A stretch of 64,000 nucleotides of DNA from a virus: positions 1 to 64,000 of the IMG/VR virus record IMGVR_UViG_3300013131_000036; one strand, given 5' to 3'. A program made the position numbers and the translations under genes. This document shows positions 1 to 64,000 of the stretch, piece by piece (position 1 is the first letter of the stretch; the number at the start of each line of letters is the position of its first letter). A model generated the notes under the pieces. That model did not search any database, had not been told where the DNA came from, and saw only the letters and a list, made by a program, of their open reading frames with translations.

Positions 1-351
1 TCGATTGAGGAGGAAAACAAAATTCTGGATTCTTATCTGAAGTATCGTTCTGCTGAATTTGAGAACGATTCCAAGATTCAAAAGCTTCTGAGTGAAATTT
101 ACATACTGGAACTGGCCAAATACATAACAACCATCGAACTTACTGAAAAAGAACCAATAGTTTTGGATCTTAAAGGACAGACTATAGCCCAGAACATCCG
201 CACAGTGGAAAGTCTTACGGCTTCGCTTGTTCAGAAAATACTGGGATTTATTTCAAATATCAAAAATTTAGAAAATAATATAACCAGCCAGAAGATAGGT
301 GAGCAAACTGTTGATTTGAATCTAGATACGAGTTTCTTCTCCAACGTCTAA
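1..351 (+). CDS. Baseplate hub assembly protein (T4 gp26-like), 5'-truncated
   Basis: Frame 1 is open from base 1 (SIEEENKILD...) to the stop at 351. The C-terminus VDLNLDTSFF resembles gp26-family ends, and the gene precedes a tape-measure-like gene. Confidence 0.45.
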   Translation, partial: SIEEENKILDSYLKYRSAEFENDSKIQKLLSEIYILELAKYITTIELTEKEPIVLDLKGQTIAQNIRTVESLTASLVQKILGFISNIKNLENNITSQKIGEQTVDLNLDTSFFSNV

Positions 352-378
352 AAAGTATTTTTTTACTAAATATTTTGG

Positions 379-2142
379 ATGACAAGTGATGAGACGATCA
401 ATCTCTTAAAAACTCTTTCTGAAACTGTAGATAGACTGGCTTCCTTCACCCAGGGAAAAGAGGAAGGAAAAGAAGATACCATCATAGGCGAGGACGATAA
501 GCTTTCCTCAACACTTTCCACCACGGAAAAGCGCCGGTGGGAAACCATGTCCAAAATTCTTGCCAAATCCATAAAAGATATCGTGTTTCCCAAAGGAGAG
601 GAAAAAGTAGGTCGTCCCGAATTTAAAACCAAACAAGTAGAAGATCTTGTTCTTTCTCCTACTTTTGAAAAAATTCAAGAGAGTTCCAACAAATGGTTAA
701 AAATGATATTGGCTGGACTTGCTTTGGTGGGAGGTGTTGTTGCCGGTGCAATTGCTGAAATCATAAAAATTTTCAAAGGTATAAAAACATTTTTTGGTGA
801 AACAAAATTGGGTAAACTTATTGGAGGAATATTTGAAGGTTTAAAGGCAAAAGTACCTAAAGTTATATTAGGTCCCATATCTAAATTTTTTGAAACCATA
901 GGAAGGTTGTTTCGTATTTTTGAAGCCGGAAAAGGGCCCTTACTTATAGCAACAAAATTTCCCAGATTTTTTGCATTTTTTGAAGATAGCATAAGAGTTG
1001 TTTTTAAAATTTTTCAAGTAGGAACTAAAGTAGGTAGATTGTTTGGAAAACTTTTGGGGCCAATTATGGCTCTTTTTGAAGTTGTTGTTGGATTAGTTCA
1101 AGCATTTACCGATCCTAAATTGAGCGACAAATCTTTTCTTCAAAAAATAATCACGGGATTTACACAAGGAATTTTGAACTTTTTTGATTTTTTTGAAATT
1201 TTTGGATTGGATCTTTTTAAATTTGAAACCATCCGGGATCGGATAGAAGCTATATTTAAACCTTTTCGGGAAGGAAAATGGTTGCAGGGGCTGCAAGCCA
1301 TACAAGACCAACTTCTTTCCATTCTTATTTCCATACCCGGTAAGATTGTAGGTTGGATCGTAGGATGGTTCAATAAAGAATTAGGACAAAAAATAATGGA
1401 ATTTTTTGATAAATTTGATCTTGGTAAATTCAGGGAAGCAATATTCAAAAGAATAGGAAAAATTTTTGGAGGGTTAAAAGATTTTTTCAGCTCAGTGGAC
1501 GGAAAATTAAGCCCCATCCTAAACTTTTTATTCAAAGCTTTGGGTGGTCCAGTTTATCTTGCATTTGTGGCTTTCAAAAAAGTTTTTGAATATGCAATTC
1601 CCTTGATGAAAGGAATAGGTTCTATTGTTTCCAAAGTTTTTGGTTACATTAAAAGTTTTTTTAGCATGATTTTAGAAGGAATAAAGTCTCTTGCCGAAAA
1701 AATTTCAAAAATACCATTCATGAAAAAAGTTGCTGATGAACTAAAAGCCATCGCAACTGAATCAACTGTGGCTGAAATATCAGGACCGGCTCCTACCGTT
1801 ACCTCAACTCCCAAAATGACCGATATTACAGGAAAAAATAATGTTGCTTCTGCAAATATTGAAGATCTTTTTTCAACGCAAGAAGACAATACCAGTGAAG
1901 CATTTTCCATGTTTGGGGACCAAGTGGAAACACTGAACAAAACAGGAAATGTAAACAATAAAATAGCAGTGGATCAATTGAGGGAATTTAAAAATCTTAA
2001 TCAAAAATTTGACATGCTGATGGAACAAATGGCAAATAATAGAAACATAGTAAACAATGTGGTGACTCAAAATTCCATGAATAGTTTTCCACAATCAACA
2101 TCGGTGTCTGACCTGAGAAGATATCACCGGGAAAGTGATTAA
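379..2142 (+). CDS. Putative tape measure / baseplate hub protein (gp29-like)
   Basis: 587 aa with long amphipathic Phe/Gly/Lys-rich helical repeats, in a baseplate gene context. Confidence 0.55.
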   Translation: MTSDETINLLKTLSETVDRLASFTQGKEEGKEDTIIGEDDKLSSTLSTTEKRRWETMSKILAKSIKDIVFPKGEEKVGRPEFKTKQVEDLVLSPTFEKIQESSNKWLKMILAGLALVGGVVAGAIAEIIKIFKGIKTFFGETKLGKLIGGIFEGLKAKVPKVILGPISKFFETIGRLFRIFEAGKGPLLIATKFPRFFAFFEDSIRVVFKIFQVGTKVGRLFGKLLGPIMALFEVVVGLVQAFTDPKLSDKSFLQKIITGFTQGILNFFDFFEIFGLDLFKFETIRDRIEAIFKPFREGKWLQGLQAIQDQLLSILISIPGKIVGWIVGWFNKELGQKIMEFFDKFDLGKFREAIFKRIGKIFGGLKDFFSSVDGKLSPILNFLFKALGGPVYLAFVAFKKVFEYAIPLMKGIGSIVSKVFGYIKSFFSMILEGIKSLAEKISKIPFMKKVADELKAIATESTVAEISGPAPTVTSTPKMTDITGKNNVASANIEDLFSTQEDNTSEAFSMFGDQVETLNKTGNVNNKIAVDQLREFKNLNQKFDMLMEQMANNRNIVNNVVTQNSMNSFPQSTSVSDLRRYHRESD

Positions 2143-2144
2143 TC

Positions 2145-3377
2145 ATGTCAAGCTTTGTAGGAGATATATGGAAGTTTTCTGATAACCCTATTAATTTTGA
2201 GGGTCGGGACACAACCGGTGATTCCGCTCCTCCTGTTTTGGTTGGGGCCGGATATTCGGTAAGTTCTTCGATTGCTCCGGGATCCACTCAAAGATTGCGT
2301 GTGGGAGACAAGTTTCCAGTGGATGTTATCAACGGTTTTTATTGGACTCATACTCCTTTGACAAAAAGACAAGAAGTTCCTTACATATCCTTGAGTGAAA
2401 AACGTCTTAAAACCAACGCACTCATAGCCCAAGCTGCTTATAATTCCATGACCATAGGTTTATTTGATAAAACCGGATTAATTCAACGGGCTGGAAGATC
2501 GGTAGATGCCGCAGCACAAGGAAGAATAAGCGAACAATTACAAAAAGTTCAAAATTTTCTTCAGTCAGGTCCAGTAGGAAGCACCATAGATAAGCTTGGT
2601 GCCACCATTGGTGCAGCCAAAGAAAAATTTGGAAATTTTTTAGGAGGCGAAGGATTGTTTAGTCTTCCTCGATCTGATGGGGCCAGAAGTGTTTTACGTG
2701 TTTATGAAGGACTTTACATAACCGAACCAACCGGATGGGAATATACATTCCCTTATTTTGAGGATTATCAAAATGGAGTAGCCAACGATTTTGGTGACCA
2801 AAATGTGGGTGGCATAGGGGAAGGTGTCACAGCATTAGGAGCTGCTTCTCTTGTGGAAGGTTCAAGAAAAATTGCAGAAGATGTATCAGGTACAATGAAT
2901 ATCATGGAACCCGGTACATATATTGAAAAACCAAAATTTTATCAATTTCAAGACAGCGGAGATGAAATTACCGTGGCATTTCCTCTTTTAAACACAGGAC
3001 ACGCTACATACAAGGATGTTATTAGAAATTGGCAGTTGATTTATCTTTTGGTTTACCAAAATCGACCCATACGTTTTACCCGGGACTTGATTGAACCTCC
3101 GGTAATTTATGAAGTTTCATTGCCGGGTCACAAATATATGCCATATGCGTACGTCAGTCGTTTGGAAGTTCAATTTGTGGGATCACGCCGACCCATGGAA
3201 ATAACTTTCAAGGATGAAAGCAGCTTGGGCCAAGGTCAAAACAAAGTGAATACAATCATTCCGGACGGATACACTGTGCAAATAACACTCAAGGGACTTG
3301 TGGCAGAAACTCGTAATTTTTTATACACATCCCTTAATGCGGATCCTGTTACTGTAACCTCAACAGGAGGTATATAA
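2145..3377 (+). CDS. Putative baseplate / tail-tube initiator protein
   Basis: 410 aa between the tape-measure-like and gp53-like genes. The beta-rich C-terminus (YAYVSRLEVQF...YTVQITLK) resembles tube-fold proteins. Confidence 0.4.
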   Translation: MSSFVGDIWKFSDNPINFEGRDTTGDSAPPVLVGAGYSVSSSIAPGSTQRLRVGDKFPVDVINGFYWTHTPLTKRQEVPYISLSEKRLKTNALIAQAAYNSMTIGLFDKTGLIQRAGRSVDAAAQGRISEQLQKVQNFLQSGPVGSTIDKLGATIGAAKEKFGNFLGGEGLFSLPRSDGARSVLRVYEGLYITEPTGWEYTFPYFEDYQNGVANDFGDQNVGGIGEGVTALGAASLVEGSRKIAEDVSGTMNIMEPGTYIEKPKFYQFQDSGDEITVAFPLLNTGHATYKDVIRNWQLIYLLVYQNRPIRFTRDLIEPPVIYEVSLPGHKYMPYAYVSRLEVQFVGSRRPMEITFKDESSLGQGQNKVNTIIPDGYTVQITLKGLVAETRNFLYTSLNADPVTVTSTGGI

Positions 3378-3379
3378 TC

Positions 3380-3751
3380 ATGATTGATCTGGGCCAACAA
3401 CAAAATGATATACCTGATTTGGATCCTTTGAATCCATCCCGGTATGAAAATATTTTTAAATTATATAAAGACAGTAACTCCATTTATTTTTATAATATTT
3501 TAAACAATATTGTTGTGCCTGAAAGTATTGATAAGCAGTTTTTTTATATAATAAAAATAAATCGACGTGTTCCTTGGACAACTATTAGTTATGAACAATA
3601 TGGAACAATAGACTTGTGGTGGTTCATATGTCTTGTAAATAAAATCATCAATCCTATAAAATTTGCAGAACCGGGAACCGAATTAAAAGTTATAAGAAGA
3701 AACTATCTAGCAACCATACTAAACATAATTCAAAAAAACGTTAATTTATGA
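3380..3751 (+). CDS. gp53: Baseplate wedge protein gp53-like (LysM-like)
   Basis: Motif ISYEQYGTIDLWWFICLVNKIINP...GTELKV is typical of gp53. Confidence 0.75.
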   Translation: MIDLGQQQNDIPDLDPLNPSRYENIFKLYKDSNSIYFYNILNNIVVPESIDKQFFYIIKINRRVPWTTISYEQYGTIDLWWFICLVNKIINPIKFAEPGTELKVIRRNYLATILNIIQKNVNL

Positions 3752-5358
3752 GTTTGCCGTTGCCTATTACCAACCTGCAAAATTATGATGATCAGGTTGT
3801 TCAAATCAATGATATTTTATACAAATATAATATATTATTGTTTAATCCAGATTTGGATGTGGTCCGCATAAAACAGTCTGCAATAAAAACATTATTTTTG
3901 GAGGACAACCTAGACCTTTTTTATCACAGAGGTTACTTGATATATGACAATAAATTTGATGTTATTGAATCTTTAAATTCTCTTCAATCCAATTTTTATT
4001 CAACACCTTCTTTAATGGATGGAACACAGCGAGGAACAGGATCCAAAGGATATCGGTATCGGGGAGACGCCCGTGACTTTTTGATTGTGGATATCATGCC
4101 GGAAGTTTCTCCCGGAACCATAAAAAAAGGGAATATAAATGAAAAAGATCAGAAAGTTTTTAATCTTCGATTTGTTTTTACCATTTACGATACAGAAGAT
4201 ATTCGGGGCGATAAGCTAAACGAAAAATACAAAAAGCTGTATTTTCATGATTTTTCTTATCAAATCATGACAGAAAAAGAAGTATATTTCACAACTTCTG
4301 ATTATGTTGAAGAAAAGGATATTATTCGTCTGAATAATCAAGGACGTGGGATTGATACAGGAAATGCCATCCAAAATTTAATTAAAAAAACATTCAATCC
4401 AGAAGAGGGTTATAGTCCTAAATTTTCACAAAAATGGGACATAGGAGGAAGTTCTATTTTTTACAGTAGCCCTGCACAATTCAAAGCGATTGATGATCTT
4501 AACTATCTTTTGAGCTACCACGTAAGTTCTCCGGAATCAGATTATGATAATTGCTATCTTCGTATAGAAAGATATACCGATGAATGGAAACTGGAAAGTT
4601 TTAAAGATTTATTTAAATCTGCTTTCTTTAACTCTCCCGCTCTTTCTCAGTTTGGTTTATCTGAGTCTTCAGGTCCGGGGCTTGTTGAAAGTTTCTTTTT
4701 GGGAATGCCGATGGATGATTCTGCTGTATCAGATGTTCAAAACCGTATTCCTGATTTTGCCGGAAACATGGTAAGTTATAATGATTCCAGCATTTTAAAT
4801 CGTTATGAATTCACAAATATTTCCGGAAAAGATTCCCAAAACGAATTGGTTTCACACCTGGTTCATAGCCATAATTCAAACACAAATACCTTCAGAATAG
4901 ATTTTGAAAACAATAGTTTGGATACTGCATCTAAAACTTATTATGACAACTACGTGCGTAATCTAAAAGGATCCGGGGGCAATGCACCCGCATCTAATCT
5001 GTCCCTGAATCAATACAGAACCAAACAACAAAACATCAAAAATGTTTTTACCATCAGCAGCGAGAGTCAAACACAAAGATATTCATTTGGGCGCAATGAA
5101 ATACTTTATTCTTCATTGTTTCTGAACAATTGTATCAAGTTTAGAACCAAAGGTGTTACCAGCCGTCAAGCTGGTCAATTCATCAGCATACAGCGGCATA
5201 ATACTGTTCCGGACAACTATTTTGATGACAAAAATTTAGGCATATATCTGATAATTCGATGTGAGCATGTGTTTGTGGATCAAAAATATTTTAATGAAAT
5301 TTTTGCCGTCAAAACATACAATTATAAGGATCCTAAATTCACCGCCAAAACACTATGA
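3748..5358 (+). CDS. Baseplate hub protein (gp27/VgrG-like)
   Basis: N-terminal LFLEDNL...GYLIYD and C-terminal RQAGQFI...LGIYLIIRCEHVF pattern of hub proteins; translationally coupled to the gp53-like gene. Confidence 0.55.
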   Translation: MSLPLPITNLQNYDDQVVQINDILYKYNILLFNPDLDVVRIKQSAIKTLFLEDNLDLFYHRGYLIYDNKFDVIESLNSLQSNFYSTPSLMDGTQRGTGSKGYRYRGDARDFLIVDIMPEVSPGTIKKGNINEKDQKVFNLRFVFTIYDTEDIRGDKLNEKYKKLYFHDFSYQIMTEKEVYFTTSDYVEEKDIIRLNNQGRGIDTGNAIQNLIKKTFNPEEGYSPKFSQKWDIGGSSIFYSSPAQFKAIDDLNYLLSYHVSSPESDYDNCYLRIERYTDEWKLESFKDLFKSAFFNSPALSQFGLSESSGPGLVESFFLGMPMDDSAVSDVQNRIPDFAGNMVSYNDSSILNRYEFTNISGKDSQNELVSHLVHSHNSNTNTFRIDFENNSLDTASKTYYDNYVRNLKGSGGNAPASNLSLNQYRTKQQNIKNVFTISSESQTQRYSFGRNEILYSSLFLNNCIKFRTKGVTSRQAGQFISIQRHNTVPDNYFDDKNLGIYLIIRCEHVFVDQKYFNEIFAVKTYNYKDPKFTAKTL

Positions 5359-6209
5359 ACAACATAAAAACAATTGATCCGGAAATGGTATCGGCCCAGC
5401 TTTTCTTTAAAAAAGAATTTTATCAGTCTGCTTCAAACTACCTGGATTTTATTGGCAATCGCACAAAAGAACTGGATCTTTTTCTTGAATGGAACAAAAC
5501 AGATTATGCGAATGACCCAATAACAGCAAAAACAAATTTTTTTAAAAAATTAGACATATCCAATTTAGATGCTGATTTTGCGGCACATTGGTTGAAACAA
5601 TACAACACATCTCTTTCTGAGGTAAAAGACAAAGTAAAATTTGAAATGGGCGGTGATTCAATTTATTCCCGGGGTCAGTCCGATTGCGTGGGGTCGTTGG
5701 CAAGAATGAGCAATTACGCCAACAATTCGACCCAGCTTCTTTCGGATCGGGATATGAAAAATCTTCCGGTACCTTCAATTTATGGGGCTGGACTGGAAAA
5801 TCAGCTGAGTAACAACGCAAAAATAGTAAATTCGGCTTTTTCAAAAGCAGCTAACAGTTTGTTTCGCTATGCCGGTTTTAATATACAAGAAAAGGTTTCG
5901 GAAAATACACTTTCTCATGGTCAAAATTTAATACCGGACTATGGTCATTATCAAAGAATGATGAAAGTAGTTAATGATCTTACACAAAAACTCCGACAGG
6001 ATTTTAAGGATTTTTTCAAAGTTACGGAATTTTATTCCAATTATAATCCCAATAGCAGATCCACAAATGTTCAGGTTATACCTCCAACAATTGTCACGAC
6101 TCTTGTGGAGGGTCAAGTGCAATATCAAACAAAATTAAAAAGCCGTGCCGCCGACATTTTAACATCCTACACAAACAAAGCTGCTTTAGACACTATTCCG
6201 ATTTCTTAG
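5355..6209 (+). CDS. Hypothetical protein (likely virion-associated)
   Basis: 284-aa ORF with an ATGA overlap on the hub gene. Confidence 0.6.
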   Translation: MNNIKTIDPEMVSAQLFFKKEFYQSASNYLDFIGNRTKELDLFLEWNKTDYANDPITAKTNFFKKLDISNLDADFAAHWLKQYNTSLSEVKDKVKFEMGGDSIYSRGQSDCVGSLARMSNYANNSTQLLSDRDMKNLPVPSIYGAGLENQLSNNAKIVNSAFSKAANSLFRYAGFNIQEKVSENTLSHGQNLIPDYGHYQRMMKVVNDLTQKLRQDFKDFFKVTEFYSNYNPNSRSTNVQVIPPTIVTTLVEGQVQYQTKLKSRAADILTSYTNKAALDTIPIS

Positions 6210-6654
6210 CTTCCAGGGTAACACTTTCTATACCGACCGAAGATCGCATCAATTGCTTTAAAATTTCTTCCCGTGTGAAAGTAACACGATTTTCATCGTT
6301 TGTGTTTTTAAGTTCCTTTTTGGAAGCTATGTCCAAGAGCTTTATTTCCTTGGCAGTTTTGTCTTTCTTTTCGGCCAGATTAATTTTGTTGAGGGTGTCT
6401 ATCGCGGCAGTACTGGCTTTGATAAGTTCAGATATTGCCAATATCTCTTTGCTTTCAGGACTGTGAGCTATATAATCCTTCATGGAAAGGATCAGTTCGT
6501 TGGTTTCTTTTATCAATCTGGCCGATTGTTGTATGACAAAATCTTCAACCTCCCCTTTGTCCAATCTTGTTTCCGGGCTGCGAGGTGTCTCAGAAAGTGC
6601 CTGAACTTCCTTTAATTGATCCAATAAATTCTTGACTTTAACCTTTTGATCCAT
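6193..6654 (-). CDS. Putative terminase small subunit (gp16-like)
   Basis: Helical AISELIKASTAAIDTLNK...VTFTREEILKQL pattern. Start placed at ATG 6654, 8 nt after TAAATA. Confidence 0.5.
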   Translation of the reverse strand: MDQKVKVKNLLDQLKEVQALSETPRSPETRLDKGEVEDFVIQQSARLIKETNELILSMKDYIAHSPESKEILAISELIKASTAAIDTLNKINLAEKKDKTAKEIKLLDIASKKELKNTNDENRVTFTREEILKQLMRSSVGIESVTLEAKKSE

Positions 6655-6677
6655 ATCATATATATTTACGGTCAATC

Positions 6678-7613
6678 ATGAATATTGCAAATAACCTATG
6701 GGTTGAAAAATATCGACCAAAAACCCTTGATGAGATCATTTTGGACAATAAAACCCGGGAATTTGTAAAAAATTGTCTGCAAAAGAAAACCATTCCACAT
6801 CTTTTACTTTATGGAAAACAAGGAATGGGAAAAACATCCTTGGCCAAAATCATAGTAAAAGAACTTGGTTGTGATTATCTTTATATCAATGCTTCGGACA
6901 CACGGGGAATTGACACGGTTCGGGATGAAATCAAAAATTTTCTGCAGCTCATGCCCAGCAACGGATCCATTCAGATTGTGATACTGGACGAATTTGATGG
7001 ATTTACGGCGGATGCGATGCGGGCACTTCGCAACATGTTGGAGGAATATTCTGAAACAAACCGGTTTATTTTTACCTGTAATGATATTAGCAGGGTAATC
7101 GAACCTATTCGAAGTCGAGTACAAGAAATAAACGTTTACAATCCTCCCATAAAAAACTGTTTGGAACGGTGCATCAATATTCTTAAGAACGAAAAAATTG
7201 AAATTAATGATAAAAACAAAGCAATAATTTCAAACAAAGTAAAAGCTTTTTATCCGGACATACGCAAAATCATATTTGAATTGCAGACATCCTTGGATCT
7301 TTCCATCAATTTGAATGATAATGTTCAAAATCTTGAAAGTGTGGCAGCCAATATATTAAACAAACTTTCAAAAGAAGATTTTGTATCTGTAAGAAAATAT
7401 ATTATAGAAAATGAAAAAGCATTTAATGCCGATTATCCGGATCTTTTAAAGAAAATATGCGAAGTTATTTTTTATTCAGATATGGATAATGAAAAGAAAA
7501 AGAAGTGTTTTTTGGAAATATCAGAGCATTTGTACAGGTGCAAACAGGTTCTGGATCAAGAAATCAACTTTTCTGCCTGTATTTGTAAACTACAGGAGGT
7601 TATTGGTTCTTAG
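6678..7613 (+). CDS. gp44: Clamp loader ATPase subunit (gp44 / RFC small subunit family)
   Basis: LWVEKYRP, Walker A GKQGMGKT, Walker B ILDEFD, and IRSR. Confidence 0.92.
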   Translation: MNIANNLWVEKYRPKTLDEIILDNKTREFVKNCLQKKTIPHLLLYGKQGMGKTSLAKIIVKELGCDYLYINASDTRGIDTVRDEIKNFLQLMPSNGSIQIVILDEFDGFTADAMRALRNMLEEYSETNRFIFTCNDISRVIEPIRSRVQEINVYNPPIKNCLERCINILKNEKIEINDKNKAIISNKVKAFYPDIRKIIFELQTSLDLSINLNDNVQNLESVAANILNKLSKEDFVSVRKYIIENEKAFNADYPDLLKKICEVIFYSDMDNEKKKKCFLEISEHLYRCKQVLDQEINFSACICKLQEVIGS

Positions 7614-8211
7614 GAAGATAGTTGTAAGTGTACGAAGCAACGCTGGGATTCTTGGAACCTTCAGCAGGTTTGGAAGGAATCTTAACATTTGAGTTTTTAA
7701 GCTCAATTTCAGAAGGTGTATTTTTGCCGTTACCCTTGTCGGTCTGTGAAGTTTGATAGGTCGGATTCAAATAGGTGGCACCCTTTTGCTTTTCTTCTTC
7801 AATTTCTTCCGGCTTGATGTTGCTGTTGTTAGGACGCTTCAAACTTTCAGGAACTTCCGGAAGATTGGGGTAATAATCCTTGTATTCCAGAATGGAAGCA
7901 GGAAGAGTCAGGAAATCTTTGTAAAGTCCGGGGGCCAGTTCCAGCGTGACATCACAATAAAAGTCATCCGCGTTGTTTGCTTCCACAAAACCGGGCTGAA
8001 CGCTGGGACGATTGGTTTTTACGGCACTCACCCGCATCAAAAGACCACTATCCGCAAACTGTTTGGCTTTTTCTAGAATAGCCCCACCCTGTTTTTGGAA
8101 CCATTCATTCTTCAGGGCACCGTCTTTGAATTTGACAATATCTCCAGTCAGGAATCCGCCACGGGTGTAACGGCTTATGAATGATTCGTACAAACCTGTG
8201 AATTTTCTCAT
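7600..8211 (-). CDS. Hypothetical late protein
   Basis: 203 aa, with TAAATA 6 nt upstream of the ATG. Confidence 0.65.
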   Translation of the reverse strand: MRKFTGLYESFISRYTRGGFLTGDIVKFKDGALKNEWFQKQGGAILEKAKQFADSGLLMRVSAVKTNRPSVQPGFVEANNADDFYCDVTLELAPGLYKDFLTLPASILEYKDYYPNLPEVPESLKRPNNSNIKPEEIEEEKQKGATYLNPTYQTSQTDKGNGKNTPSEIELKNSNVKIPSKPAEGSKNPSVASYTYNYLPKNQ

Positions 8212-8262
8212 CTTGAATATTTACCTTTAAAAACAAACTTTTATATTAAATATTTATAAAAT

Positions 8263-8736
8263 ATGGCCGCCATAAACCTATCCTTTCTGCAGCAACCACC
8301 CAAGGTAGACGACCATGTTTACAAAGATATTCATTTTGATTTAGAAAAGAATTACACCCGTGGTACTGAATTAGATAAAAAGCTGGAAATCAAGGATTTA
8401 AAAAGTGACTATGATTTGGATGCAATAAAAAACAGTCTTTTCAATTTGTTTACAACATTACCTGGTCAAAAAATTCTAAACCCTGTGTATGGTTTGAATC
8501 TTATGCAATTTGTTTTCACAAATCTGAGTGAAGCAAATGCCCGACTGATCGGTAAAGTTATTTTTGAAGGCACCGAATTGTTTGAACCGAGGGTTACCAT
8601 TTTAAATATTAATGTGAATGTAGATTACGATCAAAATCAGTATACAATAAACATGCGGATAAATGTGCCTTCTCTTAATCTTTCCAACGTAAGTATTAAG
8701 GGAGTTTTAAAAGATAGCGGATTCTACTTCATCTAA
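8263..8736 (+). CDS. gp25: Baseplate wedge protein gp25
   Basis: DAIKNSLFNLFTTLPGQKILNPVYG...FEPRV motif. Confidence 0.9.
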   Translation: MAAINLSFLQQPPKVDDHVYKDIHFDLEKNYTRGTELDKKLEIKDLKSDYDLDAIKNSLFNLFTTLPGQKILNPVYGLNLMQFVFTNLSEANARLIGKVIFEGTELFEPRVTILNINVNVDYDQNQYTINMRINVPSLNLSNVSIKGVLKDSGFYFI

Positions 8737-8738
8737 TT

Positions 8739-10571
8739 ATGGCAAACGAAATTTCAAAAACAGACTTTCCATTGCAGCAAAATGCATATGCTGCGTTTGA
8801 TGCCCAAAGTTTAAAGAGCTTGATGCTTGATCAGCTTAACCGGGGTGGTGTGTTCACAGACCAGATTTTTGAAGGCAGCAATTTCAACAGTTTCCTGGAC
8901 GTGATTGCATATAGCTATCATGTTCTTTTGTTTTATCTCAACAAAACATCATCGGAAAGCTTGTTTTCTCAGGCACAACTGTATGAAAACATGAATCGGA
9001 TTGTTAAACTGATAGATTATAAACCCATAGGCTATCAAACAAGTTTGCTTTCGTTTAATACAATTACCAGTGAAAATCTTCCGACAGGAACATACACAAT
9101 TCCAAGATATTCATATTTTATTATTAACGGTGTTCAATACGCGTTTAAAGAAGATGTGACATTCACAAAAACAGAAGATGGTGGGGTTTCACTGGAACAA
9201 TTGTCAAAAAATAATCTTCTTTATCAAGGAAGATTTGTTGAATATCCCATCTATACCGCAATAGGAGAACCTTTTGAAATTCTACGAGTAATTTTGGTTG
9301 ATCAAAATGGAAATTCTCCGTTTGTTGATCATTTTACCATGAATGTGTATGTAAAAGATAAAATAACCCAACAATGGTCGTTATGGTCACAAGTTCCCAA
9401 TCTTTTCCTTTATGAAAATCAAGATGAAATTTATGAACTTCGTTTCAATGAAAATGGAAAATATGAAATAAAATTTGGAGATGATGTAACTGGAAAAAAG
9501 CTAAAAAGTGGAGATGAGGTTTTGGTTTATTATTTGCAAAGCGATGGAACCCCGGGAGAAGTTGGAGTTGGAACCATAGACGGAAACGGGTTATTTCAAT
9601 ACAGCAGTTCCAATTATACTACGGTTACAAATGACACTAAAAATATAACATATATGACACCTGGTCAGTTTGCTTTTCTCACATTTACAAATTCAGACCC
9701 TTCAACAAAATTTGGGGAACCTGAAACTGTTGATAACATTCGGGAAAATGCCCCCAACACATTCAAACGGCAATATCGTTTGATTACAACAAATGATTTT
9801 AAAGGTTATATAACCAACACATTCAAAAATATTGTTCATGATGTTCAGGTTGTTAACAACAAAGAATATTTGAACGGACACATAAAATATCTTTATAATC
9901 TGGGGCTAAAATATCCTTCACTCGAAAGCAGAGTTTTATACAATCAAGTAACTTTTGCAGACACATGCAATTTCAACAACATCTATTGTTATCTTGTTCC
10001 CAAGCTTCAAAAAGCAAACTCTGTTAAAGTAAACAATAATTTTGTGACAGACGCCCTAAAACAATACATAGAGTCTTTTATAGATCCTATAAAATTGACT
10101 TCTTCTGAGGTGATATATTCCGATCCAGTTTATATGGCATTTAACTTGGGAATATCACTTCCTGTCGAAACATTAGATAAAGACATTTATAAACAAACAA
10201 AACTTATAATTGTTAAAAAATTTGATTCACGGGTAAATGATGATGAAATCAAAAGCGTGGTCACAAAAATATTTGAAAATTATTTTGATCCTAATAATGC
10301 AAAACTACACCAAACAATTGATTTAACTACTCTCAATAATTCTGTGGCAGAGATAAACGGTGTCAAAAGTTTTTATACTAAAAGAATTGCAGAAGATGGT
10401 CGTACGATAGAAGCAGACGGAATCAGTCTTCTTTACTGGAATAGTGTGTACAGCAAAGAAGATATTCATGTTTCAACCCAAAATATAAATATGGAATATT
10501 TTCAGTTCCCGTATCTTTACGACAGAGACAATTTCTTGGAAAGAATAGAAATTGTTGTTGAAACCGTTTAA
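8739..10571 (+). CDS. gp6: Baseplate wedge protein gp6
   Basis: FEGSNF..LDVIAY, YEIKFGDDVTGK and ETVDNIRENAP...QYRLITTNDF motifs. Confidence 0.9.
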   Translation: MANEISKTDFPLQQNAYAAFDAQSLKSLMLDQLNRGGVFTDQIFEGSNFNSFLDVIAYSYHVLLFYLNKTSSESLFSQAQLYENMNRIVKLIDYKPIGYQTSLLSFNTITSENLPTGTYTIPRYSYFIINGVQYAFKEDVTFTKTEDGGVSLEQLSKNNLLYQGRFVEYPIYTAIGEPFEILRVILVDQNGNSPFVDHFTMNVYVKDKITQQWSLWSQVPNLFLYENQDEIYELRFNENGKYEIKFGDDVTGKKLKSGDEVLVYYLQSDGTPGEVGVGTIDGNGLFQYSSSNYTTVTNDTKNITYMTPGQFAFLTFTNSDPSTKFGEPETVDNIRENAPNTFKRQYRLITTNDFKGYITNTFKNIVHDVQVVNNKEYLNGHIKYLYNLGLKYPSLESRVLYNQVTFADTCNFNNIYCYLVPKLQKANSVKVNNNFVTDALKQYIESFIDPIKLTSSEVIYSDPVYMAFNLGISLPVETLDKDIYKQTKLIIVKKFDSRVNDDEIKSVVTKIFENYFDPNNAKLHQTIDLTTLNNSVAEINGVKSFYTKRIAEDGRTIEADGISLLYWNSVYSKEDIHVSTQNINMEYFQFPYLYDRDNFLERIEIVVETV

Positions 10572-10579
10572 CATGGCAT

Positions 10580-13500
10580 ATGACATGCACCTATATCAAT
10601 ATAAGTGTAAAAAACTTTACCGGCTTGGAAGTTTTGAGCACATACACCCTTGATGTCACTCCTCTAACTTTTGTAGCGTCATTATCTTCCAATAATTTAC
10701 TTGTAAGTGACAAAAAAGGATTTTGGAATTTTGGGGACGGAACCATTTCAACAAGTCTTAGTACTGCCCACCATTATACTTGGCCTGGTGTGTATGATGT
10801 TACTTTTTATGCATATACAAGTGGCGGAAATGCAGTTCAGGCATGTCAGACCTTTCAAATAACCGCTTTTAATTACATAGGAGATTATATACAATCCACA
10901 TATTTGGATGATGAAAAAATTTCATCAGTTCAAAGCGGACAAGTTTCCGATGCCATAAAAATAAATAGGTTTAATTCTTGGCAATCTTTTCCATCGATTT
11001 CTGCCACCGGATATACAATTAATTTTTATGCAAGTGGAAGCAGATCAGATTATTTACAAATTGATAACTATTTAAAAGATCCTTGGGCACATTTACAGGC
11101 TTATTTCTTTTTTGTTCAAAAAGCAGATAATAGATTTGGAATTTTAAGTTCAGCCTCAACCACGGCCGATCCAATTTATGTTTATGTTTCCAATAACCAA
11201 ATTGTCGAAACAACATTTCCATATGAAGGAAGCACTTTGGCTGGAACAAGCGGCACGACCACAGTTTATTATGTTGATCAATATCCGAAAACTTTCACAT
11301 CCGAAGCTCCAATATTTTTGTTTGCTTCATTGGACACTTCAAAATTTGCTTCAAGGAATGAAACTCCAAATTTAAATTATACTGAAAATTTTTCAAATCT
11401 TTCTTATTTTAATTTTTCTTCATTGGTTATTCCCATAAAAAATCGTTATAATCCTGCACAAATTTTATCCATAACATCAAATGGAATCGATGGAGAGGGA
11501 TATGTGGACGATTCTTTTTATATCAACAAAATCAAATGGCAAAATTATCCAATTTCATTTTTTGTAAAACTAAAAGATTCTCAAAATTATAGCACAAAAC
11601 AATATCCTCTTTTGACTTTTAATAACACTTCTCAAGATTTTGATCTGTCATGCAATTTAATTTCAGTTTGTTCCCAAAAGGTTATCAATGATGTAGAATT
11701 TTATAAAAATAACAATGTAAAAAACATAACAAGAACCGGAGGATTTTATGCTGGATATTTTAAAAGTCCTTATGCCTTGGAAAATGTGGCACTTACCGCT
11801 TCTGTTACAGTGACAGATCCCCCATTTTTTGCTAAAGATTCACCTTATAGTTGGATTGGTCAGGGGTTGGATTCATATTCTATATCCATAACTTCCAATC
11901 AAGCAATTGCTTCAAACATTTATCGATACAATAAATTCAGAAATTATGATGCATGTGGTGACACCATTTCACTTCAATTAACGGCAAATAGCACTTCTCC
12001 TACTATTTTTTCCGGGGTTTTAAAAAATCCATTCGCAATAGCCGTAAGTCCGTCGGAAGACGATGCGATTTGGTTTGCAGATTCTGACAGGGATCGTGTT
12101 TATAAGCTAAAGAAAACTGGAGAAATACTGTTTAATATTGATCTTTCAAATGCACCAAGAATAGATGCTACGGGCAATATTGTTTATTATAATTATCAAG
12201 GAACCGTATCGGGCGCTACCCCATCTTCAATAGCGTTGGATGGCCAAGCAAATGCTTGGGTTACATTATACACTTCCGGTTCATGCATACGAATTCAAAG
12301 AGATACCGGATATGTGGATTCAGAGGCGTTCCCCCGATATCCTGATGCAAACTTTTCAATATTAAACACGTTTAGTGCCGGTCCCATTAATTCTTATCTG
12401 GGAGTTCCTGTTGAAATATTTTTTGAATATAACACACCTGCATTAAGCGGATTGTACGCAAACGAAAACACCGTTCTTCCCACTTGTATTGAAACCGATC
12501 TTGATAGCAACATTTGGGTGACTTATTCCAATCCATTAAAAGGATATTTGATAAAATTTGATCCAAATGGAAATTTCTTGGCAGCCAAAGAATTTCCCAC
12601 ATTGTTTAGTCCTCAACAATTATTAATTGACAGGGACAACAATCTTTACATGACTGTGATGACTTATCTGAAAAACAACTCCAGCATCACAAACCGAAAC
12701 GACTTTTTATACAAATACGAATCAAATACAGGAAATTTAAATTCCAATTATCCTTTGAGTGGATACAGTGGTTTGGGTCCTTTAGCGGTTGATAAAGATC
12801 AAAATATTTATGCTTTGTATAACAAACAAGACATTCTTCGGGTAAAAACAGGGGCAGACGCAACAACATTTTCCGTCGGAAGTGGGACTAATTTAACCAC
12901 CGAATATCAAAGTATTGAAGGAATTGCATGTGATACTGAAAATATTTTATGGGTTATTCATAATTTTGATAAAAAAATTTATTTGTACCCTTTAAATGAA
13001 TTTACGGTTCTGAATACTGTTGATGTTAATCGTATTAATACTGATGATGTTAATCCATGTAATCTCAGAGCATATGGAGATTGGACAGGTATGCGCTGGA
13101 TTAACAAATACTTTTACAATACCAGAACAAGAACACTCACAGGACAAAGCAGCACATTTAACATATACCCTGTCAGCGGAGCGTACGGAATTTCCAAAAT
13201 AAATGAAGATTTCAATGCAATTGAAAATATAAAATCATATGTTTTGCAGGAATCTTTACTTAATAAACACGTTTTATTTGACCAATTTTTGGGTCAAATA
13301 GTGGGAAACAACAAAAGCAAAATCAATTCTTTGGGGAAAAGAATCTATGAAAAAATATCAAACTTTGTTTTGAACAATTCCGATTTGGACGCGGATGAAC
13401 TAACAGCATTACAAAGCATGGAATCAATCATAGGAATTGATTTGGAAAATTACAATTTTCCATTTCCCCCGGATTTGCAAAGATTGATTAATCTTTTTTC

Positions 13501-14023
13501 AACTAAACTTTCTTATTTCAGAGGTTCAATAAACGAGTTTTCTTCGAATTATGATAAAAAACAAACCATATCCAATCCAAATTATGGAAAAAATCTTGGA
13601 TCGAAATTAAGTTGGTTTACATCCACGGTGCCAACATCAGGAAAGGTTGTGTTGTATGAAAGATTTGGTGAAGTGTATTCGGATGGAATACTGACAAATT
13701 ACGGCGTGTTGACCAATTCATTTTTATCTGGATCGACACAACTGGTACATTTGAGTGATGTAAATCCGTCATGGGGATGGCCCCTTGTTGTGGGAGACGA
13801 TGTTGTGGGAACTGAAGTTTCAAGATATTACGATGTTTATTCCTATAATGATGGAACAAACAATTTATTTTATAACAATTTGATTGATTGGACCGATGCC
13901 AAAACAACAATTTTGAAGACCACTAGTGCTTATTCAGAGTGGTTCGATTCAAATAACATCGTTGACAATATGATAAATTATCAACTTTCCCTGGGACTGG
14001 GACTATTGAGTGGAGCTAATTAA
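10580..14023 (+). CDS. Large virion protein with PKD domain and NHL/beta-propeller repeats (gp7 position)
   Basis: WNFGDG...HHYTWPGVYDVT (PKD) followed by IAVSP..DAIWFAD, IALDGQANAWV, IETDLDSNIWV and LAVDKDQNIY repeats. Confidence 0.65.
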   Translation: MTCTYINISVKNFTGLEVLSTYTLDVTPLTFVASLSSNNLLVSDKKGFWNFGDGTISTSLSTAHHYTWPGVYDVTFYAYTSGGNAVQACQTFQITAFNYIGDYIQSTYLDDEKISSVQSGQVSDAIKINRFNSWQSFPSISATGYTINFYASGSRSDYLQIDNYLKDPWAHLQAYFFFVQKADNRFGILSSASTTADPIYVYVSNNQIVETTFPYEGSTLAGTSGTTTVYYVDQYPKTFTSEAPIFLFASLDTSKFASRNETPNLNYTENFSNLSYFNFSSLVIPIKNRYNPAQILSITSNGIDGEGYVDDSFYINKIKWQNYPISFFVKLKDSQNYSTKQYPLLTFNNTSQDFDLSCNLISVCSQKVINDVEFYKNNNVKNITRTGGFYAGYFKSPYALENVALTASVTVTDPPFFAKDSPYSWIGQGLDSYSISITSNQAIASNIYRYNKFRNYDACGDTISLQLTANSTSPTIFSGVLKNPFAIAVSPSEDDAIWFADSDRDRVYKLKKTGEILFNIDLSNAPRIDATGNIVYYNYQGTVSGATPSSIALDGQANAWVTLYTSGSCIRIQRDTGYVDSEAFPRYPDANFSILNTFSAGPINSYLGVPVEIFFEYNTPALSGLYANENTVLPTCIETDLDSNIWVTYSNPLKGYLIKFDPNGNFLAAKEFPTLFSPQQLLIDRDNNLYMTVMTYLKNNSSITNRNDFLYKYESNTGNLNSNYPLSGYSGLGPLAVDKDQNIYALYNKQDILRVKTGADATTFSVGSGTNLTTEYQSIEGIACDTENILWVIHNFDKKIYLYPLNEFTVLNTVDVNRINTDDVNPCNLRAYGDWTGMRWINKYFYNTRTRTLTGQSSTFNIYPVSGAYGISKINEDFNAIENIKSYVLQESLLNKHVLFDQFLGQIVGNNKSKINSLGKRIYEKISNFVLNNSDLDADELTALQSMESIIGIDLENYNFPFPPDLQRLINLFSTKLSYFRGSINEFSSNYDKKQTISNPNYGKNLGSKLSWFTSTVPTSGKVVLYERFGEVYSDGILTNYGVLTNSFLSGSTQLVHLSDVNPSWGWPLVVGDDVVGTEVSRYYDVYSYNDGTNNLFYNNLIDWTDAKTTILKTTSAYSEWFDSNNIVDNMINYQLSLGLGLLSGAN

Positions 14024-14027
14024 TTAT

Positions 14028-16817
14028 ATGGCAACCGATTACACATTTTCAAATTTAGAAAAATATATTCCTAATAATTCCGTGCTAGATCCGGATTATT
14101 CAGGGGTACCGGGAGATTTTACATCAGCGTACTCATTAATTGAATGGCTTAAAAATCTGAAAATATCCAGCACAGATACATCGTCTTATATCACCAGTTA
14201 TAACAAATATCTTAATGATTGGTTTGATTATAAAAACGTAAAAAGCTCAGATAAGACGGCTTTTGTTCGGCTGCAATATATAAATTTGTTAAAAGAAATA
14301 AGCTTAAAATATTCTTCTTCTGATGAACGTAGATTTTTATCAAATCTAAATTTTGAAGATAATCAATCTTTGGATGTTGCCATTCCTTTTTTCACAAGAA
14401 AAATAAAAAAAATATGCCAATATTATGCTCAAAAACGAGACACGCTTTCCACAGGAGTTTTAAGATCAAATTTAAAAGGAAGTGATTTTGGGGTCGAAAC
14501 AATTGTTAAAAAAGCAATTGTATTAATACTACAAACCAATGAATTCGAACCCCTCGGCGTAAATCTTCCGCCCCTATCGTCGGTTTTACCTGATCTTCAC
14601 ATTCAGATTAATGATGCTTACGACAATCAACAATATTATTATGATATTCAGCCGGGATCGAAATATCAAACATATGGGGTTCAAGACCCCGAGCGTATAG
14701 AATTTTTTGGGATGGATGCAACTAAAATTGACAATACACCTGTATACAATTTACAGGAAGCAATCATCAATGCCATTGAATCTTATCCTTTCTTTATAAA
14801 AGAACTAGGCACCACCAATTTTACAATTAATTTTCAGCTTTCAACCACAAATTATTCATATTTGGACGGAAGAGACTTTAAAGATTATGATAATAATTCT
14901 AAACCCACAAACACAAATGTTTTTCAATATCAAAAACTTTATCAAAAAAACTTGGGAAATAAACTATTGGCATTGACCGGACAATATCTTTTGGATCCTT
15001 TAAGCGGATATGTGTTGATTCCGGATTTTCCCCATCAAAATATTCTTAATAGACGCTTTCCCACAATTGCACATGTTCCGGAAATAGTGCGGGCCCAGCG
15101 TGAAAAATATTTGGGCAATTTCTTTACTAAAGACAATTTAGGTCTTTTGTTTTGGAATACATATAAAAAAGAATATTCTTTTTCAAGACAATTATCTTCA
15201 GGTGAAGTGATACTGATTCCTGATCCAGAGGTGGGCGCAAATGCATCCGGACTTTCTTTGTATGATCAATCTCTTAGCGGAATAGATTATTCTGTTGATG
15301 TTCAATGGAACAGATACGATTGGTCAAATGATTATGCTTTTGGAAGAATTTATTCTGATCCTAAAATACACAAATTTTATCCTTATACAACAAAAACAGA
15401 AATATCAGAAGATAGCGATGAGGGAATTTCCAGAATAACCGATTATCAAGATTTTTGGAATGATCGTATAATTTGGAGAAATAAAGATGTTTTTGATTTT
15501 TTGGGGGATGATTTTTATCCTTTAGATGAACGTAAAAAATATCTTTTATATAATAAAGGTATTTTAAGCAAATATAAAACTGATATTTTTGGAAATCATT
15601 ATGGTTTATTTAAAAATTCTTTGACAGATAGCTATTCAGCGGTTTCTACGTCTTTGCAATACCCATCTGCCACGGATATTTTTTCCACAAATATAACAGC
15701 TTTAAGCTCTTTGTATGAAAAACAAAATTTACAAATCGGACAAGTTTATGTTCGTTTATATAATGATACCAATGTTTTACCATTAAGCACAGCATTAAGC
15801 GGAATTTTTATAAAATATCCAGCAGTTGTTAGAACAGAACTGCAAAATTATTTGTTGGATATGGATTTAATTTTCAACACAATAATTTTAGAAACACCCA
15901 ATTATGTCGTTTTGGATAAGATTAATTTTGATTTCGAAACAAACTCCTTCAATTCCATTTATACCAAAGAGACTTACTATAAAAAATACACGGAAAATTC
16001 TTCTTTAGAGAATTATTCCAATTTTTGGTACGATGATGAATACAAAAAAATATATTTAAATTTTTTAACTTTGTTTGAAACAAATTCTGCCAAAAGTGAA
16101 AAAATCCTTTATCCTAAAATTTTAGTGGCAGACATACAGGACTTAAAATTCTCAAATTTTTATCCGGAATTTGAGAATATCCGATCATTAAGTTCATTTG
16201 CGGTGAATTTAAGTTTTGAAAATTACAATTCAACTTACAATGACAGAAGTCTTTTAAATGTTCATCATGAATCCCAAATTTTAGGAATACTGGTAAAAAG
16301 TTACAATAATAATGGCGTTCCTTTGCTTCAAAATTACAAATTCAAGCGGGCATTCAAAGGATTAAGTTTAGACCAATTTTTGGTTCTTAAACCTTGTGGG
16401 TTTATTTATGACAGAAATTATAATGATATTATCAAGAAACAAACAGTCCGACATTCTTCATTTTATTCTTCAATAGTGGGAAATCAAAAAAATTTCAACA
16501 GTTTGGTGTGCACCACCTCCTCTTCAAATTATTATAATTATTATTACGCGGCCACAGAACCTTTGACGATTAGTTCGACGGTTTCTTCGTTTGTTTTATG
16601 CGATTCCACGCTTACAAATGTTTTTGCCATAACTGCTGGCAATAAAAATCTTAATTTGAGAGATGTATATGGAACTTTGGTATATGACTTTTCCGGCAAC
16701 AATCAGCATTATTTTACAACGATTAACGATTCCATAACCGCTCAAGATGGATCGAATGTTTTTTCGATCACATACGTGGCCAGCGGACAACATGTTATTT
16801 ACATAGATCCCAGATGA
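14028..16817 (+). CDS. Large hypothetical virion/baseplate protein
   Basis: About 929 aa, N/S/Y-rich, within the structural operon. Confidence 0.6.
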   Translation: MATDYTFSNLEKYIPNNSVLDPDYSGVPGDFTSAYSLIEWLKNLKISSTDTSSYITSYNKYLNDWFDYKNVKSSDKTAFVRLQYINLLKEISLKYSSSDERRFLSNLNFEDNQSLDVAIPFFTRKIKKICQYYAQKRDTLSTGVLRSNLKGSDFGVETIVKKAIVLILQTNEFEPLGVNLPPLSSVLPDLHIQINDAYDNQQYYYDIQPGSKYQTYGVQDPERIEFFGMDATKIDNTPVYNLQEAIINAIESYPFFIKELGTTNFTINFQLSTTNYSYLDGRDFKDYDNNSKPTNTNVFQYQKLYQKNLGNKLLALTGQYLLDPLSGYVLIPDFPHQNILNRRFPTIAHVPEIVRAQREKYLGNFFTKDNLGLLFWNTYKKEYSFSRQLSSGEVILIPDPEVGANASGLSLYDQSLSGIDYSVDVQWNRYDWSNDYAFGRIYSDPKIHKFYPYTTKTEISEDSDEGISRITDYQDFWNDRIIWRNKDVFDFLGDDFYPLDERKKYLLYNKGILSKYKTDIFGNHYGLFKNSLTDSYSAVSTSLQYPSATDIFSTNITALSSLYEKQNLQIGQVYVRLYNDTNVLPLSTALSGIFIKYPAVVRTELQNYLLDMDLIFNTIILETPNYVVLDKINFDFETNSFNSIYTKETYYKKYTENSSLENYSNFWYDDEYKKIYLNFLTLFETNSAKSEKILYPKILVADIQDLKFSNFYPEFENIRSLSSFAVNLSFENYNSTYNDRSLLNVHHESQILGILVKSYNNNGVPLLQNYKFKRAFKGLSLDQFLVLKPCGFIYDRNYNDIIKKQTVRHSSFYSSIVGNQKNFNSLVCTTSSSNYYNYYYAATEPLTISSTVSSFVLCDSTLTNVFAITAGNKNLNLRDVYGTLVYDFSGNNQHYFTTINDSITAQDGSNVFSITYVASGQHVIYIDPR

Positions 16818-16846
16818 CAAAAGAATTTAACAATTAAATAATTTAT

Positions 16847-18808
16847 ATGCAATTCAACAGAATATATAACGAAACCCCTTTTGATAGCCGTCATGACATA
16901 GCGGCTTCATTGACCTTTTCTGTATTCAATCCGGTTTCCTCATGTTCTGGTGGGATCAGCATGGTTTTTTATGAAGACTCTCTGATTTCACCCTATGGTG
17001 GCGGCCCTTCAGGTTCTCTGGGATATGCGCCATATACAGGATCTCCTGTATTTTCTCAATCCAATTATGAAGGTTTAAAGGGTGGATATTTGGGAATAGG
17101 ATTGGACATAACAGGAAATTTTTCTAAAAAAGGAGAAGGAAAAACTGACGGGGATTTTAAAAACAATCCGAACACGGTAGCAATAAGGGGCCCGGAAGCG
17201 AATGGTTATTCTCTTTTGACGGTAACAGAAAATCTTTCTTCTTTGTCAAACATAGTTTTGGGTCAAGGATACACAACAGAAGAAAATGCAATCTATCAAA
17301 CAATCCGTGTTGTTTTAACAGATCACGGTCGAAAAATTAAGGTTCAAAAAATGCAATCTCCTGATAATTTCATTACCATTGCTGAAACATACATCAACAA
17401 AAGAAAAAACACCGCTTATCGAGTTGCGTGTAATTTTGTTTCAAATGACAATACAACTGTTTTTAAAACAAAAGAATTTGATTGTTATGGATTTGAAAAT
17501 AAAATTGCCGACAACATTCTAGATTCAAATTTAGCAACATGTTTGCAATTTATAAAAACAAATGTTTTTAGTGTAGGACAAACAAGAAAATTATTCTTGG
17601 GTTCCAATAATTTGTTTTCAGAAATTGCGGGAAATAAATCGTTCTCCAATTACATTTTAACCACATCCATAACTGCTCCTTTTGATTTTAGACAAACCAT
17701 TGTTTATAATTTATCAACGGTTGAAAACTTTTTAGACAATTCAATTGATAATCTTCTTGTAAGAAACACCTTAAACAATTCTGTAGATATTTACAGAAAT
17801 TTAGGCAGAAACGTTGTAAAGGAATACACGGTTTATTCCACAAATGTTTCAGGATTTGGAATGCACGGAAGTTTGGATGGGGACTATCTCTATTTATCCA
17901 CTCTTTCTTCTGTTGAAATTTACAAAAGAAACAACTATGATTGGAACTATAATTCCAGAATAACAGGTCTTTCATCTGTTCCCACAAACATAAAATTTAA
18001 AAATGATAAAGGAATAGTTTCGTACATAGATGGGTCAGCAGAAATTTTTGAAAGGTCCGATTCCTTATCAAATTATTCAAGTGTTTTTTATCTTTCAGGA
18101 ATATCGAATGCTTTGGAAGGATTTGGATACTCTATAGCAATTGGAGATTATTTTGCTGCGATTAGTTCACCATACAAAACATGTTCTTATACATCCGACG
18201 GGGCGGTTTTTATCTTTACAAAAAACCCATCAACAAATTTATGGTCATATACATTGCAACTGTCTTCCGGTGATAATTTTAATGCAAATTTTGGAGCTGC
18301 TCTTACTATTTATAACAATATTTTTGCAGTAACAAGACCAGGAAATAGCGTATCTTTAAACAATAATGCCGGATTGATTGATATTTATAATTACTCTCAA
18401 TCCAACGAATCTTTGAGTTTTTCAAAGACATATCCCCCCATATCGCTCACACCAAATGTTTATTTGGGAACTCATATAGACATCAAGGGAAATATTCTGG
18501 CGGCCCGTTCCACAAACGGAATAAGCATTTTTAATTTAACTTGTGATCCGGCATATGTTCCACCTCCCGTTATTCCTCCTTGTGCAATTCAATTGCTCAC
18601 GCCTCTATCGGTTTCATATATAAGAAAAATAGATTTAAGCGGATATGTATTAACCATTCAATGTCCCAAGCCTCCAATCCTACCTTTGAGTGCTTATTGT
18701 GCAATGGTTGAAATTGTTAACAGCAGCATTCCTCTTTATTCCATAAATGGTTTTGATATTCTGAGTCCGATTTATTGCCCACCGTTGACGGGAGTTCCCA
18801 TAATATGA
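16847..18808 (+). CDS. Virion protein: legume-lectin-like domain plus FG-GAP-type propeller
   Basis: GGPSGSLGY...GGYLGIGLDITGNF...PNTVAIRG (L-lectin-like) and GFGYSIAI...SSP...GAVFIF repeats. Confidence 0.6.
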   Translation: MQFNRIYNETPFDSRHDIAASLTFSVFNPVSSCSGGISMVFYEDSLISPYGGGPSGSLGYAPYTGSPVFSQSNYEGLKGGYLGIGLDITGNFSKKGEGKTDGDFKNNPNTVAIRGPEANGYSLLTVTENLSSLSNIVLGQGYTTEENAIYQTIRVVLTDHGRKIKVQKMQSPDNFITIAETYINKRKNTAYRVACNFVSNDNTTVFKTKEFDCYGFENKIADNILDSNLATCLQFIKTNVFSVGQTRKLFLGSNNLFSEIAGNKSFSNYILTTSITAPFDFRQTIVYNLSTVENFLDNSIDNLLVRNTLNNSVDIYRNLGRNVVKEYTVYSTNVSGFGMHGSLDGDYLYLSTLSSVEIYKRNNYDWNYNSRITGLSSVPTNIKFKNDKGIVSYIDGSAEIFERSDSLSNYSSVFYLSGISNALEGFGYSIAIGDYFAAISSPYKTCSYTSDGAVFIFTKNPSTNLWSYTLQLSSGDNFNANFGAALTIYNNIFAVTRPGNSVSLNNNAGLIDIYNYSQSNESLSFSKTYPPISLTPNVYLGTHIDIKGNILAARSTNGISIFNLTCDPAYVPPPVIPPCAIQLLTPLSVSYIRKIDLSGYVLTIQCPKPPILPLSAYCAMVEIVNSSIPLYSINGFDILSPIYCPPLTGVPII

Positions 18809-19689
18809 AATATAATACGGCAATAATTTATCTTACAGCCGACGAAAATTTCGTCAGTTACGGCACAATTGACGGGTATGTTTACCAAGATCCTATTTTT
18901 GGCTATGGGTTTACATATACAAACACTCTTTGTTCCGGCACGTTTGCATCATTGAGCGCGTATCCCCCGCTTTCAGCGCTTCCTGTAAATGATTATACAA
19001 ACACATCAACATTTTCTGCTTCAGAAAATATAGTTATTCGTCGGCACGAACAAAATGAATTTCTTTTTATAGCCCCTATTATCATTACATATTCTTTATC
19101 AGGTGTTCAACAAACCTTTTATAAAATACAAAAGGTTTCTTCAAATTTAAATAATAATTTAGTAGAAACAAACGTTAATTTGGTTAATCCGACATTAACC
19201 ACAATAAAAAGCGTGTCGGGAACATATGAAACGACTAAAAACTTTTTGGAATCATACAGTGCAAGTATCAGTTGTTATCGGGAAAATTTTTATGTTGATG
19301 TTTTTGTTATTCATTTAAGTTGCACACAACCCAGTATCATAGATCCTGTTTTGGATTATAAAATTTTAAATTATCAATTGTTGGATGATGCAAGAAATTA
19401 TTTGTTGACGCTTCAAGGATATAACATGTTAAATGTCCATTACGGAGTTTTAGGAACCGGTGATTATCTGTTCAACGCACCTCCTATAATAAGACCGGAA
19501 CTTCCCCCCCTTGAATTTGCAATTACAATTTTACCTGCCATAACTTCCGAGCCAATTTATCCGGTCATACCTCCTTTGAGTGCTTATTGTGCATTAATAA
19601 CAATTTTAAACAATGAACTATTGATAGGTGTTAATGTATTCAATCCAACTTATTTGGTTCCAATAAGTTGTGTTGCCCCGATATATTAA
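18805..19689 (+). CDS. Hypothetical virion protein
   Basis: Start at ATG 18805 overlapping the previous stop; shares a C-terminal module with the upstream gene. Confidence 0.6.
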   Translation: MKYNTAIIYLTADENFVSYGTIDGYVYQDPIFGYGFTYTNTLCSGTFASLSAYPPLSALPVNDYTNTSTFSASENIVIRRHEQNEFLFIAPIIITYSLSGVQQTFYKIQKVSSNLNNNLVETNVNLVNPTLTTIKSVSGTYETTKNFLESYSASISCYRENFYVDVFVIHLSCTQPSIIDPVLDYKILNYQLLDDARNYLLTLQGYNMLNVHYGVLGTGDYLFNAPPIIRPELPPLEFAITILPAITSEPIYPVIPPLSAYCALITILNNELLIGVNVFNPTYLVPISCVAPIY

Positions 19690-19700
19690 TAAATATTTTT

Positions 19701-22700
19701 ATGCCTGTAAAATCATTTGATGACAATAATTGGTCGAACATGGAAGTTTTTTATGTTCAGGACAATGATTTACAAACCCATCAACAAAGAATATTCAGTG
19801 ATTCTTGCATAAATTTCGTATATCCTGAATTGTTTTCAAAAACATTTGACCAAAAAAATAATAATTATTCCACGATTGCTTTAACATCTTCAATTGGATT
19901 TTTAAAAGAATTTTCATTAACAAATCCAAATCAAACTGGAAACGGTTTTGTCACTACTATCAGCAATGGTTTGGCCAGCGTAAAAGACACGGCGCAACGT
20001 TTTTGGGCCATATCACCGATAGTTTCATCCAATTATATGGATATAACCACAAATAATTTTTTCGGAGGAAAAAATTCCAATTATTATTTTGAAGTAGATT
20101 TCTTGCCAAACAATCTTTGCAGAGTTTCACACGAATATTACAATGTAAGATATTATTTAAATGTAAATTTTCTTACCAATCGTGTTTATCTGCTTTCATC
20201 CACAACTGACATTTACAACACAAACAGCCTGTATCATCAGGCTTTCGAATACATTTTAGATGCAACCAACAATTGCATGGCTTTGTTTTACAGAAAAAAC
20301 AACAATGTTTATACATTAGTAAGGGAAAGTTCCTCTTTAGGATTTGTTCCTTTGACAGGAAGTGATGTTCAATTAACCCCGCAGAATACATTTAATATTT
20401 TGCCAATAAAATTTAATCTTTTGGATTCTCTTTCATCCAGATGGTTTTCATATACAAAACAATTTGATACGAACAATTTAAATGTGGATTGTTCGCAATC
20501 AGAAATAATAAAAAACCAAGTCATATTTCATAGTGAATTTAACAACATATCCTCTGAACGAATTCCTTATAATTTTATAACAGAAAAAAACAACTTAACT
20601 CCCCAATCTGAGAATGTTTCATACGGTGAAAATAAAGAACTTAGAAAATATGTATCTTTAAACACAGGATCATTTCAGGAAAAGGGAAATCTAAAATTTT
20701 CTCAGAATTACCAAAGCAAAATAAACGAATACAGGTTTGAACCGGGAAGATTGACTTACTTCCATACATCTTTGGATATGGGTGAATATAATTTCATCAA
20801 CATCAATGATTCAAAATTAGCCGAATCCGGGGCGGTTTATTCAAATACTCCTGAATTTTCCGATAAAATATGGAAAAAAAATGCAGATTATAAAAATACG
20901 TCAAATCAGGGGAATCCTCGGGGGGAAATTAACGGTACCTGGCTTTGCTCATGGTTGAGCGGTTCTTCAAATCCCAATACACGTCCTGTCTGGTATGATC
21001 GATATTTTTTACCGAATAAAACAACACGGCAATTGGCTTTTTCGGCCAATGATGTTTTTGCATATGAAAGTTATTATGATTGTATAACAAAACAATTGAA
21101 TGTTCCGTCAGAAATTTTTGATATAAAAAGTCAATTAACGTTTGAACCTTATACTCTTTATGCGTATTATAGAATAGGAAAACAGGATATTGATGAATAT
21201 ATAAATAAAAACGATTCTTCAGTTCTTTTTAATGGAATCGATCAATATTTGCAAACAAACGGCACTGTGTTGGCTCCTTCAAACGGTGTTTATAAATTTT
21301 TGGGAAATGTGTATGCGATAAATGAAACAATTAATAGTAAAAATTTTGATAATCGATTCACATTTTTCTTTACAATAGGAAGCAAAGATTTTCGTGTGCC
21401 ATTTGGACATGAAATCGTTGGTAATTACAAAAATACCGGCATAGGAATTTATTCTGACCGGGCAGTGACCCCTTTTGTTCGGACTATTGACGGAAACAAA
21501 GTAAAAATTTACAATTCAGAATGGAGTTTAATAGACACAATAGAATTTAACAAGCCCATTTTAGACCTTGTTCAAATTGAAAGTCTGGATGATTATTTTG
21601 TTTTGGACAATTCAGGCGAACTTTTTCAAATAAATTCTCAAAACACAATTACAGACAGTTCCCAGTACAATCCCCTTTCATCAACTATATCGCATTTTTC
21701 CGATGCAACAAGCACATATTTCTTGGTATCACCAGTGGGTGACTTTGTTTCTTACAACCGAAAAACAGAAAAATTTGATTATAATGATCTGGTTAAACAA
21801 TATTCCACAACTCCCATGGTAAGTGCCAAATCTTTGAAAAAAATAGGAAATGCGATTTATATATTGGATGGGGGCGATTCAGAAATACGTGACCAAGTTA
21901 GAATTTTTTACAATTCAAACGGAGAAATAAAAGAATGGAACGTTTCTAGCAATAATATTGAAACCCGCATTTACAATAGTAGCGGGGCCATAACTACATT
22001 TACAATTGATAATGATTTGAACTTTTTTATATTCGATAACAATTCAACCTGTTATGTCCACAATTCTGCCGGATTCGTTATCAATTCATTTAAATTACCC
22101 GTAAGTGCTCAAAATGTAATTGCCAGTGATTATTGTTCAACTTACGTGGCAGGAGAAAATATTTCCACAGTTTATGCCATATGTTCAACAACCAACACAA
22201 CAGGATCAGTGGCTTTGATAGACACAAAAACATTTGAAGCAAATGAAAACGTAATTACATTGGATTATCCTGTTTCCGCTTGTTTTACTGTTCCCACCAC
22301 AAATTCAGTTTATAATCATGAAATTATAAACCAAACATATCCCAAAAATGGGTTGACCATAAGAATCAATCTTCCGAATGTGTATCCGTCCGAATCTTCA
22401 GAGGAATTAAACCTTTCTTTTGACATAAACCAATTAAATTTTGGTTATCATCAGTTTGCCTTATCATTTGATTCTGTAAAAGGAAATTGTGTTTTATTTG
22501 TGGATGGTCAAATCGCGACATCAAAAACCTTCAGCCCCGGAAAATACACATTAAGTGAAATTATCAGTGAACCTTTTACATATGGAACCACTCAATATTT
22601 TGCCGGAATTAATTTGTATGATAAATTAAAAATAGAAAATGCATTCACAGTCAAAAACATGGATATTCGTGATGTGTTTTTCTTCACGAAAGCTTTGGAT

Positions 22701-22982
22701 TATTATACCATAAGATTAATTCAAAAATATTCTAAAAACATTCAGCCCCTGTTATTCAATCTCCCTTCGGAAAATAGAAATTATACAGACACAATTGACA
22801 AGTTTTTCCGTCAAAGAGTACCTTATCACAAATCTCCAGCAATAAACATTTCCATAAACAATTCCAGAATAACAGACTCAACTGCACGAGCCTATGTGCA
22901 ACAGCAATTAAATACCATATTGTTGAACAATCTTCCGTACATGACTGAAATTAAAGATTTGGTATGGAGAGAAAATTTGTGA
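19701..22982 (+). CDS. Large virion protein with split LamG/concanavalin-like domain
   Basis: YHQFALSFDSVKGNCVLFVDG...IRDVFFFTKAL (LamG-like); TAAATA 5 nt before ATG 19701. Confidence 0.6.
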   Translation: MPVKSFDDNNWSNMEVFYVQDNDLQTHQQRIFSDSCINFVYPELFSKTFDQKNNNYSTIALTSSIGFLKEFSLTNPNQTGNGFVTTISNGLASVKDTAQRFWAISPIVSSNYMDITTNNFFGGKNSNYYFEVDFLPNNLCRVSHEYYNVRYYLNVNFLTNRVYLLSSTTDIYNTNSLYHQAFEYILDATNNCMALFYRKNNNVYTLVRESSSLGFVPLTGSDVQLTPQNTFNILPIKFNLLDSLSSRWFSYTKQFDTNNLNVDCSQSEIIKNQVIFHSEFNNISSERIPYNFITEKNNLTPQSENVSYGENKELRKYVSLNTGSFQEKGNLKFSQNYQSKINEYRFEPGRLTYFHTSLDMGEYNFININDSKLAESGAVYSNTPEFSDKIWKKNADYKNTSNQGNPRGEINGTWLCSWLSGSSNPNTRPVWYDRYFLPNKTTRQLAFSANDVFAYESYYDCITKQLNVPSEIFDIKSQLTFEPYTLYAYYRIGKQDIDEYINKNDSSVLFNGIDQYLQTNGTVLAPSNGVYKFLGNVYAINETINSKNFDNRFTFFFTIGSKDFRVPFGHEIVGNYKNTGIGIYSDRAVTPFVRTIDGNKVKIYNSEWSLIDTIEFNKPILDLVQIESLDDYFVLDNSGELFQINSQNTITDSSQYNPLSSTISHFSDATSTYFLVSPVGDFVSYNRKTEKFDYNDLVKQYSTTPMVSAKSLKKIGNAIYILDGGDSEIRDQVRIFYNSNGEIKEWNVSSNNIETRIYNSSGAITTFTIDNDLNFFIFDNNSTCYVHNSAGFVINSFKLPVSAQNVIASDYCSTYVAGENISTVYAICSTTNTTGSVALIDTKTFEANENVITLDYPVSACFTVPTTNSVYNHEIINQTYPKNGLTIRINLPNVYPSESSEELNLSFDINQLNFGYHQFALSFDSVKGNCVLFVDGQIATSKTFSPGKYTLSEIISEPFTYGTTQYFAGINLYDKLKIENAFTVKNMDIRDVFFFTKALDYYTIRLIQKYSKNIQPLLFNLPSENRNYTDTIDKFFRQRVPYHKSPAINISINNSRITDSTARAYVQQQLNTILLNNLPYMTEIKDLVWRENL

Positions 22983-24736
22983 AAAATATTTCCCAATCAT
23001 TTCAGGAAGAAAATTTAATTTTTGATCGAGTGGTGGGGGATTTTGTCAACTTGCCTTATCAGTTTGATAAAATTCAAATTCCCGTCAATGAATTGAGCGT
23101 TTCAGGTGCTTTGAATTTGCGTTTGGATTATTTGTACAAAAATCTTTTATATCTTTATTCTCGAACCAAAATTCTCACAAATCAAATACCGTATTCCTAT
23201 ACAAATTGGTTGGGGGTTCCTTCCGGACAAAATCAAATCAAATGGAATTTAACAACGACGCCAAACACCAGTGGTGCATCGTTTTTAAACGTGGGTCTTT
23301 CTGCACTGGATGGTATACGTGATTTTGTTGTGGTTCCCACCTCAGACAATGAAAATAGAATTTTGATAGCTTCCCAGGGGCAAACAATATTTTTCTCAAA
23401 ATTTAATAAAGACTATACAACTTTCAATATTTTGCTTTCCAGCATTTATGTGGATGAGCAGACACAATTGAGGAACGGAAACATAACCGATTTGATTTTG
23501 AATCAAAACGATCTTTATGTTGTTGATGCTGTTAACAATGAAATTATATTATATGATGTTGAAGGTTTTATTGGAGGAGAAAATGTAAAACTCAATAAAC
23601 GATATCTAAAAAAAATCATAGGCGGTCAGGGAGGACGTTACGACAACAACGAATTTAATAATCCTTATGCTGCCGATTTGTATCTTTCCACATTGGTGGT
23701 CATGGACAGCGGAAATTCCTCTTTAAAGTTTTTCGATAGCCAACTTAATTGGAGATATTCATTAACGTTAAAAAAACTTTTTTCCACATATACGATTGTT
23801 GACATCAAACTTCACAAAAATCAATCCACGAACATAACCGAAATATTCCTTCTTTCCAAAGAAAACAAGATTATCATAGTTGATATATCAAATTCTTCCT
23901 ACAAAATAATAGATTTTTCAGAGGAAACAATTTTTGGTGAATATGCAATAAAATATGTGTTTAGTCAGGAAAATTCGAATATTTTTTATATTTTAACAAA
24001 CAAATCCTTGTATAAAAAATATTTTTCAAGACCCACAACAAAAATTGGAAAATATAATTTAACAAAGGACAACATTTTTAATTATAGTTTGCAGGCTTTG
24101 GATCTTTATTTAAACGAGAATGTGGATGATATATTGTTGTTTTCGTCCACAACATTGGGTACAAATATTTCGGGAGGTCAGTTTTTTAGATTTTTGGAGC
24201 CAAATACCACAAACAATATGCTTTACTCTTATGATTTTGAAATATTTTCTTCACAACAAATTCACGTGGAGGATGACGAATATTCTCAAAGTTTTGTTTT
24301 CAATAAAAGCATAAGCAAACTTATCAACAACAATTACATTCTTTTGAATCAGGCGCGGCAAAGATTCAAGTTTGATCTGGATCCATTTCTTCCACTTTCT
24401 GCTGTGGACATTCAAATGACAAATCAAGACATTTATGAAAGTTATAGATTTGTAAAAAATATCTATATGGACGATTCGTTTTTATCAGGTCCGGCACTAA
24501 ACATTAACTGTGATAATTTTATTGGAAATAATGAAAATTATCAAAGTGATGTGATAAACAGGTGTTTATATAAATTATATTTGCAACAATTAGCTATTCT
24601 TGATGTGATTCAAGGTGATACGCCCCTGCCAATACCAATATTCAAAACAGATTGCAATATTATTACCATAGACGCCGGTGCTGATATGATAGGTGTTGGA
24701 GATGGTGCATTTATAATCGGCATCCTCTGCACATAA
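22964..24736 (+). CDS. Virion protein with NHL-type beta-propeller
   Basis: LYVVDAVNNEIILYD, GGQG...EFNNP and LVVMDSGNSSLKFFD repeats. Confidence 0.6.
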   Translation: MERKFVKNISQSFQEENLIFDRVVGDFVNLPYQFDKIQIPVNELSVSGALNLRLDYLYKNLLYLYSRTKILTNQIPYSYTNWLGVPSGQNQIKWNLTTTPNTSGASFLNVGLSALDGIRDFVVVPTSDNENRILIASQGQTIFFSKFNKDYTTFNILLSSIYVDEQTQLRNGNITDLILNQNDLYVVDAVNNEIILYDVEGFIGGENVKLNKRYLKKIIGGQGGRYDNNEFNNPYAADLYLSTLVVMDSGNSSLKFFDSQLNWRYSLTLKKLFSTYTIVDIKLHKNQSTNITEIFLLSKENKIIIVDISNSSYKIIDFSEETIFGEYAIKYVFSQENSNIFYILTNKSLYKKYFSRPTTKIGKYNLTKDNIFNYSLQALDLYLNENVDDILLFSSTTLGTNISGGQFFRFLEPNTTNNMLYSYDFEIFSSQQIHVEDDEYSQSFVFNKSISKLINNNYILLNQARQRFKFDLDPFLPLSAVDIQMTNQDIYESYRFVKNIYMDDSFLSGPALNINCDNFIGNNENYQSDVINRCLYKLYLQQLAILDVIQGDTPLPIPIFKTDCNIITIDAGADMIGVGDGAFIIGILCT

Positions 24737-24749
24737 TATGCAATTAATT

Positions 24750-24757
24750 TATAAATA
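24750..24757 (+). promoter_or_regulatory. T4-type late promoter TATAAATA
   Basis: Exact match 5 nt before ATG 24763. Confidence 0.7.
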
Positions 24758-24762
24758 AATAT

Positions 24763-25386
24763 ATGGCTGGCAATTATCCTTTTCACGGAAAGCTTCATCG
24801 TTCCACCCACCATACCAATCCCACTCCGGGCATATTGGAAAGTGGAACCGATCCTGTTGCCGGACCCAATTCCAAATTTCAGGGAATTTTTTACACTCAA
24901 GATCAAGGCACAAGTGAAAACTGGTATAGTGCATATTTAACACTTCAAGCCAATAGCGGTTATTGGGTCAGCGTTTACACCACAGTTCAAACAAACAGTT
25001 CCGATTGGGAAAGTGTTTATACTCATGTTTTATCTTTCAGTTCCAATTGGCAAAGCACTTATATAACAGTTAATACACTTTCCGGAAGCTGGTCTTCAGT
25101 TTATACAACGGTCAAAGCTGACAGTGCATATTGGGCGGAAGCATATGCAAATCTTGTGGCCAACAGTGCAAATTATACCTCATTCCTTTCATCGGTTGGA
25201 TTTGGCAACATTCTTTCTCCAAATGTTTTTTATCAGGACAGAATACAGGCGTTAGATCTGAATTATGCTTCTGTGCAGGCGGCAGTATCCGCCCTGCATG
25301 AACGGGTAAATGCTCTTTACGTAATGTTTACTGGTCTGACCGCCAACCAATCCACCATCATTGTTTCCATAACCAGCAACAATTAA
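24763..25386 (+). CDS. Fibre/whisker-like protein with 14-aa repeats
   Basis: Six tandem S-x-x-W-x-S-x-Y-T repeats; TATAAATA upstream; lies just before the neck gene. Confidence 0.55.
   Translation: MAGNYPFHGKLHRSTHHTNPTPGILESGTDPVAGPNSKFQGIFYTQDQGTSENWYSAYLTLQANSGYWVSVYTTVQTNSSDWESVYTHVLSFSSNWQSTYITVNTLSGSWSSVYTTVKADSAYWAEAYANLVANSANYTSFLSSVGFGNILSPNVFYQDRIQALDLNYASVQAAVSALHERVNALYVMFTGLTANQSTIIVSITSNN
24913..25176 (+). repeat. Tandem 42-nt (14-aa) coding repeats
   Basis: SENWYSAYLTLQAN / SGYWVSVYTTVQTN / SSDWESVYTHVLSF / SSNWQSTYITVNTL / SGSWSSVYTTVKAD / SAYWAEAYANLVAN / SANY. Confidence 0.85.
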
Positions 25387-25387
25387 T

Positions 25388-26392
25388 ATGAGCCTAAGTT
25401 GTACAGTCACACAAAACGTCAGCACGTTTTACAGCACAAATCTGAATAGCCGGATCCAGGCATTCAATGATCTGGGCATTCGTATCAGCCGTCAGTTGGG
25501 AGCACCTCTTGTTAATGTGGAAATTCATCAGGACCAACTTTATGAAAACATAGCGATTGCCGTGGAAATGTTCAGCAAGTTCGCAGGTTATACCGAAGAA
25601 TATGTTGTGTTTGATAGCGCACTTTATGATGAAGGAAAAGGATTGCGTCTGGATACATTGTTCAGTTTGACCCCGGATTTCAATTTCCGTTACGATGTTC
25701 GCAACACCAGCATCAACAGCATGTACAACATTGGTAACATGGTGATTGGAGATCCGGAAAATCCCATGGCGTTTCAAGTTGCAAGTCCGGATCCAGAGGG
25801 AAATTTTGCGGATCAGATTTCCATTTTGAATTCCTATGATTATCTTGTTAAAACATACCGCAAGGTCATAGACATTCGGTATTTTGAAGAAGGTAGTAGC
25901 ACAGGAGTCAACACATTGTTCACAATCGAACAAACACTGGCCCAACAAACTTATTTCAGTTATGCCATGGGTAATTACGGATTTGATTTGGTTAGCTGGT
26001 ACATCCTCAAAGATTGGTTGAAAAACCGAGAAAAACTATTGAGCATTCCTCGTGCTGTTAAATTTGATGAACGCACACAATACATGCAAATGTATCCACC
26101 TCCCCGGGATTCCAGATTTTATGGAGTTTTAAATTGTTATGTGGAACGTCCAGTTCAACAACTGATTCAGGAACAATGGGTGCAACAATATGCCCTTGCA
26201 TTGACCAAGATTGCCGTGGGACATGTGCGCGGAAAATACACCGCTGTAAACCTTTTCGGAGGGGGGCAACTCAATTATAATGACATGCTTCAACAAGGTC
26301 TTCGAGAAAAAGAAGAATTGGAGAAGCGGTTGTATGAGGGCTCGGCTCCTGGACTGGGCGATGCAAGCCCCGTACAAATGCTGGTTGGATAA
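25388..26392 (+). CDS. gp13: Neck protein gp13
   Basis: RQLGAPLVNVEI..DQL and WVQQYALALTK..VG.VRGKY....GG.QLN motifs. Confidence 0.88.
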   Translation: MSLSCTVTQNVSTFYSTNLNSRIQAFNDLGIRISRQLGAPLVNVEIHQDQLYENIAIAVEMFSKFAGYTEEYVVFDSALYDEGKGLRLDTLFSLTPDFNFRYDVRNTSINSMYNIGNMVIGDPENPMAFQVASPDPEGNFADQISILNSYDYLVKTYRKVIDIRYFEEGSSTGVNTLFTIEQTLAQQTYFSYAMGNYGFDLVSWYILKDWLKNREKLLSIPRAVKFDERTQYMQMYPPPRDSRFYGVLNCYVERPVQQLIQEQWVQQYALALTKIAVGHVRGKYTAVNLFGGGQLNYNDMLQQGLREKEELEKRLYEGSAPGLGDASPVQMLVG

Positions 26393-26422
26393 TTTTGAAA
26401 ATAATTCCAATTTAGGAGACGC

Positions 26423-26896
26423 ATGATTCCTCTCCAAAAAAATTCAAGATTCATTCAAGGAATTTTTTCTCCCAAGAATGAAAACAAATATGTGGGAAAA
26501 AAGCCCATTGTTTATCGTTCATCCTATGAACTTAAATTTTTTCGTTTTTGTGATGACAATCCAAATGTTTCTCGCTGGGCCAGTGAGAGTGTGAAAATTC
26601 CTTACTTTCATCCTTTTGAAAAATGCAGTCGTCTTTATCATGTGGATTTGAACATGGTGATAAAAGAAGGAGACGTTTATAAAAAGTATCTGGTGGAGAT
26701 CAAACCAGAGAAACAAACACGGAAACCTGATTTCACAAACAGCAAATGCCGAAAAGCCACAATGCTTTATGAACAAATGACTTACGTAACAAATTGTGCA
26801 AAATGGGAAGCAGCCAAAAATTTTGCAAAGAAACACGACATGCAGTTCGTTATCCTCACAGAGAAAAATTTAAAAATAAATCCATCGAAAAAATAA
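26423..26896 (+). CDS. gp4: Head completion nuclease gp4 (TnsA-like)
   Basis: PKNENKYVG, YRSSYE, WASE, VEIKP..QT and KWEAA motifs. Confidence 0.9.
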   Translation: MIPLQKNSRFIQGIFSPKNENKYVGKKPIVYRSSYELKFFRFCDDNPNVSRWASESVKIPYFHPFEKCSRLYHVDLNMVIKEGDVYKKYLVEIKPEKQTRKPDFTNSKCRKATMLYEQMTYVTNCAKWEAAKNFAKKHDMQFVILTEKNLKINPSKK

Positions 26897-26904
26897 CGAA
26901 TTTG

Positions 26905-26912
26905 TATAAATA
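26905..26912 (+). promoter_or_regulatory. T4-type late promoter TATAAATA
   Basis: Exact match 8 nt before the gp21 ATG. Confidence 0.75.
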
Positions 26913-26920
26913 TTTAAACA

Positions 26921-27601
26921 ATGAGTGATGGTCTAAAGCTGATCGTTGAACGTCCCGCATCGAATGATGATTTCGAATATGTGTTGGAGGAAAAAAATCC
27001 AAATCAACCTGCTACTCTTTATATCAAAGGTCCTTACATGATGGCCGAACAAGCCAATCGCAACCGGCGCATTTACAATCTGGAAGAAATGGCCAAGGAA
27101 GTGGGTCGTTACACCAGCGAAATGATCCGGAATAATCGCAGCATGGGCGAACTGAATCATCCCCAAACTCCGGAAGTGAATCTGGAACGGGTTTGTCACA
27201 TGGTCACGGAACTGCGTCAGGACGGAAATATTTTTTACGGCAAGAGCAAAGTTCTGAGCACACCCATGGGCATGATTGTGAAGAGCTTGATTCAAGACGG
27301 AGTCAAGGTCGGCATGAGCAGCCGCGCCCTGGGAAAACTGACAGAAGCAGGTAACGGCACCAACAAAGTAACTGATCTGCGTTTGGTCGCAATTGATTGT
27401 GTTGCGGATCCGTCGTTCCCCAAGGCATTTGTGGATGGTATTTTGGAAAGCAAACAATTTGTTTTGAAAGAAAGCGGACAATATGAAGAAGTGTATGACA
27501 GCTTCGGAGATGCGCTTCGTAATTTGCCAAAAAATGATGTGGAGAATTTCCTGAAAGAACAGGTGGTTTTGTTCTTTAGAAAACTCAGTTCAAAAAGCTA
27601 A
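26921..27601 (+). CDS. gp21: Prohead protease gp21
   Basis: NRNRRIY, GELNHP, GMSSRALG and DCVADPS..AFV motifs. Confidence 0.93.
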   Translation: MSDGLKLIVERPASNDDFEYVLEEKNPNQPATLYIKGPYMMAEQANRNRRIYNLEEMAKEVGRYTSEMIRNNRSMGELNHPQTPEVNLERVCHMVTELRQDGNIFYGKSKVLSTPMGMIVKSLIQDGVKVGMSSRALGKLTEAGNGTNKVTDLRLVAIDCVADPSFPKAFVDGILESKQFVLKESGQYEEVYDSFGDALRNLPKNDVENFLKEQVVLFFRKLSSKS

Positions 27602-27612
27602 ATATAAAAACC

Positions 27613-27762
27613 ATGGATAATAAACAAAAAGCCCTGATCAGCAATTTTCTCAAATGTCTTACTGAAAAAGACTATAGCAACGCCAAAAAGTCCCTGCAGG
27701 CAGTCATGGACATTAAATTGCAAAATCGCATCCAGAACGCCGTCAAGGATTTAAAAAAATAA
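27613..27762 (+). CDS. Small prohead core protein (gp67-like), not in ORF track
   Basis: 49 aa, MDNKQKALISNFLKCLTEKDYSNAKKSLQAVMDIKLQNRIQNAVKDLKK; TAAATA upstream; lies between gp21 and gp22. Confidence 0.5.
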   Translation: MDNKQKALISNFLKCLTEKDYSNAKKSLQAVMDIKLQNRIQNAVKDLKK

Positions 27763-27802
27763 AAAAATCAAAAAAATAGAAAGGTTTTAAATAAATAATT
27801 TT

Positions 27803-28684
27803 ATGAGCAAAAACGTTGTAGAAGTACTCAAAGAAGCCACAAAGGATATTCTCACTGAGCAAACACTGAACGAAATCCAGCAAGCTTTTGAAGCTTCTGT
27901 AAACGAAAAAGTAAAAATACACGTTGAAAAAGCTCTGGCTGAACAAGATGAAGATCACAGCAAAAAGCTGGAAGCCCTTGTTGAAGCCATCGATAAAGAT
28001 CACGTTGCCAAGCTGAACAAGGTTGTGGCCGCTATCGACGAAAATCACAGCGGTAAACTCAAGGCAATTGTTGAAAAGTATCAAACTGCCCTTTCTGGTG
28101 AAGCCAAAAGCTTCAAAAATGAAACCGTCAATGATATCAGCACCTATCTGGAAGCTTATCTTGACGAAGTTGTGCCTGCCGAGGATATCAAAAAGGCTGT
28201 TGCCAATCGCAAAGCCAATGACACCCTCTCCAAGGTTCGCAATCTTCTCGCCGTTGATGCCGCGATTGCTCAAGACAGCATTCGTGAGGCAGTAATGGAC
28301 GGCAAGAAACAATTAGATGAAGCTCGTAAAGAGCTTGAAAGCGCTAAAGGGCGCGTAGTAGTTCTTGAAAAAGAACTGAATAAGACACAAGCCTCGCTTC
28401 TGCTTGAACAGAAGACACGGGAGCTTCCGGAGAACAAAAAGAAGTTCATCCAAAAGCTTCTGGGCAACAAGGATGTGTCCTTCATCAATGAAAACTACGA
28501 TTACACCCTTAAACTCTTCAATAAAACTGAAGAGGAGCGTCTTTCAACCATTCGCGACGAAGCCACTAAGCAAACCGAAACTGTGGATCGCGTAGTTGTT
28601 GAGGAAGCTGCAACTGAAAAGTCTGCCGCCTCTGAAGACAACGACGCCACAAACGGTTATCTTAGCGAACTGAGTCGCTGGTAA
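27803..28684 (+). CDS. gp22: Prohead core scaffold gp22
   Basis: Acidic coiled-coil protein (FEASVNEKV, STYLEAY) directly upstream of the capsid gene. Confidence 0.8.
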   Translation: MSKNVVEVLKEATKDILTEQTLNEIQQAFEASVNEKVKIHVEKALAEQDEDHSKKLEALVEAIDKDHVAKLNKVVAAIDENHSGKLKAIVEKYQTALSGEAKSFKNETVNDISTYLEAYLDEVVPAEDIKKAVANRKANDTLSKVRNLLAVDAAIAQDSIREAVMDGKKQLDEARKELESAKGRVVVLEKELNKTQASLLLEQKTRELPENKKKFIQKLLGNKDVSFINENYDYTLKLFNKTEEERLSTIRDEATKQTETVDRVVVEEAATEKSAASEDNDATNGYLSELSRW

Positions 28685-28763
28685 ACATTTCTGAGGTTTT
28701 AAGCCTGAGATTATTTGGTAGCAATGCTACCGGTCGAATTTACTATAAAGGAGAATGTAATAA

Positions 28764-30260
28764 ATGAGTAAGCGTATCGCTCCTCCCACGAGTTACATCA
28801 ATCAGTCTCGCGCCAAGACCCTCCTTGAGAAGTGGGCACCCGTTCTTGATTACACCTCGGATTCCGTCCGGGCCATCGAAGACGATCACACACGTCTCAA
28901 CACCGCCATGCTCTTGGAAAACCAAGAAGCTTGGTGCATGATTAACGAAGATAATACCGCCGGTAACGGTGGTGTCTTCGGTAGTGGAGCTTCTATCGGT
29001 GCGGCATTCAATCCTCCTGGCAAGATCACCTCGGGTGACAACTATGCCCAGGGTGATGCTCGTCTGCCGAAGATTCTGATTCCGATGATTCGTCGTACAT
29101 TCCCCGAACTAATCACCAACGAGATCGTAGGCGTACAGCCCATGAGCGGTCCGGTGGGTCTTGCTTTCGCTCTGCGCTACAAGTACCTTGGCAAACAGCT
29201 GGGTAACACAGGCGTGGACGGCAGCGGAACCAACGCGAACGGCTCCTTGGGCGTTCCTTACAGCCAAGCGAATGGCGCTGAATTGGGTTACCAATTCCTC
29301 GACACACGCTTCACTGGTACATCGTCTTCTCAGCTCTCCGGTGCTTCCCCTTCGCAGCCGTATTCGAATCAATTTGAAATACTTGGCAGCGATCAGGGCG
29401 TTGCCCAGATTCTGAGCCAGTTCGAACTTACCGGTCGTATTCCTCAGATTGAGGTTTCTTTCGAGAAAACCGCAGTCGAAGCCGGAACACGCAGGCTCGC
29501 CGCTCGCTGGTCCGTAGAACTTGAGCAAGACTTGAAGAATATGAATGGTATCGACATCGACACAGAGTTGACCAATGCTATGAGCTATGAGCTACAAGCA
29601 GAAATCGACCGTGAGATGATCATTCGTATGATTCAGGTTGCCCTCAATGCAGGCTACGGCTCAGGATATTCCGTATGGTCCCCGGCTTCCGCAGACGGTC
29701 GCTGGCTAGTTGAACGCAATCGCGACTTCTACCAGAGACTGATCATCGAAGCCAACCGTATTGCAGTTCGTAACCGTCGTGGTGCCGCCAACTTTGTTGT
29801 CGCCACACCCCGCGTTTGCGCAATTCTGGAAATGCTTCCTGAGTTCCAGTGGGTTCCGGTCCAAGGCAATGTCAACACTCAACCTGTTGGCGTGGCCAAG
29901 GTCGGTAATCTCGGTGGTCGGTTCAATGTGTATCGTGATACACGCACGGACGCTCAAGCCGAAAACCAGGGTGCATATCCTTGGTCCGGCACGAATCCGC
30001 AGCGCACAACCCGTCTCGAGTACGCCCTTCTGGGCTACAAGGGTCCGGAGTATTACGACACAGGTATTATCTATTGCCCGTACATCCCAGTCCTCGTTCA
30101 GCGCACGATTGGTCCTAACGACTTCTCGCCTCGCGTTGGATTGATGACTCGTTACGGCGTTGTGGATAATATTTTCGGGGCTAACCTGTACTACCACGTC
30201 ATTATCGTCGTGGGTCTGGGTCAGCCGTTCACACCGGCCACACAAAGCGTCTACTTCTAA
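28764..30260 (+). CDS. gp23: Major capsid protein gp23
   Basis: LLEKWAPVLD, LLENQ, GVQPMSGPVGLAFALR, ELEQDLK, YCPYIP and GLMTRYG motifs; AAGGAG Shine-Dalgarno upstream. Confidence 0.97.
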   Translation: MSKRIAPPTSYINQSRAKTLLEKWAPVLDYTSDSVRAIEDDHTRLNTAMLLENQEAWCMINEDNTAGNGGVFGSGASIGAAFNPPGKITSGDNYAQGDARLPKILIPMIRRTFPELITNEIVGVQPMSGPVGLAFALRYKYLGKQLGNTGVDGSGTNANGSLGVPYSQANGAELGYQFLDTRFTGTSSSQLSGASPSQPYSNQFEILGSDQGVAQILSQFELTGRIPQIEVSFEKTAVEAGTRRLAARWSVELEQDLKNMNGIDIDTELTNAMSYELQAEIDREMIIRMIQVALNAGYGSGYSVWSPASADGRWLVERNRDFYQRLIIEANRIAVRNRRGAANFVVATPRVCAILEMLPEFQWVPVQGNVNTQPVGVAKVGNLGGRFNVYRDTRTDAQAENQGAYPWSGTNPQRTTRLEYALLGYKGPEYYDTGIIYCPYIPVLVQRTIGPNDFSPRVGLMTRYGVVDNIFGANLYYHVIIVVGLGQPFTPATQSVYF

Positions 30261-30319
30261 AAAAAGTAGTCACTGAGTGGAAAAAGAAAATTTTTCACAC
30301 GGTAAGTCCCGTGAAATTT

Positions 30320-30353
30320 AAAGAAGGGAGTCTTGCGGCTCCCTTCTTTTTTT
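30320..30353 (+). terminator. Rho-independent terminator after gp23
   Basis: Stem-loop aagaagggagtc-ttgc-ggctcccttctt followed by a T run. Confidence 0.88.
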
Positions 30354-30370
30354 GTCTAAATATAAATAAT

Positions 30371-30670
30371 ATGATGAAGTTTAAGCAGTTTTTTCTCCGG
30401 GAAATCAACATTCCGTATGGCGGAGAACAGGAATTTGATATTTTGAAAACATTAATTGATGATCTTAACAAGTATATCGAAAATACATACAAAATAGAAA
30501 ATAATATATTATATTCTGCCGAGGAAAAACAGGAGATATTGTCAAAAAGATACGAACATGCCAGTCGGGTATGGCATAAAATGATACATCCCAAGCTGGA
30601 AACCATGAAACAGTTTGATCCGGAAAATGTTAAGTTTTTACCTAAAATTCTTACAATTCCCGTGCCATAA
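30371..30670 (+). CDS. Hypothetical protein (possible internal head protein)
   Basis: Begins MMKFKQFFLRE, directly after TATAAATA at 30361-30368. Confidence 0.55.
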   Translation: MMKFKQFFLREINIPYGGEQEFDILKTLIDDLNKYIENTYKIENNILYSAEEKQEILSKRYEHASRVWHKMIHPKLETMKQFDPENVKFLPKILTIPVP

Positions 30671-30695
30671 TTAATAAATATTAAAAATAACATAT

Positions 30696-30905
30696 ATGGC
30701 TTATCAGGATGATATTATAGAAGTGCGGGAACGTGTAACTCGCATTGAAACAAAATTAGACCATGTGATCAACAAAATGGATGATCACCATGATCGCCTT
30801 ACCAATATTGAAAAATTTAAAACAAAAATAGTGGGCGGGGCCATAACCATTTCAGCATTAGCCACTTTTCTCTGGGACATAGTCAAAACAAAATTCGGAA
30901 TTTAA
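30696..30905 (+). CDS. Small membrane protein (XhlA/holin-like)
   Basis: Coiled coil ERVTRIETKLD followed by a C-terminal transmembrane segment IVGGAITISALATFLW. Confidence 0.55.
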   Translation: MAYQDDIIEVRERVTRIETKLDHVINKMDDHHDRLTNIEKFKTKIVGGAITISALATFLWDIVKTKFGI

Positions 30906-30929
30906 CAACAAAAAGAGTAAATATATTAT

Positions 30930-31451
30930 ATGCCCAATATTACAGTACCTCTTGAAATCGCTGGAGATGCTCTCAGCACCAGTTCAACAATTCTGACACC
31001 CGGAACCCTTTCTGCGGACAATGTGATTGTTCGCGTTCCTCTCACAGCAACATTTGGTGTTTCTGCTGTTGTGACGGGCATCTCTTTCGGAGATGTGAAA
31101 AGCGGCGCTCCTATCTTCACAGCAGGTGCTGCTGGTCAAATCTTCAATGCCGAAAACGATCAATCATTTCCCCAGCAAATAAGATTTGGTGGAGGAGCCT
31201 CATCTTCTCCTATCACAGTGAGTCTTTCTGCAATCGGCCAACCTTGCGCATTGGGTGCTCAACGTCTTCTGTATGTCATCAGCCTGAGTTCCGAAGCCCT
31301 TTCCGGTAATGGATCTGGATATGGTGTTCGCGTTGATGTGACCAACACAACTGACACAACACAAAGCACCACAGTGACTGCCACTAATGAAGCATTTGGC
31401 AACCGTCTCTGCTTTGCCGAACATCGTCGGCTGGTTACCCTCGAAGCTTAA
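30930..31451 (+). CDS. Hypothetical virion (decoration-like) protein
   Basis: 173 aa, S/T/G/A-rich beta protein; TAAATA 6 nt upstream. Confidence 0.55.
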   Translation: MPNITVPLEIAGDALSTSSTILTPGTLSADNVIVRVPLTATFGVSAVVTGISFGDVKSGAPIFTAGAAGQIFNAENDQSFPQQIRFGGGASSSPITVSLSAIGQPCALGAQRLLYVISLSSEALSGNGSGYGVRVDVTNTTDTTQSTTVTATNEAFGNRLCFAEHRRLVTLEA

Positions 31452-32008
31452 TTCATTTCGCTCAAAACTTTTGAAGTTCTATCCTTCAAAGAACCTGTCA
31501 ATCTCACAACTTTTTTGAATTTCACTATTGGTTCTTTCAGATAGTTTTCAAAGATAGCCTGTATCACCGTCCGGTATTCTTCGTCGGTATTCCGGTAATT
31601 GTCATTCTCAACCGGCACACCTTCTATATCACAATAAAAAAGAACATCGATTTCGGTGTGTAGCATTTTCAGCATGAGTTGACCATAATCGTAAACCCAA
31701 GGAGGGTTTTTACCGATACTCACGCTCCAATCACAGTAAACAACACCATCTAACAACCACCGATCATAAATGTAATGCTTGGAAACAGTTTCTTTTGGTT
31801 TTACCACAAGATCATCAATGTATGAATTGAAAAGCAAAACTTGCGAAAGATCCGTACCCTTTTCATTAATTTCAAATCCATGATCTTTTAGTCTTCGGGC
31901 ACCTCCTTTAATAAAGGTATATTCTTCTTTGTTAAGAAAATTATCCAGCAAGTGTCGTATCAGTGTGCTTTTGCCAGATGCTTGAGGGCCGGAAAATGCT
32001 ATTTTCAA
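31448..32008 (-). CDS. P-loop nucleotide kinase (thymidylate kinase / NadR-AAA_28-like)
   Basis: IAFSGPQASGKSTL and YIYDRWLLDGVVY motifs. Confidence 0.75.
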   Translation of the reverse strand: MKIAFSGPQASGKSTLIRHLLDNFLNKEEYTFIKGGARRLKDHGFEINEKGTDLSQVLLFNSYIDDLVVKPKETVSKHYIYDRWLLDGVVYCDWSVSIGKNPPWVYDYGQLMLKMLHTEIDVLFYCDIEGVPVENDNYRNTDEEYRTVIQAIFENYLKEPIVKFKKVVRLTGSLKDRTSKVLSEMN

Positions 32009-32083
32009 CTGTTTTATGTTACTAAACCATAAGGGTTTTTCAATATTGCAAAAGGGTTTTGTTTCATAAATATTTCTAGTATT

Positions 32084-33844
32084 ATGCCTGAAATTCCTGC
32101 CGCATTATTGACAAAATTAGCTCCGGAAATGAATCTTTCCCAGCTTAATAAAATTTTGTCTATTCCTGAGTTGGACGATCTGTCTCAACAACTTTCACAG
32201 CTTAATCCGGATCAAATATTCAGTTCAATGGATTTTTCCGGAAACATAAATGATTTGTTTAGCCAAGTCACAAATTTTCAAAACAATCTGGGATTGTATC
32301 TTCCCATATCTGATTTTTTACCACAATTACCTTCTCCTCAAATTTTGGACCAAACCATAGCAAATGTAACTCAAGGGTTAAACATAACCAATCAGCTGCA
32401 AGGTTTGGTTCAATCCTCACTTGGAAACAATCTGCAAATTCCGAATTTTGCCGGAGGAGAGGTTGATATCGGAAGTATTTTTTCAAATACATTTTCATCT
32501 TTTTCAAATACAAATTCAAATGCATTTGATTTCGCCAAACAACAAGTCACAAACAATCTGCAAGGAATACAAAATGTAAGCAATGTAAGTTCTCTTTTAA
32601 ATTCCATACGAACAAGCGTTCCATCCAATTTGTCACCAAAAACTGTCCGGGACCTTGCCACAAATCCTCAAACATTTAATAATTTCATACAAAATGGAGC
32701 AAGCACCGCCGGATCCAGTTTAAACAGTCAGGTAAAACAAAATGCACAAAGCTATCAAAAAAGTTTCACTGGTGGAGACAATACACAAGTCAAAGCAGGT
32801 CCGGTCACACCAAATTCAGTATCTCCAAATGATTTTAGAATTAATGCCGTGGTGACAACTTATAGTGCGGAAGAAAGAATAGGAAAAGGCGGGGACAAGT
32901 GGTCCCGTGCAAAAGTAAGTTCCACATCCAAAGATAAACAACCCAATCTTATTGAAGGTGTTAGTTGTGCAGTAGATCCAAGCCAGATTCCTTATGGAAG
33001 CAAAATAGTTTTTGATCGACCCGAAATAGGCACTCGTGTTGCCATGGACACCGGCGAAGATGTTTATCTTCAGACTGCCGCCATACAACGCGGAATCAAT
33101 CCGGACAAACCTCCAGCAGATGCACAATCACCTTATCCTCCGGGAACAGCTTTTGCAAAAACAGATCAACAAGTAAGAGCAGGAGGATATGGAAGCAAAA
33201 CAACTGGAACTTTAAGTCTTACAAATTCACAAGGACAAGTAGTGGGCACATATCAGTTTGTAAATGGAGGTTCTAGAAGAGGAAGCATTCCTTTTGGATC
33301 ATATACGGTTTCAAATTATCAAACAGCCCAAACACGTGCACGCTTGAAAAGAAGTCAAAAAGGCATTTTGGCAGGGGCCGACACATTTGATTTGAATAAT
33401 GTTTATGATCCGGTAATAGGTGACACTCGAACTGGTCTTTTGATACATAGGGCCAGAGATGCAACAGAAGGATGTATCGGAATTCAGGGAGGAGATGCGG
33501 CTTGGTCTGATTTTCGTGACAAAATGAAAAGATTATTGGATGAAAATGGAGGAAAATACACATTGATCCTTGGTCCGGACCCAAATGCCAAACAACAAGC
33601 TTCAAAAACACTTACGGTGGATATATATTTTGATACGGAGCAATCAAGATTGAATTTTGAAAAAAATGTACTTTCCGGAGGAGGAACACAAGGTGCCACT
33701 GTACAACCACCCAAAAGCGGGGTTTATTCCCAACAGGTGGAATTTCCGTCCGGAAGAAAAATTCAGGCTTATTATCCAAGCGGATACAAGCAACTAAAAA
33801 CACGTTCTGCAGACGATCTTTTAGCAGCGGCAGGAAACGCATAA
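32084..33844 (+). CDS. Virion peptidoglycan-active protein: 3D domain with inserted Tlde1/DUF2778-like domain
   Basis: CAVDPSQIPYGS, VAMDTG and VDIYF (3D); IPFGSY...RTGLLIH...TEGCIGI (L,D-transpeptidase fold); N/Q/S-rich N-terminus. Confidence 0.65.
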   Translation: MPEIPAALLTKLAPEMNLSQLNKILSIPELDDLSQQLSQLNPDQIFSSMDFSGNINDLFSQVTNFQNNLGLYLPISDFLPQLPSPQILDQTIANVTQGLNITNQLQGLVQSSLGNNLQIPNFAGGEVDIGSIFSNTFSSFSNTNSNAFDFAKQQVTNNLQGIQNVSNVSSLLNSIRTSVPSNLSPKTVRDLATNPQTFNNFIQNGASTAGSSLNSQVKQNAQSYQKSFTGGDNTQVKAGPVTPNSVSPNDFRINAVVTTYSAEERIGKGGDKWSRAKVSSTSKDKQPNLIEGVSCAVDPSQIPYGSKIVFDRPEIGTRVAMDTGEDVYLQTAAIQRGINPDKPPADAQSPYPPGTAFAKTDQQVRAGGYGSKTTGTLSLTNSQGQVVGTYQFVNGGSRRGSIPFGSYTVSNYQTAQTRARLKRSQKGILAGADTFDLNNVYDPVIGDTRTGLLIHRARDATEGCIGIQGGDAAWSDFRDKMKRLLDENGGKYTLILGPDPNAKQQASKTLTVDIYFDTEQSRLNFEKNVLSGGGTQGATVQPPKSGVYSQQVEFPSGRKIQAYYPSGYKQLKTRSADDLLAAAGNA

Positions 33845-33845
33845 C

Positions 33846-36200
33846 ATGAAAAGATATGATGGACATTATTTGGGAATAGTAGTTCAAAACAACGATCCAG
33901 AACAACGTGGTCGTGTCAAAGTTTTTGTTCCACACGTCACACCCACAGTTTATAACAAATGGAATGAAGTTCAGGTTGATAAAGAATTTAACTTTATAGG
34001 TCAAAATCTTAACAGCAGCATCAATGACATATTAGAGGATCTTAAAAAAATATTGCCTTGGGCGGACTGTGCCATGCCTCTTTTCGGCGGGGCTGCCAGC
34101 GGAAGATATAATGCCACAGAAAAATTTGGATCCATTAGTGACAGTTCATTGATCGACACCTGCAAACCACAAGAAAATTATGAAACCACCGCCTTCAGTC
34201 AAAATACTGATGGTATCGGTGAAAAACCGGGAAATGTTTACGAGCGGGGTGCCGTTCCGTTAAGTGACGCATTCAATTCAGCTCCTGCCAACAATGTGGC
34301 TCATGTCAATCCAAATACTTACGGATATGTTCCGGGTAGTTATAGTAACCGGGCAAAAGGTGTTTTTTGTGTTCCTAATGTCGGGGCCCATCTTTGGGTT
34401 TTCTTTTATGATGGAAATCCCATGCGTCCTGTTTACTGGGCAACAAGTTTTGGTCAAACTGCTTGGAATGGAATTTATCAGGATGACTATGGTGTGGCGG
34501 AAGATTATCCGGGTGCTTATGAAAATTTTGATAAAAATGACACCAATCTTAATGTTCAACAAGTGGATACTGAAACATACAGGAACAAAACTGTATTATC
34601 TCAAAAAGGTGGGGTAATTGAATTTGTAAACACAGATCTTAAAGAGGTTCTTAAACTTACACATTACTCCGGTTCATTTTTGGAATTTAACAACGCCACC
34701 ACGAGCCGGTTATCCGTAAAGAATGATCAACAACTTGTTTTGGCGGACAAATTTACAACAGTAAAAGGTAATAATAGCCTGTATGTTGGAGGTGATTTGG
34801 ATATAGTGGTAAAAGGAAATTATTATTTTAAGGTGGGTGAACAGGATCCTCAATATCAGCAGCAATGGAAAACGTTGATGGATCCTATTGCGGATCTTAA
34901 ACAATTGTTTGAAATAGACCGGACCAAGAAAAAAGACGGGGATCCAAATCGTGTCAGCAGCACCAATCAAAAGCAAAAAGGAAAGCCCGGACCTTGTCCT
35001 GTTTGTTCCAAAGACCGGAAATATTATGCGGTAAACAACAAATTCAATCAGGTAATCATTCCGGTGGTTACTTTTAACAGCAATGGTGTGGACAAATATG
35101 AAACAGTGGATCCTCAAGGAAAACAACCGGAAGCCAAACTGATAGCATTTCCTCCTCCTCCGCAATGTCCTGTTTGTAAAGGTCAAAAACTTAGTCCCAG
35201 CAGCATGGATGGGAAATGGGAAGAAAATCCTGAAAAGAAAAAATTAGAACAATTATACAAGGACAAAATTGTTGAACTTGCGAAAATAGAGGAAAATATG
35301 GGCGTGGGAGGAAGTTTGGTAACAGAAATACCCAAACACAAATTTGACATGATTGGTCAGGTCATGAATGATTTTGGAAGCATACGGATTGATGCAGAGG
35401 GTAAAATTTACAATTATAAAGTTCAGGTTGGGGAGCTTGGTGTATTTGAAAATCAAAAAGCCAGCCCACTTATTGAACCGGTTCACGTGGATGATCTTCC
35501 CGGGGGCAATTACACAGTCAACGCATGCAATCGCTACACGCTTCAGGTAGGTGCCGGAGGAATCAATATAAAAACACTGGGTCCGATTGAAATGAGCGGA
35601 ACCATAACCAATATTGCCGGTCAGCAAACCAACATCGGAGCTCAGTATGAATTGAATATTGATGGAGGAAACCGAACAGTTATCACAAGTGACATTCTTG
35701 TGTTACGTCAGCGCAATTATGAACAGGTCATGGTGGATTCAAGCCTGGGGGTGAGTCGAAATCTTTTGGTGGGTGGTGGTGCTCATATTGAAGGGGAGCT
35801 TACGGTTCATCACATCACAGCCCCGGTTGAAATCCAGGAAACTGAAAAAAGCTTTGTTTATGGAAAAAGCAACAACATGGAACGATTGGTTATAGGATAT
35901 GTTAGTCCTTGCCCGGGTGATTGGGTTCCAGATAAATGTGGAAACTGGACAAAAGTGTATAGCCGTGTACCTGCTGGAGGGGCACCTGGAAATGGTACGG
36001 CAGACGACAATTGTTTATTCACATACAGCCACAGTCATTTATTTAAAAATCTCCCGCTTAATCTTCTTCCGGAAAACAAGGATGTGAGAAATGTTGGTCA
36101 GGCTTGCAACAACACGGATCGGGTGGTCGCGGATCCTCAAAACATGGCTTACAACATCAAGGGAACCAATCCCCCGAATGATCCGGTTGTTGGTGATTAA
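33846..36200 (+). CDS. gp5: Baseplate central hub/spike gp5 (OB-fold plus beta-helix)
   Basis: GIVVQNNDPEQRGRVKV, LPWA, VPNVGAHLWVFFYDGNPMRPVY and HYSGSFLEF motifs, plus TVKGN repeats. Confidence 0.85.
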   Translation: MKRYDGHYLGIVVQNNDPEQRGRVKVFVPHVTPTVYNKWNEVQVDKEFNFIGQNLNSSINDILEDLKKILPWADCAMPLFGGAASGRYNATEKFGSISDSSLIDTCKPQENYETTAFSQNTDGIGEKPGNVYERGAVPLSDAFNSAPANNVAHVNPNTYGYVPGSYSNRAKGVFCVPNVGAHLWVFFYDGNPMRPVYWATSFGQTAWNGIYQDDYGVAEDYPGAYENFDKNDTNLNVQQVDTETYRNKTVLSQKGGVIEFVNTDLKEVLKLTHYSGSFLEFNNATTSRLSVKNDQQLVLADKFTTVKGNNSLYVGGDLDIVVKGNYYFKVGEQDPQYQQQWKTLMDPIADLKQLFEIDRTKKKDGDPNRVSSTNQKQKGKPGPCPVCSKDRKYYAVNNKFNQVIIPVVTFNSNGVDKYETVDPQGKQPEAKLIAFPPPPQCPVCKGQKLSPSSMDGKWEENPEKKKLEQLYKDKIVELAKIEENMGVGGSLVTEIPKHKFDMIGQVMNDFGSIRIDAEGKIYNYKVQVGELGVFENQKASPLIEPVHVDDLPGGNYTVNACNRYTLQVGAGGINIKTLGPIEMSGTITNIAGQQTNIGAQYELNIDGGNRTVITSDILVLRQRNYEQVMVDSSLGVSRNLLVGGGAHIEGELTVHHITAPVEIQETEKSFVYGKSNNMERLVIGYVSPCPGDWVPDKCGNWTKVYSRVPAGGAPGNGTADDNCLFTYSHSHLFKNLPLNLLPENKDVRNVGQACNNTDRVVADPQNMAYNIKGTNPPNDPVVGD

Positions 36201-36700
36201 TAATTGGTAAGCAAAAACAGGTGGAAAGGTGCGATTGTGTGATGCAATGGCAATTCCGGATCCCGTTCAAGAATTTCAGAATAGTTTGAAATATTTTTAA
36301 AATTTGATTTTGTAAAAAATCTGTGAGCATAGAACGAATTTACCGGATAAAGATTTTTACCCAAAAACAAATAACAGTCGTTGCATTCCACATCCAAAGG
36401 TCTTAACACCGCTTCATATTGTTCGTGATTCATTTGAGGATTGTTTTTTAAAGGATAAATGTAGGGCAACACGTCATTGGACACGGGTTCGGTAATGCCA
36501 TAAAGAAACATGATTTCCTCTGGCTTGGTTCCGTATTTGTGAACAATATATTGCGGGTTGAATTCATTTTTAATTTTTAAACGTTTTTGATCGTATAAGC
36601 TTCTTATGGCAAAACCAAAAAAGAAAGTTGGATAGGTGATTGTCTGGAATTTTTCCAGATCGGCAGGTTTTTCAGTGTCGTTAAATGTAAGTGTCATCAT
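36197..36700 (-). CDS. Hypothetical protein
   Basis: 167-aa ORF with a sigma70-like promoter upstream. Confidence 0.6.
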   Translation of the reverse strand: MMTLTFNDTEKPADLEKFQTITYPTFFFGFAIRSLYDQKRLKIKNEFNPQYIVHKYGTKPEEIMFLYGITEPVSNDVLPYIYPLKNNPQMNHEQYEAVLRPLDVECNDCYLFLGKNLYPVNSFYAHRFFTKSNFKNISNYSEILERDPELPLHHTIAPFHLFLLTNY

Positions 36701-36730
36701 GCTTGTATGGTAAGGTACAAGCAGAAAATT

Positions 36731-36964
36731 TCAAGCCACTGGAAATGAAAAAACTTGAGAAAGACTGGGCAGTTTAAAAATGATGCCTTTGCGATGACCC
36801 GAACTGTTTTGCACAATGACCGTGACCCGGTCACCCACCACCACTGGGCTGGAATGTAAGGTTTCTTGCAGTTTCAGGGATCTTACGGTTGTGCCTGTAT
36901 TTGCATCAAAAACCCGCAGGCTGTTTACGCCATCCACAACCACGGAATAAGCCTTTTTAACCAT
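36731..36964 (-). CDS. Hypothetical protein
   Basis: 77 aa; TAAATA 6 nt upstream. Confidence 0.6.
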   Translation of the reverse strand: MVKKAYSVVVDGVNSLRVFDANTGTTVRSLKLQETLHSSPVVVGDRVTVIVQNSSGHRKGIIFKLPSLSQVFSFPVA

Positions 36965-37030
36965 ATAAGTTATTTATCATAATATTTTTAAAATAATTGT
37001 AGAAAACAATATATTAAATAAATAATAATA

Positions 37031-38185
37031 ATGGCAGCCGAGATCAAAAAGATCATTTTCCGTCAGGGTACGGAAACTGAAAGAAAAAATGTTACACTGG
37101 AACCAGGTGAACCAGGTTATTGTACGGATAGCCAACGTCTTTATGTGGGCACCGGAAGTTTGGCAGGTATTCCTGTTGGAACACGGAATCTGGGATTTGC
37201 AACATTCAGCGGAAATCTCACAAATTTAAACAACAATTTAGCCCCGGCCAGTGGAGATTTTGTTTTTGATACAGCTAGTAATCTCACCTATATGCTGACC
37301 GGGACAGATTTTGCCCGAGTTAGCTCTTTTGCTCCGTTTGGAAGTCAGTTTACAATTGATAACAATACACTCATTCAGTTGTCGAATGTTGTTCGTGTTG
37401 CGGATAATAGCTTGTTCGCCACAAAACTTGCCAGTGGTGCAATAGGGGCCGGATTGGAACGAATTGGTGTCAACACCATTTTAAAAACAAAATTGGGCAG
37501 CAGTCTGACTTATGATGGCAGCCAAAGCATAACCATTGCAACCAACGGTGTGACAAACGCCATGCTTGCCAATGCTCCCGCCAACACATTAAAAGGTCGT
37601 CTCAATACTTCCGGACAAGTTCAAGATCTTACCACTTCCGATTTGCAGATTCTTCTTGCCGGGTTGGTGACCACAAATCCAATCGGAACGGTTATTGATT
37701 GGGCCGGGGCAGGAACCCCTCCGGCAACTTATCTGGAATGCAATGGATCCCCTGTTTCCCGCACAACCTATTCTCAACTTTTTGCAGTCTTGGGAACTAC
37801 GTGGGGAGCAGGAGACGGAAGTACTACATTTAATCTTCCGGATCTTCGCAGACGGGTGACCATGGGTGCGGGTGGAACTGGAACCGCCACCATTGCAAAC
37901 GCAGTGGGCAGTACCGGTGGTGAGGAAAATCACGTTCTGACAGAAGCTGAAGGTAAGTGTGAATTTGATGTAACAGCGGAATTTCGCGAACCCGGTTCAA
38001 TCAATCCCAACGGAGTGGGTTATGTGGGAGGATTAACCATTCAAAACTCAAATGGAAATTATTCATATACATATAGTCAGGGAGTGGTGGATGCAACCGG
38101 AACCGTGGGATCAGGTGCAGCGGATGGTCACAACACCATTCAGCCCAGTGCAATTGTTCGCAAACTTATCAAAGCATCATCATGA
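37031..38185 (+). CDS. Tail fibre with Mtd-like N-terminus and tail collar domain
   Basis: IIFRQGT...LEPGEPGYCTDSQRLYVG and PIGTVIDWAG..PPATYLECNG..VSRTTYSQLFAVLG..WGAGDGSTTFNLPDLR. Confidence 0.85.
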   Translation: MAAEIKKIIFRQGTETERKNVTLEPGEPGYCTDSQRLYVGTGSLAGIPVGTRNLGFATFSGNLTNLNNNLAPASGDFVFDTASNLTYMLTGTDFARVSSFAPFGSQFTIDNNTLIQLSNVVRVADNSLFATKLASGAIGAGLERIGVNTILKTKLGSSLTYDGSQSITIATNGVTNAMLANAPANTLKGRLNTSGQVQDLTTSDLQILLAGLVTTNPIGTVIDWAGAGTPPATYLECNGSPVSRTTYSQLFAVLGTTWGAGDGSTTFNLPDLRRRVTMGAGGTGTATIANAVGSTGGEENHVLTEAEGKCEFDVTAEFREPGSINPNGVGYVGGLTIQNSNGNYSYTYSQGVVDATGTVGSGAADGHNTIQPSAIVRKLIKASS

Positions 38186-38436
38186 CGAATGGTTTTGACA
38201 AGGTTATTAAAAAACTAACAGAAGATTTTAACATTCTTCCCATGGCCAAGGTTCCCAAGACTTTTCAGGGAAAAAGCATTGATTGGGGTAAGACAGGCAC
38301 TCACCCGAGCGGATTCAAAGGAGATACCAGCAATCCCGGCAGCATGCAGCTGGTTTTTGCCATACCCGCCAAAAAGAAAAAGAAGTCAGCGAATGTTCTT
38401 AAAAAACGTGTGGCTGCCAATCGTGTTCGTCGCTAG
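38182..38436 (+). CDS. Hypothetical protein
   Basis: ATGA-coupled to the fibre gene; its 3' end overlaps the convergent hydrolase gene. Confidence 0.45.
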   Translation: MTNGFDKVIKKLTEDFNILPMAKVPKTFQGKSIDWGKTGTHPSGFKGDTSNPGSMQLVFAIPAKKKKKSANVLKKRVAANRVRR

Positions 38437-38919
38437 GGCTTCTTTGTTTTTTCCGCCAAATTGTGGACTGCTCCAATAAGGTTTCACTTTGCTGGGTCCC
38501 TTGGTCACATGATAGTGAGTGGCTCCTCCAGTAAGATCCTCCAGTTTTCCCCGCATGCCCACAATTGCCAGTTCCTTGGCCATGGCCCATCGAGGATGCC
38601 CCATGGCTTTGGTTATAATGTCGCCCATTTTCACTGAACCGGCGTTATAACCATCAAAAAAGCTGAATTGTTTGGGTTTCAACACCACATCCACTGCACC
38701 CCGGAACGGATCCCCACCTTTTACCCTGTTCATGATCACATTCATCACGGCTTGCATGCCTTCATATCCCTCTCCTCCGGCTTCACCGATAAGAGCTGCA
38801 GCAACAATATCGCTGTATTTGATAGCGGCTTCGGCTTTTTGAACCAGGGCCGGAGGTGGCGGAGGCAAATCGGGTGTTACCTCCAACAACAGTTGTTTTA
38901 TTCTATCTTCAAACCTCAC
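38386..38919 (-). CDS. Cell wall hydrolase (SleB / Hydrolase_2 family)
   Basis: IGEAGGEG..GMQAVMNVIMNR, QFSFF, GGATHYH and IGSHTFF motifs. GTG start placed 5 nt after TATAAATA. Confidence 0.88.
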   Translation of the reverse strand: MRFEDRIKQLLLEVTPDLPPPPPALVQKAEAAIKYSDIVAAALIGEAGGEGYEGMQAVMNVIMNRVKGGDPFRGAVDVVLKPKQFSFFDGYNAGSVKMGDIITKAMGHPRWAMAKELAIVGMRGKLEDLTGGATHYHVTKGPSKVKPYWSSPQFGGKNKEALATNTIGSHTFFKNIR

Positions 38920-38920
38920 C

Positions 38921-39400
38921 TTAATATTTATAAACACTGACTGTGACTATTTTGGGGTGATTATATGCAAAATCCAAAGCATCCTTCTTTTTTTCAAAAA
39001 ATATGTCTATAACAGGCAGTTTACCTCCACTTGCCTTCTTTTGCTTAACAGCTGTGCCGGTGTCATGAGCCACCCTGATGCCCAAATTTGGTATGTATAA
39101 ACGCTTATAAAAGGGGATCAGGCGCGGATCGACTGCCACGCTTACCCCTTCACGAAGACGCGTTCCTGACGAGCTTCTTTTACGGGCCGTATCCCTGTCG
39201 GTGTCCCCTCCTTTGGCCCAATATACAGTTAATCTTGCCTTTATTTTCTTTTCAACAACCGTCTTTTTGAGTGTTTTTTGGGCCAAATAATCCAGTTTTT
39301 TGGAAATAATGGAGTCGATTGGATTATCATTAACAGGGGAATCCTGAACCATAATATATAAAAAGATTGAAGCCATGATTAAAATGAAAAATCGGTTCAT
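38921..39400 (-). CDS. 3D-domain lytic transglycosylase-like protein with N-terminal membrane anchor
   Basis: VAVDPRLIP, VAHDTG and IDIFF motifs; hydrophobic N-terminus. Confidence 0.8.
   Translation of the reverse strand: MNRFFILIMASIFLYIMVQDSPVNDNPIDSIISKKLDYLAQKTLKKTVVEKKIKARLTVYWAKGGDTDRDTARKRSSSGTRLREGVSVAVDPRLIPFYKRLYIPNLGIRVAHDTGTAVKQKKASGGKLPVIDIFFEKKKDALDFAYNHPKIVTVSVYKY
38925..38932 (-). promoter_or_regulatory. T4-type late promoter TATAAATA
   Basis: Exact match 5 nt before the GTG of the SleB-like gene. Confidence 0.65.
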
Positions 39401-39996
39401 ATTTGGTCATCCTCCCGTATTGGATAGTAAAAATCTACCTGACGATAGGTATTCTTATGAAAGAAAAGAGGGGATCCAAATTTATCAGATGCTGCATAAA
39501 GTCGTTTGTTTTTCTTAAATAAAACCTCTATATGACCGGGTTTGCGACTGTGTTTTGGTTGATAAACTGCAATCACAATGGTGTTTTCCGGCAATTGCAT
39601 CACTTCTTTTCGACCTATTTTTACAAAATCATGTTTGTTTTCAAATACATTTTTGTAGTTTTTTGCATACAGGATGCCGTTGTTTGAGGTGGTGACCGGA
39701 TAGGTTTGCCGTCCTTGCCGTCCCTGGACCAATCTACCTTCCCGCAAATCCAATTGAGGGAAAGCCCGTTCATTTCGTTCGTGCAGGTTGTCCAACAGGG
39801 CCGTGGTGAACTTGGCACAAAGACCACTGCTGTAATTGCGGGTCAGTTTACTCACATCGACCATGAAAGTTTTGAATTCAGCCGGGGTAAGATTAGGTTT
39901 AACGATGGATTGAGGCAAAACGCATCGGCCAGCTTCAGTGCTGAAGCTGTTTGCTACCCCCAAGACCAAAGCTGCGGCTAATAGTGTTTTTTTCAT
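39397..39996 (-). CDS. Secreted CHAP/NlpC-P60-like amidase
   Basis: Signal peptide MKKTLLAAALVLGVANS; SGLCAKF (Cys), PGHIEV (His) and ASD. Confidence 0.55.
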   Translation of the reverse strand: MKKTLLAAALVLGVANSFSTEAGRCVLPQSIVKPNLTPAEFKTFMVDVSKLTRNYSSGLCAKFTTALLDNLHERNERAFPQLDLREGRLVQGRQGRQTYPVTTSNNGILYAKNYKNVFENKHDFVKIGRKEVMQLPENTIVIAVYQPKHSRKPGHIEVLFKKNKRLYAASDKFGSPLFFHKNTYRQVDFYYPIREDDQI

Positions 39997-40009
39997 GTGG
40001 CTGGACCCG

Positions 40010-40036
40010 ATTATATCAGGGTCAAAAAATTGTAAA
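40010..40036 (-). promoter_or_regulatory. Sigma70-like promoter upstream of the secreted amidase
   Basis: TTTACA-N15-TATAAT with an extended -10 TG. Confidence 0.55.
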
Positions 40037-40097
40037 GAAGATTCTTTACAAAACGTTGTTATTTTTGTTAATAATATTTATCTTTTTGCAAAGATAT

Positions 40098-40679
40098 TCA
40101 AGCTTTACTCAACAAATCTTTTATATATTTTCTCAGATTATTGTTTCTATTCGTCCAACCTTTTTTGAAAACAGCCAACTTAGGACGTTTTTCACACAAA
40201 TTATTATAAAAAGTCTGCCGTTGATCAATAATATCAAAAGCCAGATCTTTCGGATCTTTCTTGGCCATGAGACTGCGAGTATATGGCCCAACAATACCAT
40301 CTGCGGTGGCTCCTACTACACGTTGCAGAAACTTGTTGGCTTGGGTACGACCTGTGTTTACACAACTGTCAAAATAACTGATATAGGCAGGGAACGGAAC
40401 CTGTGGAGCCGCACTTTTGAGCCAGTAATCTTGCCAAAATATCTCATCTGCCTGTTCCCGGGTAAGATTTTTAATGTCCAGCAAAGGATAATCACGTTGA
40501 GTAATCCCCATATTTGTGATTTTTCCAGGATCGTTTGGATGATTATATAATCCCCCTTCAGCTTCCCTGACAAACTTCATCGCAATTTCAAATTCTTTTG
40601 ATTTCTCACTAGGCATTTGATTGATCCTTTTGTTCTTTTTGATATTTAACCACCTCTTCACAAACTTCAATAAATTCAT
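40098..40679 (-). CDS. Endolysin, glycoside hydrolase family 108 (start may be 40616)
   Basis: EGGLYNHPNDPG..TNMGIT, FDSCVNTG, ADGIVGP.T and F.KGW.NR motifs. Confidence 0.9.
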   Translation of the reverse strand: MNLLKFVKRWLNIKKNKRINQMPSEKSKEFEIAMKFVREAEGGLYNHPNDPGKITNMGITQRDYPLLDIKNLTREQADEIFWQDYWLKSAAPQVPFPAYISYFDSCVNTGRTQANKFLQRVVGATADGIVGPYTRSLMAKKDPKDLAFDIIDQRQTFYNNLCEKRPKLAVFKKGWTNRNNNLRKYIKDLLSKA

Positions 40680-41202
40680 TATCGCTCATGCGTTGTTTCA
40701 TGAAATTTATACGACGATCCACCCACTGAACATTTCCTTCTATGTAACCTTTACTGGAATCTATGCGATCTAATGAAGCAGTATTTGTTAAATTTACTCT
40801 ATAAATAGATGGTATTTCAATAAAAATACCACTTATCTTGCATTTAAAATTTTGTTTTTCTAAAAGATTCCAAAGATATTCAATATTCAAATTAAATTCT
40901 AATTTTCTTCTACTAGCATTACTTTTTAATTCTGTATAAAACTGTCTGGGTATTCCTTTATATCCTCGATAAACATGAGATTCTTCACCTTTTATACCTT
41001 TGTTCCAAGTACCAAAATCTTTTCTCAAACATCCACAACTTTTTGTTGTTCCATTTCTTAGTGCACCACCTAAAATATCTTTAATTTTTCCACATGAGCA
41101 TTTACATACCCAGTATTTGTCATGGGCTTTTGATATTTTTTCAGATTTTTTTAAAACAACAAACCTGCCGTAGTGGTTGCCTGTTAAATCAATAAATTTC
41201 AC
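40609..41202 (-). CDS. HNH homing endonuclease-like protein
   Basis: DLTG..YGRFVV...WVCKCSCG...SCGC N-terminus; ASLDRIDSSKGYIEGNVQWV...N nuclease motif. Confidence 0.82.
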   Translation of the reverse strand: MKFIDLTGNHYGRFVVLKKSEKISKAHDKYWVCKCSCGKIKDILGGALRNGTTKSCGCLRKDFGTWNKGIKGEESHVYRGYKGIPRQFYTELKSNASRRKLEFNLNIEYLWNLLEKQNFKCKISGIFIEIPSIYRVNLTNTASLDRIDSSKGYIEGNVQWVDRRINFMKQRMSDNEFIEVCEEVVKYQKEQKDQSNA

Positions 41203-41447
41203 AAATCAAGCCCATTTAAAATCTCTTTGATCTTTTTCAATGCTTCCCGCAGCTTGGTTTCTTTCTCGCCTTCTTCATTTTCACCAATCCGATAGTCGTT
41301 TGGTGTGTAAATGTTTTGGCTGGCCCCACTGTCCCGGTTGATTCCCGGACTTATCTGGCTTGCATCGGGTGCACTCATCTGGCCGGTGTTGCGAATCGTG
41401 CCTTCATAAATCTTTTCCAAATCAATTTGTTTCAGATAATCTTTCAT
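41199..41447 (-). CDS. Hypothetical protein
   Basis: 82 aa; TAAATA 9 nt upstream. Confidence 0.55.
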   Translation of the reverse strand: MKDYLKQIDLEKIYEGTIRNTGQMSAPDASQISPGINRDSGASQNIYTPNDYRIGENEEGEKETKLREALKKIKEILNGLDL

Positions 41448-41644
41448 CAGTTGTAATATTTATCAAAATCCTTGGGCATGACCAGATAATGATTCAGATT
41501 TTTTGCCAACAATTTTACTTTTAGCAAAATCTCCTCCTTCTTATCTTTGTTTTTTTCCCGTTTGTATTTTTCATACATGTCCAAAACAAGATCGGCTGTG
41601 ATCTTTTGGTTCACAATTCCTTCTACCTTTTCAGCTTTGGACAT
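41447..41644 (-). CDS. Hypothetical protein
   Basis: MSKAEKVEG..., 65 aa; TAAATA 5 nt upstream. Confidence 0.55.
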   Translation of the reverse strand: MSKAEKVEGIVNQKITADLVLDMYEKYKREKNKDKKEEILLKVKLLAKNLNHYLVMPKDFDKYYN

Positions 41645-41683
41645 ATAAATATTTAATATATCGTGAATAGCAAAAGAAAAAGA

Positions 41684-41875
41684 ATGCTTTTGGACATAAA
41701 ACGGTTTCCTTTTTATTATAAAATATGTGAAGCTTGCGACAATGTGAATGCAAAAGACAGTGCGTTCTGCATTTTTTGCGGAAATTACCGGTTTGATGAA
41801 AGCATTGTGCAGGTCAGTAAACGAAGCGAAGAAATGTTGACACAAGAAGAGGATCCTTTAAATTTTCTGGAATGA
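41684..41875 (+). CDS. Small zinc-ribbon protein
   Basis: CEAC...CIFC motif. Confidence 0.55.
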   Translation: MLLDIKRFPFYYKICEACDNVNAKDSAFCIFCGNYRFDESIVQVSKRSEEMLTQEEDPLNFLE

Positions 41876-42003
41876 GCAAGGGTAAAACCGCCAAATTAAA
41901 CACCGTTCAGAACGGAAAAGGCGACCGTCCCCGGAGCATAAGCAAGAAGTTTTGGCAAAATTACGATACGATTCGTTGGAGCAAAAAGAAAAAATTAGGG
42001 TAA
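41872..42003 (+). CDS. Small basic protein (not in ORF track)
   Basis: 43 aa, MSKGKTAKLNTVQNGKGDRPRSISKKFWQNYDTIRWSKKKKLG; ATGA-coupled to the previous gene. Confidence 0.5.
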   Translation: MSKGKTAKLNTVQNGKGDRPRSISKKFWQNYDTIRWSKKKKLG

Positions 42004-42654
42004 AATTTGATTGATTTGATGCATTAAATTGATTCGAGTTTGAAAATCGTACCCGGCAAAATGAGCCACGTTGCATTTGCTCCAGCTTTGTTCGTCCCCC
42101 CCGTTCTGTCCCATCAGATTCCATTGTGAACCAAGATTGTGATATTTTATATTATATCGGGCCCGGTTCAGATTCATGATGGTTTGATCCGGGTACCACG
42201 GCATCAGTTTGAAGTATTCCGGATTGCTAAAAATTTTGATTGCATCCGGGCGAAGCAATAAAACACCTCCGTTAAAATAACCCTCCCACGGTTCAATTTC
42301 TGTCAGGGCGGCCGCCGCCTTGATGTATTTGTTCCATTCCGGATTGGGTTGATCATTTTTAGAATCCCATACCGCACTCATGCCTTGTGATGGAGCCAGA
42401 TTGAAAATGTCCGGGGCGTTCCGGTTGATGAGGGCGTCCGTGTCCAGATAAAAAATGCCCTCGGAATAGTTTGGAAGATGGCGTTCCATGAAAAATTTGC
42501 TCATGGCAATGAAATCAAACGGGGGTAGTCGTTTTTTGATCACAATCAAACGGGCTCCCACCTTTTTTGCATAATCCTCCATCCGGGGAATACTTATGTT
42601 TCCCATAATTTCGCCTTCCCCATCAATCATGGTGGTGATTACGGCTCGATTCAT
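41995..42654 (-). CDS. Glycosyltransferase family 8-like
   Basis: FYLDTD, YFNGGVLL, DQTIMN, WN and AHFAG motifs. Confidence 0.85.
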   Translation of the reverse strand: MNRAVITTMIDGEGEIMGNISIPRMEDYAKKVGARLIVIKKRLPPFDFIAMSKFFMERHLPNYSEGIFYLDTDALINRNAPDIFNLAPSQGMSAVWDSKNDQPNPEWNKYIKAAAALTEIEPWEGYFNGGVLLLRPDAIKIFSNPEYFKLMPWYPDQTIMNLNRARYNIKYHNLGSQWNLMGQNGGDEQSWSKCNVAHFAGYDFQTRINLMHQINQILP

Positions 42655-42655
42655 A

Positions 42656-43312
42656 TTAAAAAGTTTTCACGCAACGGTCCACATGCGAATAACCACTGCA
42701 ATGTTTGGTAAATATTTGTTTGCTGCATCCTGTTTTCATTCGGGCAACCTTGGTGATCCAAAGATCATAAGCATCCCACGCACAGGTTTTGAATTTGAAT
42801 TGAACTTGTTTTAGTTTTTCCCGGGGTATCAGGTAAGACTGGGCCGGTATGAAAAAATGCACCCCCAGAATATAATCTTCCATTTCAGTATCAAACGTGT
42901 ATCCCGTTCCCTGATTGTTTCCCAGATTAAACAAATCCAGATCATGATTCTTTGTTATTTTATAAAAATGTTCCAACTTATTGTAAAAATCTTCAAAATC
43001 ATGGTTTATGATGGCATCTTCAAATATTAATATAAAATCATAATTGATGTTATCCTCCAAGCTTATGCCGTTTTTATGGGCCAGAAAACAACCGTAGTGA
43101 CCCGGGGAAAGATTGCCGTTACCCGGTTGCATGCTCACACTGTTTGGTCGGTTGCAGTTTTCCATGGGCGGAAGATTTTTATATATTTCGTTGATGGTTT
43201 GTTTGTATTCCACCGGATATTTGCTGCAAAAAGTCTTCAGATTATGCACAGATTCTTTTTCTTTGCGATCATTCTCAGGATCCGTGACCAGATGCACTAT
43301 TCTGCAATTCAC
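42656..43312 (-). CDS. Glycosyltransferase family 25-like
   Basis: LSPGHYGCFLAH, ILIFEDA and SYLI motifs. Confidence 0.65.
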   Translation of the reverse strand: MNCRIVHLVTDPENDRKEKESVHNLKTFCSKYPVEYKQTINEIYKNLPPMENCNRPNSVSMQPGNGNLSPGHYGCFLAHKNGISLEDNINYDFILIFEDAIINHDFEDFYNKLEHFYKITKNHDLDLFNLGNNQGTGYTFDTEMEDYILGVHFFIPAQSYLIPREKLKQVQFKFKTCAWDAYDLWITKVARMKTGCSKQIFTKHCSGYSHVDRCVKTF

Positions 43313-44247
43313 AGTATTTTGTCCAGATGTTCCGTGAATTGTTCCAGTTTATACTCCCCACATTCCAGTGTTCCCGTCCAGCAATCATCAAACCGATAAT
43401 TGAAAAGATGCCAGTCCGTGTAACAGAAACGGCATTTCTCTTTGCCCACAGTTACCGGATACATGTTCCATCCCAGTTTACCGTTTCGCACAAACATGCG
43501 ATAATCCGGATTCACATAGGTATAGGCACAAATGATGGGGATGTTGGTGAGTCCTGCCAGATGAATGGGTCCCCCATCATAACCCACAAGGCATTTTGAT
43601 TGCTGAAAAATGCCGATCAAGTCATTCAAGTTTGTTTTGTCAATCAAGTTCACACAGGTGGTGATGTCCCGCACATCCAACACCTTGGCTTCATCCCCTT
43701 GTTTATAGGCAACCAACGGGCTGTTCGGATCAAACGGTTCTTTGCTTGTGCCAATCAACACCGGAATATGATCCCGTTCCACAATGTGTTCGGTGAGTTT
43801 TCTTAAAAGTTCTTTGTTCCATTTTCTAACCGGGGAACGAAATCCAACGGATATGATCACGGATCGACTGAAATCCACATTGTATTTGTTCACATCAATA
43901 TTTTTTGGATACAACGGATAATTATAATCCTCATCCCGCAAAACCTTGTTGATCAGATTATAGCTGGCCACTTTGCTCAGATTGCTTTTGGGCACATCCG
44001 GAACACCGTGGGGAAATATGCGAACATGCCGGTATTCCTCTTTGAATTCATATCTTTCAAAAATGCTGTTGAACCGATTGTCGGGAACAAACCATAAAAT
44101 ATCTCGGTACGCCGGAACCGTGCTGACCAGATATTTGCCGTCCTTGTGAAAGTTTTCAATTGCATATTTGACCACGGGACTTGCAGCGATCACATCTCCC
44201 AATCCTCCGTTCAATATGTAATGAGTGGGCGTGGCAGGATAATGCAT
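43309..44247 (-). CDS. Glycosyltransferase family 9 (heptosyltransferase-like)
   Basis: GGLGDVIAASP, RKW, NLIDKTNL.DL and LVGYDGGPIHLAG motifs. Confidence 0.85.
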   Translation of the reverse strand: MHYPATPTHYILNGGLGDVIAASPVVKYAIENFHKDGKYLVSTVPAYRDILWFVPDNRFNSIFERYEFKEEYRHVRIFPHGVPDVPKSNLSKVASYNLINKVLRDEDYNYPLYPKNIDVNKYNVDFSRSVIISVGFRSPVRKWNKELLRKLTEHIVERDHIPVLIGTSKEPFDPNSPLVAYKQGDEAKVLDVRDITTCVNLIDKTNLNDLIGIFQQSKCLVGYDGGPIHLAGLTNIPIICAYTYVNPDYRMFVRNGKLGWNMYPVTVGKEKCRFCYTDWHLFNYRFDDCWTGTLECGEYKLEQFTEHLDKIL

Positions 44248-44254
44248 AACCTAG

Positions 44255-44275
44255 TTTACCAAATAATTTGGTAAA
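44255..44275. repeat. Perfect inverted repeat between FkbM and GT9
   Basis: tttaccaaat-a-atttggtaaa. Confidence 0.75.
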
Positions 44276-44821
44276 TCAAGCCTTGTGCTGCGTCAGAACC
44301 CGACGCGAACCATTTTGATCAAAATAACTTTCCATCACAAATGGTATGTTGCGTATCAGTCCTTTTGCAAGCTGTTCCGTGTTTTCCTTTTCATAATCTT
44401 TATGCCATTCAATATAAAGCTCATTTATTTTTTTAATATTTGCGTGTTTCAGCATTTTTGGAACAATATTGTATTCGCTGCCTTCAACATCAATTCGCAT
44501 AATGCAAAAATCAAAACCGTCCAACCTGTTCAATATATTATCAATATCTTCGGTTTGTACAGTATATCCCTGCTTTGTTTCATTATATATTATGTTTCCG
44601 TGTTGTTCATCCGGATAAAAAATTGCTTCTCCTTCCTTGTCAGAAACCGCTTTGTTTACAATTTCAGCAGATGGATATTTTGTTTTTAATATTTCTGGAC
44701 ACTGTTTGTTTGGTTCATAAAGCAAAAGGTGATATTCCTTGTCTATGCGTTTGCTGTCAAAAAAAGCATCAGTACTGTCCCCTTTGTATGCACCCAGACT
44801 GATAAAAATCTTTTTCAACAA
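44276..44821 (-). CDS. FkbM-family methyltransferase
   Basis: SLGAYKG, YEPN, NKAVSD, RIDVEGSEY and LYIEWH motifs. Confidence 0.85.
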   Translation of the reverse strand: MLKKIFISLGAYKGDSTDAFFDSKRIDKEYHLLLYEPNKQCPEILKTKYPSAEIVNKAVSDKEGEAIFYPDEQHGNIIYNETKQGYTVQTEDIDNILNRLDGFDFCIMRIDVEGSEYNIVPKMLKHANIKKINELYIEWHKDYEKENTEQLAKGLIRNIPFVMESYFDQNGSRRVLTQHKA

Positions 44822-44851
44822 AAGAATTTATGGATTTTTTTTATAAAACAA

Positions 44852-46219
44852 TCAGTATTTATTTAAATGAGGACCCGTGGTTGCGGCCGGGGAAAAATCA
44901 ACATTGTGTGCCACTTTAAGCGCACGTGCTATGGTAACTTCTTGTGGAACACAATACACATCTCCATTGTTCAAAAGAACACAGCTTTGATATTTGTCGG
45001 CAGCCACGCCAAAAGCACCAGAAGGTGTTGACATGCTATCCGTCAATGGATCATATATTTTTGCATTATTCGCATTTTGCGGACATAAAAATATGCGTCC
45101 GTCCGGCAGCAAACATCCGGTGCTGTATGGTCCCTCTATTCCGGGAAATCCCCCGTTGGGTGTTGTTAATTGGTCGGTGTAAGGATTGTATATTGTGGCC
45201 ACGGATCCACCGTCCGGTACGCAAAATACGCGACCATCCGCCATCAAAACACCTCCGGTTCCATAATTTGAACCTGCTCCGGCGGGAAATGTTCCGGCCG
45301 GTGTTGTGATTTGATTTGTGAACGGATTGTAAATTCTTGACCGGGACGCACTATGAGGAACCATATAGATGCGACCATCCAACAAGGTCACACATCCGTC
45401 ATAAGCGGGTTGTGTTTCCGCATGTGTTTGAGAAAGTGAAGTGACCGTATCTGTTACTGGATCATATATCCGGAACGTTGTTGAACTGAAAGGAGCCAAA
45501 AACACGCGGCCATCCGGTAAAAGAGCACAGCTTTCAGTTGTGCCACCACCTCCGCTTATGGTTGTTGTTGCGAAAATTGTGTCTTTGACCACATCATGAA
45601 TTCTTCCGGCCGTGTTTAGAAATGGACTGCAGAACACACGACCATCCGGAAGCAAACAACCTCCAAAAAAAGCAAAGCCTCCCGGATAAGCCGGAGACAA
45701 CACGGACAAAGTATTTGTTCGAGGATCATATACCCGTGCAACTGTTGCACCCGCTGGAACACAAAACACCCGACCATCCGGAAGCAACACACCTCCCACA
45801 TAACTGTTTCCAGCTGCCGGAAATGTTCCACCGGGGGTGTATAAAACTTCTGCTCCGGTGACAGGTTTATTCAAACTTGTAACATATTGAAAATGTTGAA
45901 AACATTGGGCACTTAAACTGATTTGCTGGCTTGTTCGGGCGCTGAATCCCCCCACAATTGTGGTTCTGTTTTCACCATAAAGCATTTTTCCGGTCTGGCC
46001 AATGTGCCATTGCGGACAAACCAACTGGGAAAATTGGGCGGTGGTGCCGCTTTGATTCAGCGTTACTCCGCTGCCTGCAATGAAATTTGTGTTTCCCGAA
46101 GGCAAAAGATTAATGTTTTGAAAATTAGGGGTTGATTCCGGACCGGTACTGACCAGAAATTGTTCCGGGGTGGTGGTATCCAGTGTTCCCAAAAGTGCCA
46201 GATTTACGTTTTTGCTCAT
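44852..46219 (-). CDS. Putative fibre/receptor-binding protein, 7-bladed beta-propeller (paralog 3)
   Basis: Seven GGxLLPDGRVFCxP..ARIYDP repeats (kelch/galactose-oxidase-like). Confidence 0.65.
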   Translation of the reverse strand: MSKNVNLALLGTLDTTTPEQFLVSTGPESTPNFQNINLLPSGNTNFIAGSGVTLNQSGTTAQFSQLVCPQWHIGQTGKMLYGENRTTIVGGFSARTSQQISLSAQCFQHFQYVTSLNKPVTGAEVLYTPGGTFPAAGNSYVGGVLLPDGRVFCVPAGATVARVYDPRTNTLSVLSPAYPGGFAFFGGCLLPDGRVFCSPFLNTAGRIHDVVKDTIFATTTISGGGGTTESCALLPDGRVFLAPFSSTTFRIYDPVTDTVTSLSQTHAETQPAYDGCVTLLDGRIYMVPHSASRSRIYNPFTNQITTPAGTFPAGAGSNYGTGGVLMADGRVFCVPDGGSVATIYNPYTDQLTTPNGGFPGIEGPYSTGCLLPDGRIFLCPQNANNAKIYDPLTDSMSTPSGAFGVAADKYQSCVLLNNGDVYCVPQEVTIARALKVAHNVDFSPAATTGPHLNKY

Positions 46220-46222
46220 AAG

Positions 46223-47557
46223 TTAATTTTTGTTGAAATGTGGTCCGGTTAGTGCTGCCAAAGAAAAATTGGCATTTGTATATATGTAGTGTCTTCGGGC
46301 TTCTGTGGAATAGTGTGGCACACTAAACACACTTCCATCCGGAAGGAGCACACAACTCAAAGAGCCGTTAAAATTATAAAAAGTCCCGGCCGGTGTTGAT
46401 AATGTATCGGTTCGGGGATCATATATTCTGGCAACAGAACTGTAACCAGGATTGCAATAGATTCGTCCGTCCGGAAGCAAACAACCTCCGTCGTGAGAGG
46501 TTGCTCCCGGATATGTTCCGCTCGGGGTAGATATTGTATCAGTGACAGGATCGTAAATGATGGCAATTGTTGCAGTGTAAGGAACATTAAATATCCGTCC
46601 ATCCGCCATCAATACGGTCCCTATCCAGCTTCCAGATGCATATGTTCCGTTTGGAGTTGTTGTAATATCCTTATACGGATCATATATTTTTGCAATTGTA
46701 CCATTAGACGTGGGACCACAATACACACGACCATCCAACATTAATGTCGCCCGGTAAGTTTTTTGACCTCCTCCATATGCTCCCCCGGCTGTTGTGAGAG
46801 TATCAGTTGTGGGATCATAAATGACAGCAACAGAACTGTTTTCTGGTGAACAAAAAACACGTCCGTCCGGAAGCAAACAACCTCCGGCAAATGCAGCAAA
46901 ACCGGATGGCCAACTAACACTGGGAATTGTGACAGTGTCTTTGGCCGGATCATAAATACTGGGACCGCCTGAATCAGGAATGCAAAACACTCGGCCATCC
47001 GCCATGAGAACTCCCCCTTCTGATTGGGTAGGAGAACCTGAAGGAGTTGTGTAAACATTTTTAACCGGATCATATATGACTGCAAACGCTTTATTAAAAA
47101 CACAGCAATATACCCGGCCATCCGCCATGAGAACTCCTGCCCCAAAAGATTGGTTTCCGCCTACTGCTCCCGGAGGTGTGGTGAGTATTTCCGCCCCGGT
47201 CATGGGCACTGTTTGACTGACCACAAATTGAAGATGCGCCAGAAATTGAGCGCTCAATGCAACCTGTTGGCTGACACGATTGGCTGATGTTTCTTGAGCA
47301 AGAGGTTTTCCTGTTTTCCCCACTGTCCAATTGGGACATGTGTTCAGGTTAAAAGTGACTGTATTTGCGTTAACATCTCGGACCGTGTTGAAACCGCTGC
47401 TGCTCAGATTTTCAAACGTTGTGGCTGTTGGTTGCGGTCCGCCCGCTCTTGTTGCAGAAAATACTGGACTGAGTGTGGAGCCGCGTGTGCGCAAAGCATA
47501 ATATGCTTGTTCAAAACTGGATACACCAAATAATGCGGTTACACTTGCCCTGCTCAT
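46223..47557 (-). CDS. Putative fibre/receptor-binding protein, 7-bladed beta-propeller (paralog 2)
   Basis: Same seven repeats; TAAATA 7 nt upstream. Confidence 0.65.
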   Translation of the reverse strand: MSRASVTALFGVSSFEQAYYALRTRGSTLSPVFSATRAGGPQPTATTFENLSSSGFNTVRDVNANTVTFNLNTCPNWTVGKTGKPLAQETSANRVSQQVALSAQFLAHLQFVVSQTVPMTGAEILTTPPGAVGGNQSFGAGVLMADGRVYCCVFNKAFAVIYDPVKNVYTTPSGSPTQSEGGVLMADGRVFCIPDSGGPSIYDPAKDTVTIPSVSWPSGFAAFAGGCLLPDGRVFCSPENSSVAVIYDPTTDTLTTAGGAYGGGQKTYRATLMLDGRVYCGPTSNGTIAKIYDPYKDITTTPNGTYASGSWIGTVLMADGRIFNVPYTATIAIIYDPVTDTISTPSGTYPGATSHDGGCLLPDGRIYCNPGYSSVARIYDPRTDTLSTPAGTFYNFNGSLSCVLLPDGSVFSVPHYSTEARRHYIYTNANFSLAALTGPHFNKN

Positions 47558-47599
47558 GTATTATTATTTATTAAAAAACCACCAGCGTTGCTGATGTTT

Positions 47600-47941
47600 T
47601 TAAGCGGGTTTCGTGGGCCAAACAACTTCGAAGGGACTATTAAAATTCTGGGGCAAGTTGCGAAGAGCATTGCGATAATCCAACCAAGCCTGCTTATTTA
47701 CCGTGCAATCAGGGATTTGCGTCCAATCAGTTTCAGAAAGCAGTTTGTTGCGTTCCTCCCGTATCCGTTTCCAAACAATAGGAGAACCATCCAATATATT
47801 AAATCTTTCTTCAAAATTCACGTTGTCACGATCCGGACGATTCATCGATGATAAAGGTTTAGGAAAACGGGCAGCAACGGCACCTTCAGCGTCTATATAT
47901 TCGTAACAATTGCCCACGTCGTAAATGTCGATTTTGTCCAT
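47600..47941 (-). CDS. Tail fibre assembly chaperone
   Basis: WKRIREERNKLLSETDWTQIPD...W.DYR.ALRNLPQ...VWPTKP motif. Confidence 0.85.
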   Translation of the reverse strand: MDKIDIYDVGNCYEYIDAEGAVAARFPKPLSSMNRPDRDNVNFEERFNILDGSPIVWKRIREERNKLLSETDWTQIPDCTVNKQAWLDYRNALRNLPQNFNSPFEVVWPTKPA

Positions 47942-47946
47942 AATAG

Positions 47947-47954
47947 TATTTATA
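47947..47954 (-). promoter_or_regulatory. T4-type late promoter TATAAATA
   Basis: Exact match 5 nt before the chaperone ATG. Confidence 0.7.
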
Positions 47955-47962
47955 TTTATATA

Positions 47963-49327
47963 TTATAATTTATTATAAAAGGGTCCATTTATCAATGCTG
48001 GTGAAAAATTAGGTCCTGTATATGATATTTTTGCAATTACTGCCCGAGTAGACCAACCAGGAACCATGAAAACATTTCCGTTTTGCATAAGTACTGCTCC
48101 TATAAACCCATTATATCCTGCCAATGTCCATACAGTACCAGTTGGTGTTGTTGTGGTGTTTGATATTGGATCATATACCCGGGCAGTTCCCCCTCCGGTT
48201 GGTCCGGCCGGAGCGCAAAACACCCGTCCGTCCGGCAAAAGACATCCTCCTGTATAATCTTTTCCTTGCATATTCGGGGTGGTTATAATATTCGTTGTTG
48301 GATTGTATATCAATGCTTGGCCTACAACTGATTCGTCAGGAACACAAAACACCCGACCATCCGGCATTAAAACACAACTTTCAAATCCACTAGGAGGAAT
48401 ATAGGTTCCAAGAGGAGTTGTTAAGGTATCGTTAAAAGGACTGTAAATGACAAATGTGGCGTTAGGAACAGCTTCAGGAGCCATAAAAACACGACCATCC
48501 AGTAGCAAAGTGGCACCAAAACGTGATCCCTCTGGATCAGCATTATATGTTCCGCTTGGGGTTGTTAAATCATTGTTGACTGGATCGTATATACGAGCCG
48601 TTGCAAACTGTCTAGGCACACAAAACACCCGACCGTCAGAAAGCAAAACACCTCCTGCATATTTCGCAGCACCTGCTGGAAACGTTCCGGCCGGTGTTGA
48701 CAACGTGTTTGTGGCCGGATCATATATTCTAGCTATTGTTATGTTTTGAGGAACACAATACACCCGGCCATTCGGAAGCAAAATTGCTCCAGAGTGATCG
48801 GAAGAACCACCATATGTTCCACTTGGAGTGATTAATGTGTCTGTGACAGGATCATATATTCTGGCTACTGTACTGCCCATGGGAACACAAAACACCCGAC
48901 CGTCAAGAAGCAAAACACCTCCTTGATGGGCATCAGAAGTTCCCGGATATGCACCGGTGGGTGTGGTTAGCACATCCATTCCGGTAAGAGGAAGATTTTG
49001 AGCAACAACGTATTGAATATGTCTTTGAAATTGACCGCTAAGAGCAACCTGTTGGCTGACGCGATTGGCTGCTGTTTCTTGATAAAGAAACTTACCGGTT
49101 TTTCCCGTTTTCCAATCCGGACACTGCAATAAATTTACTTTGACACTTGTATTGCTTGCCCCCACTTCAATAACGGTTCCACTACCTGCAAGAAAATTGG
49201 TGTTAACGTCACTGATGGGTATTGCTGAAAAAACCGGAGTGGTGGTGTTGCCTGTGGACGTTAATATTTGCCCGGATTGACCAAAATCGGGCAGAGCAAT
49301 GTTTGCAAGGTTGGATGCATTACTCAC
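47963..49327 (-). CDS. Putative fibre/receptor-binding protein, 7-bladed beta-propeller (paralog 1)
   Basis: Same seven repeats; fibre-like N-terminus GQSGQILTSTG...P.F. Confidence 0.65.
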   Translation of the reverse strand: MSNASNLANIALPDFGQSGQILTSTGNTTTPVFSAIPISDVNTNFLAGSGTVIEVGASNTSVKVNLLQCPDWKTGKTGKFLYQETAANRVSQQVALSGQFQRHIQYVVAQNLPLTGMDVLTTPTGAYPGTSDAHQGGVLLLDGRVFCVPMGSTVARIYDPVTDTLITPSGTYGGSSDHSGAILLPNGRVYCVPQNITIARIYDPATNTLSTPAGTFPAGAAKYAGGVLLSDGRVFCVPRQFATARIYDPVNNDLTTPSGTYNADPEGSRFGATLLLDGRVFMAPEAVPNATFVIYSPFNDTLTTPLGTYIPPSGFESCVLMPDGRVFCVPDESVVGQALIYNPTTNIITTPNMQGKDYTGGCLLPDGRVFCAPAGPTGGGTARVYDPISNTTTTPTGTVWTLAGYNGFIGAVLMQNGNVFMVPGWSTRAVIAKISYTGPNFSPALINGPFYNKL

Positions 49328-49336
49328 AACAAACTG

Positions 49337-49522
49337 TTATTTTTTCTCTTCCACACTGACAATACCGCGCAGAAAGAGTGTTCCCGAAGCAGGATCAATC
49401 CATTGTGCTTCTTTCATGATATTCTTGCCCACCTGACGTTCCACAATGACCGGTTTGGTCATCTGACCAGAAATGGGGCTGACTTGGGGTTTGGGCTGAA
49501 CAAATGGTACGTTTTTGATCAT
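49337..49522 (-). CDS. Hypothetical late protein
   Basis: 61 aa; TATAAATA 5 nt upstream. Confidence 0.6.
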   Translation of the reverse strand: MIKNVPFVQPKPQVSPISGQMTKPVIVERQVGKNIMKEAQWIDPASGTLFLRGIVSVEEKK

Positions 49523-49527
49523 ATTAT

Positions 49528-49535
49528 TATTTATA
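49528..49535 (-). promoter_or_regulatory. T4-type late promoter TATAAATA
   Basis: Exact match 5 nt before ATG 49522. Confidence 0.7.
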
Positions 49536-49536
49536 A

Positions 49537-49812
49537 TTATTTTGCTTTTTTATACTGCATTTCGCAAACTTTAAACACCTTGCCGGGAAGATTTTGTATA
49601 AAATCTATTATTTTACAATTAATTCCCATATCAATTTTTTCAAAAGGAGCATTCCGCTTAATCATATTAGGAAGAGATAGGAAGTCATAATCTTTTTCAT
49701 TTTTGTTGATCAATACCCAGAATTCTCCCCCATATTTGCCTTTGGTTATGGCAAAAAAATCCCCCCGTTTGTACGTTTTAAGCTTGATCAGCTTGAATAT
49801 TTTTGACAGCAT
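49537..49812 (-). CDS. Hypothetical protein
   Basis: MLSKIF..., fills the gap in the - strand operon. Confidence 0.5.
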   Translation of the reverse strand: MLSKIFKLIKLKTYKRGDFFAITKGKYGGEFWVLINKNEKDYDFLSLPNMIKRNAPFEKIDMGINCKIIDFIQNLPGKVFKVCEMQYKKAK

Positions 49813-50668
49813 TGGCAAACCCCCGGATATTTTCATTAAGATCCTCGATCACATATTTTGGTTTGTATCCAAGACTTTCAATTTTTTGACAAGAAAGCAT
49901 GCAATTACTACGATTAACTCGGAAATTCATTTCATCATAACCCAATATTTTCCAGTTTTTATTTTCCAGACCATGCTCTTTCAAAAGCTGGATCACATCC
50001 TGTCCACGGACCACACCGTTGTTGACCACATTGTAAACGCCCGGTTCCGGTTTTTGTTCCAGATTAATGAAAAAATCCGTGAATTCGTTCAATAGATTCA
50101 GGCTGGTGATGCTGTTTTTCAGACTGATCAGATTGTCATATTTCAAAAGTTTATAAAGATAATTTTTGGTTGTGTAACTTTCATCATAAGGAATGCGAAT
50201 GCGGAATGTGTAGCACGGATAATCTTCCAGTTTTTCCTCGCAAAGATGTTTAGTTTTACTGTAAAAACTGCTGCGATTGCTGAATATACCAAAATTAGGC
50301 ATGTCATATTCGCTGTAAATTTTGTCCTGATGATCATAAATGCAACCACTGCCAATGTTGATGAAAGGCACATCCAATTCTTTGCATACTTTGGCAATGC
50401 GAACCGGAACCAAAACATTCCAAAAATAACAATCTTGCCAATTGGTTTCACAACCTTCCACGTTGGGTGAACCGGTATAGCCTGCCGCACTGATCAAATA
50501 ATCTGGTTTTCCCTTTTTCAGGTATTCCCGAAGTTTTTCTGGTTGGGTATAATCCAAAAATTCCCGGCGAACCATGTCCACGGTTTTTACATGTCCCAAA
50601 CTTTTCAGTTTGGCCGACATGCTTTTTCCCACAAATCCCCCTCCCAGGATCAGCGCATTGTTAATCAT
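49778..50668 (-). CDS. NDP-4-keto-6-deoxyhexose epimerase/reductase (RmlD / NRS-ER-like SDR)
   Basis: ILGGGFVG, AAGYTGSPNVEGCE, GSGCIY and SFYSKTK (YxxxK) motifs. Confidence 0.82.
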   Translation of the reverse strand: MINNALILGGGFVGKSMSAKLKSLGHVKTVDMVRREFLDYTQPEKLREYLKKGKPDYLISAAGYTGSPNVEGCETNWQDCYFWNVLVPVRIAKVCKELDVPFINIGSGCIYDHQDKIYSEYDMPNFGIFSNRSSFYSKTKHLCEEKLEDYPCYTFRIRIPYDESYTTKNYLYKLLKYDNLISLKNSITSLNLLNEFTDFFINLEQKPEPGVYNVVNNGVVRGQDVIQLLKEHGLENKNWKILGYDEMNFRVNRSNCMLSCQKIESLGYKPKYVIEDLNENIRGFANAVKNIQADQA

Positions 50669-51023
50669 CGTTGCTTTTTGGTTTAATATTGTTTTGGGAT
50701 TGGTAAAAGAACCGGTTAATGGCCGCGCTCAAAGCATCGGCATCTTTTTGGTCTTTAGCATGAATAAAATTGATTTGGCTGTTAAGCATGTCATAGCCAA
50801 TGATAATGAAACAATCCAGATATTCGCTGATGATGCTGTCCAAGTGTGAAATGTCAGTGGCCCGTTCATTTTTCAGTTCCAGTTTTTGTTGCAGATAATT
50901 GTGCAACGTGCTTTTAATCAGATTCTCCATGTTTTCCGGACGAACCGAAGCTTCAGGTTTTTTACCAGAAAGAGGATTAGATGCTGTTGACTGTTTGTTG
51001 CTCTTCTTGCGCGGACTTTTCAC
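50661..51023 (-). CDS. Hypothetical protein
   Basis: 120 aa; GTG start 6 nt after TAAATA. Confidence 0.6.
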   Translation of the reverse strand: MKSPRKKSNKQSTASNPLSGKKPEASVRPENMENLIKSTLHNYLQQKLELKNERATDISHLDSIISEYLDCFIIIGYDMLNSQINFIHAKDQKDADALSAAINRFFYQSQNNIKPKSNDD

Positions 51024-51381
51024 TGATAGTATTTACCGGTTTTTTGAAAAATCTACTATTCTTTGCATTATTACCAATACCTTTTTCGAGCAACAATAAT
51101 ATGACACTTTCAATGCTGTCGGTTCTGAGACTGAAGTTTTTTACAAACCGAATGCCCCCGTCATTGATTTCAAACATGATGTCTCCGTTAAAGTCTTTGT
51201 TTTGATAACAGGTGATGAACGTGCTGCTGTTACAAGGATCCACAATGATGGTCCACAAACGAGTGTCCACCTTTGCATATTGCTGGAAAACTTTCCACAC
51301 GATAAAGCCATTATCGCGAAGACGTTTGATGAAATAGCTGGGAGTACGAACCTTGTTTTTGCTGATGCGTTTTTTATTCAT
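50977..51381 (-). CDS. Hypothetical protein
   Basis: MNKKRISKNK..., ATGA-coupled to the clamp gene. Confidence 0.6.
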   Translation of the reverse strand: MNKKRISKNKVRTPSYFIKRLRDNGFIVWKVFQQYAKVDTRLWTIIVDPCNSSTFITCYQNKDFNGDIMFEINDGGIRFVKNFSLRTDSIESVILLLLEKGIGNNAKNSRFFKKPVNTISEKSAQEEQQTVNSI

Positions 51382-52112
51382 TTGATCAGGCAAGGAACAA
51401 CATAAGACATTTTGATTCCGTCTGTTTCATATATTAGATTTACTAGGCTGCTGGCTTTATGAAAGCGAAATTTTATTTTTTCTATCTTATTTGACAAAAT
51501 AACCCGGATTGGATCCAACGGAAGAATAAAATCCAAATCTCCCTTAGAAGAAGGAACGTTTTCAATGGTGCGGGTGAATCCGTCCGATTGATTTTTTTGG
51601 CGATCAGAAAGCTCAATGGTCAGGTTATTATTTGCAAAATTAAAATATAATTTATTAAGATCTGGATAAATGGCACTTGCCTTTATTATTTCAAAAAAAA
51701 CATCCGTGTTCAGGTCGATTTCCAAATCAAAATCCAAAGAGTTTATTTTTTCAAAACTTAACCGAGGTTTGTTCACAACCTTGGTGTCATACAACTGCAT
51801 CATGAACTGATTGGCGGTGTCTTTGTATGAAAGATAATTATGTTCCAGTTTGAAACTGACCACATCTTTTTGCACAAAATCCAGGGTCTTTATGAACCGG
51901 GAAAGATCAATGAACGCCAGTTCTTTTTCATCCTTGATATCCGTATCAATGTTTCCGGTGGCTTCCAGAAACAAACTGCCATCCGGATAACTGCTTTTGG
52001 CTTGTACTTGATCCGGTTGAATTTTAAGGATGCATTTTGGGTTCAGCTTTAGTAGCGGCTCCAAAAAATATCGGCAAAACTTGTTTTTATTTTCAATCGT
52101 GAATCGGTTCAT
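51378..52112 (-). CDS. gp45: Sliding clamp (gp45/PCNA fold)
   Basis: 244 aa with a repeated alpha/beta clamp pattern (LAFIDLSRFIKTL, ending SYVV); replication context. Confidence 0.65.
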   Translation of the reverse strand: MNRFTIENKNKFCRYFLEPLLKLNPKCILKIQPDQVQAKSSYPDGSLFLEATGNIDTDIKDEKELAFIDLSRFIKTLDFVQKDVVSFKLEHNYLSYKDTANQFMMQLYDTKVVNKPRLSFEKINSLDFDLEIDLNTDVFFEIIKASAIYPDLNKLYFNFANNNLTIELSDRQKNQSDGFTRTIENVPSSKGDLDFILPLDPIRVILSNKIEKIKFRFHKASSLVNLIYETDGIKMSYVVPCLIK

Positions 52113-52527
52113 TCAAAAGGTTCTTGATGTTACTTAATGCCGAAATAATATTGTCAATTTCCTTTTTCACATCCCCGCTATTTTTTATTCCCAGTTCTAT
52201 CCGAGTTTGTGGAGGTGTAACCGGAAGAGTGGCAACCGGAATGGTATGGGGAATGTTCAATCCGGCATTCACAACGGTTGCTTGTGGAATGGGCTGAATT
52301 TCGGGTTGTTGTACCGGAGGAGCCGAAGGAAGAACCGGCATTTCATTTGGAAGCAAATTCATGCTGGCATCATGACTCATGCTGAAAACATTTTTGGGAT
52401 TGGTTTTCACAGCCTTGAGACTGTTGCTTCCCAAATTGTTTTTATCTATTTCATTCAATTGAGCAAGGGTATTGCCCAAGAAATTATAGACCACGTTGGC
52501 GATGCGTGGATCGATCTGCTGGCTCAT
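52093..52527 (-). CDS. Hypothetical protein
   Basis: 144 aa with a Pro-rich middle; coupled to gp32. Confidence 0.6.
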   Translation of the reverse strand: MSQQIDPRIANVVYNFLGNTLAQLNEIDKNNLGSNSLKAVKTNPKNVFSMSHDASMNLLPNEMPVLPSAPPVQQPEIQPIPQATVVNAGLNIPHTIPVATLPVTPPQTRIELGIKNSGDVKKEIDNIISALSNIKNLLNEPIHD

Positions 52528-53405
52528 TCAGTTGTTTCCAGACCATCCAGAAGATCCTTGATCAAATCTTCTTCGTTGCTTTCCTTCTTGGAAGAAATGG
52601 TGGTTTTGACCTGAACCTTTTCCTCGACAAGATCACTGTTGTTGGATGCGGCATCCTTCTTTTTTGACGGAGCAGGAGAAGTGCTGATATTACAGAAGAA
52701 ATGTTCGTCCAGAAGTTTCTGCAGTTCGTCCTGGCTTTTCTTCTGGTAAACAGCTTCCAGATCAAAAACCGATTCGTATATTTTTTCCTGGGCTTTATTG
52801 TCCAGATTTTCAATTGCCTTGGGGCTTGTGAACCGGCTGCTGCTATAGTTGGGATATTCGCCTTGGGCTTCCACCTTGATTTTCAGATTGCAACCCCGCT
52901 CAGAAAGATCAAAAATACGATCACCCAAATCTTCACTCTCCTCTCCGCTGATGGCATCCATGATAATCTTGTGTAGTTGTTTTCCAAAACGAAGAATCAT
53001 GACCTTGCCATTGTTGCCTTTGTTGACCGGATCATCAACCACAAGAATGTTGGCCAGCCACTTTTCACTTCGCTTGATTTCAGATGCCTTGACCTTGTCT
53101 GCATCATTGTTGCTCTTGTAAAGCATTTTATACCGGGTTTGACCGATGGGATCTGCTTCACCCCAAGTGGTGGGCGACAATGCGCTCACAAACTGACCCG
53201 TGGCGAAACTTGTCCAGCCATGCTGCACATGATGAAAAAATGTCTTTTTAGCATCCTTAAGATTCGGAAGAAGGCGAACAACATAAGTGTTGCCCTTTTC
53301 CAGCTTCAAAATATGCTTGTAAAGACCGCTGTTTGAGGAGCCCTCCGTTTTCTTGGTGAGGGATTCCTTAAGTGTCTCGAACATTGATGATGTGAATTTA
53401 CTCAT
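52524..53405 (-). CDS. gp32: Single-stranded DNA binding protein gp32
   Basis: VRLLP, ANILVVDDP..N.GKV..LRFGKQL, G.NLKIK and YPNYSSSRF motifs; acidic tail. Confidence 0.9.
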   Translation of the reverse strand: MSKFTSSMFETLKESLTKKTEGSSNSGLYKHILKLEKGNTYVVRLLPNLKDAKKTFFHHVQHGWTSFATGQFVSALSPTTWGEADPIGQTRYKMLYKSNNDADKVKASEIKRSEKWLANILVVDDPVNKGNNGKVMILRFGKQLHKIIMDAISGEESEDLGDRIFDLSERGCNLKIKVEAQGEYPNYSSSRFTSPKAIENLDNKAQEKIYESVFDLEAVYQKKSQDELQKLLDEHFFCNISTSPAPSKKKDAASNNSDLVEEKVQVKTTISSKKESNEEDLIKDLLDGLETTE

Positions 53406-53411
53406 GAATTT

Positions 53412-53438
53412 ATCTTAACATGCAAGTTTATATGTCAA
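53412..53438 (-). promoter_or_regulatory. Sigma70-like promoter upstream of gp32
   Basis: TTGACA-N15-TAAGAT with an extended -10 TG, 6 nt before the ATG. Confidence 0.55.
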
Positions 53439-54064
53439 CCAAGAATCTTTTTATTTAAAATACTTTTTACCAACATTCTTCCGTGTTTGCTACTGGCAAA
53501 TTTTATATTATATAATTCATAATTCTCATAAATGTCTGGTACTATGAATCTTAGGAGATTGGAATCAAAACTGAAAAATGCCTTATGAAAACCATCCAAA
53601 CCCAAAAGAAAATAAACTGAAACCTTTTTGTTTTTCAAATGTGTTATAAAAGAAGGAACTTTGTCTTTTTTGTATTCAAGATATTCTGAAAAGTTTATGC
53701 CGTTTTCTTTCAAAAATTTCTTGATGAAACTGGCAGAATTTTTTATTTTGACAAGATTACGGGAATTGTCCGGACCCAGCATGAGCAATTGTTTTTCAAA
53801 ATCACTGTAACTTTTCACTGCTTTTCTGGAAAGATAATAATCAAAAGCAAAATATTTTGTGTCAGGATACAGAAAATAAGGAGCTTCAAAAAAATCGTTG
53901 ATGTCAATGTCGTAAGAATCAAAAAACAATTTTATTCGTTCAACCTTGTTTTTGACTTCCTGGGGTAACGTATCGTAGTTTTTACGGGCCCGGTAAGGAG
54001 CGGAATTGGCAGTGCGATATGCTCGAATGAACGAGTTGTAAATGTCCAGCAAATCGTTTTTCAC
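53435..54064 (-). CDS. Hypothetical protein (gp59 helicase-loader position and size)
   Basis: 209-aa basic helical protein directly upstream of gp32; no diagnostic motif. Confidence 0.35.
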   Translation of the reverse strand: MKNDLLDIYNSFIRAYRTANSAPYRARKNYDTLPQEVKNKVERIKLFFDSYDIDINDFFEAPYFLYPDTKYFAFDYYLSRKAVKSYSDFEKQLLMLGPDNSRNLVKIKNSASFIKKFLKENGINFSEYLEYKKDKVPSFITHLKNKKVSVYFLLGLDGFHKAFFSFDSNLLRFIVPDIYENYELYNIKFASSKHGRMLVKSILNKKILG

Positions 54065-54333
54065 GAAAGCTTCAGCTTTTTATTCTTATTTAAAAACTTG
54101 GTTATGTATTTTGATTTATGGAGGTTGGGATCAAAATTAATAAAAATCTTCACACACTCATGATCAGTTTCCACATGCAACAATTGCTTGAACAATGTTC
54201 TGTAGTTTTTATTTTTTAAAAAAGCTATGAAAACATTTGGAAGATTCAGCTTCTTTTCTGCCAAAATACACATGAGACTGCAGAAACAAAGAAAGTAATA
54301 TTCTGTTTCTTTGTCTATGATGGTCTTTTCCAT
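54061..54333 (-). CDS. Hypothetical protein
   Basis: MEKTIIDKE..., 90 aa, coupled to neighbours on both sides. Confidence 0.55.
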   Translation of the reverse strand: MEKTIIDKETEYYFLCFCSLMCILAEKKLNLPNVFIAFLKNKNYRTLFKQLLHVETDHECVKIFINFDPNLHKSKYITKFLNKNKKLKLS

Positions 54334-54334
54334 A

Positions 54335-55186
54335 TCAAATCTTATTGAACCGACTGGATAATTCAACAAATTTTTCGGTAACTTTTCCTGCTGCAAAGTT
54401 TTTATATCCATGTCCATCCAAAAATATTTTGGCAAAAACACCGCAATTAAAGTTTGATTCTTTATTTCTGTTGATTCGAACACAGACAGAAAGGTTGTTT
54501 TTGTTTATGCTCACGGCCGCATGGGTATCATATTTTTTGCAAAATTCTGCACAAATCTCATTTATTGCAAAATCAGCATAAAAAATTATTATATTAAAAT
54601 TTTTTGTTTTGAGCAGGTGAGGTTCTGCGTTCTTCATGGCTTGCAGCATTTTATCCAGATAAAGACGCACCATGTTCTTTTCTTCGTTTGTGAATTCCCG
54701 GTCACCCCCTTCAAATGCAGAAATAAACTTTTCCAGTTTGTTTCCAGTATAAGACCAAAAGACCATGTTTAAAAACAATGATTTTTTGTGCAAAAGATTA
54801 TAACTGTCATAATCATTGATATATTCCAAAAGCTTTTTTTGGTTGTCATTTAATTGTGGTTTGAGACTATCTGCAAAAAGTTTGGTACAAGAAGGTTCCT
54901 GTTTGGTTATGATTTTACAATTTTTACCGGAAACATTTTCCAGTAACTCATGGTGATGTATGAACAATGCATTGGATCGATCCGCCAAATCAATATGCTT
55001 TTGATCAAAAGCCATGTCACAAACAACAAGGGGAATTCTTGGGTCGCTATTTTTTATATCTTCGGAAAGATTCTCTTCGTTTGTTGGAACAATATCATAT
55101 TCCTGATTGGGCGAGGACCATTTGGCTACCAGGCAGCAACCGGCCCCGTCTAGATCAAAATCACAAAGTATGCGGGTCTTTTTCAT
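54335..55186 (-). CDS. DHH-family phosphoesterase (degenerate motifs)
   Basis: DFDLDG, VCD, IHHH, INDYD and GHG...AAG motifs. Confidence 0.7.
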   Translation of the reverse strand: MKKTRILCDFDLDGAGCCLVAKWSSPNQEYDIVPTNEENLSEDIKNSDPRIPLVVCDMAFDQKHIDLADRSNALFIHHHELLENVSGKNCKIITKQEPSCTKLFADSLKPQLNDNQKKLLEYINDYDSYNLLHKKSLFLNMVFWSYTGNKLEKFISAFEGGDREFTNEEKNMVRLYLDKMLQAMKNAEPHLLKTKNFNIIIFYADFAINEICAEFCKKYDTHAAVSINKNNLSVCVRINRNKESNFNCGVFAKIFLDGHGYKNFAAGKVTEKFVELSSRFNKI

Positions 55187-56547
55187 TCCATAAGATCGTT
55201 AAGACTGTTTTCTGTGCTGGAAACGGCATCTGTGGAATCTGTTTTCACTTCTTCCCGGATTTGCATGGTGGAATAATCTATCGCAAAAGAAGCAGTTCCA
55301 AAAACCGGACCCTGTCGGTTCTTTTGAATTCCTATGTTGATTCTTCCCAGTTCTTCATCCTCTTTTTCCCGCCAAATGCTGAACATACAATCTGCTGTCA
55401 TGGCCAATCCCATACTTTCACTGGTGGTTTCTAATCCGGGATTGCTTTGATTAAAGGCATTTCGGTTCAATTGAGTGGCGGTAATGACCGGAACATTGAA
55501 CACGTAACTGACAGAACGCAGCTGTTCTGTTATGTGTTTGATTCTTTCATAGGAATTGTTTCCAAATGATGTTGTGAAAAGATTCACATAATCCACAACA
55601 ATCACGTCTGGTTTGATTCCAGTCTGGACCAGTTTCTTCACATAACCAATAAGATTTCCGATAGTGATTGTGCTGGGGGGAAATTCCTTGATGATCAGTT
55701 TAGCCTTGGGATTTTCCCGCACATATTTGGATATGGCATCCCTTAAATCGTCCAATTTGTGTCTGAGCGAAAAAATTGGGATATTGGAGAAATTACCGCA
55801 AAGACGTTTGGCATACATGATTTCACTCATTTCCAGACTGACCAACAAAACTGTTTTTCCCTGAGAACATATGTTGCTGGCCAGATTACCCAGAACAATA
55901 CTTTTACCCACATTGGTTTGACCGCTGAAAACATACAATGCTTTTCCTTCTTGTAGGAATCCACCCCCAAGTTTTTCATCTATCCACTTGTATCCGCTGG
56001 AAATGTAATTTTCCACCTTGTTCAATTCAGTGGCCACCTTTTCAATGTGATTGAAATATTCCAATCCCAGGTCGTTGGTAAGACTGATGCTGCATGCTTC
56101 CTGTGTTTTTTCCAACAATTCGGATGCATCAATATTGTTCTTTTCGCTCATTTCAAGTGCCTGCATCATCACGTTGAAAATTGCTTTTTCTCTTAAAAAT
56201 ATCTCAGTGTTTTGAAAAAGCTCCTTTTCATTCAGGTTTTTGTCCAGTTTTGAAATTTCTTCCACAACATTTTTGAAAGAAATCTTAAGTTTATCATTTA
56301 CCAGATAGTTTTTTATCTCTGTTACAGTCGGAGGTGCATTGTGTTTTTCATGAAAATCCGTGATGATTTGCACAATATTCCGGATGTTTTCATTTTTAAA
56401 ATACTCCGGTTTCAAATATTGGGAAACTGTTCCCAGATATGAAGCGTCGGCCAGACACTTATAAATGATAAGTGGCTCGAATGTGTCCGCGTCGATTTTG
56501 TTTACTTTGACCATTTTTGCAGAAACCATTGTTGACCTTTTTGCCAA
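55183..56547 (-). CDS. gp41: Replicative helicase gp41 (DnaB family)
   Basis: GQTNVGKS, SLEMSE, IKEFPP, VVDYVNL, TATQLNR, SESMG and KNR motifs. Confidence 0.93.
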   Translation of the reverse strand: MAKRSTMVSAKMVKVNKIDADTFEPLIIYKCLADASYLGTVSQYLKPEYFKNENIRNIVQIITDFHEKHNAPPTVTEIKNYLVNDKLKISFKNVVEEISKLDKNLNEKELFQNTEIFLREKAIFNVMMQALEMSEKNNIDASELLEKTQEACSISLTNDLGLEYFNHIEKVATELNKVENYISSGYKWIDEKLGGGFLQEGKALYVFSGQTNVGKSIVLGNLASNICSQGKTVLLVSLEMSEIMYAKRLCGNFSNIPIFSLRHKLDDLRDAISKYVRENPKAKLIIKEFPPSTITIGNLIGYVKKLVQTGIKPDVIVVDYVNLFTTSFGNNSYERIKHITEQLRSVSYVFNVPVITATQLNRNAFNQSNPGLETTSESMGLAMTADCMFSIWREKEDEELGRINIGIQKNRQGPVFGTASFAIDYSTMQIREEVKTDSTDAVSSTENSLNDLME

Positions 56548-57209
56548 ACCTGATCCTCATAACTGCGAAGACCCGGACTTGCATGCAAAACCCATATGGG
56601 CCACACACCTATTTTATAATTGTATTTTTTTGCTTCAAGACAGGTATCAATATCCGTGAAGTGGGTGTGACAAGGATTGGTTTCATCAAACCGGAAGTTG
56701 CTGTTTATCCTGAAAAGCTTGGTGCGAAATGCCATGAAAAGGTTGTCGATAAGATCCACCTCACAGGGAGTCACTCCAAAACTGGTCATGAAGATGCTGT
56801 TGTTGTCGTGAGGATGTGCAACTGCTCCCCGCAAATTGGATCGATCACACATCAAATGCCAAAGAACCGGGGCCCGGATAACCGGACTTATTCCCCCGGC
56901 CAAACCAATAATGTCATATCCTGCTTCATTGCTGGCTTTGGTAAGCTTATGCACGATCCGAAGATCGTCTATGTAAACGTCATCATGAATGAAACATATG
57001 ATATCATGGCTATCCATATATTTTTGGACGGCCCGATTGTAAACAACACACAGTTTTTCTGTGTTGTTTTCTATGATTTCGTATTCTGCCCCGGGAACCT
57101 TGGTGATGCTTTTTAGAAACGATGTGCCGTCTTTGCTTCCACGGGTGGCACTAATGAAAATGATCTTTTCATTCTTCTGTTGCTGTGGCTGCGTATTTGT
57201 AGGCGACAT
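56502..57209 (-). CDS. GT-A fold glycosyltransferase (GT2-like); start uncertain
   Basis: VYNRA, ICFIHDDV, IIGLAG, FDE...HFTDID.CL and HASPG motifs. Confidence 0.75.
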   Translation of the reverse strand: MSPTNTQPQQQKNEKIIFISATRGSKDGTSFLKSITKVPGAEYEIIENNTEKLCVVYNRAVQKYMDSHDIICFIHDDVYIDDLRIVHKLTKASNEAGYDIIGLAGGISPVIRAPVLWHLMCDRSNLRGAVAHPHDNNSIFMTSFGVTPCEVDLIDNLFMAFRTKLFRINSNFRFDETNPCHTHFTDIDTCLEAKKYNYKIGVWPIWVLHASPGLRSYEDQVWQKGQQWFLQKWSK

Positions 57210-58236
57210 TTAATTTCTCCTGAAGAGTAGGTATAACATACTCTTCCCAAAAAGAAACATCATTTTTAAAATTTTTTCCATAACCCAGTTTTGTTCCGTC
57301 CGGTTTTGTATAAGTAGGTCCATTTTGAATAATAACTCCATGGTTTACTGCCATTTCAAGAAGACCGCTATATTTGTCCAGACCTGTTTTATAATTTAAA
57401 TAGATTGGAACCTCCAAAAACGGGGGAACAAAACGATTTTTCGTGGTCATGGCCCTAAGAGTCACTCCAGAATATTGTTTGGCTTCCGGAAGAATCTTGT
57501 CATCCTCGTTTTTGTCGTCTTGTTTCTCGTTTCGGCGGGCCAACTGCACAATCACACTGCTCATGTACAATGGACCACTACCCCCGCTTTGGTTTTTCAC
57601 CAAGCTGGGATACATGCTGGCAGGATCAGCATAGGTATGGTTACTGCAAAGAATGGTGACTCCTGCTTTTGCAGCCTTGTAGGTCAGAATACGCAGCATG
57701 CTCTTCAAACTTTTGGCTCGAAGACCCATGTCCGCCGCACTCTTGTCTTTTTCAACGTCAGCAACTTCCTTGCTACCGGCTAGATTGCCCAGACTATCAA
57801 TACTGATAATGAATTTGCCTTGAGCTTTCTTTTCAATCACATTGTCCAGGAACTTGCTGATTTGATTCTTGCATTCATCTACCGTGTAGATCGGACAATA
57901 CTTTGTCTTCTCTGGATCCAACCCCACGCTTTTACCACTTTCCGCGTCCACACTCATTTCACTGTCAAAAATGACAGGATACAATCCTTGCTTTTGCGCA
58001 ATACCAAGGATTTTGTTGATAAGAAGTGTTTTTCCGGTTTGTGATTCGCCGGTAAAAACAATGATTCTGCCTTTGGGCACTCCACCTTCCCGCAGTTTCC
58101 CGCTGATGATGGAATTCAGGGCATAACAACCTGTGTCATACCATGTATCAACATTGCTAAGAGTGTTGTCCGACAGATAAGCAGCTTCTGGATTAATATC
58201 ATCCAGACAACCTAGGATTTTATCCAGATCGCTCAT
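57169..58236 (-). CDS. uvsX: RecA-like recombinase UvsX
   Basis: DTG.YALN.IISG, GESQTGKT, FDSE, IDSLGNL, DMG.RAK, NHTY and KNRF motifs. Confidence 0.93.
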   Translation of the reverse strand: MSDLDKILGCLDDINPEAAYLSDNTLSNVDTWYDTGCYALNSIISGKLREGGVPKGRIIVFTGESQTGKTLLINKILGIAQKQGLYPVIFDSEMSVDAESGKSVGLDPEKTKYCPIYTVDECKNQISKFLDNVIEKKAQGKFIISIDSLGNLAGSKEVADVEKDKSAADMGLRAKSLKSMLRILTYKAAKAGVTILCSNHTYADPASMYPSLVKNQSGGSGPLYMSSVIVQLARRNEKQDDKNEDDKILPEAKQYSGVTLRAMTTKNRFVPPFLEVPIYLNYKTGLDKYSGLLEMAVNHGVIIQNGPTYTKPDGTKLGYGKNFKNDVSFWEEYVIPTLQEKLNVAYKYAATATEE

Positions 58237-58583
58237 CAGTCTTCGAATAAACGAACAACTTCGGGGTTAGAGGCAGGTGCCGGAGCAGTTGTAAAAATAC
58301 GGCTGTACTGCTCAATGATCCTTTCCTCAAGCTTGATATCCGTGGTCAGAACCAGCTTGTCCTTGGGGAAAAGCCAGGTACCAACCGTTTCACGAACCGA
58401 AGGGCTGATAAATTCCTTGAAAAACAAAGGAACTGTCTGGATACTGAGTTGTCCAGTAGCCTGGTTCGGTTGGACCAGAAGGATGGCGGGATTCTTCACC
58501 TTTAGGTTTCCGTTCTCCTCGCCAAGAACTTCACCAATGATTGTACGTCCGACATGATCTACGAATGGTTGAATTGAATTCAT
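58236..58583 (-). CDS. Hypothetical protein (possible Sm-like fold)
   Basis: GRTIIGEV....LKVKNPAIL pattern; start at ATG 58583. Confidence 0.5.
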   Translation of the reverse strand: MNSIQPFVDHVGRTIIGEVLGEENGNLKVKNPAILLVQPNQATGQLSIQTVPLFFKEFISPSVRETVGTWLFPKDKLVLTTDIKLEERIIEQYSRIFTTAPAPASNPEVVRLFED

Positions 58584-58633
58584 ACGAGCATTTAACCACA
58601 CGATTTAAAAAAGCAACAATAATAAATAATATT

Positions 58634-59428
58634 ATGCATCAAGAGTCTCACAAAATATTCGAGGCGTATGTTCTTGCAAAACGTCTTGAAGATAAACAAC
58701 TTAACGAAGGTATTATGGATTTCTTGGGTGGATTGAAAGTAAGGCGCGAAGACAAAATGCGTTACAACACATATAAAGATATGTGGACAAGATTCTGGTA
58801 TCCTCGTTTTGCAAAGAAAGGGGACATCAAAACAAACAAAGAGAAAGCCATAGATACGTTTGACAAGTTTCTGAATAGCCGTCGTTGGGCCGATGAAAAC
58901 ATGGAAGTCAACAAAGACGAAGCTCTAGAATATTTTAGCAAAAATCACGGCAGCATGGATTTTGACAATCTTCAAAAAGGTGCGATTGAAACACTTCTTT
59001 ATGGTCAGACTTCAACCAGCACACCCGCCAAAACAACAGAACCCGCAAAGGAAACAGCACCTGAAACAAAAACAGCTGAACCCGCCGCTGATGCCGGAAA
59101 GGTTGTGGATCAAGCCGCATCCTCTCCAACTGTTGCAGCTACTATGAGTAAAAGTGAAAGAGATAATTTATCTCCTGATGATAGAGCTGAAATAGACAAA
59201 AAAACATTCGCTAGACCTGAAACAGTTGCACCCACACCTGCTCCGGTTGCATCCCCGGCAGAAACTCCCGCTGAACCAGAAGAAGATGCTTACAAGCTAA
59301 AAGCAGAAGTGACTCGTTTGAAAAACCTGAATCAAGCCTGGATTGGGGCCATCAAGAAAAAGTTTGGTCGGAATGTGAGAAAGCCCAGTGATCTTGTTGG
59401 TAAAAAATCAGTCGTCAGAAAAAAGTAA
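58634..59428 (+). CDS. Hypothetical late protein with Pro/Ala/Glu/Thr linker (possible internal head protein)
   Basis: TAAATA 5 nt before ATG 58634; on the opposite strand within the replication module. Confidence 0.6.
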   Translation: MHQESHKIFEAYVLAKRLEDKQLNEGIMDFLGGLKVRREDKMRYNTYKDMWTRFWYPRFAKKGDIKTNKEKAIDTFDKFLNSRRWADENMEVNKDEALEYFSKNHGSMDFDNLQKGAIETLLYGQTSTSTPAKTTEPAKETAPETKTAEPAADAGKVVDQAASSPTVAATMSKSERDNLSPDDRAEIDKKTFARPETVAPTPAPVASPAETPAEPEEDAYKLKAEVTRLKNLNQAWIGAIKKKFGRNVRKPSDLVGKKSVVRKK

Positions 59429-61993
59429 TTCCAAATTGGCATAATTCATCTGGCTTGGTTCCCGGATTTGCCATCCTACTGGTTCGAATAGTTTGCGCAT
59501 GGTTTCCGATACAAGTTTTTCAAACTGCTTTTCTTTGTCCATAGGGAAAATATCCTTGAATTCCTCGGGCAAACGATTTTTAAACGCCATCACTGTCAAA
59601 GCATATTTGTTTGGTTGCTGCACATAGTAATATTGAATCTTGTCGCCACTGTTTATTTTTTCATATTTCTTGTCCAGCTTCATGGTTTTGATGAAATAAT
59701 TGTAATAATACGCGGCTTTCACATGCACAGGCATTCCTTTTATGGTTGTCAGTTCGTTGCAGGAGTCCGCATATTTTTCGTAATTTTTAATTCCCACCAC
59801 AAATGAAAGCTCGTTTTCCGGTTTGGTTTGAAATTCTTCATAGATTTTGTCCATGATGATGTTTGTCTGGGAAGGATCCCGGGTTTTCAGCATGGTTTCA
59901 ATGATTTTTTTGTTGAAAACTTTAACTTCTTTTGTCATGGTGCTGCGAACAACCTCAATTCCTGTATACTTGGTTTTGTCACAAGGAACACCTTCTTCGT
60001 CTATGACATGAAGCACATTGCGTTTCTTTTGAATAAAAATACCCACATCACAAATGCTTTCCCGTTTGAATTCCAGGGTGGGCTTGTTGCTGTTTAGTTC
60101 TTTCTTGGCCCAATCACATATCTTTTCATTTATATATTTTTCCAGGTTTTCGATCAATTTTTCAGCTTCGGAAGACAATGTTTTGTCTTTTTTCAATAAT
60201 TTTATATTATTTTTTTCAATCAACGGCTGAATGGAGATGTAAACAGAATCTGTGTCATTATAAATGGTGGGTGGATTTGTTTTTAATGTTTCCCGGTCAA
60301 TTCCAGCTTCCACAAAGAAATTTTCAATAATCTCGTTTGCATGTTTGATCACGGTCTGACCTGTAAGAGTGATGCTTCGGGCAATGTCCCGGTCACTAAG
60401 AAAGAAGAAATTGTTGGCAAATGCCCCATAGATACTGTTCATGAGTATTTTAAGCGCATACTGTTTGTTGTTGAGCACAGATTCCCGGTTCTTTTTTTGT
60501 TTGTATTCGGGTGAATCCTTGGAAAGAGAAAGCAGTTCTCGTTTGATTTTCTTAAGTTCCCGCTTGATATCCACCCGTTTTTTATAATTTTCTGCAACAA
60601 TTTGAGGAACCAGACCCTCTTCTTTTTGGTAAAACAATGTTCCTATTTTTGTGCGGGACAGATTTTCCTTCTCGATAAAGATATTCAGCTTTTCCTCTGT
60701 TAGTCGGTATTTCTTTCCGCTGGCATGCGTTAAGGTATAGGTACCATCATCATTTTGACCATCAATGGTTCCCACTTTGGTTTCCGGAGACATGTTGCAG
60801 GTGCGAATCAGATTGGGATACAATGAATTGGCATCAAAACTAATGACAGCCTCATGAAATCCCCGTTGTGGTTCGCTGACAAACCCCCCTTCAATTGTCA
60901 CCCCGTCATCTTCTTTGTGAGGAAACGTGGGTATGATCTTGTTGTTTTTCTTGGCTTGAATGGCCACGGCACCTGCCACAATGCTGATTGTGCTCATGGC
61001 AGTTTCCAAATTGGTCAAACCCACATGTGAAAGAGAACGCAAGATGCTCAGATAACTGAGTTTTTCTTCCAGCTTAACAAGCAGATTAACGTCCTGAATG
61101 TTATATTCTACAAATTGCTTCCAGTTCTTGTCGGCCAGCGACGAAAGATTGCTTTCCTCATATTCAACTTTTGTTTCTCCCAGTTCCAAAGCACCGATGG
61201 ATCCGAGCGAATAGCTCTCCCGCTGGATCGGACAGAACTTTTTGTAAACGTTCATATAATCCAGATTGGCAATTCCTTCAATATAAAACTTCTCTGCTTT
61301 TCTTCCGAATTTGGTGAATATCTCTTTGCCAATAAGGTTTCGATAAGGACTCAATCTTTTGGAATCGTCCTCGCTTAATACCCGGCTGATCCGGTTAACA
61401 AGATATGGAATATCAAAAAGTTCTCCGTTCCAGGTTGCAACAATATCCGGATAATCTTTTTCAAAGAATTCCAGGAAGCTTCCAAGCAAAACAACTTCAT
61501 CTTTGCAGTAATGATACACAACATTGTCGTGAGAATCGTATGGATGCAGCCCAAAACTATGAAATGTCTGAGTCAAACTATCATAAATGGTGATCATGTT
61601 GACCGGAGCTTTGGCCAAATTAGGTTCTGGAAACTCATCCGGACTGTATGTTTCAATATCCAGATAAAATATCTTTAACGGATGTTTAACAAAGTCTGGA
61701 TTTTCTATCTCACTTGAAAATTCGTCGATCAGAAATTGCTGCGAACACGTGAAATTATGAAATATTCGGTTGTTCTCATCCTTTTCTGTAAACAATCGTC
61801 GTTCTTTGGATGAATTGAAAGTCTTTTTCTTTAATTTTGTATTATATAATGATGTTTCGTCGTTTTGGCCGTTGGTTTCAACATACAGATACGGATAATA
61901 AGTGCGACTGACTGTGATTCTTTGCCCCGTTTCAGACCATGTGGCCAAACGGATGGCGTGATTTAACGGATCATATGTGGCATGTCTGTACAC
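59408..61993 (-). CDS. gp43: Family B DNA polymerase gp43
   Basis: LDIET (ExoI), WNGELFD, YNIQD, FDANSLYP, KILMNSIYG and YNDTDS motifs. Confidence 0.96.
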   Translation of the reverse strand: MYRHATYDPLNHAIRLATWSETGQRITVSRTYYPYLYVETNGQNDETSLYNTKLKKKTFNSSKERRLFTEKDENNRIFHNFTCSQQFLIDEFSSEIENPDFVKHPLKIFYLDIETYSPDEFPEPNLAKAPVNMITIYDSLTQTFHSFGLHPYDSHDNVVYHYCKDEVVLLGSFLEFFEKDYPDIVATWNGELFDIPYLVNRISRVLSEDDSKRLSPYRNLIGKEIFTKFGRKAEKFYIEGIANLDYMNVYKKFCPIQRESYSLGSIGALELGETKVEYEESNLSSLADKNWKQFVEYNIQDVNLLVKLEEKLSYLSILRSLSHVGLTNLETAMSTISIVAGAVAIQAKKNNKIIPTFPHKEDDGVTIEGGFVSEPQRGFHEAVISFDANSLYPNLIRTCNMSPETKVGTIDGQNDDGTYTLTHASGKKYRLTEEKLNIFIEKENLSRTKIGTLFYQKEEGLVPQIVAENYKKRVDIKRELKKIKRELLSLSKDSPEYKQKKNRESVLNNKQYALKILMNSIYGAFANNFFFLSDRDIARSITLTGQTVIKHANEIIENFFVEAGIDRETLKTNPPTIYNDTDSVYISIQPLIEKNNIKLLKKDKTLSSEAEKLIENLEKYINEKICDWAKKELNSNKPTLEFKRESICDVGIFIQKKRNVLHVIDEEGVPCDKTKYTGIEVVRSTMTKEVKVFNKKIIETMLKTRDPSQTNIIMDKIYEEFQTKPENELSFVVGIKNYEKYADSCNELTTIKGMPVHVKAAYYYNYFIKTMKLDKKYEKINSGDKIQYYYVQQPNKYALTVMAFKNRLPEEFKDIFPMDKEKQFEKLVSETMRKLFEPVGWQIREPSQMNYANLELLFSDD

Positions 61994-61998
61994 GCCGA

Positions 61999-63219
61999 CT
62001 AGGTTAAACCATTGTACTTGTTTAGCAACACCCTTCTTTCGTCACCATAAGGATATTTGTACAATTCCACGTATTTGTTGATATTATCATCATTTTCCAG
62101 CCACCGGGTTTCAGCATATGCCCGGGCCCGTTCACAATGTGTCATGTATTTTGATTTTTTGCTTAAAACCTGTTCAATTGTTTTAATCATTTCATCTCCG
62201 GTATCAAATTTGAAAGGCGCATCTTCATAAGTGCAAAGATTTTGACAAGCAATTGGTAAACCATAACAACAAGCCTCAATATATTTCAAATCACTTTTGC
62301 TTTTATTGAAATTATTGTTTTGCAGAGGGGCAATCATCATATTGATTTTCATGTCATTTATTTTGCCCGGATAGTTGTATAGCTCGGCCCACGGATGATA
62401 TTCAAAAATACCCCGTTCAACCAGGGGTCGGAACATCATGGGAAACGCTCCAAAGAAAACCCACTGATATTTGTCTTTGGTGTCAGCAATTGCCTGCAGA
62501 ACATGTGCAAAATCATCATTTTGACCTACCCGGTTCTCCACATCAAAATGTGCGCCACTTCCTGCATAAAGAATACGAGGTTTCTTTTGAAAAGCATCAT
62601 AGTTTTCACTGGTACGCTTCAGATTATAGTAATTGCCCATCCAAAACTTGGGAGGATAGTTGGGAATGATGGTAATGTTCTTGTGTCCGGTCTTTTCCGC
62701 ATAATAATCCTTCATGAATTTGCATGTCACGGTGATTTCATCACACTCATTCATGATGGCTTGAGCTTGTTTGCGGATATTTGGATCAATGAAAGCGGTT
62801 TTAAACTTGTTATAGTCTGGGATATCCTCGTGAAACACAAGATCATCAATTTCATACATGAGACGAAAGCCCTGTTGCTGGCCCAGTTGTTTTAGAAACT
62901 GTACAAATTTAAGCTGATGTTCGGTTGCTTGGCGTTGCACACGAACTGCTTTGGTATGAATGTAATAACGAGGATCAAGGCACATGACGGTCGTGCTGTG
63001 CATGGTCATTTTGTTGTGGGCATTTAGGATCATTTCGGGCCAGATCAAACGCCAATGACCACAACCACTGTAGTCTGCAAGATAGTTGATGCCCCGGTCC
63101 GGAATATTGTCCGGTTGAGCAGGAGTGGGAGTAAGCTGCCGAGGAACTGCTTTGTTGGTGTATTGACTTGCTGCCTGAAGCAAAGGATTGGATACGTAGG
63201 GATTGCCCGGTGTAAACAT
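61999..63219 (-). CDS. GT-B fold glycosyltransferase (GT4-like)
   Basis: GCGHWRL.WP, YEIDD, CDEITV, IPNY and IAPL.NN.FNKSKSDLKYIE motifs. Confidence 0.8.
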   Translation of the reverse strand: MFTPGNPYVSNPLLQAASQYTNKAVPRQLTPTPAQPDNIPDRGINYLADYSGCGHWRLIWPEMILNAHNKMTMHSTTVMCLDPRYYIHTKAVRVQRQATEHQLKFVQFLKQLGQQQGFRLMYEIDDLVFHEDIPDYNKFKTAFIDPNIRKQAQAIMNECDEITVTCKFMKDYYAEKTGHKNITIIPNYPPKFWMGNYYNLKRTSENYDAFQKKPRILYAGSGAHFDVENRVGQNDDFAHVLQAIADTKDKYQWVFFGAFPMMFRPLVERGIFEYHPWAELYNYPGKINDMKINMMIAPLQNNNFNKSKSDLKYIEACCYGLPIACQNLCTYEDAPFKFDTGDEMIKTIEQVLSKKSKYMTHCERARAYAETRWLENDDNINKYVELYKYPYGDERRVLLNKYNGLT

Positions 63220-63240
63220 AAATTTAATTAATATATATTT

Positions 63241-64000
63241 TTAATTTTCAAGCAGGTTTGTTATGCCATTTTTCTTTTGCAAGCTTATGGTTTTGTAGTT
63301 ATTTGAATAAATTGCATCTTTTCGGTGGCTGATAATGAAAACACACTTGTTTTGGGCAATTTCTTCACATATGTCCGTGATAAGTTGCACACTTTTCTTG
63401 TCAAAACTGCTGTCAAATATCTCATCAAACAGCACAAAATTAAACATGGGGAAGTTCTGAAGTTCCCGCATTTCCATAAAAGAGAACATGCAAGCCAAAT
63501 CCACTGCTTTCTTTTCTGCCCCGGACAGGTTTGCATAGCTTGCAACCTTGCCCACCGCATCTGTCAGACTGTCCTCAAAATAATGATCAAAAGTTATGCG
63601 GGAATTGGCATCCAATTTGTTCAAATAATGGTTTATTTTATTGTTGAGAAGGTTTATTATTTTAGAAATAAATACGCTTTTAAGACCTTCATCACTCAAA
63701 ATGAATTTACTATTATTTAAAATATAAATTCTTTGGTCTGCTTCAGTTATCTTTTTCTGCAAATCATCCAGTTTGGTTTTGTTATCTTCTATGGTTTTGT
63801 CAAAATTCTCTGTTCGATTCTTTTCCTTTTCAATCTGATTTTCAACATCCTTGATGGAAGATTCTATTTGCTCGATAAGCTTTTTGTTTTGTTCCTGTTT
63901 GGAATTGTCTTTTTCAAATTGTTTTTCCCTTTTTTGAAGGGTGTCTATTATTTTTTCTGCATCGTTTCTTTTTAAAAGTATTTTTTTACGATTTTCTGTT
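63241..64000 (-). CDS. gp46: Recombination endonuclease subunit gp46 (SbcC/Rad50), 5'-truncated
   Basis: Frame is open to the window end (coiled coil); LSGAEK signature, FDEIFDSSFD Walker B/D-loop, ISHR. Confidence 0.9.
   Translation of the reverse strand, partial: TENRKKILLKRNDAEKIIDTLQKREKQFEKDNSKQEQNKKLIEQIESSIKDVENQIEKEKNRTENFDKTIEDNKTKLDDLQKKITEADQRIYILNNSKFILSDEGLKSVFISKIINLLNNKINHYLNKLDANSRITFDHYFEDSLTDAVGKVASYANLSGAEKKAVDLACMFSFMEMRELQNFPMFNFVLFDEIFDSSFDKKSVQLITDICEEIAQNKCVFIISHRKDAIYSNNYKTISLQKKNGITNLLEN

Follow-up and report, generated by a model that had tools for sequence, protein, structure and literature searches.

Sugar-modifying enzyme genes directly behind the propeller tail-fibre genes of an uncultured freshwater T4-like phage: a possible fibre glycosylation module

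Precedents for a glycosyltransferase (GT) encoded beside its own adhesin are the bacterial autotransporter heptosyltransferase (BAHT) systems, TibC-TibA and AAH-AIDA-I, in which the gene of a soluble GT-B enzyme of the GT9 fold adjoins that of a repeat-built adhesin, and Ser in the repeats is O-heptosylated. Among viruses of eukaryotes, chlorovirus PBCV-1 (Vp54) and Mimivirus (fibrils) make use of their own cytoplasmic GTs, together with enzymes for sugar nucleotides and for sugar methylation, and the resulting glycans, carried on virion surface proteins, are methylated and contain 6-deoxyhexose. In mycobacteriophage Che8 and its relatives, phage GTs reportedly glycosylate virion proteins, a role either presumed or demonstrated (Freeman et al. 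2023, cited in PMC12801897). Finally, families GT9 (WaaC/WaaF), GT25 (Lic2A/LgtB/LpsA) and GT8 (LgtC/RfaI/RfaJ) are found together in the sets that build the LOS/LPS core.

The DNA analysed here, a stretch of 64,000 nucleotides referred to as the window, comes from an uncultured freshwater T4-like phage in which three tail-fibre genes on the minus strand have four sugar-modifying enzyme genes directly behind them. Searches with Pfam, PHROG and NCBIfam profiles recovered on that strand every gene named in a preliminary description of this DNA. Enzyme and fibre genes had been described there as interleaved; instead, the enzyme genes sit after the fibres, and only a reductase lies upstream. In the direction of transcription, the order is the reductase, the three propeller fibres with their chaperone, FkbM, GT9, GT25-like, GT8 and then the lysis genes:

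50661-51023, minus strand: orf120, GTG start, 97% identical in a sister strain
49778-50668, minus strand: RmlD-type NAD(P)-dependent 4-ketoreductase/epimerase of the SDR family (Pfam RmlD_sub_bind 4.8e-14, Epimerase 1.2e-12)
49337..49533, minus strand: orf61 with its TAAATA, a small basic protein heading the fibre 1 unit, 100% identical in the sister strain
47963-49327, minus strand: fibre 1, conserved N-terminal part and 7-bladed Kelch-type propeller
47600-47941, minus strand: tail-fibre assembly chaperone (Phage_tail_APC E 2.9e-18; phrog_4912 1.4e-18), preceded by a doubled TAAATA at 47958-47947
47580..47596, minus strand: terminator-like hairpin and T run, 3' of the chaperone gene
46223..47570, minus strand: fibre 2 (gene 46223-47557) with TAAATA at 47570-47565; propeller model m6a8a39fe15d0
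44852-46219, minus strand: fibre 3, propeller paralogue, 97% identical in the sister strain
44276-44821, minus strand: FkbM-family SAM-dependent methyltransferase, TTG start as called (phrog_8156 2e-11)
43309-44247, minus strand: GT9-family GT-B glycosyltransferase, 312 aa (Pfam GT9 1.3e-6)
42656-43312, minus strand: GT25-like small GT-A glycosyltransferase, its start overlapping the GT9 stop by 4 nt
41995-42654, minus strand: GT8-family small GT-A glycosyltransferase (Pfam GT8 2.7e-5; phrog_28746)
38386..40679, minus strand: span of the lysis genes, downstream of the cassette and context outside the pathway
40098-40679, minus strand: endolysin GH108+PG_binding_3, lysis module
39397-39996, minus strand: uncharacterised ORF, lysis module
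38921-39400, minus strand: 3D-domain protein, lysis module
38386-38937, minus strand: SleB-like hydrolase, lysis module

The genes are closely packed, with gaps of 30, 28, -4 and 1 nt between successive genes and an overlap of 8 nt between orf120, which has no match in Pfam, PHROG or NCBIfam, and the reductase start. Directly downstream of the cassette, an HNH endonuclease gene has been inserted that is missing in the sister strain. The whole cluster is flanked by gp32/gp59-like replication genes and by lysis genes; on the T4 map, genes 34-38 and t occupy the corresponding place. The two modules are alike also in having TATAAATA-type late promoters and a chaperone for the fibres, and in carrying exchangeable distal receptor-binding parts on N-termini that are conserved. 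However, the window has three short (~450 aa) propeller-tipped proteins rather than gp34-37, and T4 is not known to have enzymes at this position.

The three fibre paralogues share 31-48% identity pairwise. By profile, their propellers are of the Kelch/galactose-oxidase type. The model of fibre 2 shows seven blades, with residues ~124-428 at pLDDT above 90, and among viral structures a Hokovirus collagen-repeat protein matches the propeller best. In other loci, chaperone homologues again come after propeller genes, and propeller homologues adjoin Baseplate_J, tail and lectin genes. Comparison with the sister strain has revealed that the N-terminal parts of fibres 1 and 2 are 72% and 93% identical, respectively, but their propellers only 38% and 46%; the propeller part of fibre 1 is also replaced in lake runs X3-X5. 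Thus, given the chaperone gene among them, the swapping of propellers on conserved N-termini, and the baseplate, tail and lectin neighbours of their homologues, the propeller proteins are predicted to behave as receptor-binding fibres. Beside the exchanged propeller domains of fibres 1 and 2, the enzyme cassette is kept at 95-100% protein identity in the sister strain and in three other lake metagenomes, and a single contig from lake run X4 spans fibre 3 through GT8.

Late expression of the cassette had been proposed from TAAATA motifs, which indeed lie on the minus strand at 51035-51030, 49533-49528, 47952-47947 (doubled, with the second copy at 47958-47953) and 47570-47565. The distance from motif to start is 5-7 nt for orf120, orf61, the chaperone and fibre 2. 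Because 16 of the 64 genes have TAAATA no more than 30 nt upstream when 0.9 would be expected (binomial p 4e-16), the motif represents a real late-type signal rather than chance. On the plus strand block, nine of ten genes preceded by the motif belong to the structural module, and the contig encodes a late sigma factor of the gp55 type (phrog_234, E 8.8e-20, L009:3026-4567). Such enrichment of a TATAAATA-type motif before structural genes, together with a phage-encoded gp55, characterizes T4-type late transcription units, and on this basis the region was classed with them. The hairpin at 47580..47596 is the sole good intergenic terminator candidate on the minus strand in the region, and no terminator-like site was found between fibre 2 and GT8 (47565 to 41995). 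The motif at 47570-47565 is the likely start of a fibre 2-fibre 3-FkbM-GT9-GT25-GT8 transcription unit. The preliminary description had missed a perfect TAAATAAATA, located at 44865-44856 and thus 35-44 nt upstream of FkbM; since it falls within the final codons of fibre 3, it is uncertain whether it serves as a promoter. The motif statistics, the gp55 gene, the terminator-free run and the lysis genes downstream bear out the proposed context, and, read from the motif by analogy with T4, the timing of the cassette would be late-type.

The enzymes can be assigned to families, not to named functions. The reductase retains the Rossmann GGGFVG and the YSKTK (Y136-x3-K140) motifs and is matched by TIGR01214 rmlD at E 1.9e-19, yet it scores 69.8 bits against an equivalog cut-off of 224, so it was not accepted as a dTDP-4-dehydrorhamnose reductase; its product is probably a 6-deoxyhexose nucleotide sugar. 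The methyltransferase belongs to FkbM by both PF05050 (7e-8, 33.2 vs 22.7 bits) and TIGR01444 (7e-12, 46 vs 37.7). Family GT8 is reached exactly at the PF01501 cut-off (24.3 bits for 24.3), with a DxD motif (D71-T-D73) and HFAG. For its neighbour, the PF01755 score (8e-4, 19.8 bits) stays below the cut-off of 24, and the label is consequently limited to "GT25-like" on the strength of a GT25-type GCFLAH (GCxLxH) motif and its ESM Atlas neighbours in virus-only clusters, in one of which 52% of the members carry GT25. The GT8 gene likewise falls in Atlas virus clusters, in which 57-65% of members carry GT8. The families that both small GTs represent are large, restricted to viruses and encountered in many genomic settings. 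With a maximum 19-residue Kyte-Doolittle mean of 1.17, none of the cassette enzymes has a hydrophobic segment, and all are predicted to be soluble and of cytoplasmic type. A Gtr-type seroconversion system, which needs the integral-membrane GtrA/GtrB/GtrC, was therefore rejected.

The family membership of the GT9 enzyme is given by PF01075 (28.4 bits vs 22) and by its closest folds, which are solved GT9 structures. The model (pLDDT 80.8), compared by Foldseek and VIA-align, yields VIA-align Z scores of 22.4 for 3tov, 21.1 for WaaF, 20.6 for TibC (274 of the 312 residues aligned to TibC 91-387) and 20.0 for WaaC, with the next unrelated fold at 12.6; the match to TibC equals that to WaaC/WaaF. 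Sequence likeness to the LPS enzymes is confined to the donor-binding C-lobe (residues 138-250), and the acceptor-binding N-lobe has none to WaaC/WaaF. Alignment A3 shows no variation in the GD and D-x-G-P-x-H-L-A motifs, which are of catalytic type; invariant too is, in 13 and in 18 sequences, a C-terminal CxxC-X13-C-X6-C cluster (C272/C275/C289/C296), a region modelled at pLDDT below 50. These four cysteines precede the C-terminal helix, a place analogous to that of the TibC iron finger, Cys339/342/358/370 (PMC4358343). However, the cluster has no sequence similarity to TibC (a profile of it gave no match up to E 10), and the window enzyme, at 312 aa vs 406, has no counterpart of the N-terminal beta-barrel (TibC residues 1-97). 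The cassette further differs from the BAHT systems in its extra GTs and methyltransferase, and in that the putative substrate is a phage-fibre beta-propeller rather than a beta-helix autotransporter. It shares phage-encoded GTs with the mycobacteriophages, the virion target being putative here, but it belongs to a T4-like myovirus whose host is probably Gram-negative, its candidate targets, the tail fibres, are not those of the mycobacteriophages (capsid and tail tube), and its GTs are of LPS-type families tightly linked to the putative substrate genes. Given that the giant viruses infect eukaryotes and use other enzymes and substrates, the likeness to them is one of logic, not homology.

The pairing of a propeller gene with GT9 recurs in other phages. 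In a second, phage-specific GT9 clade (A5), a propeller gene lies within 300 nt on the same strand in 36 of 59 viral loci; after clustering at 90% and at 50% identity the counts are 31 of 50 and 7 of 14 clusters, respectively, and four MAG contigs have the pair as well. The propeller is upstream of GT9 in 33 of these loci, and the genes often overlap. About 3 Mb from 26 records with the other GT9 clade contained no RCC1 gene. Locus L075 reads propeller-GT9-propeller-propeller. Upstream of the pair are DUF2612 and T4 gp9/10-like (baseplate) genes, and downstream are often Methyltransf_24, FkbM or CmcI methyltransferases followed by lysins; FkbM or other O-methyltransferases adjoin GT9 in many other loci. 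Phages with the propeller-GT9(-methyltransferase) adjacency range from 36 to 211 kb and have differing baseplate genes. This recurrence lends strong independent support to the enzyme-fibre link that had been proposed for the window, and its presence in dozens of unrelated uncultured phages suggests that they may glycosylate their own host-recognition fibres. Neither GT9 clade occurs in any of the 50,697 GenBank phage records. Among ~70 other loci with a propeller fibre of the same type, GT9 is adjacent in only one; because most phages with such propellers have no adjacent GT, the fold itself can do without glycosylation. The window GT9 itself falls in the Cys-cluster clade (A3), and other members of that clade (L088-L108, L113-L116) lie away from propellers, next to methyltransferase, RNase H, AAA, ligase and polymerase genes.

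Taken together, these results have led us to propose, tentatively, that the cassette is late-expressed, cytoplasmic and tied to the receptor-binding fibre module, with the propeller fibres as its likeliest substrate and other virion proteins as possible ones. In this model, for which we infer the acceptor, the donors, the step order and the biological effect, the fibre 2 promoter would give a single late transcript carrying fibre 2, fibre 3, FkbM, GT9, GT25-like and GT8. The reductase, from its own late motif, would supply a 6-deoxy sugar donor by diverting dTDP- or GDP-4-keto-6-deoxyhexose from the host. Soluble GT9 would use a nucleotide sugar of the host to place the first sugar, a heptose or hexosamine, on Ser/Thr residues in newly made propeller proteins, a step modelled on the heptosylation of neighbouring adhesins by TibC/AAH. 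The two small GT-A enzymes would then lengthen the glycan and FkbM would O-methylate it; that the product is a sequentially built, methyl-capped oligosaccharide is suggested by the enzyme family names. On the free virion, such a glycan may alter fibre stability, receptor binding or masking. With rather more reserve, it is possible that in many uncultured phages of Gram-negative bacteria GT9, usually with an O-methyltransferase, forms a dedicated module, encoded directly behind the propeller receptor-binding proteins, that O-glycosylates them in the cytoplasm before assembly. If so, the GT9-propeller module would be to phages what TibC/AAH heptosylation of adhesins is to bacteria, and the window would hold an extended, four-enzyme version placing a methylated oligosaccharide on exchangeable propeller fibres.

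Remodelling of the host envelope is a less likely but serious alternative, in which the enzymes, at the inner face of the cytoplasmic membrane, would extend nascent lipid A-core or another lipid-linked glycan. A methyl-capped heptose-hexose-hexose branch would then mask or alter the fibre receptor, resulting in a superinfection block or in less progeny lost on debris. By their Pfam descriptions, all three GT families belong to LOS/LPS core synthesis, and their donor-binding motifs are conserved in the window; GT9, GT25 and GT8 are indeed the classic core-extension set, an observation that counts against glycosylation of the fibres, as do the distance of the A3-clade relatives from propellers, the single GT9-adjacent locus among the ~70 with such fibres, the missing BAHT beta-barrel and the Cys cluster without a sequence match to TibC. 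Among NCBIfam names, RfaF, heptosyltransferase I/II and LPS 3-alpha-galactosyltransferase fit best. Conserved linkage would also be expected of a receptor-modifying gene beside a receptor-binding one, and there is a precedent for receptor blocking in T5 llp, next to the pb5 gene. In the literature, aquatic T4-like phages have been read as remodellers of host LPS (PMC12801897). However, the window proteins are short (218-312 aa), are of phage-specific families and score far under all LPS equivalog cut-offs; in particular, GT9 was rejected as a WaaC/WaaF equivalog at 23.3 vs 134.6 bits for TIGR02195, 18 vs 185.3 for TIGR02193 and 24.1 vs 569 for PRK10916, and its acceptor-binding lobe differs, as noted above. 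The genes lie in a late fibre/lysis module rather than a waa/lgt locus, and LPS made behind late-type promoters beside lysis genes could presumably replace little outer membrane before lysis. In addition, the cassette has stayed 98-100% identical while two of three receptor-binding propellers were exchanged, and across very different phages the linkage tracks one fibre fold, the propeller.

Hypermodification of DNA, in which sugars would be added and methylated on hydroxymethylated bases before packaging, is very improbable. GT9 members of the window clade do occur in jumbo phages among replication-type genes and methyltransferases. The preliminary description had argued that the cassette contains no T4-type DNA glucosyltransferase; indeed, neither the alpha- nor the beta-glucosyltransferase family is among the Pfam or PHROG matches, but as an argument against a DNA target this is weak by itself, because phages do encode relatives of LPS and teichoic-acid enzymes that glycosylate 5hmC, with heptose among the sugars used, and some of these clusters map close to structural genes (bioRxiv 10.1101/2023.12.21.572611). 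None of 11 viral genomes (at least 90% complete) with the propeller-GT9 pair encodes the ThyA/dCMP-hydroxymethylase family, which argues against a hydroxymethyl-base target for the module. No ThyA/dCMP-hydroxymethylase or TET/JBP gene was found on the 78.7 kb contig, which is 37% complete and for which the TET control was silent. The cassette lies late, beside fibres and lysis genes, and better DNA candidates exist elsewhere. The replication module holds two further GT-like genes (61999-63219, phrog_7162). It is also improbable that enzymes and fibres lack any functional link, the cassette being a mobile accessory island in a plastic fibre-lysis region and its target lying elsewhere, for instance in a polysaccharide of the host, a small molecule or some other protein of phage or host. 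Regions next to tail fibres are hot spots for accessory genes, the nearby HNH gene differs between the strains, and the GT8-like and GT25-like families occur in many contexts; however, the recurrent propeller-GT9-methyltransferase order, often with overlapping genes, is hard to attribute to chance insertion.

Every gene that the preliminary description had named was recovered by family searches; these genes, and an HNH gene next to them, run in the following order:

49778-50668 (-), reductase gene
47963-49327 (-), fibre 1, a propeller gene
46223-47557 (-), fibre 2, a propeller gene
44852-46219 (-), fibre 3, a propeller gene
44276-44821 (-), FkbM methyltransferase gene
43309-44247 (-), GT9 gene
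42656-43312 (-), GT25-like gene
41995-42654 (-), GT8 gene
40609-41202 (-), HNH/endonuclease VII-type gene between the GT cassette and the endolysin (phrog_3322, E 5e-28)

FkbM, GT9, the GT25-like gene, and GT8 form the enzyme cassette. Its family assignments held for FkbM and GT9, which score above curated cut-offs, and for GT8, which falls exactly at its cut-off, but not for the 'GT25' gene, which lies under it; both the GT8 and the 'GT25-like' labels are backed by motifs and ESM Atlas neighbours. None of the enzymes contains a hydrophobic segment. The reductase, a short-chain dehydrogenase of RmlD-like type, keeps its Rossmann and YxxxK motifs intact and scores far under the RmlD equivalog cut-off. 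A Phage_tail_APC chaperone gene sits between fibres 1 and 2, and the cassette is followed on its 3' side by the HNH gene and then by four cell-wall hydrolase genes. The HNH gene is probably a mobile insertion; it is missing from a sister strain found in another sample, and in three other lake runs the contigs end in a break at 41198. The T4 gene order is 32-59-33-dsbA-rnh-34-35-36-37-38-t, and the window resembles this map in its succession of gp59-like/gp32 genes, small ORFs, fibres with a chaperone, and lysis genes.

The three fibres are paralogues of about 450 aa with pairwise identities of 31-48%. An AlphaFold model built from a 22-sequence alignment begins with a poorly defined N-terminal region of 75 residues and continues with a helix (91-115) and a seven-bladed propeller with pLDDT >90, which structure and profile searches group with Kelch/galactose-oxidase and other seven-bladed propellers. 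Among predicted viral structures, the best match to the model of the 46223-47557 product is a 'collagen triple helix repeat' protein of Hokovirus, a giant virus (E 9e-25, 25% identity), which has a similar propeller; Leptospira genomes also carry this propeller family (P0012, P0024, P0029).

Comparison with the sister strain, whose contigs L010 and L011/L012 overlap within FkbM and have a gene order identical to that of the window, sets exchangeable fibres apart from a cassette that is not exchanged. Protein identity is 95-100% for the four enzymes and the flanking genes and 97% for fibre 3, whereas fibres 1 and 2 retain N-terminal parts that are 72% and 93% identical and have propellers that are only 38% and 46% identical. 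The three other lake runs give the same pattern: one of their contigs (41198-46010) bridges GT8 to fibre 3, and another spans the reductase and chaperone genes and the N-terminal part of fibre 2, with the two propellers not covered. Judged from such comparisons, the fibres, with conserved N-termini and exchanged propellers, behave as receptor-binding proteins do. When fibre 2, GT9, and GT8 were each used alone to scan IMG/VR, nothing beyond the sister strain was returned, and a profile search with GT8 gave no further matches.

The pairing of GT and fibre genes recurs elsewhere, with a different GT9 subfamily. The window GT9 belongs to a small clade, A3, with four invariant C-terminal cysteines. 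In the 26 other viral loci of A3, many of them in phages of 170-360 kb, methyltransferase (about 10), RNase H, AAA, ligase, and polymerase genes lie near GT9, and no propeller gene does. In L088-L108 and L113-L116 (contigs up to 360 kb), for instance, the Cys-cluster GT9 stands amid class-I methyltransferase, RNase H, AAA, RNA ligase, and polymerase genes, not fibres. Three loci (L109, L110, and L112) have more distant GT9s that lack the cysteines, and each of these adjoins RCC1-type propeller genes. A profile of a second clade, A5, made from these three GT9s and that of L075, found 59 viral loci. In 36 of them a propeller gene lies within 300 nt of GT9 on the same strand (upstream in 33), often overlapping the GT9 start; after clustering of GT9 the linkage is found in 31/50 at 90% identity, 24/40 at 70%, and 7/14 at 50%. 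Usually there are one to three tandem propeller genes. The named neighbours on the 5' side of the pair are DUF2612 (12 cases), T4 gp9/10-like (3), and tail genes; directly 3', 11 loci have an MT24-like methyltransferase, 7 have FkbM, and 1 has a CmcI-type rhamnosyl O-methyltransferase, and NlpC/P60, GH108, and PG-binding lysins come after the methyltransferases. At the small end the carriers are 36 kb genomes with terminal repeats, at the large end phages of 97-211 kb, and four MAG contigs have the same propeller-GT9 arrangement. RCC1 genes were otherwise not found in about 3 Mb of other GT9-bearing records, and a search for GT9-methyltransferase fusions found none.

Given this linkage, the shared flanks, the wide range of carriers, and the MAG cases, the order baseplate, one to three propeller fibres, GT9, O-methyltransferase, lysis is, at the level of gene arrangement, a recurrent module of uncultured phages; the source phage and every carrier are uncultured. 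The window has the same gene order but differs in its GT9 subfamily and in having two extra GTs. We found no description of such a propeller-GT9-methyltransferase module in the literature. Among 50,697 GenBank phage records, there was no match to the region by megablast or to fibre 3, the window GT9, or the L109 GT9 by tblastn, and neither GT9 clade had a match. Some A5 GT9 genes (L160, L161, L164-L169, L173, L112) code for proteins of about 500-540 aa, extended at the N-terminus by about 200 aa; two of these genes, those of L160 and L161, lie before the propeller gene and not after it.

A search from the fibre side, with a propeller-family profile, gave 76 viral loci, where the fibre genes stand beside baseplate, tail, and lectin genes. 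Of 136 dereplicated neighbours in about 70 propeller loci, just one was a GT9 and one a TAGT; GTs are therefore no general companion of this fibre family. The single GT9 case, L075, stands out, since its GT9 gene sits among three propeller genes. Among intermediate relatives, a GT9 homologue (P0124, 65% identity) and two fibre homologues (P0048, P0073) each have a longest contig of 6924 bases, a hint of one more linked case.

The model of the window GT9 (pLDDT 80.8) has a GT-B fold, and every one of its best matches belongs to GT9 (3tov, Z 22.4; WaaF, 21.1; TibC, 20.6; WaaC, 20.0; next fold, 12.6). Fold scores do not tell TibC from WaaC/WaaF, and a protein heptosyltransferase cannot be distinguished by fold from an enzyme of LPS synthesis. 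Sequence likeness to LPS enzymes is limited to the donor-binding C-lobe; the acceptor-binding N-lobe is unlike theirs except for an invariant GD, which we take to match the WaaC catalytic-base motif. The GT9 cysteines (CxxC-X13-C-X6-C) follow the last strand of the C-lobe and precede the C-terminal helix, which is the place of the iron finger of TibC (CxxC-X15-C-X11-C), a structure that contacts the adhesin substrate (PMC4358343). By analogy, the window GT9 may work like a bacterial autotransporter heptosyltransferase (BAHT). However, a profile of its Cys segment gave no TibC match with E values up to 10 allowed, and the enzyme lacks the N-terminal barrel that TibC has; BAHT membership was not assigned.

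Judged by its genes, the source is a distant T4-like myovirus. Near-identical DNA is present in lake-water metagenomes from several studies; a search for RNA datasets containing the stretch listed none. The linear IMG/VR contig is 78.7 kb long, with 37% completeness estimated by CheckV, and the window covers its first 64 kb. The gp23-type capsid protein shares only about 33% identity with cyanomyophage counterparts, and the minus strand carries gp43 polymerase, UvsX, gp41 helicase, gp32, and a weak gp59-like loader. Three further genes are of interest, the first of them, on L009, just past the window end:

L009:3026-4567 (-), gp55-type late sigma factor, about 2.3 kb past the window end (phrog_234, E 8.8e-20)
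61999-63219 (-), glycosyltransferase of 406 aa adjoining the DNA polymerase gene (phrog_7162, E 2.8e-20; weak GT4 match)
56502-57209 (-), 235 aa protein with no family match, between uvsX and gp41

The sigma factor ORF is 513 aa long, and its match to the late-sigma family is limited to residues 424-499. The other two genes are separate from the late cassette.

The motif TAAATA, reported earlier at four places in the region, is present at all four positions (51030, 49528, 47947, and 47565), and it behaves as a late-type signal: it occurs within 30 nt upstream of 16 of the 64 window genes, compared with 0.9 expected (p 4e-16), and on the plus strand it marks the first genes of structural units. 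Since a gp55 homologue is present, a T4-type late promoter would be the natural reading, and the motif suggests that the cassette is expressed late. The only convincing terminator-like hairpin on the minus strand (47596-47580) follows the chaperone gene; no terminator-like site was found in the stretch that begins with the fibre 2 motif (47570-47565) and runs to GT8, and the intergenic gaps from fibre 3 through GT8 are 30, 28, -4, and 1 nt. A further TAAATAAATA at 44865-44856, 35-44 nt before FkbM, lies inside the last codons of fibre 3, and its role as a promoter is doubtful because the Asn-Lys codons there are conserved across the fibre family.

The preliminary description proposed a pathway that builds a methyl-capped oligosaccharide on virion proteins as a better fit than modification of DNA or host LPS. 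Our leading reading, a tentative one, is that the target is the fibres or the virion; acceptor, donor, and order of action we infer throughout. This reading draws on the conserved and often overlapping gene pairs in which GT9 and methyltransferase accompany one class of receptor-binding proteins, on the expression signals common to enzymes and fibres, on the solubility of the enzymes, on the precedent of GT9-adhesin gene pairs, and on a cassette that stays constant while the propellers, and with them receptor specificity, change. Remodelling of the host envelope is less likely but a serious rival: the LOS core set consists of exactly GT9, GT25, and GT8, aquatic T4-like phages with such genes are usually read in this way (PMC12801897), and a receptor-masking enzyme would also be expected beside receptor-binding genes. 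LPS made minutes before lysis could affect the cell surface little, which favours fibre glycosylation.

DNA modification, a live possibility in principle, is very improbable here, given that the cassette occupies a late position at the fibre and lysis genes, that the replication module contains two other GT-like genes, and that a ThyA/hydroxymethylase family gene occurs in 0/11 complete genomes with the propeller-GT9 pair. A hydroxymethylase and TET search of the contig gave no match, in a 37% complete fragment and with a silent TET control. An unrelated accessory role seems improbable.

Glycosylation of actinobacteriophage particles alters antibody recognition, and to our knowledge particle glycosylation has been shown only for a few such phages. 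If Gram-negative phages do glycosylate their receptor-binding fibres with their own enzymes, host-range prediction and fibre engineering would need to include the glycan, GT9 protein glycosylation would reach past bacterial autotransporters, and the 'LPS genes' of aquatic T4-like phages, so far an unexplained class, would be explained. The recurrent propeller-GT9-methyltransferase pairing is a simple two- or three-gene system that can be tested by co-expression.

The tripeptide L-S-[A/G/S], a motif picked post hoc, occurs 34 times in seven large structural proteins (10580-25386, +) where composition predicts about 8, and its enrichment there is 3-5 fold. Neither the capsid protein nor the propeller fibres nor the replication proteins show such enrichment. 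This 'sequon' was not counted as evidence.

The distance from TAAATA to the start codon is 5-11 nt in 15 of the 16 genes, operon-leading genes among them (for example, 367-378, 8247-8262, 16835-16846, 24752-24762, 30918-30929, and 47565-47557). These operon-leading genes have no Shine-Dalgarno sequence, whereas internal genes (e.g., 3380, 28764) have GGAG-type sites. Because the motif is so near the start codons and Shine-Dalgarno sequences are missing, late mRNAs may be leaderless or nearly so.
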